DNA of 59,966 nucleotides, counting the filler, from Dimargaris cristalligena (Eukaryota), in assembly GCA_003614675.1 (NCBI GenBank). It is 4 parts of 4 records of this genome, joined end to end, with 100 filler letters (N's around TTAATTAATTAA, not from the genome) between each part and the next. Parts side by side here need not be neighbours in the genome. Positions count along the whole stretch, not along the records: positions 45,086 to 59,966 come from ML002926.1; 3 more parts are not named here. The stretch is one strand, 5' to 3'. The notes under the pieces were generated by a model. It made no database searches, was not told the DNA's origin, and worked only from the letters and a program-made list of their open reading frames with translations. Shown one piece after another: positions 1-59,966 of this stretch. The position numbers and the translations under genes were made by a program. The first letter of the stretch is position 1; each line of letters begins with the position of its first letter.

Positions 1-302
1 CGGCTTTACTTAGCTTTCCCATCTCGATCCCGCTAGACTCTTTCGGTACCTGAGTTCCTCTCTCTCCTGCTAACTAAGCTTTCCCCTCCGTCGGCTTGTT
101 ATTGTTTTTTGGTTGTATTTCCGCTCGACTGGAGCTTGCTACTAACAACTCCTTTCCCGTTTATATTATCTCCGTCGAGGTCTTCGCAACCCTTTCTTCC
201 GTGACTTGACGACTATCCCCCGTTTTCTTTACCACCAACAGTTATATTTCAGCACACCTTACCCTTCTTCTTCCCCCTGCCCTCTTTGCCTTGCTTATAG
301 TC

Positions 303-1364
303 ATGGGTCAGTTCGGCAGTTTCGACGAAGTCTGCTCGCGGGTTACGCTGGCCCTGTGCCCTATGGTGGGGGATACCTCCCTCGGGTCCGAAGCCACCTG
401 CTACTCTCGTAACATTGAGATCGGCAGTGCCCTGGTTTTCCAGGCTTCCACCCTCATCATCGATATTGTCGCCGTCTGTATGACAATCATCATGATTTAC
501 CATATCAAGACCAAGTACACCGCCGTTGGCCGTAAAGAGATGGTTATGTTCTTCTACCTCTACCTCCTCACCGTTATCCTGGACTTTGTGCTCATCTCCG
601 GCATTATCCCAACGTCGTCCGTGGTCTACCCGTACTTCACCGCCGCCTATCTCGGTGTAACCAGCGCCCTGGTTTGGTGCTTGCTCCTGAACGGTTTTGT
701 CGGTTTCCAGTTCTACGAGGATGGCACGGCCCTCTCCCTCTGGTCTATGCGCCTGTCGTCTCTGGTCATTTTCGGTATCACCTTCTTCATCGCCGTCGGT
801 ACTTTCCTCAACGTGGCTGGACTCAAGAGCACCGAGCCCATGGGTGTCTTCATTATCTGGTTCATCTTCAACAGCGTCTGCCTGGGTATCTACCTACTCT
901 CCCAGATTGTGCTCGTGGTGAATACGCTTGACGAATACTGGCCCCTGGGTAACATTCTGTTCGCTGCCATCTTCTTCATCATTGGTCAGGTTATCACCAA
1001 CATCTTCAGCGCCCAGATTTGCGAGGCTATCAAGCACTACCTGGACGGCATGTTCTTTGGCACCATGTGTACTCTTCTGTCCGTCATGATGGTGTACAAG
1101 TACTGGGACTCCATCACCAAGGAGGACCTCGAGTTCAGCGTCGGCGGCAAGGCCAACGTCTGGGAAGTCAAGGAGGCCATGGCCGACGAGGACTTTGCCC
1201 CTTATGCCCAAAGCACCATGGGTTCCTACCCCTACCATAACCAGCCCTACAACTCCAACAACCCTTACGGCCCCCCTGCCCCGATCAATGCCTCGCAGCA
1301 GCCCCCCTACCCTATGCAGCAGCAGCAGGGTTTCCCTCCCACCGGTGGCTACGCTAACTACTAA
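303..1364 (+). CDS. CHS7: Chitin synthase export chaperone (Chs7/Chs3 chaperone), multi-TM ER protein
   Basis: Single-exon ORF from ATG 303 (MGQFGSFDEVC...). Family motifs YTAVGRKEM, LLNGFVGFQFYEDGT, HYLDGMFFGT and VMMVYKYWDSITKEDLEFSVG, about 7 hydrophobic segments, and a Pro/Gln/Tyr-rich tail. Confidence 0.95.
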   Translation: MGQFGSFDEVCSRVTLALCPMVGDTSLGSEATCYSRNIEIGSALVFQASTLIIDIVAVCMTIIMIYHIKTKYTAVGRKEMVMFFYLYLLTVILDFVLISGIIPTSSVVYPYFTAAYLGVTSALVWCLLLNGFVGFQFYEDGTALSLWSMRLSSLVIFGITFFIAVGTFLNVAGLKSTEPMGVFIIWFIFNSVCLGIYLLSQIVLVVNTLDEYWPLGNILFAAIFFIIGQVITNIFSAQICEAIKHYLDGMFFGTMCTLLSVMMVYKYWDSITKEDLEFSVGGKANVWEVKEAMADEDFAPYAQSTMGSYPYHNQPYNSNNPYGPPAPINASQQPPYPMQQQQGFPPTGGYANY

Positions 1365-2659
1365 ACTACATCCTGTTTCCTCCATTGTTTTCCTTTTTCC
1401 ATCATATTGTCCCCGGCGCTGTTTGGCTTGGGGCATTTGTATACAGTACTCTTTCGTCGCATTTCGGTTTTATATTTCCATGTTTTTGAGTTCGAAGGTC
1501 TAGAGCCCCGGTGGGGATTCATTTCATTGGACTCGTTTACCAACCCTTTCCCCACTCCCCCGCTCGGGGTTGAGAGGGGCTGGTCAGTTGGCCGATGGAC
1601 CGTGCGATGAGACATCCCCCCCTCCTCTCCACCGAATACTTGGGGAACAACCCCTCTCCTACTCATGCGATAGGTGTTTCTACACTTTTATTACTAGTTT
1701 CTTCCAGCGAACCTCTTATCTGTTTCTTTTCTTTTTTATTTTCCTACTGAGATCTTAATCTACCCCTAATTATATTTATATCCCCCCGTCTTTTCCGTCA
1801 TGGGCCCGACTTGAATCATTTCGAAGTGTATGTTTTAATCGAAATTCGGTCTGCCGCTTGCATCTCTCTTTGCCTCTCCCCACCGGTGAGGTCTATTACT
1901 CTCCTTTTCACTTTTATGGCCATCACTTAGACTACCTTTCTGAATCACTGGTGCCTGTCTATCTGTATGACATCTAATAAAAATCGCGGTCTGACTTTTA
2001 TATTAATACTGATACAGTATTAGTCGTTGCCTGGACAATGCCGTATGGACCACTGAGTACAGTCCTACCGGCGAAGCGTTGATGGGGGATATAGCCAGGA
2101 GAGACCTATTGGCATTCAAAAGGCCGTGCATTAGTGGGCCTTCTTCGGTATTTTAGAACATATTTCTTTTAATAGCCTATAGGCTTTTCGGCCTCCATCC
2201 AAATAGCCGGGGGCCAACCTATCTATTCAGCGACTATATTATGCTCGCCCCGAGGAACTTCGCAACCCATATATTTTCTGTTTCCCTTAGCTAGCTCTTA
2301 CGGTCTCGCTTGTTCATCTTTATTTCCCGTTGTTCTTTTTTCCCAACGCCTCAAGACTGTGTAACTTCCAAGCTACCCAACTCTAGCGCCCACGGTTGTT
2401 CGGTTGGGCATACTACTCTTGGCGCTCGCCCCCATTTATTTCCATCGAAGGCCCTTTAGCGGAAGTTTACGCGTCCGTTACCATTCGTGAATTCCAAGAG
2501 TCTCGATCATGAACGTTCGTTGAACTTCATTGTTGTATTCGATTTACATAAGTTTCTGCGCCAGCCCATTTTCATATTAGTGGACTTTGCCTCTGTCTCG
2601 CCCTTCATTGAGTCTACCTCGTGAATTCAAAATTCGACTCCCCTCCTAGCGCGCCCACA

Positions 2660-4936
2660 ATGACGTTCCGGATAGCCGAATTTTATAGTGGTATTGGTAA
2701 GCATAAAAAAAAGTACCACACGTGCCTAATTATTTAGGCGGCGTCGTGTATCATCCCGTGGCTTGAATTTTGAAATGTCCGTTTCTAAATATAGTTTTTT
2801 TTAATAGAAAAATAAAAGCAAAACAAACCTGCTACATTTAGCCGTTCCAAGTGGTTGACTGATCAACTAATTGAATTTTGAGCATTGGATCTCCCTTTTG
2901 ATGTATACATATCTATATATATTACCCAACTATTCTTAATGCCATTTATCTAGGCGGCATGGTAAGAGCTAGACGGACGTTTCTGTAACTGTTATATTTT
3001 CAAAGTATTCGTACGAATAGGTTTAGACTTGTTACAGAGTAGTCGGTTTTTAGGCTAAATTACAGATGCTTGATATATCATATAGCCTGGTACACCTTAT
3101 TCACGCAAACTAAGCCATTTTTCCTTTAACGCCCTAATTGCCCAATCTATTTATGTTTTGCCTCTATTAGCACTATGCCTGGCTGGAGACGGGTCTCCCA
3201 GGCGAAGTGGTCAAGTCATTCGAAATCAACACCTTCGCGAATAGTGTCAATCAACATAATTTCCCCCAGGCGAATATCTGTCAGGTAGGATTGTACCATT
3301 ACTCATCTTGGCCATCGTAGACTCATCCCTGTTGCTCCCATTCGCTTATCATCCCAGCAAACTGTACAGTCTATTATTATTTTAAACCACCGCCGCCTTT
3401 CTAACCCGGGCTTTATTGTCATCTATTGACCCTATCATTTCATTTCATTTTTTTTGGGGGGGGGGGGTTTCCCGGGCCACGTAATCTCTCATCTATGCCG
3501 CGCAGCGTTTAATTGAGTCCAATCCTATCGAGCTCTACCAGAAAATGGCCGCCGACGTTTTTCTCATGTCCCCTCCTTGTCAGCCGGTATGTTTTTGACA
3601 GCGGCCTATTGATTTATTCACGCGACTCGCTCACATTGTTTATCCGGAATGGATCATTTATGTGGGCTGCTCCAATTATGACCAGTCCCATCTGGTTTTT
3701 TATTTTGCCCACCCTAACCACCACGTGCGCATGAATGTACTTAAATATGAACCATTATTTCATGACCACGCTTTTAATTTTATTAGTACACACGCACAGG
3801 TAACCAAAAGGGATCCGAGGACCCGCGAACCCGCAGCTTCCTGTTTCTGTTGGATATGGTGGGGCCCACAACCGGAATCCTCCCCAAATATATCTTGATT
3901 GAAAATGTCGTGGGGTTTGAGGTAAATTATCTTCGCCATATATATACTATTGGTGGTCTCTTAATGTAATGGACTTGTGTTCTTGGTTGGGTTATCTTGG
4001 CTTTATTATATATCCTGAGTGACGCCCCATTTAGCATATTTCTAACCGGGCCTTTATTGTATTTTTTTAAAAAAATTGTTGTTATTATCTTCATGATGGG
4101 GTGTGCCAGGTTTCGGATACCCATGACATGACTCTGGCTAGGCTAAATGAGCTCAACTACACTGTCGAAGAGTTCATTATCAATCCTTTAGAGCTAGGCA
4201 TTCCCAACTCCCGGTCGCGGTACTATTTATTGGTAGGTGCTCAGTCATTTTTTATTATTTATTTGCAACCTCGACTAAGTATTGGATCAGGGACCCGTCC
4301 TCCGACTCTTTATGACTATGGGGTATATAATTTCAGTGTGGTTACCTATTGCTTTGCCGACTATTCGTATTATTCCTATACTTAATGTAGGCTAAACTCG
4401 CCCCATTGACGTTCAGCGGCGAGTTACCCCCTTACATCCGCCGGCTGAATGAGGATTCCCGTCAGGTACCAACGGCCTCATGCCCGCCTCCGCAAAGTCT
4501 TGGTGATTTTTTGGGTCGATCCCGTATGGCCGATCCCAAAATTTGGGCCCAGTACCGGTTGTCTGACACGACACGTCAGAAGCGATTGCAGGTCATGGAT
4601 GTGGTCACGGCGGACAGCCGGGGGTCCTGCTGTTTCACCAAAGGCTACGCGCATTTTGCGGAGGGTACCGGGTCTGTTTTACAGTGCGCGAACCCCGAGG
4701 GGAAGAATGAAGCCGGCCGGGACGACCCCAGTACCACCAGTGCCACTGCTGACACCGCTGCCGCCACCTACCGCTATTTTACGGAATACGAAATCGCCCG
4801 ACTCATGGGGTTCCCCCTCGATCGCTTTGCGTTTCCCGATCCGATCACCCGAAAACAGCGCTACCGGCTATTGGGAAATAGCCTGAATGTCACTGTTGTG
4901 GCGATGCTCTTGCGCTATTTGATGAAGGACGATTAA
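2660..4936 (+). CDS. DNMT2: DNMT2-family tRNA (cytosine-38-C5) methyltransferase (TRDMT1/Pmt1 homolog), 7 exons
   Basis: Exons joined by hand at GT-AG introns: 2660-2696, 2954-2961, 3171-3284, 3506-3586, 3787-3921, 4110-4232, 4391-4936. The spliced frame is continuous. It has motif I (EFYSGIGGM), IV (MSPPCQPYTR), VI (LIENVVGFE), VIII (GIPNSRSRYY), the DNMT2-specific CFTKGY and motif X (LLGNSLNV). Confidence 0.93.
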
Positions 4937-6170
4937 TGGTGGCTTTTTTTTTCGCAGTCGACCCCAGAGTAACTACCTCCAGTCAGTTATTATCTATATA
5001 TATATATATAATGGACGCTATAATTCTTTTTCACGGGCGTTACAATGTATGTTGGACGTATGGATCACAAAGTTACTTTTGGATGACTGGAGGCTGTACG
5101 GGGTTCCGGGTTAATTGCATCCCGAAAGTTGGCTGAATAGTTGCTAATGAGGCTGTATTCGGCTAATAATTATTATGCCAAATACATGCTTCCTTCCAGG
5201 TTTTTTTTAAATGGTAGACCATTACTTATATATATATATATATATACTTGCGAGGTAGTTAGTTATTTAACCTAGTAAATATAAATATAGTCACTTTCAT
5301 ATTCAGTATGTACTTATTTGGAATGATCCATGGTATTGAAATTATTTTGAGGGGGGGTTCCTACTTTCCTAGGCAATGAAAGCTATTCGACCAAAATAAT
5401 CAGATGAATTGTCATTTGGGGGAATATTGGAGTATTTTCCTAGTGTGCCAATATTGAGCCGTCAGTGTGTAATATTCTATTATTGGGGGTGGGTAGAGGA
5501 GTGTAGGGAAAAGAGCTCGAAACCCATTAGCCACATTTCCCTTTCTCCATCCTGACAGCACCTTTATGTACTCTTTAATCTTCACGGGCACATTCCAACT
5601 TCTATCTGAACCGAACCATCGCTTCACTATTCTGGTCCTTGTTACATGCTTCCATTTAGCCACTCCTCACACCTTCGTACATTTTAATAAGGATACTCTA
5701 GTCTATAGTCAGTTTTTAACCTACACGTACGTTATACACGAAACACCTGCGCTATACCACTTCAGTCCCACACAACCGCATTATTCTCATTAACCGCCTG
5801 TTTTCCGCTCATTAATCTCCCCGAATACTTCATTATACTCACTCTATTGTGTCTTTCACTATTTACCGCGTTTGTGTACTTCAAAGTAGTCATTATTGAA
5901 ACATCAGCTGTTACTTCTCTACGAGGCCCCAGACCTCTCCGAAATACACCCCCCCTCCCCACACACACAGCTGACCACTACCACCACTCTTATTACTTCG
6001 GATTTGGGCTTTTAATTTGCCCCTCACCGTCAACTTTTGGGGGAGTTCTTGGTTTTGGATATCTCCCCCTTTAACGTAAAAATACCCTCCGCCACCCATT
6101 CCCGTTCTATTGCCACCCGCCTACTTACCAAACGTTACTCTCCATTAACCCGCGGGCTTCGTTCAATCGG

Positions 6171-8180
6171 ATGGCCGAATCTCGCAGTGACCGCGATTGG
6201 CGCTACACGTGCGACTATTGCCAATCGAATTTGAGCGGCACGGTGCGTATACGCTGCGCGGAGTGCCCAGACTTTGATACGTGCGTGACCTGTTTCAGCC
6301 AAGGTATCGAGCTGGGTCCACACAAGAATAACCACAAGTACCAAGTAGTGGTAAGTTAGTCAGCAGCGGTGTACTGCCAAACGTTTTTTATGTGGTATCG
6401 ACCGGCTTAACAGAACCAGGCGGGTAGTAATGTTGTAGCGTATGTGTCAATCGAAAGTTTATTCGGTGGTTTTAAATGTTATTTAATATTACGGAGATAG
6501 CCGCGTGTTATACCACGTTTGGGGCTTCACCCCCGGATCCAGGCTCGTCTAATTAAATCACGTATAACCCCCCCTACTTCTTTCACCTGCGTACCTTCTT
6601 CACATTTCCTCCCCCGTGATTGTATGACTGCTTATCCTATCAAGACCCCCAACTTCTTCCCCATTTTCACCGAAGACTGGAGTGCCGATGAGGAACTCTT
6701 ACTGATCGAGGGTATCCAGCAATTCGGTATGGGAAACTGGATGGACATTGCGGAGCACGTGCGGACCAAGAACAAGGACGAGTGCGAAAAGCACTACCAG
6801 ATCGTCTACTTGGAGTCCCCGCAGTGGCCGCTCCCCCGCTTTATCGATAAGAAGTTCGACGCGAGTAAACCGGCGACCCGACCCCCGGCCCTTAAGAAAC
6901 CCCGGCCGACACCGTCCAACCCCCGTCTAAGCAAGCCCCTCTCCAGTCAGCCGACCAACCACGAAATCCAGGGGTACATGCCGGCGCGCCTCGAGTTTGA
7001 ATTAGAATACGAGAATGACGCGGAGAATTCGGTCAAGGACCTGGTCTTCAACCCTGACGACCTCCCCGAAGACACGGAACTCAAACTGGTCATGATGGAC
7101 ATTTACAACGGTCGACTGGACAAGCGAATCGAGCGTAAGCGGTTCCTAAGCGACCGGGGGCTGCTGGAGTACAAGAAAATGCAGACCCTTGAGAAGAAAC
7201 GCAGCAAGGAGGAACGGGACCTGTGGAATAAGGGCAAGGTATTCGCGCGACTCCAAACGCACGAGGATTACCTATCGTTTATGCAAGGGCTGCAACGGGA
7301 AGCCCAGCTCCGACAACAGATTGCGATGCTGCAGGATTACCGGCAGAACGGGATTACGACGCTGAAGGAGGGGGAGCAGTTCGAGCAGGCCCGACACCAA
7401 CGGTGGCAGACGCTACGGGCCCACGGGATTAAAGAGGGGGCCTTGGCGGCCAAACGGGTTAGTGGCAGTAGTAATAATATTAATGGCGGTGGTGGGGATG
7501 GTGCTGTGGTGACCTCGACGGCCAGGGGTCGGCATGCGCCCCATCCCTGGCATTTCGATACCGACATCACCTCGAGTATTCCCACCGACCCGACGTACCA
7601 TCATTACCAGCCGTTTCATCCCCCCCAGCTGGGCGGAAACCACGACTCCTTTTCGTTTAAACCCCCGCATGGACTATCAGCCACCACGCCTTCGACACCG
7701 AGTCGGTCCATGTCGTCGGTACCGTCTACACCCCGGGCTGGTCCCCTGCGGATAGGAGGAGGAGGAAATGCGACCAATGGGGGTGGTAATGGTTCAGGCG
7801 TATCCACCCCCACCGGCGGATCTATGGGAGTCGGAGCTAGTGGGGGTGCCCGGCGACCGGCCAACCCACTTAACCTGGATAACGCCGAGGGGGTCCATCT
7901 GCTCAGCCCCGAAGAACAACAGCTGTGTTCAGTACTCCGTATTTTACCCCGGCCGTATATTGTCATCAAGGAAACGATTCTCAAGGAATACGCCAGTCGG
8001 GGCTCGTTGCGGCGACGGGAGGCGCGGGAACTCATCAAGATTGACGTTAACAAAACGAGCCGGCTCTACGATTTTTTCCTATCCATGGGCTGGATTACGG
8101 CGCCTGGCCGGACGGCGCTTCACTGGCAGGCCAAAAATGCGGGAGGAGGTGGAGGAGCGGCTACTGCTACGACCAATTGA
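6171..8180 (+). CDS. ADA2: Transcriptional adapter Ada2 (SAGA subunit; ZZ zinc finger, SANT, SWIRM), 2 exons
   Basis: Exon 1 (6171-6350) encodes the ZZ finger CDYC..RIRCAEC..CVTCFSQG..H..H, with donor GTAAGT at 6351. Exon 2 (6645-8180) encodes SANT (DWSADEELLLIEG..GNWMDIAEHV), GYMPARLEFELEYENDAE and SWIRM (HLLSPEEQQLC..KIDVNKTSRLYDFF). Confidence 0.95.
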
Positions 8181-10713
8181 TTGTAGATTTGGATGGGTGT
8201 GTGGATGTTACTACCACAGTTATTGTTGATTTATTTTTGGATGAAGATGTGGAGGAGGGAGGGAGCTGTCGCTCCTGGGAGGGGAGGGGGGAAGTATTTT
8301 CAACTGGTCTAGATTAATGTACCCGTGCTCTTTTTATTCAATACTCTGCACGACCCTTCTTTGGCAACAATATTTATATCTAACGTGTGTGTTGTCTTCC
8401 CCCCAACTTGCTCCCCCTTTCTGCAAATCTAAAGATAGTATAGGAGTACCTACTCCCCACTGCAGCACCTTCTCTCCCCGTTTTCCCCCTACTTACTTAC
8501 GTCATCTATAGTACCTTTTAACTGTCCGTGAGCAACTAATTGCCTAGCTATAAATAGTTATGTATGTGTACGCGTGTGTTTTATTTGAAATATAAATATA
8601 TTATTATAATACCGATCCCTCGGCTAATGTGACGGGGGAGGTTTTAAAATGCTATCTACGTTCAGGGCACGAGCCTGGGGAATGAGGCTGGTCAGGTTGA
8701 ATAATACACTATTGATAGGAGGGGTGCTAGTTTCTGTGTCGCATCGTACGGTCGTAGCAGTTCTACGGAAGTTGACTGGGAGCGGGGGGGGGTAACGATG
8801 GTATTAGAGTGGAAAAGTACAGCACCCCCTCCCCCCCACTTCGCGCGGTCCGGTCAATTTCTTTGGTGCTTGTTACCCTTATTTTGCCAGGCCATTCGCC
8901 TATTGTTAGCACAGCCCTATATTGTGTACCTCCATTGTAAGTTATTTATAGAATCAATACTAATATCTCCCTTCTATAAGTTCCTCAGAGAGGGGAGGGA
9001 GGTGTGACATCTACCCTTTAGGCATTCATTATGGACTTCCCCCCCCTGTTATCCCTTCCCTTCCCTTCCCAAACCATGAATCGCCGAATAACTTTGATCC
9101 GGGCCTAAGTGATACAATTAGACGGTCGCTACTAATGCAGATGGGGGTGTAGAAAAAGACACCCCGCCGTGTGGTATAGCTGTGTTAGTGAGTGGTAAAC
9201 AGGTTTGGAGAATACCCCGTAAGGACGCTTTCCCGCCCCTTACCTTGTCCTGTCCTGGTTTGGCACCCGTCCCAGCTAACTCGCCGTATTCTCCAATACG
9301 GGTGATACAGTAGTGTGTCGGTGGTTGCTTCCCCTCATAATATAGAGCAGTTACACCGCCAAGAAGAGATTGCAGATGCGGGGGAGACGGAAGAAGGCTC
9401 TTCCAACACTCTCCTTCTCTTTGAAATCCGGTGAACAAAGTGGCCCCAGGGACTCGGGCTGTTCGGTTGGTTTACGATTTTCGCCCTTTCGTCGAGGGTC
9501 CGAATTAACGAGGGGGTAGCAGTCCAGTTAAACGAGCGCATGGGGAGATATAATGGGTTTTCTAGCCCCATGTATATCCCTCCTCCCCTCGTTAATATGG
9601 CAATGGCGTCCTAAGCTCTGCCATATCTATACTAAGGTATAAAAACACGGGCGGATCCTTCTATTCTCGACTGCACTGCTGTTTTTTCCGCTTTACTATT
9701 ATTACGAACCATCTCTTCCTCCCAGTTCACTCTTCCCTTCTACATTCCTGTCTGTCCGTCCGTCTCCTTCCGTTTGGCCGCCACAGTGCCATTCTAACTA
9801 GCAATCAAGCATTGTATATTAAACGCACTTTCCGTTGAGCAATCGAATTTATATACTCTCGTTGGGCAATCCCTCGCCATATCCAACCCCTCCTCCCACT
9901 ACGTTGGGGAAGAGACCAACCCACTCGTCCTTTTCCGCCCTCTAGCCTTGGCGGTGTCGCCCAGTGAAAACTACGACGCAAGTGTTTACGTGTACACCAC
10001 AGCTACTATCAATATTAAATAGTTAGTTAGTTAGCTGTGTTGGACCATACGTCGTACATTAAGTGCTTTATAAAATATGGCTGCGCGCTTTGGCCTGCCC
10101 GACTAATAGTTGTCCACTTGATTGGTTGGAACCTCTCCTCTCTCCTTTGCTTTGTTCGCTATTGTGCCTATATATTATTTGCCGTCCCGGTCTTTGCACT
10201 GCGCTGCGTAACGCTTTCTTCTGTCCGTTTCCCCCTCCTCCTCTTTCACTATTCCCCCCCGTTTTTCCCTTACTCTCGGCCCTCCGGTTAACACCCAAGA
10301 GCCTCAAATACAACGTCCCTTGTTAAAAAGTCCCTTATCTCTTCTCCACTGCCTTACAAACGACACTCCCCCATTACTGTTACCGCTTCGTGCTTTACAA
10401 GCTGTTCAAGTCCCGTTTCCCAATTTGCTCTCTACATTGAGCGCCGTTTCTCCCCATTAGTCTCGCCCATTTGCCCAAGTATTTGTCGGCTATTCCTGCC
10501 TACGTCACCGCACGGTCTTTTATTTCCGGCTCCACTCCCCCCATACTCCAAAGCTTCTGACTGGTCTTCCTGTCACCCCCATTACCTACTATATATATAT
10601 TTATATTCATAGCTCTTCTCAGCCAACCTCGGCCAATGCACATGCAGCGTCTCGGCGTATCCTCCGCCCTTGCTGCTTTCCAACCGTCCAACGCCGACAG
10701 CGCCTACGACGCC

Positions 10714-11586
10714 ATGTATCTGCTGTTTTACCTGGTTCCCCTCGCCCTCATTAGTAAGTATCCGCGGTTTCTTTTTTATATAGCTAACGTCTCTTCCCTT
10801 CTAGTCGTTTTCCACAACCCCCCTTTCAACGTAGTGTATTTGGGGACTCAAGCATCCATCCGGCGACGAGGATTTCCCTTTTAATTTATTTGCAATTCAA
10901 TGGCAGGCGATTCTTGCTTTTGATTCCGGGATGGTTCTCCTCCTAGGACCAACAATACTCGCCATTCTGTCTAATTATACATATGTAATTGTCCGTAGGA
11001 GGAAGAGGAGGGAGTAGAACCCATTCTAATCGAGGGTTCGTGTCCAGCTCTTGGCGACTATCACGCCCATGATGCGTCTTCTCATTAAAATTACACAGGC
11101 CCTCTAACCCATTAATACCCCCCCCCCCTTCATTATCATCACCTGCGACCTCCATCCCCATATCTGCCGACTCCAGCTATCTGGTATTTTACCCGCACCT
11201 GGCTAAATTACCGCCGTTACCACCAAGTTGAAACCTCCGACGACGAGAGTTTTTCCTTCCGCGACTTTATTCACAGCATGCCACTTATTCCTGAACACTG
11301 GGGTAGTCGGACGGGCGCTAATACCCGCACCGGCAGCTTCCAGGCCGATTTGGAAGCCGGCCTCACCAGCGACAATTTCGATATCTCTTCCAACGTACGC
11401 AATGGCGATCCCCGCACCGGTCTGGACCGTGGCGACGAAATCAAAACTATCATGACTACCGAAAAGTGCGGGTTCGACGAAGCCCGCAAGATCTACCACG
11501 AGCGGGCGCTCAAGTCTCATAACATCGACCCCTTGACTGGCATTCCGCTAGATCCCAAGGCCGTCTTTTTCCTGCCCCGCACTTGA
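10714..11586 (+). CDS. Small fungal membrane protein of the DUF2015/UPF0357 (YCL012C-like) family, 2 exons
   Basis: Exon 1 (10714-10753, MYLLFYLVPLALI, donor GTAAGT at 10754) splices in frame to exon 2 (11177-11586, acceptor CTCCAG). The C-terminus SFQADLEAGLTSDNFDIS..GDPRTGLD..FDEARKIY..DPKAVFF matches my recollection of DUF2015. In-frame upstream ATGs at 10636 and 10642 are alternative starts. Confidence 0.8.
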
Positions 11587-14240
11587 TGAGGGTCGTCACC
11601 GATTCTTACCCGTATGTCCAATAGCCCAGCCGTAGGTTTCCCCTCGTCTCCTTTTATTATCAGTGAAATGGCATCCTTTTCATTTCTTTTTCCACCTTCA
11701 CGGACAATCCCGTCCACAAGGATTACTTCCGATTTAGTGTAGTTAGCCCTTTAGTCCATCTCCCAATGCTTTCGGTTGATTCATTAGTAAGTTTACGTCG
11801 CCACCATGCTGCGACTTCCCATTAGCCCATTCGGTAGTATGTTGTTATATTGTGTGTGTAAGCTATTTGGGTTTCTGTGAGAGACTGCCAATATATAGGA
11901 ACCAGTCACCAATCCAGCCATTATTCTCTATGCTTTGCGCAGCCAGATCCGGGAAAACCATCGTTATATAGTATGTTTGCTTACCGCCTCTAATGACCCG
12001 AAATACTTCACATCCCCATCATAGCCTGCCCATTCCTATTTTCTGTGCACTTTTAAACCCCAACTCTTAAGCCACTTAGTGCACTAAATAAATGTATTTT
12101 TATGAGAAAAATGGAGGGATCGTTATCATATTGATTTCAAAAATACTAGCTTACGAATCGGTACATATACCTATGTCTTTTTTTTTTCTTTCTGGTATTT
12201 TATGTTTTAGTCAATAGTTGCCTACTCAGCCTTTAAAGTGATATATATTGGCAGGGTCACTGTGTACCCGAGGGCAAACGTTTTCAGAGCAGGATGTACA
12301 GCTATAATTAGGGGCATGTAGCCCCAAACATTGTTCAGCACGTCCCAGTATACCACCACTTATATTTATGCACCAGATGCACTCAATTACCCGGTCATGC
12401 TATACCAAATTAATTACTGAATACCACCCGCTTACCCTTACATTTATAACCAGAGCTTACTGCCAGGTCATGAAACTCTCGTATCCTTGCATTCACTTGT
12501 ATTCTTCTTTGTTAAACCCTATACTAATTGCACTTATTATTATCATAGTTGGTGGAGGCATTCTTAGGAATAGGTATAGCCTTACTTTAAACGTCAAGGA
12601 TATAGTAGATGGACGAAATGTAATATTGGCCATACGCAGCTTATACCAACCACATGCCCATGATAGCGATACGAGCCCGGCTCTCCAAATTCTCTTACAA
12701 ACCTTAGACGCCGGGTCCGTGAGTGGGCTCATAAAATATGGGGCAGCACTGCTCTTCATTATTACCATCACCCAGCTCTTTTTGGGTGTACCTTCCTCAC
12801 CCTAGTCTAGTTGGCAGATTACTTTTTGGTATATTACCCCTCTCGCCTTCTGCACTATTCGGGTGAGTACCTCATCTCCACCAATCATTGTTTCCGCATT
12901 TCCTATGAGAAAAAGACCTGGAACTGTCAAATCTAGCTCTCAAAAACTTTTTTTCTAAAATGCAACTTCTCAGCCGATTATAGAGGCTATTCTGGGTCGG
13001 ATATACTACAATAAATCAGGCAAATTCTGTTCATTAAGTCAAGGGTGTTTGAGTCACTTCTGAATGATCACAATAGTCAACTTGAGGGAGGAAGGCACAT
13101 TGGCAGGGACCATTGGACTGGAGTTATTTGCAATCCTTAGATAGTAGGCAGTGCATAGACAAGGACATAAATGGGTGGAGGAGACAGTAACTTCATAAAT
13201 GAGAGAAATACAAACCTATTTTATGAGATGGGTCGAGTCCAGGTATATTACATATGGTGTGGGGTAATCTGTAACAGCACAACTTGGTATTTTGCTGTAG
13301 TTACTACCTACCCAGGTGCAGTTGGACCACATCACACTTCCTTTTGAAATTCCCGGAAATACAGGTATCAACAGTCAACCTTCTAGGCCAACCCTTAAAG
13401 GCCCATTTCATCAGTGTTGGCTATTATATCTGAGAGTCTTCAGGTCACCAGTAAAAACCATCCAGTGCTGCCTTTACTATTAGTTGTAGGTACATTCAGT
13501 ACAGTCTTTTCATGTATACTAAGTTTGGGACAATTTCCCATTTACAACTTATCTTATATTTATCAATTATTCAGCCACCCATCACTATGTGCTCACCATC
13601 AGTTAGTATCTCATGAATGGGTACCTCTCTTATAAAGATATTCCAACTGATTTCTAAAAAAAATTAGTTAGTAGTGAACCCTGGTCTTGCACTATCACAC
13701 CTAGTGGACTGCAGTAAAGATTCACAAGCAGCATATCACCTAATTAACCCAGACCCTATTTATTGTTACTAGTTAGTGGTAGATTAAGAGCTGGTATTGA
13801 CTAGCTAGACTATTAATTAACAACTATGTGTTTCAGCTATAATTGCAACTGCCCTTCACCATATATTACTCTAATAATATAGAAACAGGATATAGGTGAA
13901 TATTATATTAATGTATAAAACTAATAGTAATGGCATTGTATAGCCTCTATTGTCTGTGGTAATGATTTTTAGCTGCTGATTCCAATCAAGGTGTGCTGAT
14001 TTGAGAGAATTACACTATTGTATGATTTTAGATAACCCTCTATAGTCTATAATGGATTTACACCATTAATGAATAGCCCAAAGCATAATTAAACTGAAAA
14101 ATTGACATAGCTTTTAAACTATGTGAATATTTTAAGTATTTTAATAATCATGTTAACTATCCTTAGTAGGCAGTGGGTTATCTAGTGGTAGATCTTTCTA
14201 TATATGGGATATACTGTACCAGCTAATAGGAATTGCCTAT

Positions 14241-14755
14241 GGGGCTTAGGTTCAGCCAAGCAGGTCCTAGTGCTAGGTAAGGGCATGATATTAACTAATA
14301 AAGGTTTATTGCATGCAGGTATATGCAAGGGTTGTGCAGCAGGCACACTTACTAGTCAGTATAAAGGGAGTGAGTGTATATAACATTTATTGGAATAAAC
14401 TAAGGGGTCAGAATAAGCTAAGGAATTGAGCTGGTCCCAATGGGGGCTGGTTATATATATATAGGGGATGACTCTAAAGGGAGGTCCCTGGGGGAAGGTA
14501 CTACTAAACTGTAGTATATACCAACTAAATGGCTTCATATTAGGAAGGCTTTCATGGGAACCAGAAGAGTCTTTGGATTGGCAGGTTAAGTGTTTTGTGT
14601 AAAGTATTGGGGCCAGATGGAGAAGAGTTATATAATGAATAATGATCCCATTGTACCAGGGGTGACTATGGCACAATAAGGCCTAATAAGGGTGGATGAT
14701 CATTAAGTCCAGATTTAGGTCAGACTAGGAGGGCCAATAATAACATCCATTAATA
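14241..14755 (+). mobile_element. Degenerate LTR-like dispersed repeat, segment L, copy 1
   Basis: Aligns by eye with 58113-58634 and with the reverse complement of 44157-44672. Shared blocks include ATGCAAGG..GCAGCAGGCACACTTAC, GGGAGGTCCC, GATCCCAT.GTACCAGGGGTGACTATGG and AAGGCCTAATAAGGGTGGA. Central TATATA tract; no CpG. Confidence 0.75.
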
Positions 14756-14760
14756 ATAAA

Positions 14761-14972
14761 TAACAAGTATGTCACCCCTCCTAACCCGACCTAATCCATC
14801 CGCTAATGATTGCCATCATAGCAGGCTGTATAGCACCATATTGTACCCCCAGTCCTAATGGGGCCGGACATCATATATATCATCTTACTGGCCGGACCCC
14901 CCTGGAGTTTGCATTACTCACTCCTCTGGTGATCTTAGTGTCTTCCAGTTCCCATGGAAGCCTCCACTTGTA
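14761..14972 (-). mobile_element. Partial inverted copy of the same repeat, cut by the contig end
   Basis: 14776-14810 (CCCTCCTAACCCGACCTAA..TAATGAT) matches the reverse complement of ~14696-14733. 14941-14965 (TCTTCCAGTTCCCATGGAAGCCTCC) matches the reverse complement of ~14543-14568. Confidence 0.65.
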
Positions 14973-15072
14973 NNNNNNNNNNNNNNNNNNNNNNNNNNNN
15001 NNNNNNNNNNNNNNNNTTAATTAATTAANNNNNNNNNNNNNNNNNNNNNNNNNNNNNNNNNNNNNNNNNNNN
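14973..15072. other. Artificial contig spacer (44 N + TTAATTAATTAA + 44 N)
   Basis: The identical 100-nt structure occurs three times, and the core gives stop codons in all six frames. Confidence 0.97.
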
Positions 15073-15713
15073 AATAGGAGGGCCCGTTGGAGGACAGGGA
15101 TAGACCACAGCTGCTGCCACCACCCTAGCTTGAACTCACCGTTGTTGTTAGCACCACCCTTACCGTCGCCGTCCTCGCCGGTGGACCGATTCTGGATCAG
15201 AAGACCCGTCCCGAACAATACCAGGGCGATTGTGACGATAAGCCCGGTGTATTTCGCCGCATTGCCGATGCGACCGCCCAGACTCGTTTCCAGGTCATTT
15301 TCCTCGTAAAAGAAGTAGACGAGCGGAATCGCCACCAGGGCCAACACCACCACGGTACCCAAGAAGGACCCGTGGGCGACCCGCAGACCGCCCTGCCATT
15401 GGGCGAGGAAGTCCGGCGTAGCCCAGGGGTACTTGAGACCGGTGGTGGGGTCCAGTGTGGCGGACACCCAGAGGGCATCGACGGCGGGGAGGGCGGCCCA
15501 GGCCAAACCCACCCAGACGGCCCCGGTGGCTAACAACGAGGATGCGAGGTCGGTTTCTTCGGGGTCGCGGAGCCAGTAAATGAGGCCGACACTGACGAGT
15601 AAAAGGATACCGCAGAGGGCGGCGTAGAGTAGAGCACTGGTGGTGAAGAGGGTCGTGGGACTGTCCGGTACCAGGAAATGGAAGGGAGCCGTCAGCCACG
15701 GGGAAAACGACAT
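15073..15713 (-). CDS. LMBRD1: LMBR1-family membrane protein, LMBRD1-type (probable lysosomal cobalamin transporter); 3' part lost at contig end
   Basis: ATG at 15713 (MSFSPWLTAP...). TM helices with ALPAVDALWVSAT..TGLKYPWATP, AIPLVYFFYEEND and RIGNAAKYT resemble fungal LMBD1. The frame stays open up to the spacer. Confidence 0.8.
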
Positions 15714-15813
15714 GGTGGTAAGAAGAGCGAATATATAGATATAGCTATCAATAAAGGAATACCGCTGATAGATTTTAAGGGAGCGGGAAGACAAGTATAG
15801 TGAGAGTGAGTAA

Positions 15814-15855
15814 GGAGTGGGAGTGGGAGTGGGAGTAGGAGTAGGAGTAGGAGTG
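15814..15855 (+). repeat. Hexamer microsatellite (GGAGTR)7 upstream of the LMBRD1-like gene
   Basis: GGAGTG x3, GGAGTA x3, GGAGTG, read directly. Confidence 0.9.
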
Positions 15856-16992
15856 AAACAATAGCAATGACAAGCCAAAAGGGGCTTTTAGGCAGCGTGG
15901 AAAACAGAACAGGTTAGCAAGCAGGAGAATCGCACAAGGCCGAAGTGCCGAAAAGAATGCAAGGGCGTATAAGCCAAGGTGGGCGGGTGTTGTGACGCTA
16001 GCGGAAAGTCTAGAGCTCTTTTTCTATCCTCAGTGTAGGAAAAGTGAAACACAGAGACACCGCCACTGGTAGAGCGGAGCAGGAATTGGAAGGGGAGGGG
16101 GGTTCAGGTGCAAGGGGAGGAAAGGAAATAGCGGGGCCTAGAAAAGGTTCGTTAAAGTAGGACGTTAGGAAAGCACTGACAGCAAAAAAGCAATATGGGG
16201 AAGCTGGGGGATACGTAGAATAAAGGTAAATTTGGTTGCAAGCGTTAGAAAGAGCGCAGTTCGTTATAATACACGGAAGAAATGAAAGAGAGAAGAAAAT
16301 AGAATTGCGTTGGCAGGGCAAAGGAAGTATAGAGTAGCAGCAGGTCTTACGAAAGAGGGAGAGAAGGAAGTGCCGGGTTGCGAACGGCTTGGAGAAAGTG
16401 TGGTAGAATGTGGGCCACATGCAGCTGCCCACAGCATATTCCCTGTTCTTAGTATACTATTTCCCTTCCCTATTTTGCCTTACTACAGAAGTGACGAGAT
16501 ACATTGGCATTACGTAGACATTACATTACTTATTACCCATCTATTAAACACCTGGAGGATCAAGCAAGGAACCAGCAACTGGTGGAATTGGCGCACTATC
16601 TTGGTCACAATAGCCTACTTCATCTAATATTCTCCGACCTTCAACGTCTCTGCGCTATTACCTTTCCAAAATTACCCCGCAGGCGTCGTCTCGTCGTGAC
16701 TCGCATGGGCTCGACTGGACCCTTTAAATGATTCACACCCCTAGTCGATCCACTCCCTACTCCCGTAGCAGCTTATGCTTATTATAGGCAGCATCAGGGA
16801 GGGTAGGGTATCGCTCCTCCACTCTATTGACTGGCCTTTTGTGAACGCGGCCGATCCATGCAACTCCAGGATCAAACAAACCTTGGATAAACTGCTCCCA
16901 ACTTTGACACTTCCATTTTGGGCTCTTTCGTACGATCTATTCCGTCCGTGAGTGGATGTTTCAAGGCCTTGCCATACACAAAACCCCAACCA

Positions 16993-16994
<2 letters not shown>

Positions 16995-17022
<28 letters not shown>
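16995..17022. repeat. (TA)14 microsatellite
   Basis: Read directly. Confidence 0.9.
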
Positions 17023-17026
<4 letters not shown>

Positions 17027-17471
17027 ATACCACCCAACCATCTACTCTAATAAAAGACACCAGGAAAAGGTCAAATCTTGATCATTCAACCGGTGCATCG
17101 TAAAAGGGGAATCTAATCCATTGGCGGTAAAAATAGGGGGGGGGGTAGCTTACCTATCTGTGTACTGATATAAATACACGGCCATAGTCGCATTCTCTAT
17201 CAACACATCGAGCCACGAAGAGAGAATAGTCCTCCATAATAACGAATGCAATTGAAATATTTATAATGACAATCTACCACACCCCATCCTATTGCTCTAG
17301 GGGATGCAATATCAGAGAAATGGGCGTAAAAAAAGAGTTGTGGGCAAAGATGCCCCAAATAAACACAGAAGATAAAGCCAATCAAATCTGTCTGGAAGTC
17401 GCATTAAATAGTTAATATATATTTATAAAAGAAAAGGGGTGGAGAGACCAGTGTTAGCAAGATCCAGCCAT

Positions 17472-19478
17472 TCAAAGCTGCGCTTTAGCACCACTTTGGA
17501 ACAATCCCCGCATTTCCTCGGCCGCCTCTTCAAGACAGCCGCACAACTTAGTAGCCGCACCCTGACCCAGACCATCCGTGGGACAGGTAATATTAAAATG
17601 CAGCGAATCGTCCTTGATCATATAGGCCAGGCCAAACCCATCGGGAACGACTTCACCGTAGCCCCAGCCGTCAAAGTGCTTGCTGCTAAGCTGGGAAGTC
17701 GACAGGTTCCAGTGGCACGATTTAGCGAACACCGGGTCTTGGAATAGGGCCGGCCGTTCTTCGCCGGGCTTGAGGCACATGCGGAGTCCGAACAGGTGGC
17801 GGTCCACGCCGCGACCCTCGGCGGCTTCCTTCATGTAGGCCGAGTGGGCGTTGATGGCCACCCGGGCCAGCTCCAGTCGCTGGGCCGCCGGAGTCGACGA
17901 AGAGGCCATGGCGTGGACCCAGGCCACCGATTCATTCGATACACTGCGGCACACTTCGGTACGGCCCTGGGCGAATTTGCGGGTTTGAACGGATTCGTAG
18001 GTGGCATTGCAAACGCCGTACATTTTATAGTAGGCCAACTGCATCAGCATCTGGACGTAGGAATCGGGACTGGCCCGGAATGCCTTGATCAGGTTCTTGC
18101 CATAACCCTGGTAGGCCAGCACCCGAAGCTGGTGATTATCAATCATTCGATCAAAATCACGGCCGGCCTGGTCAATGGCCTGGCGAACAGTAGCGTCAAA
18201 GTGGAAATCCAACCGGTTGGGCTGGGCCAGCGAAGTACCAGCAGTGGACACCGATGGGGAAGAGGTGGCTTGCTGGTAGTTTTGCGGAGCATGGTCCAAA
18301 ATGTAATTACACAGACGGCTGGTGGCAGTACCGTCCATACCGGCGTGCTCACCCAGGAACCCAGCCTTGCCATTATCGTTCACAATAAACTGGAGCGACT
18401 TATCGTAAAAACGGTTGCGGCCATCACCATGCCAGCAGGTGCGGCTATGGGCATCGCGGGTGGAGGGAGTGGTGTCGTCTAGGCAGATCAGATAGGCCGA
18501 ACCTTCGAGCTGTTCCAGTAGAGTAACGTTACGGACGTCCGCGGCCAGGAGACTGGCACGGTGAGTAGCCCAACTGTCCCGGTTCTGGGAGGTTAGCACG
18601 CCCAGGGCGGGCGTGGTCCCTGCCGAAGGGGTCGGTTTGCTTTGGTCAATGATACGCTGGAACTGCGTTTCCCATTCGGCCAGAGTCAAAGGGCGGCGGG
18701 ATCCATCGGCGTTGGTATGGAGAGTGGGGATAGTGTAGAATTGATTGCGACGCACCACGGCGATATGTTCATTGTGACTGGGCGAATAATTCCGCAGGTA
18801 ATCGACATTGGGGGCGGGAATGCGGCAGGTGTTGAACATATTCTTGTAGGAAGCCATACACAGCGGTTGCTTGCGGATCGCCTCGGGGCTTAGGGTCTCA
18901 TTAACCACTTGCTCACGGAACATCTGGGCGGCGAAAGCGATATCGGCCGCCCGCTGGGCCGGGCGAGAACGAGCAACGTCGTCCACAAAGGCGTAAAAAT
19001 AACTGACGAAAATCACCACGGGGTCGCGTACCCGCAGATAGGCAATATCATTCCACCAATCGGCCAGCCAGTTGGGCATGCCTGGTTGCTGGGCGCGGGC
19101 CAACAAACGCTTCTGTAACACCTGGCCTTCGGGGCTGGCGATGAATTGCTCGACCACCTGCCGACTTTTAGCAAACTCGGGCTGGCTGAGGAATGGCTGA
19201 ATAGTTTGGATGTATTTACGGCCCGTTTCGTCCAGGCTAGGGACGGGCAGGTGGGGCAGTTCACCTTGGTGTTGGTAGAGGGGGCGAGGTGACTTGCCCC
19301 CCGCCGACTGGGGATTGGCGGTGGTGGAGGCCGAGGGAGTAGCGGGCTGGGTCATGGCGGAGTAGAGGCGGAGGTTTGCCAACCGCGGGAACGTAGGTGG
19401 GGCAGGGAAAGTGGGGCGGCGAGGAGCGCAACGGGCCTGGAGCGAAAAGCGGGTAGTTGGGGTGCGCAACAAAGACAT
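17472..19478 (-). CDS. CAT2: Carnitine O-acetyltransferase (mitochondrial/peroxisomal)
   Basis: 668-aa intronless ORF with LPHLPVPSL, NWLADWW, NRFYDKSLQFIV, catalytic EHAGMDGT, TYESVQTRKFAQGRTEVCRS, GRGVDRHLFGL and GYGEVVPDGFGLAY. Arg-rich N-terminal presequence; C-terminal -KAQL. Confidence 0.95.
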   Translation of the reverse strand: MSLLRTPTTRFSLQARCAPRRPTFPAPPTFPRLANLRLYSAMTQPATPSASTTANPQSAGGKSPRPLYQHQGELPHLPVPSLDETGRKYIQTIQPFLSQPEFAKSRQVVEQFIASPEGQVLQKRLLARAQQPGMPNWLADWWNDIAYLRVRDPVVIFVSYFYAFVDDVARSRPAQRAADIAFAAQMFREQVVNETLSPEAIRKQPLCMASYKNMFNTCRIPAPNVDYLRNYSPSHNEHIAVVRRNQFYTIPTLHTNADGSRRPLTLAEWETQFQRIIDQSKPTPSAGTTPALGVLTSQNRDSWATHRASLLAADVRNVTLLEQLEGSAYLICLDDTTPSTRDAHSRTCWHGDGRNRFYDKSLQFIVNDNGKAGFLGEHAGMDGTATSRLCNYILDHAPQNYQQATSSPSVSTAGTSLAQPNRLDFHFDATVRQAIDQAGRDFDRMIDNHQLRVLAYQGYGKNLIKAFRASPDSYVQMLMQLAYYKMYGVCNATYESVQTRKFAQGRTEVCRSVSNESVAWVHAMASSSTPAAQRLELARVAINAHSAYMKEAAEGRGVDRHLFGLRMCLKPGEERPALFQDPVFAKSCHWNLSTSQLSSKHFDGWGYGEVVPDGFGLAYMIKDDSLHFNITCPTDGLGQGAATKLCGCLEEAAEEMRGLFQSGAKAQL

Positions 19479-22119
19479 GGCAGGCTATTTAGTTGTAGGT
19501 TGGGGGGGAGGGAGGCGAGAAGTCCGTGGCCCGGAAATAGGAAATAGAAATCAAGGTTATTAGTAAGCCGAGTTGCAAATGGTGGACTGAGCGGGTAATT
19601 GCCGGATACTAGGGTAAGGGCAGGGTTAATACGCCGGGCAATGAAGCAACAGGTAGGAATGAGCAACAATCGATTGACCCTTGTCAATGAGGAGACTGGG
19701 TGGGTGGTGGTGTAACTGTCAAGAAACTGGGCCAAGGGCGCAGGCAGCGAAAACGATGTTATTCGAAAGAGAGCAGGAAACTCGGGGAGGCTGGGGTTTT
19801 AGAGGGTAAACGAGCAAACCACTTGGAGCATGGGCCATATAATATATCTCTACGCCTAATGATATAAGGGTCGCCAACTCGAAGCAATGAAATGCCATAA
19901 TATTTTTCGTATTGGGAAAATGCCAGTGTGCACAGCACCACCAGCTCGGGGCAGAATGATTGGCCTCCTTCCTCTATCCACAGCTCCGTGACGCCAATTC
20001 CCAAGTCCTAGAGTCTCGGGAGTGTATGCCGGGGTGTAGTAAATGGAAGAAGACACGGGAAGGATATTTCGATATGCAAGTGGGGCGCCAGATGACCAAA
20101 CAGATGCACAAGACCCACCGCACACCCATACTCCTCATTGATTTTGCAAGGATACCAGACCAGCCGCATGTGTCAACCCGGGAAATGAGGAGCCGAAACT
20201 TGAGTTTTAACCTGCAACCCCTTCATGCACAGGCTAGTCCCTCAAACCAAACAGCTGGGGAATATATAAATAAATGGTCGCCGTCAAAAGCCAGGCCCGG
20301 GTGATGGAATGGGGGTAATATTATTAGTGGTAATAAATCATACTTACCCTAAGCGGCACGAAAACTTTAGAGAGTTATGGCGAGGGTAGAGCCGAAGACG
20401 AGGAATGAACAAGGGAAGGGAGCTGTGGCCAGAAGGAGTACAGTATATAATAAATGGATAACACAAAGTGAATGATGGTATAGAGAACGGGTATAACTAC
20501 TAGAGACACAAACGAGAGTGTGAGGAGGGGGGAGAAGGAGGATTAAATAGCATCATGGTTGGTGGTTCTTCTTGAAGGGAGAGGAGTGGATTGACACGAG
20601 CAGCCAAAGAGCACGAACCCTGCCCGGGTCTGGTTGTATGCTATATGCTACGGAAGAGTAGAATAGAGTGGTGTACTTTATCTTTGGCTGCTCACCTAAT
20701 CTCTCTCTCTCTCTCTCTCTTCGTGATTCGGCTGGGGCCCCCGTCGTTAGGCAGCGGCCTGGCTTTTCCTTTCCCCGTCTTGTTCCCTCCGTTCCCGGCG
20801 AACATAAGAGACGCCGACTCTCTCGGTAGATTAATGCTTTGGGCCCATTAGCTTATCATCATCCCACGAAGCTCAGCAGGTCCACTCTATCTATTGGAGC
20901 GATAGATAAACACCACTTAATGCCTTTACACTCACCTACCTGCCCTATGGAATCGGACGCGTGACAAACCCCATTTTACCTAGGAATATATATAATACGA
21001 ACTAGGATTCTGATTGGCATGTGAAGTCCCTGGCTGGCCGGCGTCACATGTCGGGCAAATAGAGGAGGTAGTATAAGGTAATTTGCTCAGGCCTACTGCA
21101 CATATAGAAATTATCCACATCACCAATAAATAGCCGGTGGGTGTGGGGGCCCTTATTTGTCGCTTTTGGGCAGTCTCATTTTATTAGGAGAGAGGTACGC
21201 GTAACGTCCTGACCTGACCAAGTCCCACCCTAATTATATAAGAGGCACATTGGTAAAAATGATTCCACATTTCCGAAGACCCAAGGAACATGGGCGAAGC
21301 GGATGGCGGCAGTACCTGCCAAGCAGTCGTTGGACCCGCCGCCGGTTTCGGACTCCCAAACCTCCCTGAATACCGGTGGTTTCACACTGTGCCCTACTCA
21401 CCCTGACCATATTCGGAAGACCAGCCAAGCGATTGGAAGGGAATATATATGATCGTATAATAGGAAATATAGATGTGGAGGGAGTAGTGGTGGAAAAATC
21501 ACAGCATAAAATCTGGTCAAGCCCATCCACGATAAATAGGGCCGGTACCATTTTCTATATAGGGTGTGGTCCAATTAAGCCCGTGTTCTATGAAAATCGA
21601 CCGGTGGTTGCTACTACCACCACACGTGCACACCCACCTATCGAAATTCAGGCAGTGCTGCGTCGTGAAAGCAATAGTTTAAGTTCCCTATTGTTTTCCA
21701 TGGGAAATTCTGGGCAGAAATGGCCATAAGCCCCCGCAAGCTAAAGGCGGGGGATCAACCCTACCACTCCCGGCCTATCACACTGCATCGCTTCCCTTGC
21801 TATTATCCTCCCCCCTTTCTCCCTTAGATGGCTTGAATATCCCCCTCCCCTTTTATACAGTGTATGTGTATTAATTGGCCCCGAACTTTCTAGTACTAAC
21901 GAATTCTAGTTCAGCCTAATGCAACTGCAGTCAGCACCATTGGTTCCAATTCTCTCTTAGTATACTGTCTGTTGTATTGCTTACTACTGGTCCTTTCCTT
22001 TGTTATCGGTTTCCTACATCCGCTACTTTATTCCATCCGGCTTTTATATAAAATACTAGTTGTTTTTTTTTGTATTACCACAGCCCCTCTCCTCACCCAC
22101 CCCATTGTTCAACTCCGCT

Positions 22120-24538
22120 ATGGCTGACACCGGAGACTGGTGCTTGATCGAAAGCGATCCTGGTAAGACCCCCGGGTAACCTTATCAATTAGTCCTATTC
22201 CACATAGACTCCAGCGAGACGAGATAGCCCAGCTACTCCGACCACGAACAAACCGGCGGGTCCGCTCAGTGCAGGCCAATGACCCGAGATTATTTTTAAA
22301 GAGGGGCTGCATTGCTTTGCTACTGGTCCTTTCTCTCCCCCCATTAACCCACAGCCACTCCTTGTGTATGCCTATATTATGTACAGGCGTCTTTACCGAG
22401 CTCATCGCCAATATGGGCGTCAAAGGCACCCAAGTAGAGGAAGTCTATAGTCTCGATGACGCGTCCCTCAGTGCTCTCAAGTAGGTCCCATAGCATACAT
22501 GGGCCATATGCCCTCGCTTCCACATCTTCGTTATTATTAAAATACCCTCCGTTCGCTTGGCAGCCATTCCTTCCTTGTCTTCCTACTCATTCCATATGTG
22601 ATGCCTTTGTTTAATCCGACTTTACACCGACCCTCTCCCCATTAGGCCGATCTACGGGCTGATTTTCCTGTTTAAATGGCAGTCGGATAGCCAGACCCCG
22701 CGTCCGTCGGGCGACGTCGGCATTGACTCGCATCAGGATACTCATGTCTTTTTTGCCAAACAGGTACGTAACTATCCAATGGCACCGTAGAGCGCACGCT
22801 CTTGCTGTAACTCTCTGTATCCGTTCGCCTCGATCCGGTCTAACTCGTCGCTTGATACATGGTCCCTAATTACCCCTCCAACTACTTACACTGGTTTCTA
22901 CCCCCAGGTGATCAACAATGCATGCGCGACCCAAGCTATTCTGTCTATCCTACTTAATACCCCCGGTATCGAACTGGGTGACGAGCTTCGGCAATTCAAA
23001 GAATTCACCCACGAATTCTCACCGGAAGTAAGTCCCGAATTCAGTTGCATCGCATTTTGTCCCCAACTGATATAGTGGCGATTGGATATCGATGCCCCCA
23101 AATGTCACTTACCTGATGTTGCTACCATCCCACCCCCTTACAGCAGAACCGTCGTTTAATTGATTTAATCAACTATAGCCGTAACTCCGCCAATGCTAAT
23201 CCATTCATTGATTTTTTTGGCATCATCTTTTAACGATTGACTTATTACTGGTAATTATGTCCCTCTACCGTACGCATTCACCACCCACCATCGTTGTTCT
23301 CAGCTTAAAGGACTAGCCATTTCCAACAGCGACGTTATTCGAACTGTCCATAATTCCTTCGCGAGGTAAGCACCAGCTCTTCTTCATCCACCAGTTGCAG
23401 TTGAAGCGACCCGGCTGATGGGTTTAATATCCGGGAAGTTACTAACCCCTATCCCTATTTTTCGCCCAACCGTTCGATTCTCCTGGACTCATATAATGAA
23501 TGACCTTGGGCATAGATCTGACCTTTTTGTCAATGACGAGCCGGCCTCGGCCTCCGACTCGAACGATGTCTTTCATTTCATTAGCTACGTTCCTGTTGCC
23601 GGCTGTTTATACGAACTTGACGGACTGAAGGACGCCCCTGTCAACCATGGGTCGTGTACCGACGAAGACTGGCTCCAAAAGGCCCGGCCCCTGATACAGG
23701 CACGCATGGCAAGGTGGGTGACCATGTTTTTTTCCCGCTATTTTTGCCAATACCCCACTACCCCCTGTATAGTACTGATAGCTTACATTCCATCAGATAT
23801 CTAATATCCGATTACCTTATACGTCAATTGTTGATTTGGCACGGTTGGACGATCGATTGATTCCTCCAGATATGCGACATCGGAAATCCGATTTAATCTT
23901 TTGGCCGTGATGGAAAGTCGCCATTCGCTTTACCAAAAGCGCATGGACGAAATTGAACGGATCCTCCAGGATATCCAAGTCCGCATCGGAAACCTACAAT
24001 TGGTAAGTAGTACATGCTTTCATTCTATATATATATATATATATATGTGTGTGTTTGATTTGGCTGATGGAGAAGGGTGTTTTGTCGACCTTGGTGATTA
24101 TCCGGGGTGGCGGGAGATGTAGGAGTAAGGTGCTTTTACCGTTCTAACCGTCGCATTTATCTTATCCCTGATCTGATGCATATACTAACGTGGTGTTGGT
24201 GGAATGATACTATACCCTCCATCTAGGAGAGCGCTGCTTCGACCCCTAATGGCAGTGTTGAGCCGTCAACACCCACGGCCACCCCCGCTGCCGAGCTAGG
24301 TAAAGAAGACATCCAAGAGCTGCAGGCCCGAATCATTGCTCTGGAGGACGAGAAAAGCCAGCTTAGTTACAAACTAACCCTGGAGCAACTGAAACTTCGG
24401 CGGTACAAAGATGAGAATGTACTCCGCAAGCATAACTTCATTCCCCTTGTTTACAATCTCATTCGACAATTGGCCAAGAAAAATCAGCTGGGGGATCTGA
24501 TCAGCGACGCTAAGTTGAAGAAGCGGCGCCAGTCTTAG
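22120..24538 (+). CDS. UCHL5: Ubiquitin C-terminal hydrolase UCH37/UCHL5 (peptidase C12 plus C-terminal ULD), 8 exons
   Basis: Exons 22120-22162, 22387-22480, 22646-22763, 22908-23027, 23304-23365, 23516-23713, 23870-24002 and 24227-24538, all GT-AG with continuous frame. Motifs [40 protein letters not shown] (catalytic Cys), FHFISYVP (His), YELDGL (Asp), EIRFNLLAV and [11 protein letters not shown]. Confidence 0.95.
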
Positions 24539-26370
24539 TCTCACTATATATATATGTGTGTGGTTTCGGTGGGGAATGGATATGTCCGCAAAATCACTTT
24601 CTTTCTCGGGCTGTCTTGAATATTCAACTTGAGTTGTATCCTCGTTTTTGACTCGTTATATATACGTTATTATATTGACCAACCATCAAATTCACGGAAT
24701 TAAGTCGTTGAATTGAAGGCCGATGAACCCCTTTTACGATACTATCCTGTCATGTGTATTGGATCGAGGTGCTTTCTCCTTCCCAGTGCTACACCGTTCC
24801 TCTCATAAATCCGAACCCTCCATTTTTTCATCCAAGGCTGGTGGTCCAAGTGACGTTGAGCTTTGATATAGTTACGAGGAATGGATTAAAAACACGCGTG
24901 TTTATACTTATCCAGATAGGACCGAATTGCATTATGGTATCTGATTCGCTGGCGATGGCGAATTAATCGAGCGGGTTTATCATCATGTCAGCAGTTTAAT
25001 CGCCGCCCACACACATGTATTTATCACCTTACTCCACCCAATCCTTTTTCTACTCTAGACTAATACGCATGAGGTGGCGGATATATTATACTAGAAAACA
25101 GATCATACCCAATCGTTTTAATCTCTGCGCCACGTATTACACAAACAGTAGCTGCTATAGCATTGTATAGCCTATGCTCAAAGAGATGCTTCTCTAGATG
25201 AGGTGGAGTGGTGACTGTTTGCAAAACATATACGCCTGGGGTGAAGGGTGACGATGGCTTCAACGTACCTGGCTAAAAATAGTCAGTAGAGTGATATCTG
25301 GGAAACATCCCAAGTGTTGGCATGCAATAGTGCGCCGCCAACTGTGGAGTTAAGGGGGAAAGACCCTTTTCCCATTTAGTCAGCCCTGCACAAGACACGA
25401 CGTCAAGGAGACGATGATGTGTGTTGCAGGTGGTTTTTACAGATGGAACCCATCATATCCCTCTTCTTCCTTCCTTCAGTGGGGAGACTAAGCTGGGATG
25501 GACAACAATGGACTGGGCGTAGCAGGTGTGAACTAATAAGGAAGTAAAATAGGTGTGCGTGTGCGCTGTTGTAGTAGTAGTCTAGGCGTGTGATCAATCA
25601 CATACCCTTGACATCGTCTCAGCCCTTGGCCCCGCCCACTTTCTCTTCTTTCTTATTTGTATTGCTTTAGGCCACTACCATACTTTTCTCTTTCTGGAAT
25701 GGCTTTGCTCTCGTCCCTCTCATTCCCCCTCCTACTCAACTTTCTTCAGTGAAATTTTTACAACGTCGTCCTGAGCTTAGTAATATTGTTATTCTACTTT
25801 GACCGTTGTTTATACTTAGCTGGGGTTGTGACTAAGCGCATTCTCAACCAGTCAACGAAGTGCAGGGGCAATTAGGGTCTTCTAACTCTAAACGGTTAAC
25901 AATCGCTGCAGGTTCAGCGTGCCTATGCCCATTCGCGATTCCCTTCACCGACTATTTACAAGGTACGTCACCGGCGCCTGGTTTCCCTACACGGTTGTTT
26001 TCTCAAAACGCATAGGTATCAATGGCGACTCGAACAAACTCTAATGCGAATTGGAAGTAGCCAATGACATTGTAGCCCATACATTCCCATTTGGCATTAG
26101 CTGTTTGCCACATGGCCTTGCGTGGCTAAAGCAGTCACTACAGTCATTCGAGTCCCGGGCTTAGAGACTATTTCACACCAGAAGTCACATTTTAACTATA
26201 TTACAACTGCACTATTTATATATTTGACCTGTCCGCCCTTAGCAATTGCGGTATACCAAGTTCGCCATTGTGAGGGTACGCGCTCGTTCGATAGAGCCAC
26301 TTGATCGATTATCGTTTTTGATTAGCCCCCCCCGTCTGTTTATTTCCCCAAACTACATATTTCAGTATTA

Positions 26371-28470
26371 ATGTGGCGCTATTTGCCGGTGAATCCCCAA
26401 GGTATCGTCGGCCAGGTGCGGTCGACAGGTTGGAGATGCCCACCTCCCGTGCCCCTGAAGCTAACCCGGGCCATTCCAGGGACAGCACTGTCGTTATCCC
26501 CGGCGTCGCTCGGCCACCGACGATCATTCACGGGTACCCCATTTGGTCTCTTCGCCGCCCACCCATCCAGGGAACAGTCGGAAGCCAGACCCCGCTATCC
26601 CCACAACGATCCCTCTTGGTCTAACGGGGCAGCCCCCGCCCCACCGGACCCGCCGCTCCGGGCTTTCCCCTGTGTGGACCGAATTGAGGAACGGACCCGT
26701 CAACTAGAGACAGCTACGGGAACCACCCACCCTCACCCATTACCCCGGGCCCCGCCCGGCCATCGTACTTTCCGCTACCCCAGCCCTTTTTTGTGTGACT
26801 ACGGTGGATTCCTACCGGAGTTTCAACTGGCCTACGAAACATGGGGTACCCTGGATGCCCAGGCGAGTAATGCCATCCTAATCCATACGGGGCTTTCGGC
26901 GAACAGTCACGCCCGCAGTCATGCGGATAACGAGAATCCCGGTTGGTGGGAGAAGTTCATTGGTAAGCGAATCACGTAGTATGGAATTAGCCCACATATT
27001 ATTTGTTTATTGTTTTGATAATCCTTGGGGGACGTGCATTTGCTGCCGATGGACCAAGGTGCCACTGGGGGGGATACAGTGCTACCCTACTACATTTCTT
27101 GGGATCTACTTATTAAATTGATTGGCGCATTTTATTTCATCCTTCCCCCCCCTCATTTCACCCCTAAACCCGGTACGCTGGTTGCCATCCCAACAGGACC
27201 CGGTCTACCCATCGACACGAACAAATTCTTCGTTATTTGCACCAACGTTCTGGGAGGGTGTTACGGGTCTACCGGCCCCGCATCCATCAATCCGCATACC
27301 GGTCAACGCTATGCCACCCGATTCCCCATTCTGTCTATCCACGATATGGTCCGCGCCCAGTTCCTCATGTTGGACCATTTGGGAATCCAATGCCTTTACG
27401 CCAGCGTGGGGGCCAGCATGGGCGGTATGCAATCCCTGGCGGCCTGCGCCCTGTTTCCACACCGGGTTCGCCGGCTCATTACCATTTCGGCCTGCGCTCG
27501 CTCCCATCCCTATTCCATCGCGCTACGCCATGTTCAGCGCCAGGTCCTCATGTCGGATCCCAATTGGCGGAAAGGCTATTATTATGATCCGGTGGGAGGT
27601 GGTGATGCCACTACTAGTTCTTCGGGCGGTCACGCGGGTCCGGACGGATCGGGTTCGGGAGCAGTAGTACCCCCGCACGCGGGTATGAAACTGGCCCGGC
27701 AAATCGCTACCATTAGCTACCGCTCCGGCCCCGAATGGGAAAATCGGTTCGGACGCAAACGACTCCAACCCCAACAGCCCCCGGAATTCTGCGCCGATTT
27801 TATGATCGAATCCTATTTGGACCACCAGGGCGAGAAATTCTGTCTGGAGTACGATCCTAATTCCCTCCTCTATATTTCCAAAGCCATGGATTTGTTTGAT
27901 ATGTCCAGCTCGGCCCTGCAGGAAATCATCCAACGCCGATCGCGGGCGTGGCACCAGTTCGCCCGTGATCGACCGGAATTGAAGTTTCCAACAGCGGATT
28001 CTTGTCGGGAAGGGGAGGGCGCCTACCCATCTATTCCCCGCCCATCATCGGATGGAACGGGAGAGCAGGGACCATTAGCGTCTCCGGATCATGAATGGAA
28101 TCATCCGGTCGATTCTTCCCAATGTTCCCGGGGTAGTAGTAACCCTCTGTCTGACGAAGCCGGCACCGATAAACGGGAAGGTACCGACAGCATGATGAAC
28201 GACGCCTACGCGGACGACCGTAATTTAGTGGCCGGCCTGCGGGACATTCAAATCCCCACCCTGGTACTTGGGGTCAAATCCGATATCCTGTTCCCCGTGT
28301 GGCAGCAACAGGAAATCGCGCGCTCCCTCCGACGGGCCGGCAATTCGAGGGTTACTTACTACGAATTGGACGCCTTTTACGGCCATGACACTTTTTTAAT
28401 TGATCTGCCTAATATTGGGGCGGCGGTGAAGGGCCATTTGGAAAACCACATTGAAGGACGAGAGGAATAG
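26371..28470 (+). CDS. CYS2: MetX/homoserine acetyltransferase-fold enzyme of the Cys2/CysA type (probable serine O-succinyl/acetyl-transferase), mitochondrial, 2 exons
   Basis: Exon 1 26371-26962 (donor GTAAGC), exon 2 27197-28470. Motifs LAYETWGTL, ILIHTGLSANSHA, PGWWEKFIGPG, NVLGGCYGSTGP, nucleophile GASMGG, SDILFP and GHDTFL. Arg-rich N-terminal extension. Confidence 0.85.
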
Positions 28471-30001
28471 CTTTTATTCTAAGTTTTAGTAGTCGTGAAT
28501 GTAAGAATAAGGTAATAGTGTATAGTATGGACTCTATAATTCCCATATACTCACTCCCTCCACCCACCCCGATTTGTATATTCAACCTTCCGGGACCAAC
28601 CTATCCACACACACTGGGGCCTGCTTAATTCATTGATAATTCTTGGTATATTTAGCCTATACTTCCATTCTTGTAACACCCTCGGGGAAAAGGCCTACCT
28701 AACTCTCTATACTGTATATTCAAGCGCCCTAATGGCGCTGAAAAAAGAAAGGAAATCATCCGGGATGACAGATCACCCGCGGCCAAGTTTTACGGTTAAA
28801 CAGGGGTGGAAATATGAAGCAGTGATCCTAATTGGAATCAGGAATAATATTAAAAATAAAGCTAAATATATAAAATCCATCGCGGGTTCAAAGATTCCGT
28901 CAATCATTTCCAATTACTAATCGGGAAAATGGGAGCAATGTATATGGCAATTTCTAAATATTAGCTCACCATCCCCCAGAACCCAAGTTGGGTGGATGTG
29001 CTGCCACTGTATCAACTCTTCTTTATCATTAGAGTATACGCAATCCCGAATTTTCCGGTTATGGCCATATGCACGTTAAAGTACCGTATCCCGTTAGATC
29101 TGCGTAGTCAAGTACGTGTCAGCTAATTTAGTACTGAGGTGGGTGACCACTTGGGAATAGTTAGTGCTATAAATCTTTTCTTTTATTTGGGATTGCTCCG
29201 GAACATCGTTTTGATTATAAATGACAGTAAGACTGGGACTATGCACGCCGATCCTAATATGCCTTGCTAATGCTTTGATAAGCAGCTTAGCATATAACTA
29301 AATCTATTTTAGTGGTGGTATATTTTATTAGTAAGTCCAATGTGACGGACCCTACTTTTATCTTGTAATCTATTTACAGCCGTGGTCACTCATTTAACTG
29401 CAATGCCAAACCGTTAGAGGACTTAAGATGAACGAATGCCCTGACTGCTTTATTTTAATACAATGCAATGCCTTAGTGCCCTCGCGTTAGCCGAAAATAT
29501 ATAATCGTTAAAGTTGTTCAGCGGCTAGACTGGCATCAAGCTACCAAGATATCACAGATGCAATTAAAAAATATGGCTGTGTTACCCAGGTTATATAGCG
29601 TACGGGAGTGCTGCCCTATTTATTGATTGAAAATATGCTTCGGTTATTCCGTGAAGTAGCATCTCACAATACAGGCTGGGTATAGGTAAATACCGCGAGC
29701 AGGGGCAACAGGCACTTATTAATGTAGTGTTCGAAAGGCACGGCTTGTTCGGAAATACAGACAGTAATAAAGAGTGCGCCGCGAAATATCCAATTGTTAT
29801 GGGATTTAGTAAAAATGTAAATAATTCACTGAAAACAATAGATAATCGATGGAAATTAGATTTAAAGAATTTATTAAGAAAAATGAGGAAGAGAAAAGCT
29901 GGTTGCCGAATTCAAGAAAGTGCGAAGTTGCTGGTATTTATATGGTAAGGAACTAGTGATAAATATAGCCGTTCCTGATTACAATCAGAGGCTATCTATA
30001 T

Positions 30002-30101
30002 NNNNNNNNNNNNNNNNNNNNNNNNNNNNNNNNNNNNNNNNNNNNTTAATTAATTAANNNNNNNNNNNNNNNNNNNNNNNNNNNNNNNNNNNNNNNNNNN
30101 N
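30002..30101. other. Artificial contig spacer (44 N + TTAATTAATTAA + 44 N)
   Basis: Same structure as the other two spacers. The VPS8 ORF is cut here and does not continue on the other side. Confidence 0.97.
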
Positions 30102-33100
30102 CAACGTACGGAGATATTGGTACGTTGCTTGAGGTGCCCCACTCAACCAGTGCACCGCCAGTAAATGGGGGAACCCCAGCGTATTGGCCCACCGGCCTAA
30201 ACACTGGGTGGCCAAACCCACCAGACGTTGGGCGGCCATCCGGCCGGCCCGTGACCGGTCATCGATAGAATGAATCATGGTGTCCATCTGGGACGACACC
30301 GAAGTGGGGGTGGAAGGTACCGGCGTCGAAGAGGCGGGTGATGAAGTTGACGTAGGGTGGTGGCTCAGTGTGGGGCGCAGTAAATCAAATGACGGGGTGG
30401 TAATGGACCAGAACCGTTGCATGAATTCTATGGTTTGTTGGGCGTCGAGTTCGACGAGGGTGGCCAAATGGTGGAGGCTTACTAAGCGTAATTGGTGGAA
30501 TTGCTCCTGCCAGTGGGCCGCGGCGCTGGCATCATCGCAGTGGGAGGGAACCGGGAAAGAAGTGAAGGAGGACGACGAAAAAGAGGACCGGCCGGCAAAG
30601 GCGTCGCGGGTAGGGTCGGTCATCCAAGGGCCCCCGCCTGGGGACCGTTCCGCTTCAAACTCCGGTGCCCATTCGGGGTCGGATTGACTGGGGAGGAGTG
30701 ACGAGGCCGAAGGGACGGCCTGAGCGGTAATATGCGACTTGCAGTCGGTCGAAGTCGGGTCTAAATCAACCGACTTGGTGTCGTTCATAACGGGAGTTGC
30801 CCGACCGGATCCGGGGTCACTATCAGTCATATCGTCCGTAGTTCCCGACTGTCTCCCCCAGGGCCCGAACTGGACCCCATCGCTATTAATTACGACCATC
30901 GGGTCCCGGTCCACCTGATACTCATCCAACTTCAGGAACTCGTGCAAACAAGCGAAAATACCCATTCGTCGGGACCGGTCGGGGTCCTGTAAATACGATT
31001 TGGCGACCCCGTCGAGCCGACCCAGCACGCGGTTAAGCAGTCCAACCACCCGGTAGAAACCCACACGTTCACAACCGGCCAGGAAATTATCGACCCGGTT
31101 GGGTAGGCGCATATTTACCAAACATTGGACCCCCAGCTGCCGCTCCTGGAAAACGTGGGGGTGGTTAGGGCCACTGGCCGAGGGCGATAGAGGGAGGGAG
31201 GGACTGGGCGGGGGTAGGGCCTCTAAATGGTAGAGTATATCAGTAGGATCCTCGGTCGTTGGGGAGCTTCCGGCCTCCCTGGGACTATGGGCGGTTTGAT
31301 TTTGATTTTGATTTTGATTTTGGATTTGGATTTGGATTTGCCGGTGGTGGTATACCGCCAGAGGCGGGGCCAAAAGAAACCAAATCAGGCTATCCAGACG
31401 GGACTCGGTAATGTAAATCAAGGGATACAGCTGGGCATAGTTACGGGCTATAAAGCTATACATGAGGCAAATCTGGCGCAACACCATGTCCCAGCTCCAA
31501 GTGTCAGCCGAATTAGTTGGAATGTCGCAGGCGTAGATTTGGCTGGGGCTAAACTCCAGATGGTAAAACGCGATGCGCTGTAGGGTAGCTTCGGCAGTCT
31601 CCAGCAGGGCATTGGTGACGGCCTGGCGGGCCGATACGAGGCCGGTGGCTTTATGAAGGGTAACGGGCTCCCCCTCGTCCCCGGAACTCCCCCCCGCGAC
31701 CAGTCCCGCCGGTTCGGGCTGGAGGGTTAATTGGTGAATATCCGGTAATTCCATGACCGCGTCCAAAAAGCGAACCACGGTGGGGGTATCGATCGTCAAT
31801 AAGGTAGACAGGGTCGGGTACCGCGGACAAAACGTGATGCCACCCTCCGCCCGGGTGGTGGCGGGCAGGGTGGGGCTCGTGGGACGTCGGGGCCGGAACC
31901 AGTAGTGGAATATCGCCCGCCGGGCTTTCAGAGCGACGGCGTCGGGCCAGGGTTGGCCCCGGGGGTAACTCTGGCCCGCCAGCATACGCCGACTGTAATC
32001 CAGAATGCGGTCCAACTGTTGGCGCAAGGGGCCCCCTTCTTCGAGCATAGCCATGGTCGACACTGACGCTCCTGATAGACGGGACCACTGCCGGTAGAGG
32101 GCCGGATGGTCAACGAGCGAACCGGTCGGGTGCGGTGATCCGATTTGGCTCCACTCGGTAACTAACCGCTCGATCAGCTCATCAAGGGGACGGATAAAGT
32201 CCTGTACCGCATGGTTCCACGTGTAGATCATCAAGTCGTCCAGCTTAAGGCGGTGGCACACATGCAGGACCCGGTCGATATCGAAGCTGGCGATCGGGTC
32301 CAGGCGAAGGAGTAGGGATTCGAGACGGGGGTGCTGAAGTGGTTCCGGGCTAAGCCAGTCGAGGAAGTCGTGCACGACGTCGGGGGGTACCACCGTGACT
32401 GGTTGGATCCGGTTGGCGGCTAGGGCGGGCTCTAAGACGGTTAGAAGGGCCACGTGTCGATTAAACTGGCGGTACACTCGGTAGACGTCGTGGAAGAGAT
32501 ATTCCACGTCAGCGATTTGACCCGTAGCTAAGCAGGCCTCGAGGCAGGCACTGGCCAGTTCGTGGTAGTTCGACACCGGGGCATCCGCTGCAGCGGACCC
32601 ATTGTCTCGATTAAATACATAATTTAGGGAGGCCCGCATGAGCGAGCGCAATTGGTCAATCAACAACTGGGTACTCTCTCTGGGATCGGAGGGGAGGCCC
32701 AAAACCAATTCAGCGGAAGGCAGTACGACTTCAGCTGGACTATCAACGACCCGCTGGGCCCGGGGAACCATGACATAGTCACCCGTAGGAGAGGGCGGGG
32801 TTACTTCGGAGAGTATAGGGGAAGGGGTGTTTGGGGATTGATCTGCCCCGGTTGCTACACCGGGGTAGGAAAGTCCAGCGGGCAGTGGGCGGTTGGTATG
32901 GGAGAAAAGGAATCGCGTTACGCAGCGAATGGCCGCTACATACCGGCCCTGTCCGATCAGCCGTACGATACGGTCGGACCAGTTCAACAGAGTGACGGTA
33001 TGAATACCGGCCCCCGCTACTAGGTACATACGGCCTTTATAGCAGCGAATCGAGTTACCGTAAACTTCCAAAGGAGCCGGGGGGTTGCCCGGAAACGAGG

Positions 33101-35144
33101 CCCCTACGGAAGTGGTTTGGTGGGCCATTTCGGTATCAACCTGTAGGGTACCCACAGCACAATGGGCGTAGCGGTTAGCCCCGACTGATCGGGTAATGGC
33201 ATGTAAGTTAAGGCAATCATCCAAGACTTGAAGGGTACGCGAATTAAACCACTGGAGGGATCGGATGGGCGCCGAAAGTTCCGTTTCCATTAGAATTTGA
33301 AGGTCGACTGGGGAAGTCTGGCCGGCGGTGGGTACGGCCACTCCCCCAACCGAAGGCTGAGAACCCCGTCGGGGCCGTAATCGATCAGCGGGGGAGGTGG
33401 AGGTAGAGGAGGGAGATGCCGACGCGGACCAGAGCGGCGGAGTGCCACCCAGTCGGAGTCCCTGCGGTGAACCCCCGGCGGATTTACCCGGCACGGCCGT
33501 GGGGGGAGTGATTTGAGCAATATAGAGGCGATTGCGCCAGGCAAAAGCCAGGGAAGGCAATGATGCCGTTTCGGAGTGGGGCGAGGATTCCCGGACGGCG
33601 GGAAACCAAGCCAAGCAACCCGCCACCGGGGAGTCGAGTGGAAAGGGGGATGGATACTGGGCCAGGAGACGGGGCCGGATTTTAGTTTGTATAATAATAA
33701 GCTGGCGGTCGGCCAAGATAGCCACCAGCCCCAGGCGGTCGGCAAAGCTGGTAACGGTGCCGAACGGGAGGGCCTGGAGCGCGGTGGGGGTGCCAGGGTG
33801 GGCCATATCGATGGGTGAGGAGTCCACGGTGATGCCGAGTAAACCGCGGGTTAGTCGATGCAGCGTGAGCTGACCTTGGGTGTCCACGGATATCAACCGA
33901 CTATGACCTACGCCCAGGTACGTCAACTGAAAGATGGCGGGGCACTCCAGGGGATCCGCGGTAGGGAGGGTTTTCCGCCAGCTGCGGGGGTGTAGGGTTT
34001 TCAATCGCAGGGGACGCTCCCATTCCCAGATGGTCATGCGGCCATTGGCATAACCCGCCGCAATACAGGTCCGATCGGGGGAGACCGCCAGGGTCGTCAC
34101 AGCCCCCACCCCATGGGGGTTGATGGTGGTAATGCTTTCTGGGTCGTCTTCGGTTAGAACTTGTTCAAGGGTACCGTCGGGGCGGTTGGCGTATACGAGG
34201 ATAAAGCCGAACGAAGTGCCGACAAAGATGTGGGTGGACACTGCCAAGGCCGTGGGATGGCCTAGATGGCTGTACAAGGCCCGCAGAGCGTCCAGACCGG
34301 CGGGCACTACCGAAGTATCGCTAATCAGGGCGCGGGTTTGGAAAGCCTCGGGGGGCGCTGAATGGGACTCCGATTGGGTGGTGAGGGGATCAAGGGTAGT
34401 GTGACGGGACCCATTGGTAGCGGGCGAGCCCAGGCGGGCGACTAATGCGGACAGGTCCATACCCCCTTCCCATGACCCCGAGGGTACCCGAAAAGGCGTG
34501 GTCGGCTGGGAGGAGGGGAAGGCGGGACTCTCCGGGAGAGTGGGTGCCATTGCCGATAAAGCATCCGAATGCACGCTCCCCGCGGCAGCCAAGGGGGTGG
34601 CCTCCGGTAACCATAGATCAGCCGATGGGGAATCATTGGCATCCTCGGCCAAAATAGCGGAAAGCGACAGATCAGTCTCGGTAAACCGGCGGTAGACGGC
34701 CATATCCTCGATAATGGCATCCAGGCATTGGCGGGCGCGGCGGTATTGCTGGGGATCGGAAGGCTCGCCGTCCACATGAGCCAGGGGCGACGGACTAGAG
34801 AGTAGGAGAGCATCGGAGGAGATTAGGGAATAGCGGTGGTTTAACGGGGACGAGAGGGGGGAAGCACCGGGGCCGGCCTCGGTCGTCTCGGGGAATTCGG
34901 CCGGGCTGCTGGAGGTTTCGAGCTCCCTCTTGGGGGCGGGTGGTAATGGTGAAGCGGGCCTTAGCTGGGCCAAATGGATTTCCAGCTCATCCCGGAGACC
35001 TTGCAGGCTGGTTAGGGCGGCGTGGAGAGTGTCTGGGGAAGCGGCGGGAAGGTCGGGTTCGGGAATGACGGTTCGGCGGTATTCAGCGACAATGGCCTCG
35101 AGGGGCCGAATGCCATAGGTGATGCTAAGCGCCGAGGTCACCAT
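30102..35144 (-). CDS. VPS8: Vacuolar protein sorting protein Vps8 (CORVET subunit); C-terminus lost at contig end
   Basis: Open frame of about 1,680 aa. WD40 propeller (GHPTALAV..IFVGTSFGFILVY, GAVTTLAVSPDRTCIAAGYANG), then SIRCYKGRMYL..LLNWSDRI..GRYVAAI and an alpha-solenoid (LESLLLRLDP..FDIDRV..LMIYTWN..DFIRPL) typical of Vps8. Confidence 0.88.
31296..31340 (-). repeat. Coding hexamer repeat encoding QIQIQIQNQNQNQNQ within VPS8
   Basis: (ATTTTG)n followed by (ATTTGG)n on the + strand. Confidence 0.85.
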
Positions 35145-37074
35145 CAGGTTGGCGGTGGAGGGGATACTTGATATTAATAGTGGTGGGGGTTGCTGCAGTC
35201 AGGGGCCGGTTGAATGGGGGTCAATTGGTGTAGCAACCGAGTCAGTAACACCCGAATTAGGGATATGATGTATTAGAGGATGGGGGAGGTACGTAAGTAG
35301 GTAGAAAGAGCTAGTTGGGTTAACAAGTGCGTGGAATGCGAAAGGTTCCCGCACATGCAGTTGGGTGAGCGGAACAGGCAACTAACTGAACCACCTGTCA
35401 CTGGTATATGCCTTTGTCTTTGTGGCTAGTTGGGACTGGGCCGGGTGATGGATGCCCCTGTTCTCTTAGTAAGTAGGTTTCAGAGAAGACGACCGGCTTA
35501 ATCGCGGGTGCCCCTTAGGCTGCCACTAGAAGCACCACTTAATCGAATAGGTAGGCCAATATAGCTGAATTGTCACTAAGTGCACCAATCCGACAGGGAT
35601 TATTGTAAGAATGGGCCAAAGGAAGGCCTGGGAACGGGGTAGAAGAGTGTAAACACCAAACCAGCCCCGTTTCCTTGGAGCCGGACCAGACTGGGCCGCT
35701 GCCGGTACGAAGAACCCGGGCTACTCAGGGTAAGCTGGCTTTTAGTTACTATTAACAAAAACAATCCGGTGTTTTATGTTGATATCCACGCCCTTTGCCA
35801 AGCTTCCTTCTGTTTATAGCTTCTAACTAAGATATGTGGCAACCGAACGCGTGGATGATAACAAACCCGGTGTATTAGATTGATCGCAGATATGGAGCCA
35901 CCATCGGACCAGGGCAGCGGAAACCCATCTGAGCGGCCAAATGACCCATTACACCTCGTCCCCGATTACACGCTTACCTGCCAGTTCGAGGACCCAGAGG
36001 AAGAGACGGAACATATATGATGCGACTACAATGATCGCAGCCCCAGGGATCGCCGCGATGGGGGATTGCCCGCACTTTGAAAATAAAGAGTGAGTTGGGA
36101 GAGACGAGAAAGATTACCGCCTTCATTAGTAGCCGGCTCGCAAGGCTGGCTGGCGCGGACTTTAAAATGCATGAAAGACCCTTTATGGCGGTTGTTTTGG
36201 CGGCTTCCAGCTCCCGAATTCGCTCTACTCTAGTACCTTTCACACCATCGGCCATCTGGCTAATTCGAAACGACGGGGGCTTCGGATTCGCGGATGACCC
36301 TGGTGCCAGTCTTTTTCCTCGTCGAGTCGATGGCAACAAAGGGCATTTCATTCCATTGGTGCGCTGCTGGTCCTTCGACTCGGCCCGATATAATACATCC
36401 GCTGGCGTGGCCCGCTCCGAACCAATTATCTATGCTCCACTGCGTTACTTCGGGGAGCCGCTTCCAATGCATAGAACCAACTTTGCCCGCCCGCGTCTAA
36501 TTCTCGCTCCTTTCCTTTAGCTCGTATTCGATTGCATAGTGCGATAGCCGCTTCTCCATCTACTGGGTCATACAGTGCAGGCGCGCTCCTCAGCCACTGT
36601 TGATAAGGCGGCCTGCTTGCGTTGGTTCCTTGGCAGCAGCCCGTATATCATATAATCTAATATAATACATTGGGGATTTATTATTGTAGGCCGACCCTTT
36701 GGATCGCCGCACTCTCCGACAGCGCTGCCCTGACGACAGGCCCATTCTGACTGTGAGCACCCCTCCCCCTCTCCTTTAATTCAGTGCTGTCCCTGTGCAC
36801 TTCCATCCCCAAACTGCTGCTGGTCTGCATACATTCTTAGGAAACCGCTATTATGCTTCTATGTTCCCCTCTACTCCACTATCTGCCCTGTATATAGCTT
36901 CTTTTGCAACCCTATAATTATTTTTGCCAACTTATTCTATTGCTTTACCGCCCCGTTCCTTTGGTGTGGCGACGAGTCCTTCTCCTCTGCTCATTCCCCG
37001 CACTCTAGACCAGGGGTGCGATACTAGGCCCCCCACACAACGAACTGCCTGTTAGAGTTCCACCCCGCTCTTCT

Positions 37075-40000
37075 ATGGATGCTCTGATGGCCGAAACTCC
37101 CCGACCACTCCCTGGCAAAGCGCTGGACGACATGCCCGCGGCCTCCGAGAACCAGCCGTCCTCTCTGGTCCAGGATACTGATCTCGTCCAGCTACTGTCA
37201 TCCTTCGCCTCCGTCGACGGCCCATCCCTATCCCTGAACATCCTGGACTTTAGCGCCTCGTCTATCAATGACTTTCCTTCGGCCGACTCTCCGCTGTCCA
37301 GCCTCAGTCCCCCCTTTCACGTATCCCCGGACCATGGCGCCAGCCAGTTTACCCACATTTCCCGCCCCCCTGTGGCCCCCCGAGTGGTACCAAGAACTAC
37401 TCAGTCACCGTCGCCTCCACCAGACTCACTGGTACTTGGGACTGCTACCTCCGTAACCTTCTCGGACCTACCGCCTAAACCAACCGTTACTGCTTTACTC
37501 CCCGCCAGTACCGCCCCGAGTAAGGTTGTTCCACCAACTGCTATACTACTATCGGGCCTGGCCTCCCCGCCCCGGTTAGCCCGCGAGCCCACCATTCCCA
37601 AACTTGCGGCTAGTTCGCTCTTCCCGCCCACTCCTACTGTATCACCATCGTCCTCGACCGCCCAAATACATATAGCCCAGGCCCTACTCAGTCCCCCGCT
37701 TCCCATATCCGAACGACTTACTATTACCCTACGCCGCCCGTCAGCTCCCGAGCCGAACCAATCCGGTATAACCCTCGCCTCTCCCCGACCTAACCGGCCT
37801 GCGGCCACTGGCACCTCCCCGCTGCAACAGCCGGTCCCGGCACGCAAACTCTCCCAGAGTAGCAGCTATAAATACAACTCCCTCAACGTTCTGCCCCGCC
37901 CCCGTCCCGTCCCCAGCGCGCGGTTAAGTTCGATGGGGCAACGCCGCCGGCTAGTCAAGTCCTACATGTCGCCTAACAGCCCCGAGTTTCAGCGCATGGC
38001 CCGGGTCCTGGGTTGGGATAAGAAAAATATCTTTAACCAGCCCTTGGGCCTCAACGATCCACCGACCGAGCCCATGCCACCCCCACCGTCCCTCTCCCGG
38101 ACCACCTTACCCCCTGGTCGGTACTCCACCGGGTGGTTTAGTACCCGCGATTCCATGGCCAGCGACTCATCCCTTCCCCCTCCCCCCGTTGGTTCGTTAC
38201 CCCAACTTCCTCATATCCCCTTTGCCACCGGCGAATTCGCCGCTACTTCCGCCGACACCCACTCCGGTGTTCGGGGGAGCGCCACGATGCCCCTACCCCG
38301 TAGCCACCGCAAACGGTCCCACTTCAGTAAATCCAGCTTCGGTTTTCGCCTTAAGCGCGGCGACAGTCCATCCCTGCACCGTCGGAGTATGGCTTCGTCC
38401 ATATCCGATGGTAGCCAAACTGGCCCCGGGAAACCCCTTGGGGCCCTGAAGACCAGTGGTGGGGTAATGGGCAATTTGCCAGCAACGGTCGAGACGGAAT
38501 CCGTACCCACTGTCGAACTGGACGACTCAACGATATTCGACCGCGTGGCCAACGACGATGACCGATCATGTATCGTATGGTCAACTTCTCGTGCGCCAGA
38601 CCGCTCTCGGGACCCCGCCACCGTTTATCAAATCAAACCCGTCCGTCGACCATCGGTTCTGCACCAACTGCGTGCACGCTACCGGGCCATGATGCACCGG
38701 ACGAGCGGGGGTGATAGTTCGTTGAGTGTACCACCAACCATCCCCTCGTATTCATCACGGCACCACCGTCTCACTCTGATCCCCGATACCCAACCCACCG
38801 CAACCCCGGGAAACCCCCGCGTCATATTGGCCGCCACCCTCGAAAAATTGATCCAGAAAATCACCACCGAAGTGGACTACGCCTTCGTTTCCGATTTCTT
38901 CCTGACCTACCGCGATTTCTTGACCCCCATCCAACTCTGCCGTCTCCTCTTTCTGCGCTTCGATTGGGCCACCCAGCAGGATGATGACAGTCATAAGTTA
39001 GTCCGTATCCGCCTCTTCATTGTCCTCCGGTTTTGGCTCCGGAACTACTTCGTGCTCGATTTCGGCCCTAACCAAGAACTCCGCTTTACCTTCACCCAGT
39101 GCCTTCACGATATCTGGACCAACCCCCACTGCCAGGACTCGCCTCGCGAGGCCCGGATACTTATCGAGCTGGAGAAAATCATGCAGGAGCTAGCGACCAC
39201 CCATTTCCGGACCCTAAGGGCCCGCTCACTAACCCCCCAGCTAGCTGTTATCAATGACCCCAAGGATCGTCGGGCCGCCGAAGGGTCATCGTACAATCTT
39301 TCGCACTCGATACTCAGTGCTTATGGCGGTACCTCGTCAACGTCTCCGGACCGACATGGATCGACCAGTTCCGTCAGCTTAAGCCAAGTGAGCGCCAGTG
39401 ACTTGGAAGCCCATACCTGGGGGCCCTACTTTGCTCTACTGGATCGGAACTTACCCGCCGCCAATGAATTGCAGAACCTCAATCTGGGCAGTCACGCCGC
39501 GCCTCTCAACCTCCCGGCCAATCCTAACCACTCCTACTTTGATGTAATTTCCAAACTCCAGTCAACGCCGTCCCATCTCATGAAAGCCGCCGCGACCGCC
39601 AAACTAACCGATCGGGAAAGTAAGGTAGACCCATTCTTTACGTCCATGACCACGGGTGGTCTGTCTGCGAATCATTTGGCACCTGATCGTAGCAACCGGC
39701 TATCCCAGACTTACGTTCCGCCAGCCAAGGTAGTCCCCCCCCCTGCCGTGGTGGTCCCTCCTTCACAGACGACCGGCCCGAGTGCCTTTCCCAAACTGCA
39801 GGATACCATCTACCACCAGCCCAGCCCCTCTTTGGCATCAACATTGGCCATTCGGCCCGTCACTTCCGCTCCTGACCTCAAAATTAGCACCGTACCCCTA
39901 ACCCAATTCAATATTCAGAGGATGCGCCAAAATTCCATTCGTAATCGTCGCCTGGCCAACTGCTACTGCAAGCAAAAATATGCCCTCAACTTTTACGCCA

Positions 40001-43000
40001 ATAAAACGGAGGGGCGTGGTACCCCAACTGGGTCCGGGTCGGGCAGAGTTTCGCGTAAATTAAGTCACACTAGCCAGGACATTTCTAGTGGGCGATGGGG
40101 AAGTGACTGGGGAGCCCCCGGAGGGACAAGAGGAGGCAATGGAAGTGCCGGAAGGTCTTCGTCCACTAGTGCAGCCATGGGTATCGGTGCGGGCCCGGCA
40201 TCATCTGCTGCACTGGCCGGACCCATTACCACGGTGTCCCACTATTACTCCAACCCATTTGACGTATCCTTTTTTAGCGCCTACCCCGGCGGACGGAAAG
40301 GGGGAAGTCGGACTCCGGGATTCGGCCTTACTGACGATGACCATCGAGCCCCTCGTTCGACCCGCGCCTTTCGCAATCGGTCTAACCGCCATCCCTCGGG
40401 GTCTACCCATTTAGGGCAGTCCAGTTCCATGTCGATTGATGGCAGCCCAGGATACACGCCCACCTCCGCGTCCTTTCCCAAGAAAATGCAACATATATTT
40501 TTGGGTAAACGTACTGCACGCCAGCGAGCCCTTCGACTCTTGCGTAAAACCAACTTATACTACCGACGACAGCGGTTTATTGTATCGTACCGCCGTAATC
40601 ACCTCCATCTTCAACAGCAGCAGATGCGTGCCTACCAACGTTATCGCCGCTCCCTGTCCCTGGTTCATCCGGTGGAAATTGATATTTCCGCCTCAGAGAC
40701 GAATAGAATCTCCAATACCACCGTCCCTACTGCTCCCACGGGTCCCTCAAAGGGCACAGCAATGGCTGGGCTGTCGTTGTCATCGCCAAATATCCACCCA
40801 ACCGTCCGTAAATTAAGTATGGCCGACGCCGCCCCTTCTCCTCCAGTGGTGGGTCGGACAGCCCGGAAGCCCCGGAGCAACTCGGATACTCAGCATAGTC
40901 TATTCTCCTGCTCCACGGAGTCCTCTTCTGTATCGTCGTCGGCATCCATGTCCCCGACCGCTACGGCCAATTCCCAGCGCCCCCATCCTTCAGCTGATCG
41001 CCCCAAAACCAATTTGGTCACCCGCTACTTTAGTCTCCTGTTGCCCCACAGTTCAGACCAGCGCTCGGGGACTGCCTCACCTCCCCCTGACCCGGCTTCA
41101 AATGGTAATCTGAGTTGCGAAAACTCGGGCAGTAGTAGTAGTAGTAGTAGTATCAGCAAAGGTGGCTACGGCTCTATTCCCGAGAGTCCGTCTCATTTTC
41201 ATTCATACCATAGTCCACAGACGACAGCGGTCACCCCAGCCTCTTCCAATACACTGACGCCTGCCTCTTCGTCACTCTCTCGGTTCCGACTTAATAGCCT
41301 TACCTCCAAATCATCCCCGCTGGCGGCCGCTCAACCTGACTTGGACGAGGCCGGTAAACCAATCCCACCTTCCCGCCCCCGTGGTTTCCTCAACCGTTGG
41401 CGCCAGGATGACGCATCCAGCACATCACCCAAGGCAACTGGAACTGACAACCGGGGCTCCCAGTCTTTGGACACTTTACCAGTGCTTGCCGTATCCTTCT
41501 CGGATGGGGTGAAGCCGCCCGCCGATCAACTGTGCCAATCATTGGACCCGCTGGAGCAGCAGCCGCGGCAAAAACAGCGGCCAATACCTCCGCCCCGGCC
41601 CCATTTCCCGGCCATCGAAGCGGATCGTCGTTCTCTGGACTCTATCCAGCCGGCCTCAGCACTTCAGAGTTCGATATTGGATACACCCACCATATCGTTC
41701 GCTGATTTCGAACCCGCTCCGACCGTGCGGCTGACCAGCGTCGGTGGGCCTGCGACTTACTTCCCTAATGGACGCTGTCCTTCTCCCGTGAACCTGGCGC
41801 TGGCTTCGGGTTCAGGTCCTACGGTCGCTGCTGCTTCCTGCCGCAACCTACCCGCAGCTGTTCCAGCGGCGACGAAACCATCGGCCAAGCCTTCGACTCC
41901 CTCTCCCCGACAGGGTAATCCGGATGACCTAGATAGCCAGCGTTCGTGTATCCTCTACTTCCGGTCCGAACTAATTGCCCAACAGCTGTGTATTATGGAA
42001 TGCGAGATACTACAACGGGTCAGTTGGCAGGATTTGATCGAATTGCGTTGGCAAAAGAAGAAGCGGGCGGCCCCGCCCCCCGCCAACCCCACCAGCACGG
42101 AGGCGGGTCAGTCCACCGGTGTCGGTGCCTCCCGCACCACTTCGCATTCCAGCCTAGGCTCCACTCCCGGGGCGGGCCCCGACCCCATTGGCAACGACTG
42201 CGGGGTCTCCCAAGTGATCCGACGGTTTGACCAAATGTCGCAGTGGGCGGTGACCGAAATCATCCGCACGTTAGATATCCAGGAGCGGGTCCTGGTGGTC
42301 GAGAAGTTCATTCGGGTGGCGCTCAAGTGCTACCACCACGCCAATTTCTCTACCCTCATGCAAATCCTCTTCGCCCTCCAGTCGTCCCCCGTGCACCGGC
42401 TCAAACAAACGTGGTCCCTGATCGGGGACTACGAATACCACATGTTCCAATACCTCAAGGATTTCGCCTGCCCCACGCGGAATTGGAAAAACCTGCGGGA
42501 TGCGACCAAAGTAATGCTGGAATGCGGGTGCGGGAACGATCTCGGGGAAATGCGGATATGCCCCACTTGTTCGCGGGCGTCCCTGACGCTGCAGGATAAC
42601 CCCCGCACGGTCACGGAGGTGTACGAAAGGTACCAAATTGGGGGCTGTGTCCCCTTTCTGGGCCTGTTTTTGTCGGATTTGGTTATGAACGCCGAATTAC
42701 CCACCTTTGTGCGACCCCGCCCGCTGAGCACTGCGTCGGCCAGTAGTAGCCATACGAACGGTACAACCACTACCTCCACCACCACCCGGGGTAGTAGTAG
42801 TACTAGTACCAGTGCCAGTACCAGTAGTCCTGGGGGAGGTGAGGGAGGGTTGGCGGTCCCGGCCCCCGCTCGGCTCATGGTTAACTTTCATAAACTCCGC
42901 AACTCGGCCGGTATCATCAAACGCCTGATTGCGTTTCAAACGGTGCTGGCCCATCGGTACCCATTCACCAAGGACCCCCTGGTGTATTCGCTTTTAAGCG

Positions 43001-43059
43001 ATAATCTAGAGGTGTGGGATGAAAAAACGGTTATGGCGAACAGCTGTAAATTGGAGTAA
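37075..43059 (+). CDS. LTE1: Ras-family guanine nucleotide exchange factor, Lte1-like (REM domain, long disordered region, CDC25 domain)
   Basis: 1994-aa intronless ORF. REM: VILAATLEKLIQKIT..DYAFVSDFFLTYRDFL..RIRLFIVLRFWLRNYFVLDF. CDC25: SELIAQQLCIME, RFDQMSQWAVTEII, NFSTLMQILFAL, GCVPFLGLFLSDL, MVNFHKLR. Confidence 0.85.
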   Translation: MDALMAETPRPLPGKALDDMPAASENQPSSLVQDTDLVQLLSSFASVDGPSLSLNILDFSASSINDFPSADSPLSSLSPPFHVSPDHGASQFTHISRPPVAPRVVPRTTQSPSPPPDSLVLGTATSVTFSDLPPKPTVTALLPASTAPSKVVPPTAILLSGLASPPRLAREPTIPKLAASSLFPPTPTVSPSSSTAQIHIAQALLSPPLPISERLTITLRRPSAPEPNQSGITLASPRPNRPAATGTSPLQQPVPARKLSQSSSYKYNSLNVLPRPRPVPSARLSSMGQRRRLVKSYMSPNSPEFQRMARVLGWDKKNIFNQPLGLNDPPTEPMPPPPSLSRTTLPPGRYSTGWFSTRDSMASDSSLPPPPVGSLPQLPHIPFATGEFAATSADTHSGVRGSATMPLPRSHRKRSHFSKSSFGFRLKRGDSPSLHRRSMASSISDGSQTGPGKPLGALKTSGGVMGNLPATVETESVPTVELDDSTIFDRVANDDDRSCIVWSTSRAPDRSRDPATVYQIKPVRRPSVLHQLRARYRAMMHRTSGGDSSLSVPPTIPSYSSRHHRLTLIPDTQPTATPGNPRVILAATLEKLIQKITTEVDYAFVSDFFLTYRDFLTPIQLCRLLFLRFDWATQQDDDSHKLVRIRLFIVLRFWLRNYFVLDFGPNQELRFTFTQCLHDIWTNPHCQDSPREARILIELEKIMQELATTHFRTLRARSLTPQLAVINDPKDRRAAEGSSYNLSHSILSAYGGTSSTSPDRHGSTSSVSLSQVSASDLEAHTWGPYFALLDRNLPAANELQNLNLGSHAAPLNLPANPNHSYFDVISKLQSTPSHLMKAAATAKLTDRESKVDPFFTSMTTGGLSANHLAPDRSNRLSQTYVPPAKVVPPPAVVVPPSQTTGPSAFPKLQDTIYHQPSPSLASTLAIRPVTSAPDLKISTVPLTQFNIQRMRQNSIRNRRLANCYCKQKYALNFYANKTEGRGTPTGSGSGRVSRKLSHTSQDISSGRWGSDWGAPGGTRGGNGSAGRSSSTSAAMGIGAGPASSAALAGPITTVSHYYSNPFDVSFFSAYPGGRKGGSRTPGFGLTDDDHRAPRSTRAFRNRSNRHPSGSTHLGQSSSMSIDGSPGYTPTSASFPKKMQHIFLGKRTARQRALRLLRKTNLYYRRQRFIVSYRRNHLHLQQQQMRAYQRYRRSLSLVHPVEIDISASETNRISNTTVPTAPTGPSKGTAMAGLSLSSPNIHPTVRKLSMADAAPSPPVVGRTARKPRSNSDTQHSLFSCSTESSSVSSSASMSPTATANSQRPHPSADRPKTNLVTRYFSLLLPHSSDQRSGTASPPPDPASNGNLSCENSGSSSSSSSISKGGYGSIPESPSHFHSYHSPQTTAVTPASSNTLTPASSSLSRFRLNSLTSKSSPLAAAQPDLDEAGKPIPPSRPRGFLNRWRQDDASSTSPKATGTDNRGSQSLDTLPVLAVSFSDGVKPPADQLCQSLDPLEQQPRQKQRPIPPPRPHFPAIEADRRSLDSIQPASALQSSILDTPTISFADFEPAPTVRLTSVGGPATYFPNGRCPSPVNLALASGSGPTVAAASCRNLPAAVPAATKPSAKPSTPSPRQGNPDDLDSQRSCILYFRSELIAQQLCIMECEILQRVSWQDLIELRWQKKKRAAPPPANPTSTEAGQSTGVGASRTTSHSSLGSTPGAGPDPIGNDCGVSQVIRRFDQMSQWAVTEIIRTLDIQERVLVVEKFIRVALKCYHHANFSTLMQILFALQSSPVHRLKQTWSLIGDYEYHMFQYLKDFACPTRNWKNLRDATKVMLECGCGNDLGEMRICPTCSRASLTLQDNPRTVTEVYERYQIGGCVPFLGLFLSDLVMNAELPTFVRPRPLSTASASSSHTNGTTTTSTTTRGSSSTSTSASTSSPGGGEGGLAVPAPARLMVNFHKLRNSAGIIKRLIAFQTVLAHRYPFTKDPLVYSLLSDNLEVWDEKTVMANSCKLE

Positions 43060-44156
43060 ATGCAGCCAGGGGTGTTGTCTGTATGTGTGTGGGGGGAGGG
43101 CGAGGAAGAAGGCAAAATGGAGTCACGGTTCTCCTCGCCTTCTTATATCATGGTGCATTTCCATGTTCAGTAGATCGATTTAGTCATCCACGATTGGACT
43201 ATCATTTGATGCGTTTATTACCATTCACAAAACTATAGTTTATGCCTTATATTGTGCCACCTTTATTTTTAACTACGCTATAAATGTGGTGTTTACTGTT
43301 CAATAAGCCACCTCCTTCTTATTTACATTAATTTATGTACGATTTCTGTCTTTTTGGTGTTAGCGAATTAATTCCATAGTATCAGTTCCAAAAGGTGAAA
43401 CTCGTGATAATACTACCCTAATTTAGTGCTACGGTTGAATATGGGAGTAGTTCAACAAGGCTGTATAACGAAAAATCCATTTGATGAGGCAAATACTACT
43501 GGTTGAAAATAAACATCCCGCGGATTTTCCCATACACATATCAGTTAAACCCTTATACAGCCAAGTTGAACTTCACCCATATTATGTTTTTTTACGTTTC
43601 CCCTATTCGCACCCCTTTTATGCCAATCATTTTTTTTCCTCTCGCTACCTTGCGTTTATATTCTTTATATTACCTTCTCCATTCTCTGTATATGCTTTCT
43701 GGAACATTATCCATGATTAGTTTTCTTGTCGTTTATAATCCTATATATATATCTCCGCTTTCCATATTTTGACCGCCATCTTGAAGACTTAACATTACCC
43801 CTCATACATATATACATAAACTCTCCATGGATTAGTATTTCACTTGTTGATCTCCATTCCAACCGGAGCCCTTTTGTCTGTCATAGCTGTACCCAGCACT
43901 GCCTTTGGCCTATAGGTGATACTACTTCGCCCCTCCTAGCATTCCTCTCACTCACTCATAAGCACAGTCATAGGTAATAATTTCAGTAATGACTGAAATA
44001 TCTACACTTAGGATAAGTAACAGGAAGTAATACATAAGGTGATATGGTAAAGGGCACTTTGTAGATAGTTGATAAGGTATACCTTGTTAGTATGAGTTTG
44101 CTAGTAAGTGGTGGTATCCAATAATTACTAATCAGCTAAGGAGTAACTATAAGGTC

Positions 44157-44672
44157 TGTCATGGATGTTAGCCCACCTAATCTAACCTAAATCTAGACTT
44201 AACAATTGTTTGCCCTTATTTAGCCTTAAAGCACTATATTTACCTTCCCCTAGTCATCCCTGGTACTATGGGATCCTCCTTTATCATATAACCCTTGCCT
44301 CCTTGACTCCAGAATCCACCATTCACTCCTAGGCTAATCTAATAACTCTTCCAGTTAGTTCCCAGCTGAGTCTTCCATACCCTACACCATCCAGTTAGCT
44401 AGTTTATCCATTAGTAGTCCTTAGTAGTATCTTCCTCTAGGGACCTCCCTTTGGAGTAGTCCCCTATATATATATATAACCTGGCCCTAATAGGACTAGT
44501 TAGTTTCTTTAGCTTATTCTTACCCTCATAGTTTACTCCAAAAAACTCAAAATACACTAAACCCAGAGTATTAACTGGTAAGTATACTACTGCATATCCC
44601 TTGCATCTACCTGCACCTACCCTTTATTGATTAGTACTATGCCCACCCTAACACTAGTGTAGTAACATGGCC
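44157..44672 (-). mobile_element. Degenerate LTR-like dispersed repeat, segment L, copy 2
   Basis: The reverse complement aligns with 14241-14755 and 58135-58634. The left end reads TGTCATGG (like TGTCACGG after CpG decay). Strongly TpA-enriched, with no CpG from ~43930 to 44671. Confidence 0.75.
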
Positions 44673-44985
44673 CGGGGATCTGGGAGGGTTCAGCGTAGCC
44701 CTATTGGGTTGAAGGGCACCAGACTGTGAGGAGGAGGCCAGAAACAACTGTTCAAGTGGAGAGTGGGGACGGGATAGAGAGGGTGGAGGAGACACCTCTG
44801 GGCTCTCAGTGAACTGATGCTTTGAGCGGAACATAGGGTTTACTTAAATCAAATAACTATTATAAAAATTGGTAATTTGTTTCGTTTTTTAAGAAAGAAT
44901 GAAATAATATTTATATATATATGTAAATCTAACTTAAGGACCGTAGCTACTTTTCCTTAGCTCTTCGACGGCCTTGTAAAATTAA

Positions 44986-45085
44986 NNNNNNNNNNNNNNN
45001 NNNNNNNNNNNNNNNNNNNNNNNNNNNNNTTAATTAATTAANNNNNNNNNNNNNNNNNNNNNNNNNNNNNNNNNNNNNNNNNNNN
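44986..45085. other. Artificial contig spacer (44 N + TTAATTAATTAA + 44 N)
   Basis: Same 100-nt structure. Confidence 0.97.
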
Positions 45086-45440
45086 TAAGCCGTGCCTACC
45101 ATTAGAAGCCTATCCTTGGGACTCTTGATGGACTAAGAGTAGTTAACCTGGGTGATACTGGTAGTCCTGGGTTACTTAATATTGATAGCTGGAAATATTG
45201 GGGCCCTTGGTGGTGTTGCTGGTTTTGATTAAGTTTAGAATAAGCTTGCTTTAATAAACTTAGTGGCTTAGCTGTTGGGGGCTTCATGGGGTCACTAGGT
45301 ACTTGGGGATTAGGGGTTAGGGGTTAGGGATTTGTGTAGGGCTGCTGGGAGGATTGTAGGACTGGTCCTGAGGATGTCCTGGTGACCTGGGACTGGGTAT
45401 AGGTACTGCTGAAGTTTGTGGTTCTTAGGGAGGTGGCATA
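45086..45440 (-). mobile_element. Fragment of the same repeat family (segments A+B) at contig start
   Basis: Reverse complement of ~45157-45440 aligns with 58666-58935. Reverse complement of 45086-45160 aligns with ~58045-58120 (ACTCTTAGTCCATCAAGAGTCC..GGATAGGCTTCTAA). Confidence 0.75.
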
Positions 45441-46234
45441 ATAATATAAACTTCAATTAAATATTTTGTTTTGGCTGTAATTAAATCATGTAATAAATTG
45501 GAAATTTGGGAGGATGGTTTAATATGAGAGGCTCCACCAGGGTGAATAGGTAAAAATTTACCAGATGAGGCAACTATTTCTAGAAAGAAAGTAATATCCT
45601 GTATATTTTCCTAAACACATTTTATGTAGACCTATATGCTGCCGGACTGAATTTCGGCCATATGCAGCATCAAGATTTATTAGCCCAGCCATTTATTCTT
45701 GCATATTTTGAACATCACTGGCTTTTAGTTAGCTATATTTCTTTGTAAAAACCAACCTAATCCACCCCTATAAAATTATATACATGCTGTTATCGCAAGG
45801 TTTAATGACCTATCCATTGGTGCTGAAATTTATTATATTTATGTTGGTTCCAAAGGCGTAGACCAACTTCCAATGTCATTTTAGCAGCTATTGAGAAAGG
45901 GGGAGGTGGGGCCATCGTCCATTAATGGAAAAATATCTAAAAATCCAGGTTTAGTATTTATAATGGAGTCTTGCACAGAGTAATACCACGGTTTATAGAC
46001 TATATGTAGAATTTAACATTGCGCAAAGTATGAAAATAGAAATAGCGAGGTATTTATTTTTAACCAGCAATACCGGCCTTACCCAGCGGGGTCTACTTGG
46101 TGCAACCGAATTGAGCCTCACCCCCTATCGCTACAATCACCGGACGCCCCACCCTTCGTTGATTTACTCCACCTCTTCCTATTCCCACTTTTCTAGCCAA
46201 GGCTTATCTCCATGATGGATTCATGGTTGGACCA

Positions 46235-47200
46235 TTATTTCTTACGTTTCATTTTTTCCAATTCCACCTGGGCCCGCTCTTCCTCTTCGGCCGCTTGCCA
46301 CTCCTCGATTAATTTCTCGGCATTGACCTTTGGTTTCAACGTGAACGAAATGCGTTTCCCGGTATCCTCAACCTCGGCCAGCGGATCGGCGCAGAAGGCC
46401 AGCGTTTGGATAATACGCCGACGAACGACTTCCTTTTCCTCGGCGCCACGGGGTGACCGGGCCGCCGCGGGGGTACCCTTGTACACGATGGTGAATTTGA
46501 CGGGTCGGTGTTGTTTACCGAAGAAATGGAACGCGCGACTGAGTTTGTGTTCGAGGTCGTGGTCGGTGATGGTGGAACCGATTAATAATTCGGCCGGACC
46601 TTCTTTCCGCTTTTTACTCACCGCCCGACTGCTACTACTGCTGTTACTATTGCCATTACCACTGCCCCCGGAGGTTGCATCGGCCGAAGCCGAAGCCCGT
46701 TTGGCCCGGTCCTGGAGGGCGGCGTTGGCCATGATTTTACACTTGGGTGGTTGGGCATTGGGGTCCACTTGGACGAGCGTATATTCGGCCGGGTCGAAAC
46801 TCGCCAACGCTTCGTCGAGGCGGCGGATACCCTGCAATACGCCGTGTTGGTCAATCAGGGTGACCGTGGGGGAAGCGATCTGCTCGTTATAGAGTGGTCC
46901 ACTCCGCTGCCGTTGGGTGTCATTCGACGGAAAGGGGGAGGGTGGGCGACGGCTGCCGTAGGCGCCTCCTGGGGCCAACGACGGGTTGCCCGGGTGCTGG
47001 CCACCCGACAGGGGTTTGCCCTTCAATTCGTTTTTCACGTAGCGGCCCTGGACCATGGGCTGGTGGCTGAAAGGCCGGAGGGCAGTCGTGGTGAGGAAGA
47101 CGGTGGTGGTGGTGTTGGTGGAGGGAGCGGGATGGGGGAGCCGCCACCAGCGCCAACTGCCGCGGGCTAGAGTGGCCACATGAACGGGGTTTAAAGTCAT
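46235..47200 (-). CDS. Mitochondrial translation initiation factor IF-3-like protein
   Basis: 321-aa ORF with an Arg/Thr-rich presequence. IF3 N-domain-like LYNEQI..VTLIDQHG..LDEAL..LVQVDPNAQPPKCKIM and C-domain-like ELLIGSTITDHDLEHKL..VKFTI. Confidence 0.75.
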   Translation of the reverse strand: MTLNPVHVATLARGSWRWWRLPHPAPSTNTTTTVFLTTTALRPFSHQPMVQGRYVKNELKGKPLSGGQHPGNPSLAPGGAYGSRRPPSPFPSNDTQRQRSGPLYNEQIASPTVTLIDQHGVLQGIRRLDEALASFDPAEYTLVQVDPNAQPPKCKIMANAALQDRAKRASASADATSGGSGNGNSNSSSSSRAVSKKRKEGPAELLIGSTITDHDLEHKLSRAFHFFGKQHRPVKFTIVYKGTPAAARSPRGAEEKEVVRRRIIQTLAFCADPLAEVEDTGKRISFTLKPKVNAEKLIEEWQAAEEEERAQVELEKMKRKK

Positions 47201-47961
47201 GGTGTATTCGTAGGATGGTAATTAACTACGGAGAGGCTGTGGAAATGTGTAGAAAAGGAATAATAGATTTTGGCTGAGAATTGGTTGAAGAGGGGATTCG
47301 AGTTTCATTACTTCTGCCTATACTACTTCCCCTTCTCCCAATGTGGGAAATATACCCGCACCCCGCCAACGCCCACCTTTCTACCATAGTCTTGCTTTTA
47401 CTCCTGTCTAACCCATACTGGTTTCACTTTGGTACTAATTGACTGGTCCACGTACAGCTGTGCAGTAGGGCAATATGCCTCCATTTCGTCATCCGGATGG
47501 TCAGTTTATAATATTATTTATATTGCCCTATTTGCCTCTCTTATCTGCCCAGTCGACGGAGTTTACCCGTCAAACCGTTAGCCACCAATAACCAGCCTAA
47601 TAGTTCATCACAGGGTCGGACAATCCCCAGCCACCCTGGTATGGTTACAATCATGGGGACGCGGAATCTAATTTAACGTTAATAACCACATTTGGGCTGG
47701 CATTGATTTATTTGTGCCCGGGGTTTTACAAATAGTACTATCCGGATTAAGCCTCAGTTATTTATTTAACAATACGGCCCTCGATCGGTATCAGGCGGTG
47801 GATTGAAAAATGTCATGAAAAGTTACTCTAATGGGACTGGTGCAATTACATTCCAAACGGACTCTTTTTTGACATTCTCCCTACCAAGCCTTTTTTTTTA
47901 ATCAACTAGTCGGCGAGTTAGCTAGTCCAAATGGACTAAACCCTGATGATTAACCTAGAGT

Positions 47962-50502
47962 CTACTTTTCTTCCGAAGCTGGTGCGGAGTCCCTTCGCAT
48001 GCCTATCATCGAATGTAATAGAACGCCCGTGGCTACGCCCACGTTGAGACTATCAATGAAATCCACCGGCATGGGGTTGGTTGATTGGACCCTAACTAGC
48101 TTGGTACACTGTTCGGCGACACCGGCACGTAGTCCCTCGCCTATAATATTAGGTAAACGAATAAAGAAATGGTTAGGTATGGTATGTTTAACATGCTAAA
48201 CATTCCCAAGACTACGCGGTTACTGCCATATTGACAGGCGCAGTACCACCACCACCCATCTAGTTCAGCCCATGGGCCTTTGGAGTAGCACCATTGCTTG
48301 TCCGGAGTATAAGCGGGTCCATACTCCTCTCTATCCATGACTATATAGATATGTGGGGTCCACCGAATCAATGATTACCTTCGTTACCCACGACCAGGAT
48401 AGTAGGGCCTGTACTGAGACCCAGGGAAGAAACGTCCAGTAGAGGCTTGTCTGTAGCCTCAGTACATGTCGCACCCATCGTTGTCCAACCGGTTTCAACA
48501 CAGCGCTTAAGGAACCGAGGCAATGTACTAGTTGAGTACAGTTCCACACACTCTAGAGCACCCGAGCTGGCCTTGGCGACCACGGGGCCCAGAGGTGCAC
48601 TACAATAGTCGCCAATTAACAATAATAATAATAATAATAATGGTGTGTATATCCATGCCCAAAAGGGGTGGGGGGGATATAGGAGTGTGACGGGGTGAGT
48701 CAGTGGCTCTATGTAAAAATAAATAAAGGGGCGTAGTGGGAAATGAAAGCCCATAAAATAAAAGAGAAGGTGACTCAAGGGCATCCAAAATAGGATGTTT
48801 ATATAGGGGAAAGGGGATCGTCTGACCCTCAATTTACCTGTTTCGACTGCACACGACTACGCCATCAACGCCGAAAAAGTAAGCCGACCTAGAAGACGGT
48901 TAAAAAATCGAATAGGGTATATACTGCGGTATGAGTCCGGGAGACCCTTTAACAAATGTAGACCAAGGTTCTCTCTCTAATATAGCAATTGGTAGGTAAT
49001 TCGGTAGCTCAACTCGGATTGGGACATTTTCCCAACTGGGGTGTGATGGTGGTGGGTGAGGGTTGGACTCCATACCCCACATTTCCCTTTCGCCGTAAAG
49101 ACCTACCGTAATATGGATCCTAAATTTTGGGGGTCCATGATGCTGTCGAGGGCTAGCCAGCATGGTGGTTTGGCGGCATCGTATTTGATGGGTTTGCCTT
49201 TTGCCGGATGTACCGAATAACTAGACGATTGGCCGAATGATAAATGCGAGAAGTTGGGGTATTTGGTATATATAATTTCAATGATCACGCCATCAAGTAG
49301 TTGTGGCAGTATGGCCAGGATTTATCAAGATCCATAATCAGTAAATTGATTGAATCTATTCGGAAATAAGGGTGGCGGTGGTTCACTTACCTGCCGCTCG
49401 TCCATTTAGAGAGGTAGGCGGTGGTTTCCACGGGAAGCGGGCCGGCATCGAGAATGATTCCCTGCATAAATTGGCCAGCCGATAATTGGACCTGAGATGG
49501 ATTAGTTTATTGGTGCATTGGGTGATTGTAGTGGGCCCAACATGGCTAACCGTGAGGGCATGGTATTTCAGGGTAGGGGGGGTTCTAATAGGAAGGCGAT
49601 GGCCATTAAATAAATCGAAAAGTACCTGGTGGGGCCGGTTAGCGCTGAGCCTATTCAAGCTCATTTTGGACTGATAAACGACTGGGATATTGGCTGCCCG
49701 GGCCGCGTCAAGAATTTTACCGAAATTCGGGCTAATAATGGCCAGATTGGGTAATCGGGCCATCGGGTAGGAATGTCGGAGAGGTGGGGAACAGTACACA
49801 TGGGTATAGGTGTGTAGGGGGGTTTAGATTAGATACGGCGAGAAATATTGCACGTTGTAATACTGACTGGTTGACTAGCTCTACTTAGGGACTGATTATC
49901 CAATGGAAATTCCATTTCCAGTGCCATTTGGCCCTGGGATGGTAGGTGGGGGGGGGGCTATGGGCGCAATCCTGGCCCAGGAGCGGGGTGGGGAACGTAC
50001 TTGGTCTTTTCGACAATGTCATTGGAATCCTGACGGAATACCTGTCGGACGGTTCGTCGGGGATTAGATAGGGCAGCCCGGGCGGCAGATAGGCCGTAGA
50101 TATAATCGGAGTCCGTTTGGGTGGGCGGTCTCCGGGGTGGTTGGCTACGTTGACGCAAAGGGTTGTAATTGATCAAGGCCGGGGCGGGGGTAGCGGTGGC
50201 GTAAGCAAGTAAGCAATTATGTGATATATAGTATCGGTAAGTGAAAAGGCGGTGGTCGTCTACGGGGCAAATGGAGGTTCGAACCTCGGGAAGAGTGGTG
50301 GCGCCTTTGGCCAGGCGTACGTGAGTGTGGGGCAGGTATTGCAGTCAAGGGGAGGGGGCGGTAGTACAAGTTTTTTTTTGTCCATGAGGAGTGCTATGTT
50401 CTACCTGAATTGCCGGGTTGGAACGGTTATTTGTGCTCTAGCGTGGACTTGTGGAAGACCGGATCCGTGTAAACGGGTTTTCTGAAGAGGAAGACGGAAC
50501 AT
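47962..50502 (-). CDS. MRM1: Mitochondrial rRNA 2'-O-methyltransferase Mrm1/Pet56 (SpoU/TrmH family), 8 exons
   Basis: Exons on the minus strand: 50502-50405, 50144-50001, 49731-49626, 49461-49391, 49220-49107, 48888-48838, 48599-48379, 48140-47962; frame continuous. Presequence MFRLPLQKTRL..RQFS, then YIYGLSAARAAL, NRPHQGIILDA, LDSIMDPQNLGSILRSAYFFG, VAKASSGALE, LVVGNEGEGLR and DSLNVGVATG. Confidence 0.9.
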
Positions 50503-51269
50503 AGCGAACGTAAATTCGGGTTAATTAGAGCGGAAAGTGTAGTGAATGCAACGAATTGAGGTAACCACTGATCCGAAGAGGCCAAGACAGAAACTGGATT
50601 CAATGGCCAATATGAACCAACGAGCCGGCCCAGTTTTTCAAAGTTCGAAGGGTGTAAGGTGGCTGGATAGAATAAGCCTGGCCTTGAATGCGGAGGACTG
50701 CCTGTACTAAAGATCTTTCGGTTCTAAGCACCTAATAGTCCGCTGGGAGAATCACGGGGTGCTCAGGGTAAATAAAGGAGCCCTTTGTCTTGGTTATGTT
50801 GCCCAGCTGCATGGAGGGGTCTCTGACTGTCACATCTCGAATGAACAGTGAAAACGCAGCTTATCAAGTCTTGTCTGGTCTATAATAGCTGGGCCTGGCC
50901 CCAGAAATGGCCCCTCAATGCCATCCACATAGGCACCTGTCACGCTGTTTAATATATAATCGCCTACACCTCTCCCACTCGTTGTCCGTCTCTGTTCTTT
51001 ATATTGCTGTAATGTATACTGTAATATATAAGCTCCACCCCCTCCCCTGTAGCTTTTAGCACCTGCTTTCCTTTCTCCACCACCAATCGACCCTTGGTTT
51101 CTTCTACTTACTCCTCCTTTTGGTGCTCTCCGCATTCCCTACTTTCTTTCCCCGGACCATTCCTCCTAACTCTCTCTATCAGCCCTTTGCCTCGGCACAT
51201 ACGCCTACTAATACGCACCAGTATCTCTCCATCTCTATAAATATACATATATCTCTCTTCCCACATTCT

Positions 51270-52010
51270 ATGGGTGCCGCAGAGTCCCACGAAGCCCGTC
51301 CGTTGGCTGAAGGCCGCCCTCGCTCTACCGGCGCCGGCTCCTCCGACCTCCCACGCGAGCAGCGAACCCCTTCGTCCTGGCCCATCCGCCCAAACCACTC
51401 GTCCCCGACTTTAGCCGAGGAACCCCCTCCGCCCCCCTATTCGGACTCCCCGCCGGAAGACCCCACCGCCTGGCACCCGCACCCAGTACAACCCCATCCC
51501 TTGCCTGCGTCGAATACCCAGGTGGGCTGGAAGTTTGGGTCGCCTCCCCCCACCCACCACAGCGACTACTTTCCGGGTATGCCCCAGGTCCCCGTCGCCC
51601 AGACCAATTGGTTTGCCCAGCCTTCGGGGGCAGCTATGCCGGTTGCTGAACGACCTTCCGGCTCCGGAACCTACCCCCACTACCCCGCCGCCTCGTCTTC
51701 TCCGTATATACAAAATCCCCCGCTGCAGTCGAGCCAACCATCGGGCACCTACGGCAGCTTGGCAACGGGAGCTGCATCGGCTTCCTTTCCCTTGGGGTCC
51801 GGCAGCCATCAGCAACCGGCCTACACCGCATATCAGGTCGTCCATGTCCATCACTATGGTTTGTGTTCCCGCGGCGGCGACCACGAACTCCAAACCGAGT
51901 TTACCCTGCCTGGGGTACTATGTGCCCTCTTTTGTTTCCCCTGCGGAATCCCGTGTTGCCTTTGCATGACCGAACGGCGCTGTGTCAAGTGCGGCGCTCG
52001 ATTCGATTAG
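51270..52010 (+). CDS. BRI3-like (DUF2367) Pro-rich membrane-associated protein with a Cys-rich C-terminal domain
   Basis: First in-frame ATG at 51270 (MGAAES...). Contains a PPPPY motif and ends CSRGGDHELQTEFTLPGVLCALFCFPCGIPCCLCMTERRCVKCGARFD, as in Brain protein I3-like proteins. Confidence 0.75.
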   Translation: MGAAESHEARPLAEGRPRSTGAGSSDLPREQRTPSSWPIRPNHSSPTLAEEPPPPPYSDSPPEDPTAWHPHPVQPHPLPASNTQVGWKFGSPPPTHHSDYFPGMPQVPVAQTNWFAQPSGAAMPVAERPSGSGTYPHYPAASSSPYIQNPPLQSSQPSGTYGSLATGAASASFPLGSGSHQQPAYTAYQVVHVHHYGLCSRGGDHELQTEFTLPGVLCALFCFPCGIPCCLCMTERRCVKCGARFD

Positions 52011-54249
52011 TCAAGGTGGCGTTTCAGTCAAGCAGCAGCTCTCTGGTCTTTACAGTCTCCGTGTCGCGAATGGTTATGTCCGGCGCCCCATTGTTAACCA
52101 GCGTCTGGGGATATATATAGCGGCCGCCGGGGGGTTTTTCTCTCTTTTCCACACCCACTCTTGCGATAGATTCATTTCCCCAGTTCACAGTTGGGCCGTA
52201 GTGCTACTGCACGATGGCCCAGTTTTCCGTCCTTTCCGCGTACCTTTGCGATGAACCACTGTTCCTTCCCGGAGCTCGTGCAGCAAGACTATCGCCACGG
52301 TGTAGACTATTCTAACTGCGTTTTGCCCTACTACCCCCCTCCTTCTCTCCCACTCTCGCCATTCACTCACTACAACTCTGTTATTTACCGACCGTACTGA
52401 CTGGATTCCCGTCGGTTCGGTTCGGATCGGGATTCTTTTAACTACCCCTCTATATGCATGCATATACCCACCATACTATGCCAATGGCATTCTTGTTATT
52501 AGTAGTAGTATTTCTATTCTCTGTCCTAGTCCGACATTCATCCCATACCCTTCCTCTGCTTTGGATTCGAGTTCATTGTAGTGTTTTTCCCCCCGTTTCG
52601 TTTCGATTTTGTCTATCGAGTTTCGCATCGTCTACACTAGCTGGTGGTTGGGGGGGGATTAAAGTGCTACCCCTCACATACCCCTTGGTTTGGGCCACGC
52701 TATGAAGCACCCTGCCTCTAGATCTGGACCAGACTGTCCTTGCCTAGTTCCCCCGCCCATATCTAATTCCAGCGATCGTATCCATGGTGGTTTTTCTCTA
52801 CATAGTCACTGCCACTCTCGATGGCCCCTCACTCCCTCTATCGAATTATCCTTGATTCTCAGTAACGATGGCTCATTGCTTCCACTGTACCCATGGCTAC
52901 AGTGGGTTTATATTCCTTTTAGTTTAGTCTCATGCTCTATACGCCTACGATAACCATATGCTAGACCATTGGTGGGTAGGTTGAATACCCTACCCTACCC
53001 CACCTCAACACCCTACTCCTTTAATGTTAGTTGTCTTCCTGTTTTATTCTAATGGCTAGATCCCAATAACATCGCTGTACTAATAGTATAACCGACACAT
53101 ACCTAAATAAATACCCAAATTTGTCGAACACTCAAGCAGTAGTATCCATCCCCCGGGAGATTTCGCTAGATTCGGTACTATTCAGCCATCGGCCTATAGA
53201 GAGGCCGCTTTAGTCTGGCATACGTATAGGAACATCTTGGAATTATAGCAGACTAGCCGGGACTCTCCTGCTAAGTATGGGTTAATGGATTTTGCCTTGA
53301 CCTATTTCACTACTTGGCTTTTCTTCCCAGAACAGTGGTACCGAGAGCCCTAGTGCATCTGTAATGAGGTCATTTACTATATCCCGCCCACTGCTATTGG
53401 CATGCATTCACTGTGTGGCTGTGTTACGTTGGCCAACATCCAGGAACTCTTGGTGAGCCGTGGTTTTCCGCCGGCTTTTCAATCAGCGTGTCCCCCGATT
53501 TGAGACCATGGGATAGTTCGGTCCTAACATTCCGTCACGATGGCCTTTAATTCCGCGCTCCCTATCCTATTTCTGCTCATTAACTCAATTACCCGTGGTT
53601 ATTAGGCCCGTAGCGTTGCTTTGGTTAGACTGGCCCAAAACTGGGCCGTTGCCCCTGAAATCGCCCGCGATAAAGGTGTATGTCACACCCCTGTGCGTAT
53701 TAGTTAATGACACCGAAAATTGGACCAGTTCCCGCCGCCATGGTCTGCGTCACGGCTTGGCTTGGCTAGCCACCAGATTTTCCACACTAGATCCCTGCAA
53801 GGTTCTTTTGAGAGTTCTATAGTTGGTCTTGGGACCCCCTCACCAGCCGGCGGGGGTTTCTCCCCTGGTTCCCGCTATTTTTCTGGTAATGGTTTCCTCA
53901 CTCCATGATTGACCCCCCCCTTTATTTGTGCGCGGGGTTACACCCGCTTCAAACTGGCTATTCCTTGTCCTCTCTTCCTTCTATTTCAAAAGTTCTCCGT
54001 TGTCCTTAGTTTGATACTAGTTTCTCATCTCTATTTTATTTTTTATTTCATTCCCATTTCTTACTTTGTATATTTACTTATAGGCTTAGCAGTTTATCCG
54101 CACTTCTCCCTAGACTTAGTTACCTGTTCTTTTTTTCGCCACTCCCCCTACTCTCGCTCTCCTTGTTAGATTGCTTCAGCTATAGTTATTTTCTACCCAC
54201 GTCGCCCGCCTTATATTATCCCCCTTATCATGTACTAATATTACCAACT

Positions 54250-55905
54250 ATGGCCGCTGAGTTAACCCGTAAATTAAGTCGCCGCGTCGAACGCCGTTAC
54301 TCAGTGAAGGCCGTGTCCGACGCCTTTGTAGAGTTTGAAACGGTACTTCAACATCCTCATACCACTGCCCATGAGCCCTACCGGATCCTCGATGCCTGGG
54401 TCAAGAACATGGATGCCCAATTCTCCCTGAACGGGGGTTTCACCAACCCCGACTGTCCCCACGCCTTTCTGGTTCTGCTGGAATCCCCGTTTTTCGAACT
54501 CAATGTGCCCACTTTTGTGAGTTACATCTTGGCGTTTTTTCAACAAAAGGTCACCCGTCGGATGGCCTGGGTCTTACACCTCCTTGCCCTAGGCACCCAG
54601 TCCCTCGTTCCCGAACTGCTCACCCTGTTAGTTGACCATTCCGCTGTAGCCCGGCTAAAAACGTACATCACCCGGGACTACGACCGGTCACTCAAATTTC
54701 CCGCCTTGACCTTACTCACTAGCCTGTGTCTGGAAAAAGTACTGCCCTCGGCTGATTTTGATGGCCTCGACGAAAACTTTATTGCTTATTTATTATATAT
54801 GATTGAAAAGTCGCGCTTCTCCCACGAGCAAATTAACGAAGCTGCGTCTAAATTAATACTGGCCTTGCACCACCAGTGCGGACGTCGACCCCTACCGAGG
54901 GGACCTGTCATGGTCCGGTCTGTGCAAAAACCGACGGCTGTCGCTGAGCCAGTGATTGTGGGGACCAATGGTGGGGGTACTATGCCCAGTCCAAGCCCCA
55001 GTCCCAGTCCCACTCCCCCTGCTTCCGCCCCGGCGCCATTGGTCGAAAACGGAACCCACCATCCTTCTAAGAAAAGGGCCCCGCCTGTGGTTCCTCGTAG
55101 ACGAGCCCCTCCGTCTCAGCGAATGGTCCCATCCCATTCGGATGGCTCCCGCCCCTGTCCTACACCACCCCTACGACGCCCCCCGCCGCCACCTACTCCC
55201 GTCAAATCGACGGCCGATGTCGCTGCCCTTGCTTCCCCTCCCGTCAATGGTACCCCCATGTCTCAGCGCTGCGTATCGGCGTCCAATTCCCCATTGCAGC
55301 CACCTCTGCAGTTAGTAATCCAGACTCTATGCCGAGAACGGGACAGCTGCCTCACCTTTTCCGAAAACCTCATCTTTATGTTAAATCGTGAAAGTAAGTA
55401 GTACGTGCTTCCGGGCCCAATTCGTCTAATAGAGACCCCTCTTTGCCAACTGATCATCCTTGCGATGGATTGTCATTCGTTCGTCAGTGTATTAACCCTC
55501 TCCACCTGTTGTTTTGAATCATCCAATCTTCTTCCCAATCTAGGCGATCGTGAGACCATCATTTCTATCCTTAAATTTATCACGGCGCTATTGACCACTC
55601 CTGGAACCTTTACCTTTTTCTTCACCAATGACCTTAATGTGCTCATTGATGTGATCATTCGGGAGCTTTACAATCTGTCTTGCGACGCGGATGCCCTCCG
55701 GACGGCTTACCTGCGACTCCTGCCCCCTATTATCCTCAACACCCAATTTACGGAAACCCGCCATAAGGCGGCCCATTTGGCTACATTACTTCGTACCTTG
55801 GCTAGCCGTGCCAGTTTGGCCGCCGTGTCCTCCGAAATGCGCCGTTTAATTGTCCATACGGTCAAACTTTGTGAAGACCCCTTGGCCTACGGACCCCTAC
55901 TTTAA
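54250..55905 (+). CDS. LDB17: Ldb17/Dip1/SPIN90-family Arp2/3 activator (DUF2013), 2 exons
   Basis: Exon 1 54250-55393 (donor GTAAGT), exon 2 55544-55905. Motifs KLILALHHQ, TFSENLIFMLNRE, FFFTNDLNVLIDVIIRELYNL and LRTAYLRLL..NTQ. Confidence 0.85.
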
Positions 55906-58044
55906 TATCCGAGAATGCCTTATTTTTTTAATAGTAGAAAATATGGTTTTCATTGAGGGTATGCCTGCACCTCTCCCTTCCCTTTAATTTTCGTGGATGG
56001 ATGTTGGGTAGGTGTGGCACGTTTAGGTAGAGAGCGTATACTATCTTTTTTTTTTCTTGCAGAACCAATTAATAAATTACTGTGTTGTTTTGTATTTTAT
56101 AATATCATTTCCCTAGTGACATCAAACCGTTATCACCGGTTTTCCGTTTCCCTCACCGCTTGCCAATTAATGGATCATTACACTTTGGTAAATAACTCGG
56201 ATGATTACTAGATTAAATGGGCCACTGATATACTAATCCTGAAACAATAAGGGTAGTTACAGTGGTCAATTGAGGGATATGCAGCTATTATACCCTGGCA
56301 TGTTGTTTTTAAAGGGTAACTGGGCTGATTCTTTTTTATTTTCCGCCTACAGAATAGAGGGATCGCCTCGCCAATGTGCTAAACTATTTATGCCAATGTA
56401 GACCTAATAATGATACGAATCGCCATTAGCTGAACCGGGATCTAGGCAACCCGATTTGTGGAAGATGTCTACATTTCCCTCAACCTCATTATATAGTATG
56501 GTTAGATTACAGTCGACAGACTCCGTGCCATGCAGGTGTGGAGTGAAGCAGCCTTCTGGTATCTTGGAGTAAACATACTCGCTGGATCCCCGTTTGGCCT
56601 GAGTCCGCTTCACAGTTGGTGTTTTCAGAGACTTCTCGGTACCAAGTCTTCGGGATAAACGCACCGAGCCCCCCCTGGTCAGTCGAGCTATGTGGTCCCC
56701 ACTTAAAGATTATAGGGGGTCCCAATAATCCGTGTAAATGACCGTAAACACAGTATTCTATTATGTCTTGGACTAGGGTTGTTGCTGAAAGACCATTACG
56801 CCTTTAGGATATCGTTGGTTTGTTCATATGTCATTTTATGTTACAGTCTCTGATGGGCTATTATATAACTATTAAATGGCATGGTAAGGAGGCCAACTCC
56901 TCCCCTCCCCGCAAATTGAAAACCTGCCCTTAAATATACACTATTAAACTATGGTCATCGTCCGTATTTTCCATAGTCTGAGCCCCACAGTAATTACCCC
57001 CCTCTGGCTCCCCTAGGGACTGATAGCCTTTATCCCGACCATGTTTACATATAGTAATATAACCTTACCCCTTTAGTTTAGTATCCAGCACCAAGGCGTC
57101 TCTGTATATATCTAGGCATCCACCCTTGAGTACTAAATCCTTATCGGCGGACGCCCCGGGGGTTTTTAGCACTTCTCTATTGGAATCTTGTGTGATATTT
57201 AAAGAGTTGGCTATTGCTATGGTCGGAACTACAAATGGTCAATGTTACCAAAGTAATGAAAAATAGAAATTAATAGATATGAATTAGTCACTGCTAGTTA
57301 GTTAATTTTTAAGGCAGCCATACACCTACTGATCACTCCTGACCATTGGCGGGGCTGTCGAAGCTTTGGCATAGCATCAATTTATGGAAGTGCCTGGCCT
57401 CACCATGGCATGTACAGCATATGCACGCAACAATGGTTAAACAGAGCTGAATCGATGGCGTGACCAGATAAAAATAAACCAAGTGGTGTACTCATTGCCA
57501 TAGTCTCAGTGAAAATAATCCGGGTTTTCATGATCGACATTAGAGAAGATAGCCGAACTCTCTCTCTCCATATATATATATGTTTTGGCTGGTCCCGCCC
57601 GACATAGATCTTTTATTTTACGGCACCACTTGCCGAGTGTAGCATGTTAATTAAAGATGGGACATATCAACAAAGATTCTGTCATTGGTGTTTAATATTG
57701 ATAGATGGTTATTCGTTTTTTTAATCTGGCCGAACTTTTAGTCACCTGCACTCAAAATCACTATTTTTAGTAGATCTTTGATCCGTAAACTCAATTTATG
57801 CCATCTCATATTAACCATAAACGTACTAAAATAATAAGCCCCACTCCCTAGAGAAACCTGGATTAGTAGGCCATCCAAGACGAATCTTGTTCACACCACT
57901 AGGGAGTAAATATGAGCTCCAATGTATATCCACATGGCATTGAACTCCATGACCCTGAAATGGGTGGGATACTCTGAACATATGAATATGTTATTGGATG
58001 GCTACTCAGGAGTGCCTTACCAAGCTCCATCTACATACTATGCT

Positions 58045-58634
58045 AATATCACCTGTGAGTTTACCACTCTTAGTCCATCAAGAGTCCTGGGGATAGGCTT
58101 CTAACAGTAGGCGGGGCTTTAGACTCGGCCAAGTGGGCTACTAGTATTAGGTATGGGGCACAGTACTAACCAATAAAGGCCTAGGTAATTAGGTATGCAA
58201 GGGATATGCAGCAGGCACACTTACGGGTCAGTATGAGGGGGTGAGCATATATGAAGTTTATTGGAGTAAACTAGGGGGTAAGAAATATGCTAAGGCATCT
58301 AACTGGTCCCAATGGGCCCAGTTATATATATGTGGGGATAACTCCAGAGGGAGGTCCCAAGGGAAGACTATAGGTAACTAAGGTATATAGTAAGAATAGG
58401 CCAACCAGATGGCTACTAGTATCTGGAAGTCTCTCAGGGTAACCAGAAGAGTCCTCAGATCAACATGCTGAGTGATTAGTGTGAAGAGCTGGAGTCTGGA
58501 AGGGGAAGGGTTATGTGATATATGGTGATCCCATAGTACCAGGGGTGACTATGGGAAGGTTAATGTAGTGCTATAAGGCCTAATAAGGGTGGACAGCCTG
58601 GTATCTGGATTAAGGTGGATTAGAAGGGCTGACA
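58045..58634 (+). mobile_element. Degenerate LTR-like repeat, segments B+L, copy 3
   Basis: 58045-58120 matches 45086-45160 (reverse complement). 58113-58634 matches 14241-14755 and 44157-44672 (reverse complement). Confidence 0.75.
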
Positions 58635-58665
58635 TTATGTTGCCCAATATCATAACAATTGATAT

Positions 58666-58935
58666 TGTACCACCTCCCCAAGAACTACAAACTTCACTAG
58701 TACTAATTCCCAGGCCCAGGTCACCAGGATATCCTCAAGACCAGTCTGGTGATTTCCCCAGTCATCCTGTAGGAATCCCCAACCCTCAAGTACTGAATAT
58801 TCCCATGATGTCCCCAGCAGCTAAGCCACCGAGTTTATTAGAATAAACTTATTTGGAACTCAATCAAAACCAGTGATGCCACTGACATCCCCAACATTCC
58901 CAGCCAATAACATTAAGTGACCCAGGACTACTAGT
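58666..58935 (+). mobile_element. Segment A of the same repeat family
   Basis: Begins TGTACCACCTCCCCAAGAACTACAAACTTC and aligns with the reverse complement of ~45157-45440. Confidence 0.7.
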
Positions 58936-59966
58936 GGTTATTCCAACAATGGTTTCAAGACCAACTACTGCTTTCCACTGCCACTAAATACCCTAACCCC
59001 TTGATTTATTTCCTGACATAAATAAGGGGTAATCACCCATCTTTAATAAACCAGACTTTGATGCCCTGTTTCTTACCCTTGAGATAACTGATTCTTTTAC
59101 CAATTTTTACCAGACAATTATTACTGTTAAAACTCTTATTCTAACCATTCTTCTGTCATTGCATAAAATTGATAGTTGTGCCAATCATGTCTAAAAAAGG
59201 AAATGTATTAAATTGCAGGTGGTAAATGTAGATAAGTGATGATTTATTAATAATAGTTGTAGGTAGTTTCCAGTATGACCCTAGTTATAATGATTGCTTT
59301 TAAAAAGAAAATAGGAAAGTTGGAGTTAGGAGAGGAATTGCCATTCACCCTGTGGGGAGTGGCCAGATTATATATGTCAATTGTTACTAATTATTACTGC
59401 TATAACTACATAGCTCCTCAATGAGAGGCCATTGTGTCACTGAGGTATGTGGTCAGAAAGTCTGCTACTCTAATAGAATATAAAGAATTGAAGAAATATA
59501 CTGGAAATAACGATTTGATTCCTAGAGAAATTAAAAAGCTCTTGGAGTCTGTCCTCTTTTGGAGGGAAGGTCCGAGACCGAAGAAAGTTAGATGTAGGAA
59601 TTAATAGGGTTACTAAGGCCATGCTGGTCTGGCCACAACAGTACTATTGTGATATAGCCAAATGGCTATAGTAGTATTTACCATTTTCTTATTTATTTTT
59701 CCTCTTTTATTGAAACCACCATCCATATTTAGGTGATTAGTTAAAGAATTGGTGCTGCTAGCCTAAGTTTTCCCTTTTTATAAGTTATTATTGTTATACA
59801 ATAATTATATATTTATTTCTAATTGGATTATTTTTCTGAGTACTACATTTATACCCTTGCTGTACTCTATCAACAAGTATCAGCTATTCCTTAACCTATT
59901 ATAAGTTCATTTATACCTTTTATTCTTTTGTTTTTGTTATACCAATGGGTATAACTTTAGCCTTAA

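What the first reader, a model, noticed from the sequence alone, without database searches (positions are those of the whole stretch)
58045..58935. RIP-like CpA-to-TpA hypermutation between repeat copies in an apparently early-diverging fungus
SEEN: in well-aligned blocks the copies differ almost only by changes that create TpA. (1) 58666 TGTACCACCTCCCCAAGAACTACAAACTTC vs revcomp 45411-45440 TATGCCACCTCCCTAAGAACCACAAACTTC: 4 of 4 differences are CA/TA or TG/TA. (2) 58909 AACATTAAGTGACCCAGGACTACTAGT vs revcomp ~45157-45183 AATATTAAGTAACCCAGGACTACCAGT: 3 of 3. (3) 58201 GGGATATGCAGCAGGCACAC vs revcomp 44582-44600 GGGATATGCAGTAG-TATAC: three CA to TA. (4) GGATATCC vs GGACATCC, AACTCAATC vs AACTTAATC, GGGCTGACA vs GGGCTAACA. 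TG-vs-CA pairs (CAGTGATGCC vs CAGCAACACC) show extra decay of ancestral CpG. Each copy carries its own hits, on both strands. KNOWN: CpA-to-TpA in repeats is the hallmark of RIP in Pezizomycotina (RID/DIM-2 dependent), and CpG deamination alone cannot give CA/TA differences. INFERENCE: if this organism is non-Dikarya, the pattern implies either a RIP-like defence or heavy non-CG (CpA) methylation of repeats with deamination, which I do not know to be described for such lineages. The blocks were picked by eye, so the proportion may be overstated.
Basis: partly seen in the sequence, partly recalled or inferred. Interest (0 to 1): 0.78.

Follow-up and report, generated by a model that had tools for sequence, protein, structure and literature searches.

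The report
CpG-stripped, CpA-mutated repeats in Dimargaritales fungus
Copies of a very abundant non-coding repeat in an early-diverging (Dimargaritales) fungus have lost nearly all their CpG sites and also carry a moderate excess of CpA-to-TpA changes, which looks like decay of methylated repeats and only weakly like the RIP genome defence of ascomycetes.

Summary
The quoted blocks are real, but "almost only TpA-creating changes" is overstated.

Within the finding's coordinates, 25 of 96 mismatches are clean CA/TA differences. Another 17 are CpG-type, 15 are CY/TY and 21 are transversions.

After normalising for opportunity, C/T differences are 2.3 to 5.8 times more likely before A than before C or T. 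A context-free null with CpG decay reached 3 in 0 of 400 runs.

Against the majority of laid contigs of the same organism, 15 of this copy's 23 C-to-T-type changes are at CpA and 0 at CpC.

The stronger signal is CpG loss. CpG observed/expected is 0.0-0.1 in sharply bounded repeat blocks and about 0.9 elsewhere.

A CAT2 tree places the organism in Dimargaritales, so it is non-Dikarya.

My best reading is repeat-targeted cytosine methylation with deamination, mainly at CpG and partly at CpA. A true RIP-like mutator is not excluded. Methyltransferase genes and 5mC could not be tested.

The parts
58059..58640 (+). Copy C of the high-copy non-coding repeat (segments X 58059-58119 and Y 58113-58635)
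   Evidence: blastn to copies A, B and D at 72-85% identity. Summed contig depth is about 40 to 280 times that of the unique flank. There is no ORF of 90 aa or more, no tRNA and no Rfam match above the gathering score.
58663..58935 (+). Segment Z of copy C, a lower-copy repeat adjoining X-Y. This is the core of the finding.
   Evidence: 72.5% identical to 45157-45443 on the minus strand. Depth is about 12-22 times that of the unique flank in run X1.
45157..45443 (-). Segment Z of copy D
   Evidence: Z is followed directly by X here, so Z and X-Y are separable units found in both orders.
45087..45147 (-). Segment X of copy D, cut off by the contig end
   Evidence: 85% identical to 58059-58119. 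It abuts the linker at 44986-45085.
44161..44658 (-). Copy B (segment Y) on the third contig. It is the most CpA-to-TpA-mutated copy.
   Evidence: TpA/ApT is 1.66 and the composite RIP index is 0.90. Private CA>TA changes are 8 of 21 against 6 of 65 at CC+CT.
14241..14750 (+). Copy A (segment Y) on the first contig
14769..14963 (-). Inverted partial copy, head-to-head with copy A at the contig end
   Evidence: 61% identical to 58428-58635 on the opposite strand. 14546-14963 is self-complementary at 59%.
57882..59966 (.). CpG-poor block with 7 CpG in 2085 bases. Its left edge coincides with the rise in repeat depth at about 57998.
   Evidence: CpG positions and depth bins.
12999..14786 (.). CpG-poor block with 2 CpG in about 1.8 kb, containing copy A
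43929..44672 (.). CpG-free block containing copy B. CpGs resume in the 44673-44985 flank.
45092..45642 (.). CpG-free block containing copy D
44986..45085 (.). Artificial contig linker (N44-TTAATTAATTAA-N44). The same linker occurs at 14973-15072 and 30002-30101.
17472..19484 (-). Carnitine O-acetyltransferase (CAT2) reading frame, used to place the organism
   Evidence: Pfam PF00755, E = 8.7e-199. Best named hits are Dimargaritales at 59-62% identity. Tree.

Best explanation
These are decayed copies of unclassified, non-coding interspersed repeats: an X-Y unit of about 580 bp present in very many copies, and an adjoining Z unit. The host is a Dimargaritales fungus (Kickxellomycotina, Zoopagomycota).

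Inferred mechanism: the repeat blocks are targets of cytosine-5 methylation. Deamination of 5mC has removed almost every CpG, turning it into TpG or CpA. More slowly, it converts CpA/TpG to TpA, because methylation or the associated mutagenesis also reaches CpA. The per-site order CpG > CpA > CpT > CpC fits this.

Shown here:
- the repeat nature and high abundance of the elements;
- the sharp, repeat-confined loss of CpG;
- the 2.5- to 6-fold excess of CpA-context C-to-T;
- the taxon.

Inferred, not shown:
- that 5mC is present;
- that CpA is methylated;
- which enzyme acts;
- that the CpA bias is absent from unique DNA, for which there is only compositional support.
For: CpG loss
- CpG o/e is 0.00-0.09 in the four copies and 0.06-0.21 in the 1-kb bins of the repeat blocks. 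Elsewhere it is about 0.6-1.1, including AT-rich unique intergenic DNA.
- CpG positions stop and resume sharply at 12998/14787, 43928/44673, 45091/45643 and 57881. The 57881 edge matches the jump in contig depth at about 57998.
- TG-vs-CA double differences, which mark independent decay of an ancestral CpG, number 3-11 per pair.

CpA excess
- C/T over (C/C+C/T) is 0.42-0.60 at YpA against 0.17-0.31 at YpC/YpT in the four large alignments; the 78-column X alignment gives 0.50 against 0.00-0.09.
- Polarised three-way count: CA>TA 16 of 113 against CC+CT 22 of 367, p = 0.009.
- Per-copy odds ratios are 3.3, 6.1 and 3.4.
- C against D gives an odds ratio of 5.0, p = 6.6e-5.
- The null simulation reached 3 or more in 0 of 400 runs.

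Comparison with the rest of the family
- 1917 contigs (X1) and 3327 contigs (X3) at 80% likeness or more were laid on 57500-59966.
- Among the 39 best-supported variant places inside the repeat, 23 are C-to-T-type changes private to this copy: 15 at CpA, 3 at CpG, 5 at CpT and 0 at CpC.
- The expected CpA share is 0.315, binomial p = 9e-4. Per-site rates are 3/20, 15/238, 5/260 and 0/238.

Composition
- Despite the loss of CpG, CA and TG o/e in the repeat blocks (1.03, 1.00) are no higher than in unique low-GC DNA (1.00, 0.98), while TA o/e is higher (1.21 against 1.08). This fits onward flow from CA/TG to TA.

Literature (passages seen)
- 5mC is confined to transposons in early-branching fungi (PMC12695648).
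- Transposons are CpG-methylated in Rhizophagus (PMC8647823).
- A DIM-2 homologue is reported in the early-diverging Phycomyces (PMC13297926, PMC7862722).
- Dim2-dependent CpA-to-TpA mutation of methylated repeats occurs during mitosis in Zymoseptoria (PMC8016269).
Against: - No methylation data and no methyltransferase gene could be examined, because no genome is held for this window.
- The CpA excess rests on four or five copies in the window plus 39 listed places. 527 further variant places were not shown, so their contexts are unknown.
- Strict maintenance CpG methylation would not explain CA/TA differences, so an extra assumption (CpA methylation or a methylation-linked mutator) is needed.
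- In Zymoseptoria the Dim2-linked mutator spares CpG (PMC8016269), unlike here.
- Copies differ in load: private CA>TA is 8 of 21 in B against 2 of 14 in C. An episodic, copy-directed process would also produce that.
- There is no neutral-divergence control in unique DNA, only dinucleotide composition.
Confidence: 0.5

Rival explanations
1. A true RIP-like genome defence. A RID/Masc1- or DIM-2-type enzyme recognises duplicated DNA and actively converts C to T, preferring CpA, in discrete episodes such as around zygospore formation. CpG loss would come from the same process or from added methylation.
For: - Changes are directional. Copy B has 14 private C-to-T-type changes at clean sites and 0 T-to-C-type changes.
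- Apart from CpG, the context order CpA > CpT > CpC is what I recall for Neurospora RIP; this comes from memory, not from a call.
- Mutation load differs between copies. The composite RIP index is 0.90 in B, 0.63 in D, 0.06 in C and -0.11 in A.
- Hits occur on both strands and are private to each copy.
- Composite-index signals, and proteins with RID-like domain architecture, have been reported for Entomophthorales, also in Zoopagomycota. The authors attach caveats (PMC11105155, passages).
- Reviews citing Bewick 2019 say RID evolved before DIM-2 within the DNMT1 lineage (PMC13297926, passages).
Against: - Transition/transversion ratios are only 1.1-3.3 in the window alignments apart from the 78-column segment X (6.5), and about 3.3 across laid contigs: 354 against 104 places in X1 and 361 against 111 in X3.
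- Repeat GC (0.40-0.47) is not lower than that of unique intergenic DNA, and (CpA+TpG)/(ApC+GpT) is 1.11-1.25 in copies A and C.
- The family still exists in very many contigs at 80% likeness or more, so amplification was not stopped efficiently.
- A kingdom-wide k-mer screen found RIP-like enrichment only in Ascomycota and lists the one Dimargaritales genome it includes as 'no_rip' (PMC12543289: abstract, section 9, and supplementary file 12).
- No RID homologue has been shown for this lineage.
Confidence: 0.25
2. A general, methylation-independent neighbour effect on mutation in this organism, in which CpA/TpG is intrinsically more mutable. It would be visible in repeats only because they evolve neutrally. 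CpG loss would be a separate phenomenon.
For: No neutral-divergence control in unique DNA could be run, so repeat-specificity of the CpA bias is not directly shown. The bias is moderate (odds ratio 2.3-5.8), not extreme.
Against: - Unique low-GC DNA of the same window shows no sign of such a bias at equilibrium. CA and TG o/e are 1.00 and 0.98, above AC and GT at 0.88 and 0.89. TA/AT from the o/e values is about 0.96, against 1.17 in the repeat blocks.
- CpC shows 0 of 238 against CpA 15 of 238 in the family-polarised set. From my recall, that spread is larger than ordinary non-CpG context effects.
Confidence: 0.15
3. Chance, block selection or alignment artefact at about 70% identity.
For: The alignments contain many gaps (37 to 72 gap columns). 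Segment Y has poorly aligned stretches.
Against: - The direction is the same in all five pairwise alignments and in all three polarised lineages.
- The 5' neighbour shows no consistent effect.
- The null simulation reached an odds ratio of 3 or more in 0 of 400 runs.
- The independent comparison with the laid contigs agrees.
- Misalignment would dilute a context signal, not create one.
Confidence: 0.05

Closest known systems
Repeat-induced point mutation (RIP) of Neurospora crassa and other Pezizomycotina (RID-dependent, premeiotic)
   Same: C:G-to-T:A changes in repeated DNA with a preference for CpA. Hits are private to each copy and fall on both strands. TpA is enriched.
   Different: - Here the bias is 2.5- to 6-fold, not near-exclusive.
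- Transversions make up about a fifth to nearly a half of differences.
- The repeats are not AT-rich relative to unique intergenic DNA.
- CpG is the most depleted site.
- The organism is a zygomycete-grade fungus.
- RID, premeiotic timing and dependence on duplication are all untested.
Dim2-dependent mitotic CpA-to-TpA mutation of methylated transposons in Zymoseptoria tritici (PMC8016269; abstract and passages of section 11 seen)
   Same: C-to-T at CpA in methylated repeats without meiosis. It links non-CG methylation to a RIP-like signature. This is the best mechanistic model for the CpA part.
   Different: In Zymoseptoria more than 98% of the C-to-T changes were at CpA and CpG was spared. 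Here CpG is nearly eliminated. No Dim2 homologue was examined here.
CpG methylation of transposons with CpG decay in early-diverging fungi and other eukaryotes (PMC12695648, PMC8647823; passages seen)
   Same: Repeat-confined CpG depletion (o/e about 0.1 against about 0.9) and TG-vs-CA double differences.
   Different: CpG-only maintenance methylation does not predict the CA/TA excess.
Composite-RIP-index signals in Entomophthorales (Zoopagomycota) (PMC11105155; passages seen)
   Same: A claim of RIP-like composition outside Dikarya, in the same phylum.
   Different: That evidence is window composition only. Here it is alignment-based and context-normalised, for a different subphylum, and on a far smaller sample.
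CpG-biased 'RIP-like' hypermutation in Basidiomycota such as Microbotryum (recalled; Hood et al. 2005 seen only as a citation)
   Same: C-to-T in repeats with CpG involvement outside Pezizomycotina.
   Different: From memory, the target there is TpCpG. No consistent 5' neighbour effect was seen here.

Membership tests
Canonical RIP (RID/Masc1-dependent) | Differences between repeat copies are overwhelmingly C:G-to-T:A transitions | tested here: not met
   Transition/transversion ratios are 1.1-3.3 in the four larger alignments and 6.5 in the 78-column segment X, and about 3.3 across laid contigs. 21 of 96 mismatches between C and D are transversions.
Canonical RIP (RID/Masc1-dependent) | Preference for CpA (CpA-to-TpA) | tested here: met
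   Odds ratios of 2.3-5.8 against CpC+CpT. 15 of 23 polarised C-to-T-type changes are at CpA, against an expected share of 0.315. The null reached 3 or more in 0 of 400 runs.
Canonical RIP (RID/Masc1-dependent) | Compositional indices: TpA/ApT high, (CpA+TpG)/(ApC+GpT) low, composite index above 0, AT-enrichment | tested here: inconclusive
   The composite index is 0.90 (B), 0.63 (D), 0.06 (C) and -0.11 (A). Repeat GC of 0.40-0.47 is similar to unique intergenic DNA.
Canonical RIP (RID/Masc1-dependent) | Restricted to duplicated DNA | tested here: inconclusive
   CpG loss is sharply repeat-confined. For the CpA bias there is only a compositional contrast with unique DNA and no divergence control.
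Canonical RIP (RID/Masc1-dependent) | RID/Masc1 homologue present; acts before meiosis | not testable with these tools
   No genome is held. Bewick 2019 is not held.
5mC-driven decay of methylated repeats | CpG depletion confined to repeats, with TpG/CpA products | tested here: met
   CpG o/e is 0.12 in repeat blocks against 0.82 in unique low-GC DNA, with sharp boundaries. There are 3-11 TG/CA doubles per pair.
5mC-driven decay of methylated repeats | 5mC present on the repeats; C5 DNA methyltransferase encoded | not testable with these tools
Dim2-type mitotic CpA mutator (Zymoseptoria) | C-to-T at CpA while CpG is spared | tested here: not met
   CpG is the most depleted dinucleotide. The per-site rate is 3/20 at CpG against 15/238 at CpA.
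Dimargaritales (taxon) | A conserved protein groups within the order, away from Dikarya | tested here: met
   CAT2 is 59-62% identical to three Dimargaritales genera and at most 53% to all others. The clade has SH-aLRT 100 in a 25-row quick tree from one gene.

The most novel reading that the evidence does not exclude
A repeat-directed cytosine mutator with CpA preference, mechanistically related to RIP (a RID/DIM-2-lineage enzyme), operates in Dimargaritales. RIP-like genome defence would then predate Dikarya and was missed by k-mer screens because it is weak or ancient in this lineage.
Probability: 0.2. Interest if true: 0.8.

Novelty: new member of a known kind. Interest (0 to 1): 0.5.

Why it matters
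RIP is treated as a Dikarya, essentially ascomycete, invention. A 2025 kingdom-wide screen found RIP-like signatures only in Ascomycota and scored the one Dimargaritales genome it includes as 'no_rip' (PMC12543289).

An alignment-based, context-normalised CpA-to-TpA excess in a Kickxellomycotina fungus suggests that methylation-linked or RIP-like mutagenesis of repeats reaches further down the fungal tree than composition screens detect.

The question is directly testable with data that already exist publicly: all family copies, the DNMT repertoire, and nanopore or EM-seq methylation calls.

The robust part, repeat-confined CpG loss, is expected biology for early-diverging fungi. It gives indirect evidence that this lineage methylates its repeats.

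Tried and rejected
A genome-wide RIPCAL-style count and a search for RID, DIM-2, DNMT1 and DNMT5 were therefore impossible.
- A scan of metagenome contigs for a conserved 25-nt motif of the repeat found 0 matches.
- Earlier findings of this scan gave nothing by place, by words or by sequence.
- Bewick et al. 2019 is not held, by DOI or by PMC id. What I say of it comes from reviews.
- The repeat has no tRNA, no Rfam family above the gathering score (one chance-level hit, E = 0.78, in the flank) and no ORF of 90 aa or more. It has no terminal inverted repeat. It stays unclassified.
- APOBEC-type or UV-type explanations were rejected. Both are defined by the 5' neighbour (recalled). No consistent 5' neighbour effect was seen, and CpC has 0 of 238 hits.
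- No CWG or other trinucleotide specificity showed up when I read by hand the third base of 14 of the 15 CpA hits listed (the 58874/58875 pair left out): CAA 6, CAC 3, CAG 3, CAT 2. The sample is too small for a test.
- Strand clustering of hits in segment Z is 8 C-to-T against 3 G-to-A on the plus strand. The C-rich plus strand explains this, so I did not use it.
- Searches for prior reports of RIP-like or CpA-biased mutation in Dimargaritales or Kickxellomycotina found only the kingdom-wide screen and the Entomophthorales paper.
Full report
**What the window is.** The 59,966 bases are not one locus. Three identical linkers, each N44-TTAATTAATTAA-N44, lie at 14973-15072, 30002-30101 and 44986-45085. 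They split the window into four pieces of about 14.9-15.0 kb of slowly decreasing length, which are separate contigs of a draft assembly. The reading frames are fungal: Chs7 chitin-synthase export chaperone, Vps8, RasGEF, an ADA2-like protein, carnitine acetyltransferase and a mitochondrial IF3-like protein. Coding regions have GC 0.55-0.61 and intergenic DNA 0.37-0.45.

**Taxon.** The CAT2 frame (17472-19484, minus strand) is 62, 60 and 59% identical to proteins named as Tieghemiomyces parasiticus, Dispira simplex and Dimargaris xerosporica. It is at most 53% identical to every other named hit among the 120 listed. I built a quick IQ-TREE tree from 25 of those 120 rows, chosen by me to span the phyla. 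The window protein falls inside the Dimargaritales clade (SH-aLRT 100). That clade is sister to Kickxellales plus Harpellales (95), and Pezizomycotina form a separate clade (100). This rests on one gene and a quick search, and the careful search did not finish. I did not determine the species.

**The repeats.** blastn within the window finds five pieces:
- copy C, 58059-58935, plus strand, with segments X 58059-58119, Y 58113-58635 and Z 58663-58935;
- copy A, 14241-14750, plus strand, segment Y;
- copy B, 44161-44658, minus strand, segment Y;
- copy D, 45087-45443, minus strand, with Z followed directly by X and then the contig end;
- an inverted fragment, 14769-14963.

Because Z precedes X in copy D and follows Y in copy C, X-Y and Z are separable units.

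**Abundance and class.** When contigs of two public runs of the same organism were laid on 57500-59966 at 80% likeness or more, 1917 (X1) and 3327 (X3) contigs were placed. Summed depth rose from about 990-1380 in the unique bins 57583-57997 to as much as 308,587 in 58081-58163. It was about 13,000-25,000 over Z in X1. A second high-depth block lies at 59575-59966. The tool warns that summed depth is not a copy number, so I read it only as 'very many copies'. The repeat region has no ORF of 90 aa or more, no tRNA and no Rfam family above the gathering score. It is an unclassified non-coding interspersed repeat. In a published annotation of one Dimargaritales genome, almost all repeats are 'Unknown' (2.11 Mb of 30.65 Mb; PMC12543289, supplementary file 2).

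**Checking the observation.** The quoted blocks are exact. Over the whole C-against-D alignment there are 96 mismatches:

| Class | Count |
|---|---|
| CA/TA | 25 |
| In TG-vs-CA doubles | 16 |
| CG/TG | 1 |
| CY/TY | 15 |
| Transitions whose neighbour also differs | 18 |
| Transversions | 21 |

There are also 37 gap columns. In segment Y, transversions are 49-76 of 147-163 mismatches. 'Almost only' is therefore an effect of block picking. CA/TA is the largest single class, not the only one.

**Is the CpA excess real?** I normalised by opportunity, counting sites on both strands whose 3' neighbour is conserved.

| Alignment | C/T over (C/C+C/T) before A | Before C | Before T |
|---|---|---|---|
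| Z | 0.50 | 0.17 | 0.23 |
| A against B | 0.60 | 0.20 | 0.22 |
| A against C | 0.42 | 0.17 | 0.31 |
| B against C | 0.53 | 0.17 | 0.18 |

- My arithmetic on these counts gives odds ratios of 2.3-5.8. For C against D (Z plus X) the table is 25:25 against 15:75, an odds ratio of 5.0 with p = 6.6e-5.
- The 5' neighbour has no consistent effect.
- With a majority-rule ancestor for A, B and C, CA>TA is 16 of 113 (0.142). CC>TC is 10 of 190 and CT>TT is 12 of 177 (p = 0.009). TA>CA is 20 of 291, which may include parallel CA>TA changes in two copies.
- Per copy, CA>TA against CC+CT is 4/16 against 6/66 in A, 8/21 against 6/65 in B (p = 0.004) and 2/14 against 3/64 in C. The direction is the same in all three, but only B is individually significant.
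- I ran a null simulation starting from unique DNA of the window, with context-free substitution and about 97% CpG decay to 71% identity. It gave a median odds ratio of 0.99 and a 95% range of 0.50-1.86. It reached 3 or more in 0 of 400 runs. It had no indels and no realignment.

**Independent polarisation from the family at large.** One search listed the 40 best-supported variant places, and 527 more were not shown. One of the 40 lies in the unique flank. Of the 39 inside the repeats:
- 23 are places where this copy has T or A and most other contigs have C or G. By context they are 15 CpA, 3 CpG, 5 CpT and 0 CpC. One of the 15 is the 58874/58875 TG-vs-CA pair, which could equally be counted as CpG-type.
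- 8 are the reverse.
- 8 are transversions.

The available sites are 238 CpA, 20 CpG, 260 CpT and 238 CpC, so the expected CpA share is 0.315 (binomial p = 9e-4). The per-site order is CpG 0.15, then CpA 0.063, then CpT 0.019, then CpC 0.

Over all listed and unlisted places, the change classes are 354 transitions to 104 transversions in X1 and 361 to 111 in X3.

**The stronger signal: CpG loss.** CpG o/e is 0.00, 0.00, 0.06 and 0.09 in copies A, B, D and C. It is 0.06-0.21 in the 1-kb bins of the repeat blocks and about 0.6-1.1 everywhere else, including AT-rich unique intergenic DNA. CpG positions show sharp edges:
- dense up to 12998, then 2 CpG until 14787;
- dense up to 43928, then none until 44673;
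- one at 45091, then none until 45643;
- dense up to 57881, then 7 CpG in the last 2085 bases.

The last edge matches the depth jump. TG-vs-CA doubles number 3-11 per pair, which shows that some CpGs decayed independently after the copies separated. In the pooled CpG-poor blocks, CA and TG o/e (1.03, 1.00) are no higher than in unique low-GC DNA (1.00, 0.98) although CpG has gone. TA o/e is 1.21 against 1.08. This fits onward flow from CA/TG to TA, but the original composition of the elements is unknown.

**RIP indices.** TpA/ApT is 1.14-1.66 in the copies, but the whole-window baseline is already 0.96, so the usual threshold is uninformative. (CpA+TpG)/(ApC+GpT) is 1.25 (A), 0.75 (B), 1.02 (D) and 1.11 (C). 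The composite index is clearly positive only in B (0.90) and D (0.63).

**Interpretation.** The data fit repeat-targeted cytosine modification with C-to-T decay, strongest at CpG and weaker at CpA.

Known biology that makes this plausible:
- 5mC is confined to transposons in early-branching fungi (PMC12695648, passages).
- Transposons are CpG-methylated in Rhizophagus (PMC8647823, passages).
- Reviews citing Bewick 2019 report DIM-2 homologues in early-diverging fungi (PMC13297926 and PMC7862722, passages).
- In Zymoseptoria, a functional Dim2 drives C-to-T specifically at CpA in methylated repeats during mitosis (PMC8016269, abstract and section 11 passages).

A true RIP-like process is not excluded. 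The directionality, the CpA > CpT > CpC order and the unequal load between copies all fit it.

Arguments against canonical RIP:
- the low transition/transversion ratio;
- the lack of AT-enrichment;
- the primacy of CpG loss;
- the persistence of very many copies at 80% likeness or more;
- the published k-mer screen, which scores the one Dimargaritales genome in its data set as 'no_rip' (4 k-mers enriched in non-coding DNA and 0 in repeats; PMC12543289, supplementary file 12).

That screen requires more than 2-fold k-mer enrichment in repeats (section 9 read), so a bias of this size could escape it.

The only earlier suggestion of RIP in Zoopagomycota that my searches found is the composite-index result for Entomophthorales, which its authors hedge (PMC11105155, passages).

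**What remains open.** These points could not be tested here because no genome is held:
- whether the CpA bias is absent from unique DNA;
- whether 5mC exists on these repeats, and in which contexts;
- which C5 methyltransferases the genome encodes;
- whether the mutations arise in bursts.

The sample is small: four to five copies and 39 listed places. Supplementary tables of PMC12543289 were searched only for one species code. Bewick 2019 and its tables, which may list the DNMT genotype of this order, could not be seen.

**Verdict.** I rate it a new member of a known kind, with interest 0.5.

Noticed in passing
window 14973-15072, 30002-30101, 44986-45085: Artificial linkers (N44-TTAATTAATTAA-N44) join four contigs of slowly decreasing length, about 14.97 to 14.88 kb. 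Any feature that seems to span them is an artefact of concatenation.
   Followed up: yes
window 14546-14963: Two copies of the repeat lie head-to-head and form a degenerate palindrome (59% self-complementary) at the end of the first contig. Three of the four contigs end or begin in this repeat family, probably because the assembly breaks there.
   Followed up: partly
window 59575-59966 and 59134-59647: A second high-depth repeat reaches the contig end. Several laid contigs join about 59114-59163 directly to about 59647-59650. So the low-depth, still CpG-poor stretch 59160-59574 is absent from other copies and may be an insertion or a low-copy piece.
   Followed up: no
window 43433-43582 and 45516-45663: A weak direct repeat (67% over 150 nt) lies in flanks that still contain CpG. 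It looks like another low-copy repeat next to the CpG-free blocks.
   Followed up: no
window 58066-58085 (also in copy D, 45121-45140 region): A 6-bp inverted repeat with an 8-nt loop sits inside the best-conserved, highest-depth segment X. It is conserved between copies C and D. It might mark a functional end of the element.
   Followed up: no
window 16994-17028, 24025-24059, 5220-5254, 44463-44496, 14452-14463: (TA)n microsatellites recur in intergenic DNA and inside the repeat copies. They inflate TpA counts locally and should be masked in any RIP-index scan.
   Followed up: no
window 54010-55401 (+) and 15021-15887 (-): These are long open frames of 463 and 288 aa with no Pfam family at E of 0.001 or below.
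   Followed up: no
window 57728: In the unique flank, run X3 (a different study) reads A where the window and X1 read G. This hints that the two studies sequenced slightly different strains or alleles, which could serve as a control for the mutation spectrum of unique DNA.
   Followed up: no
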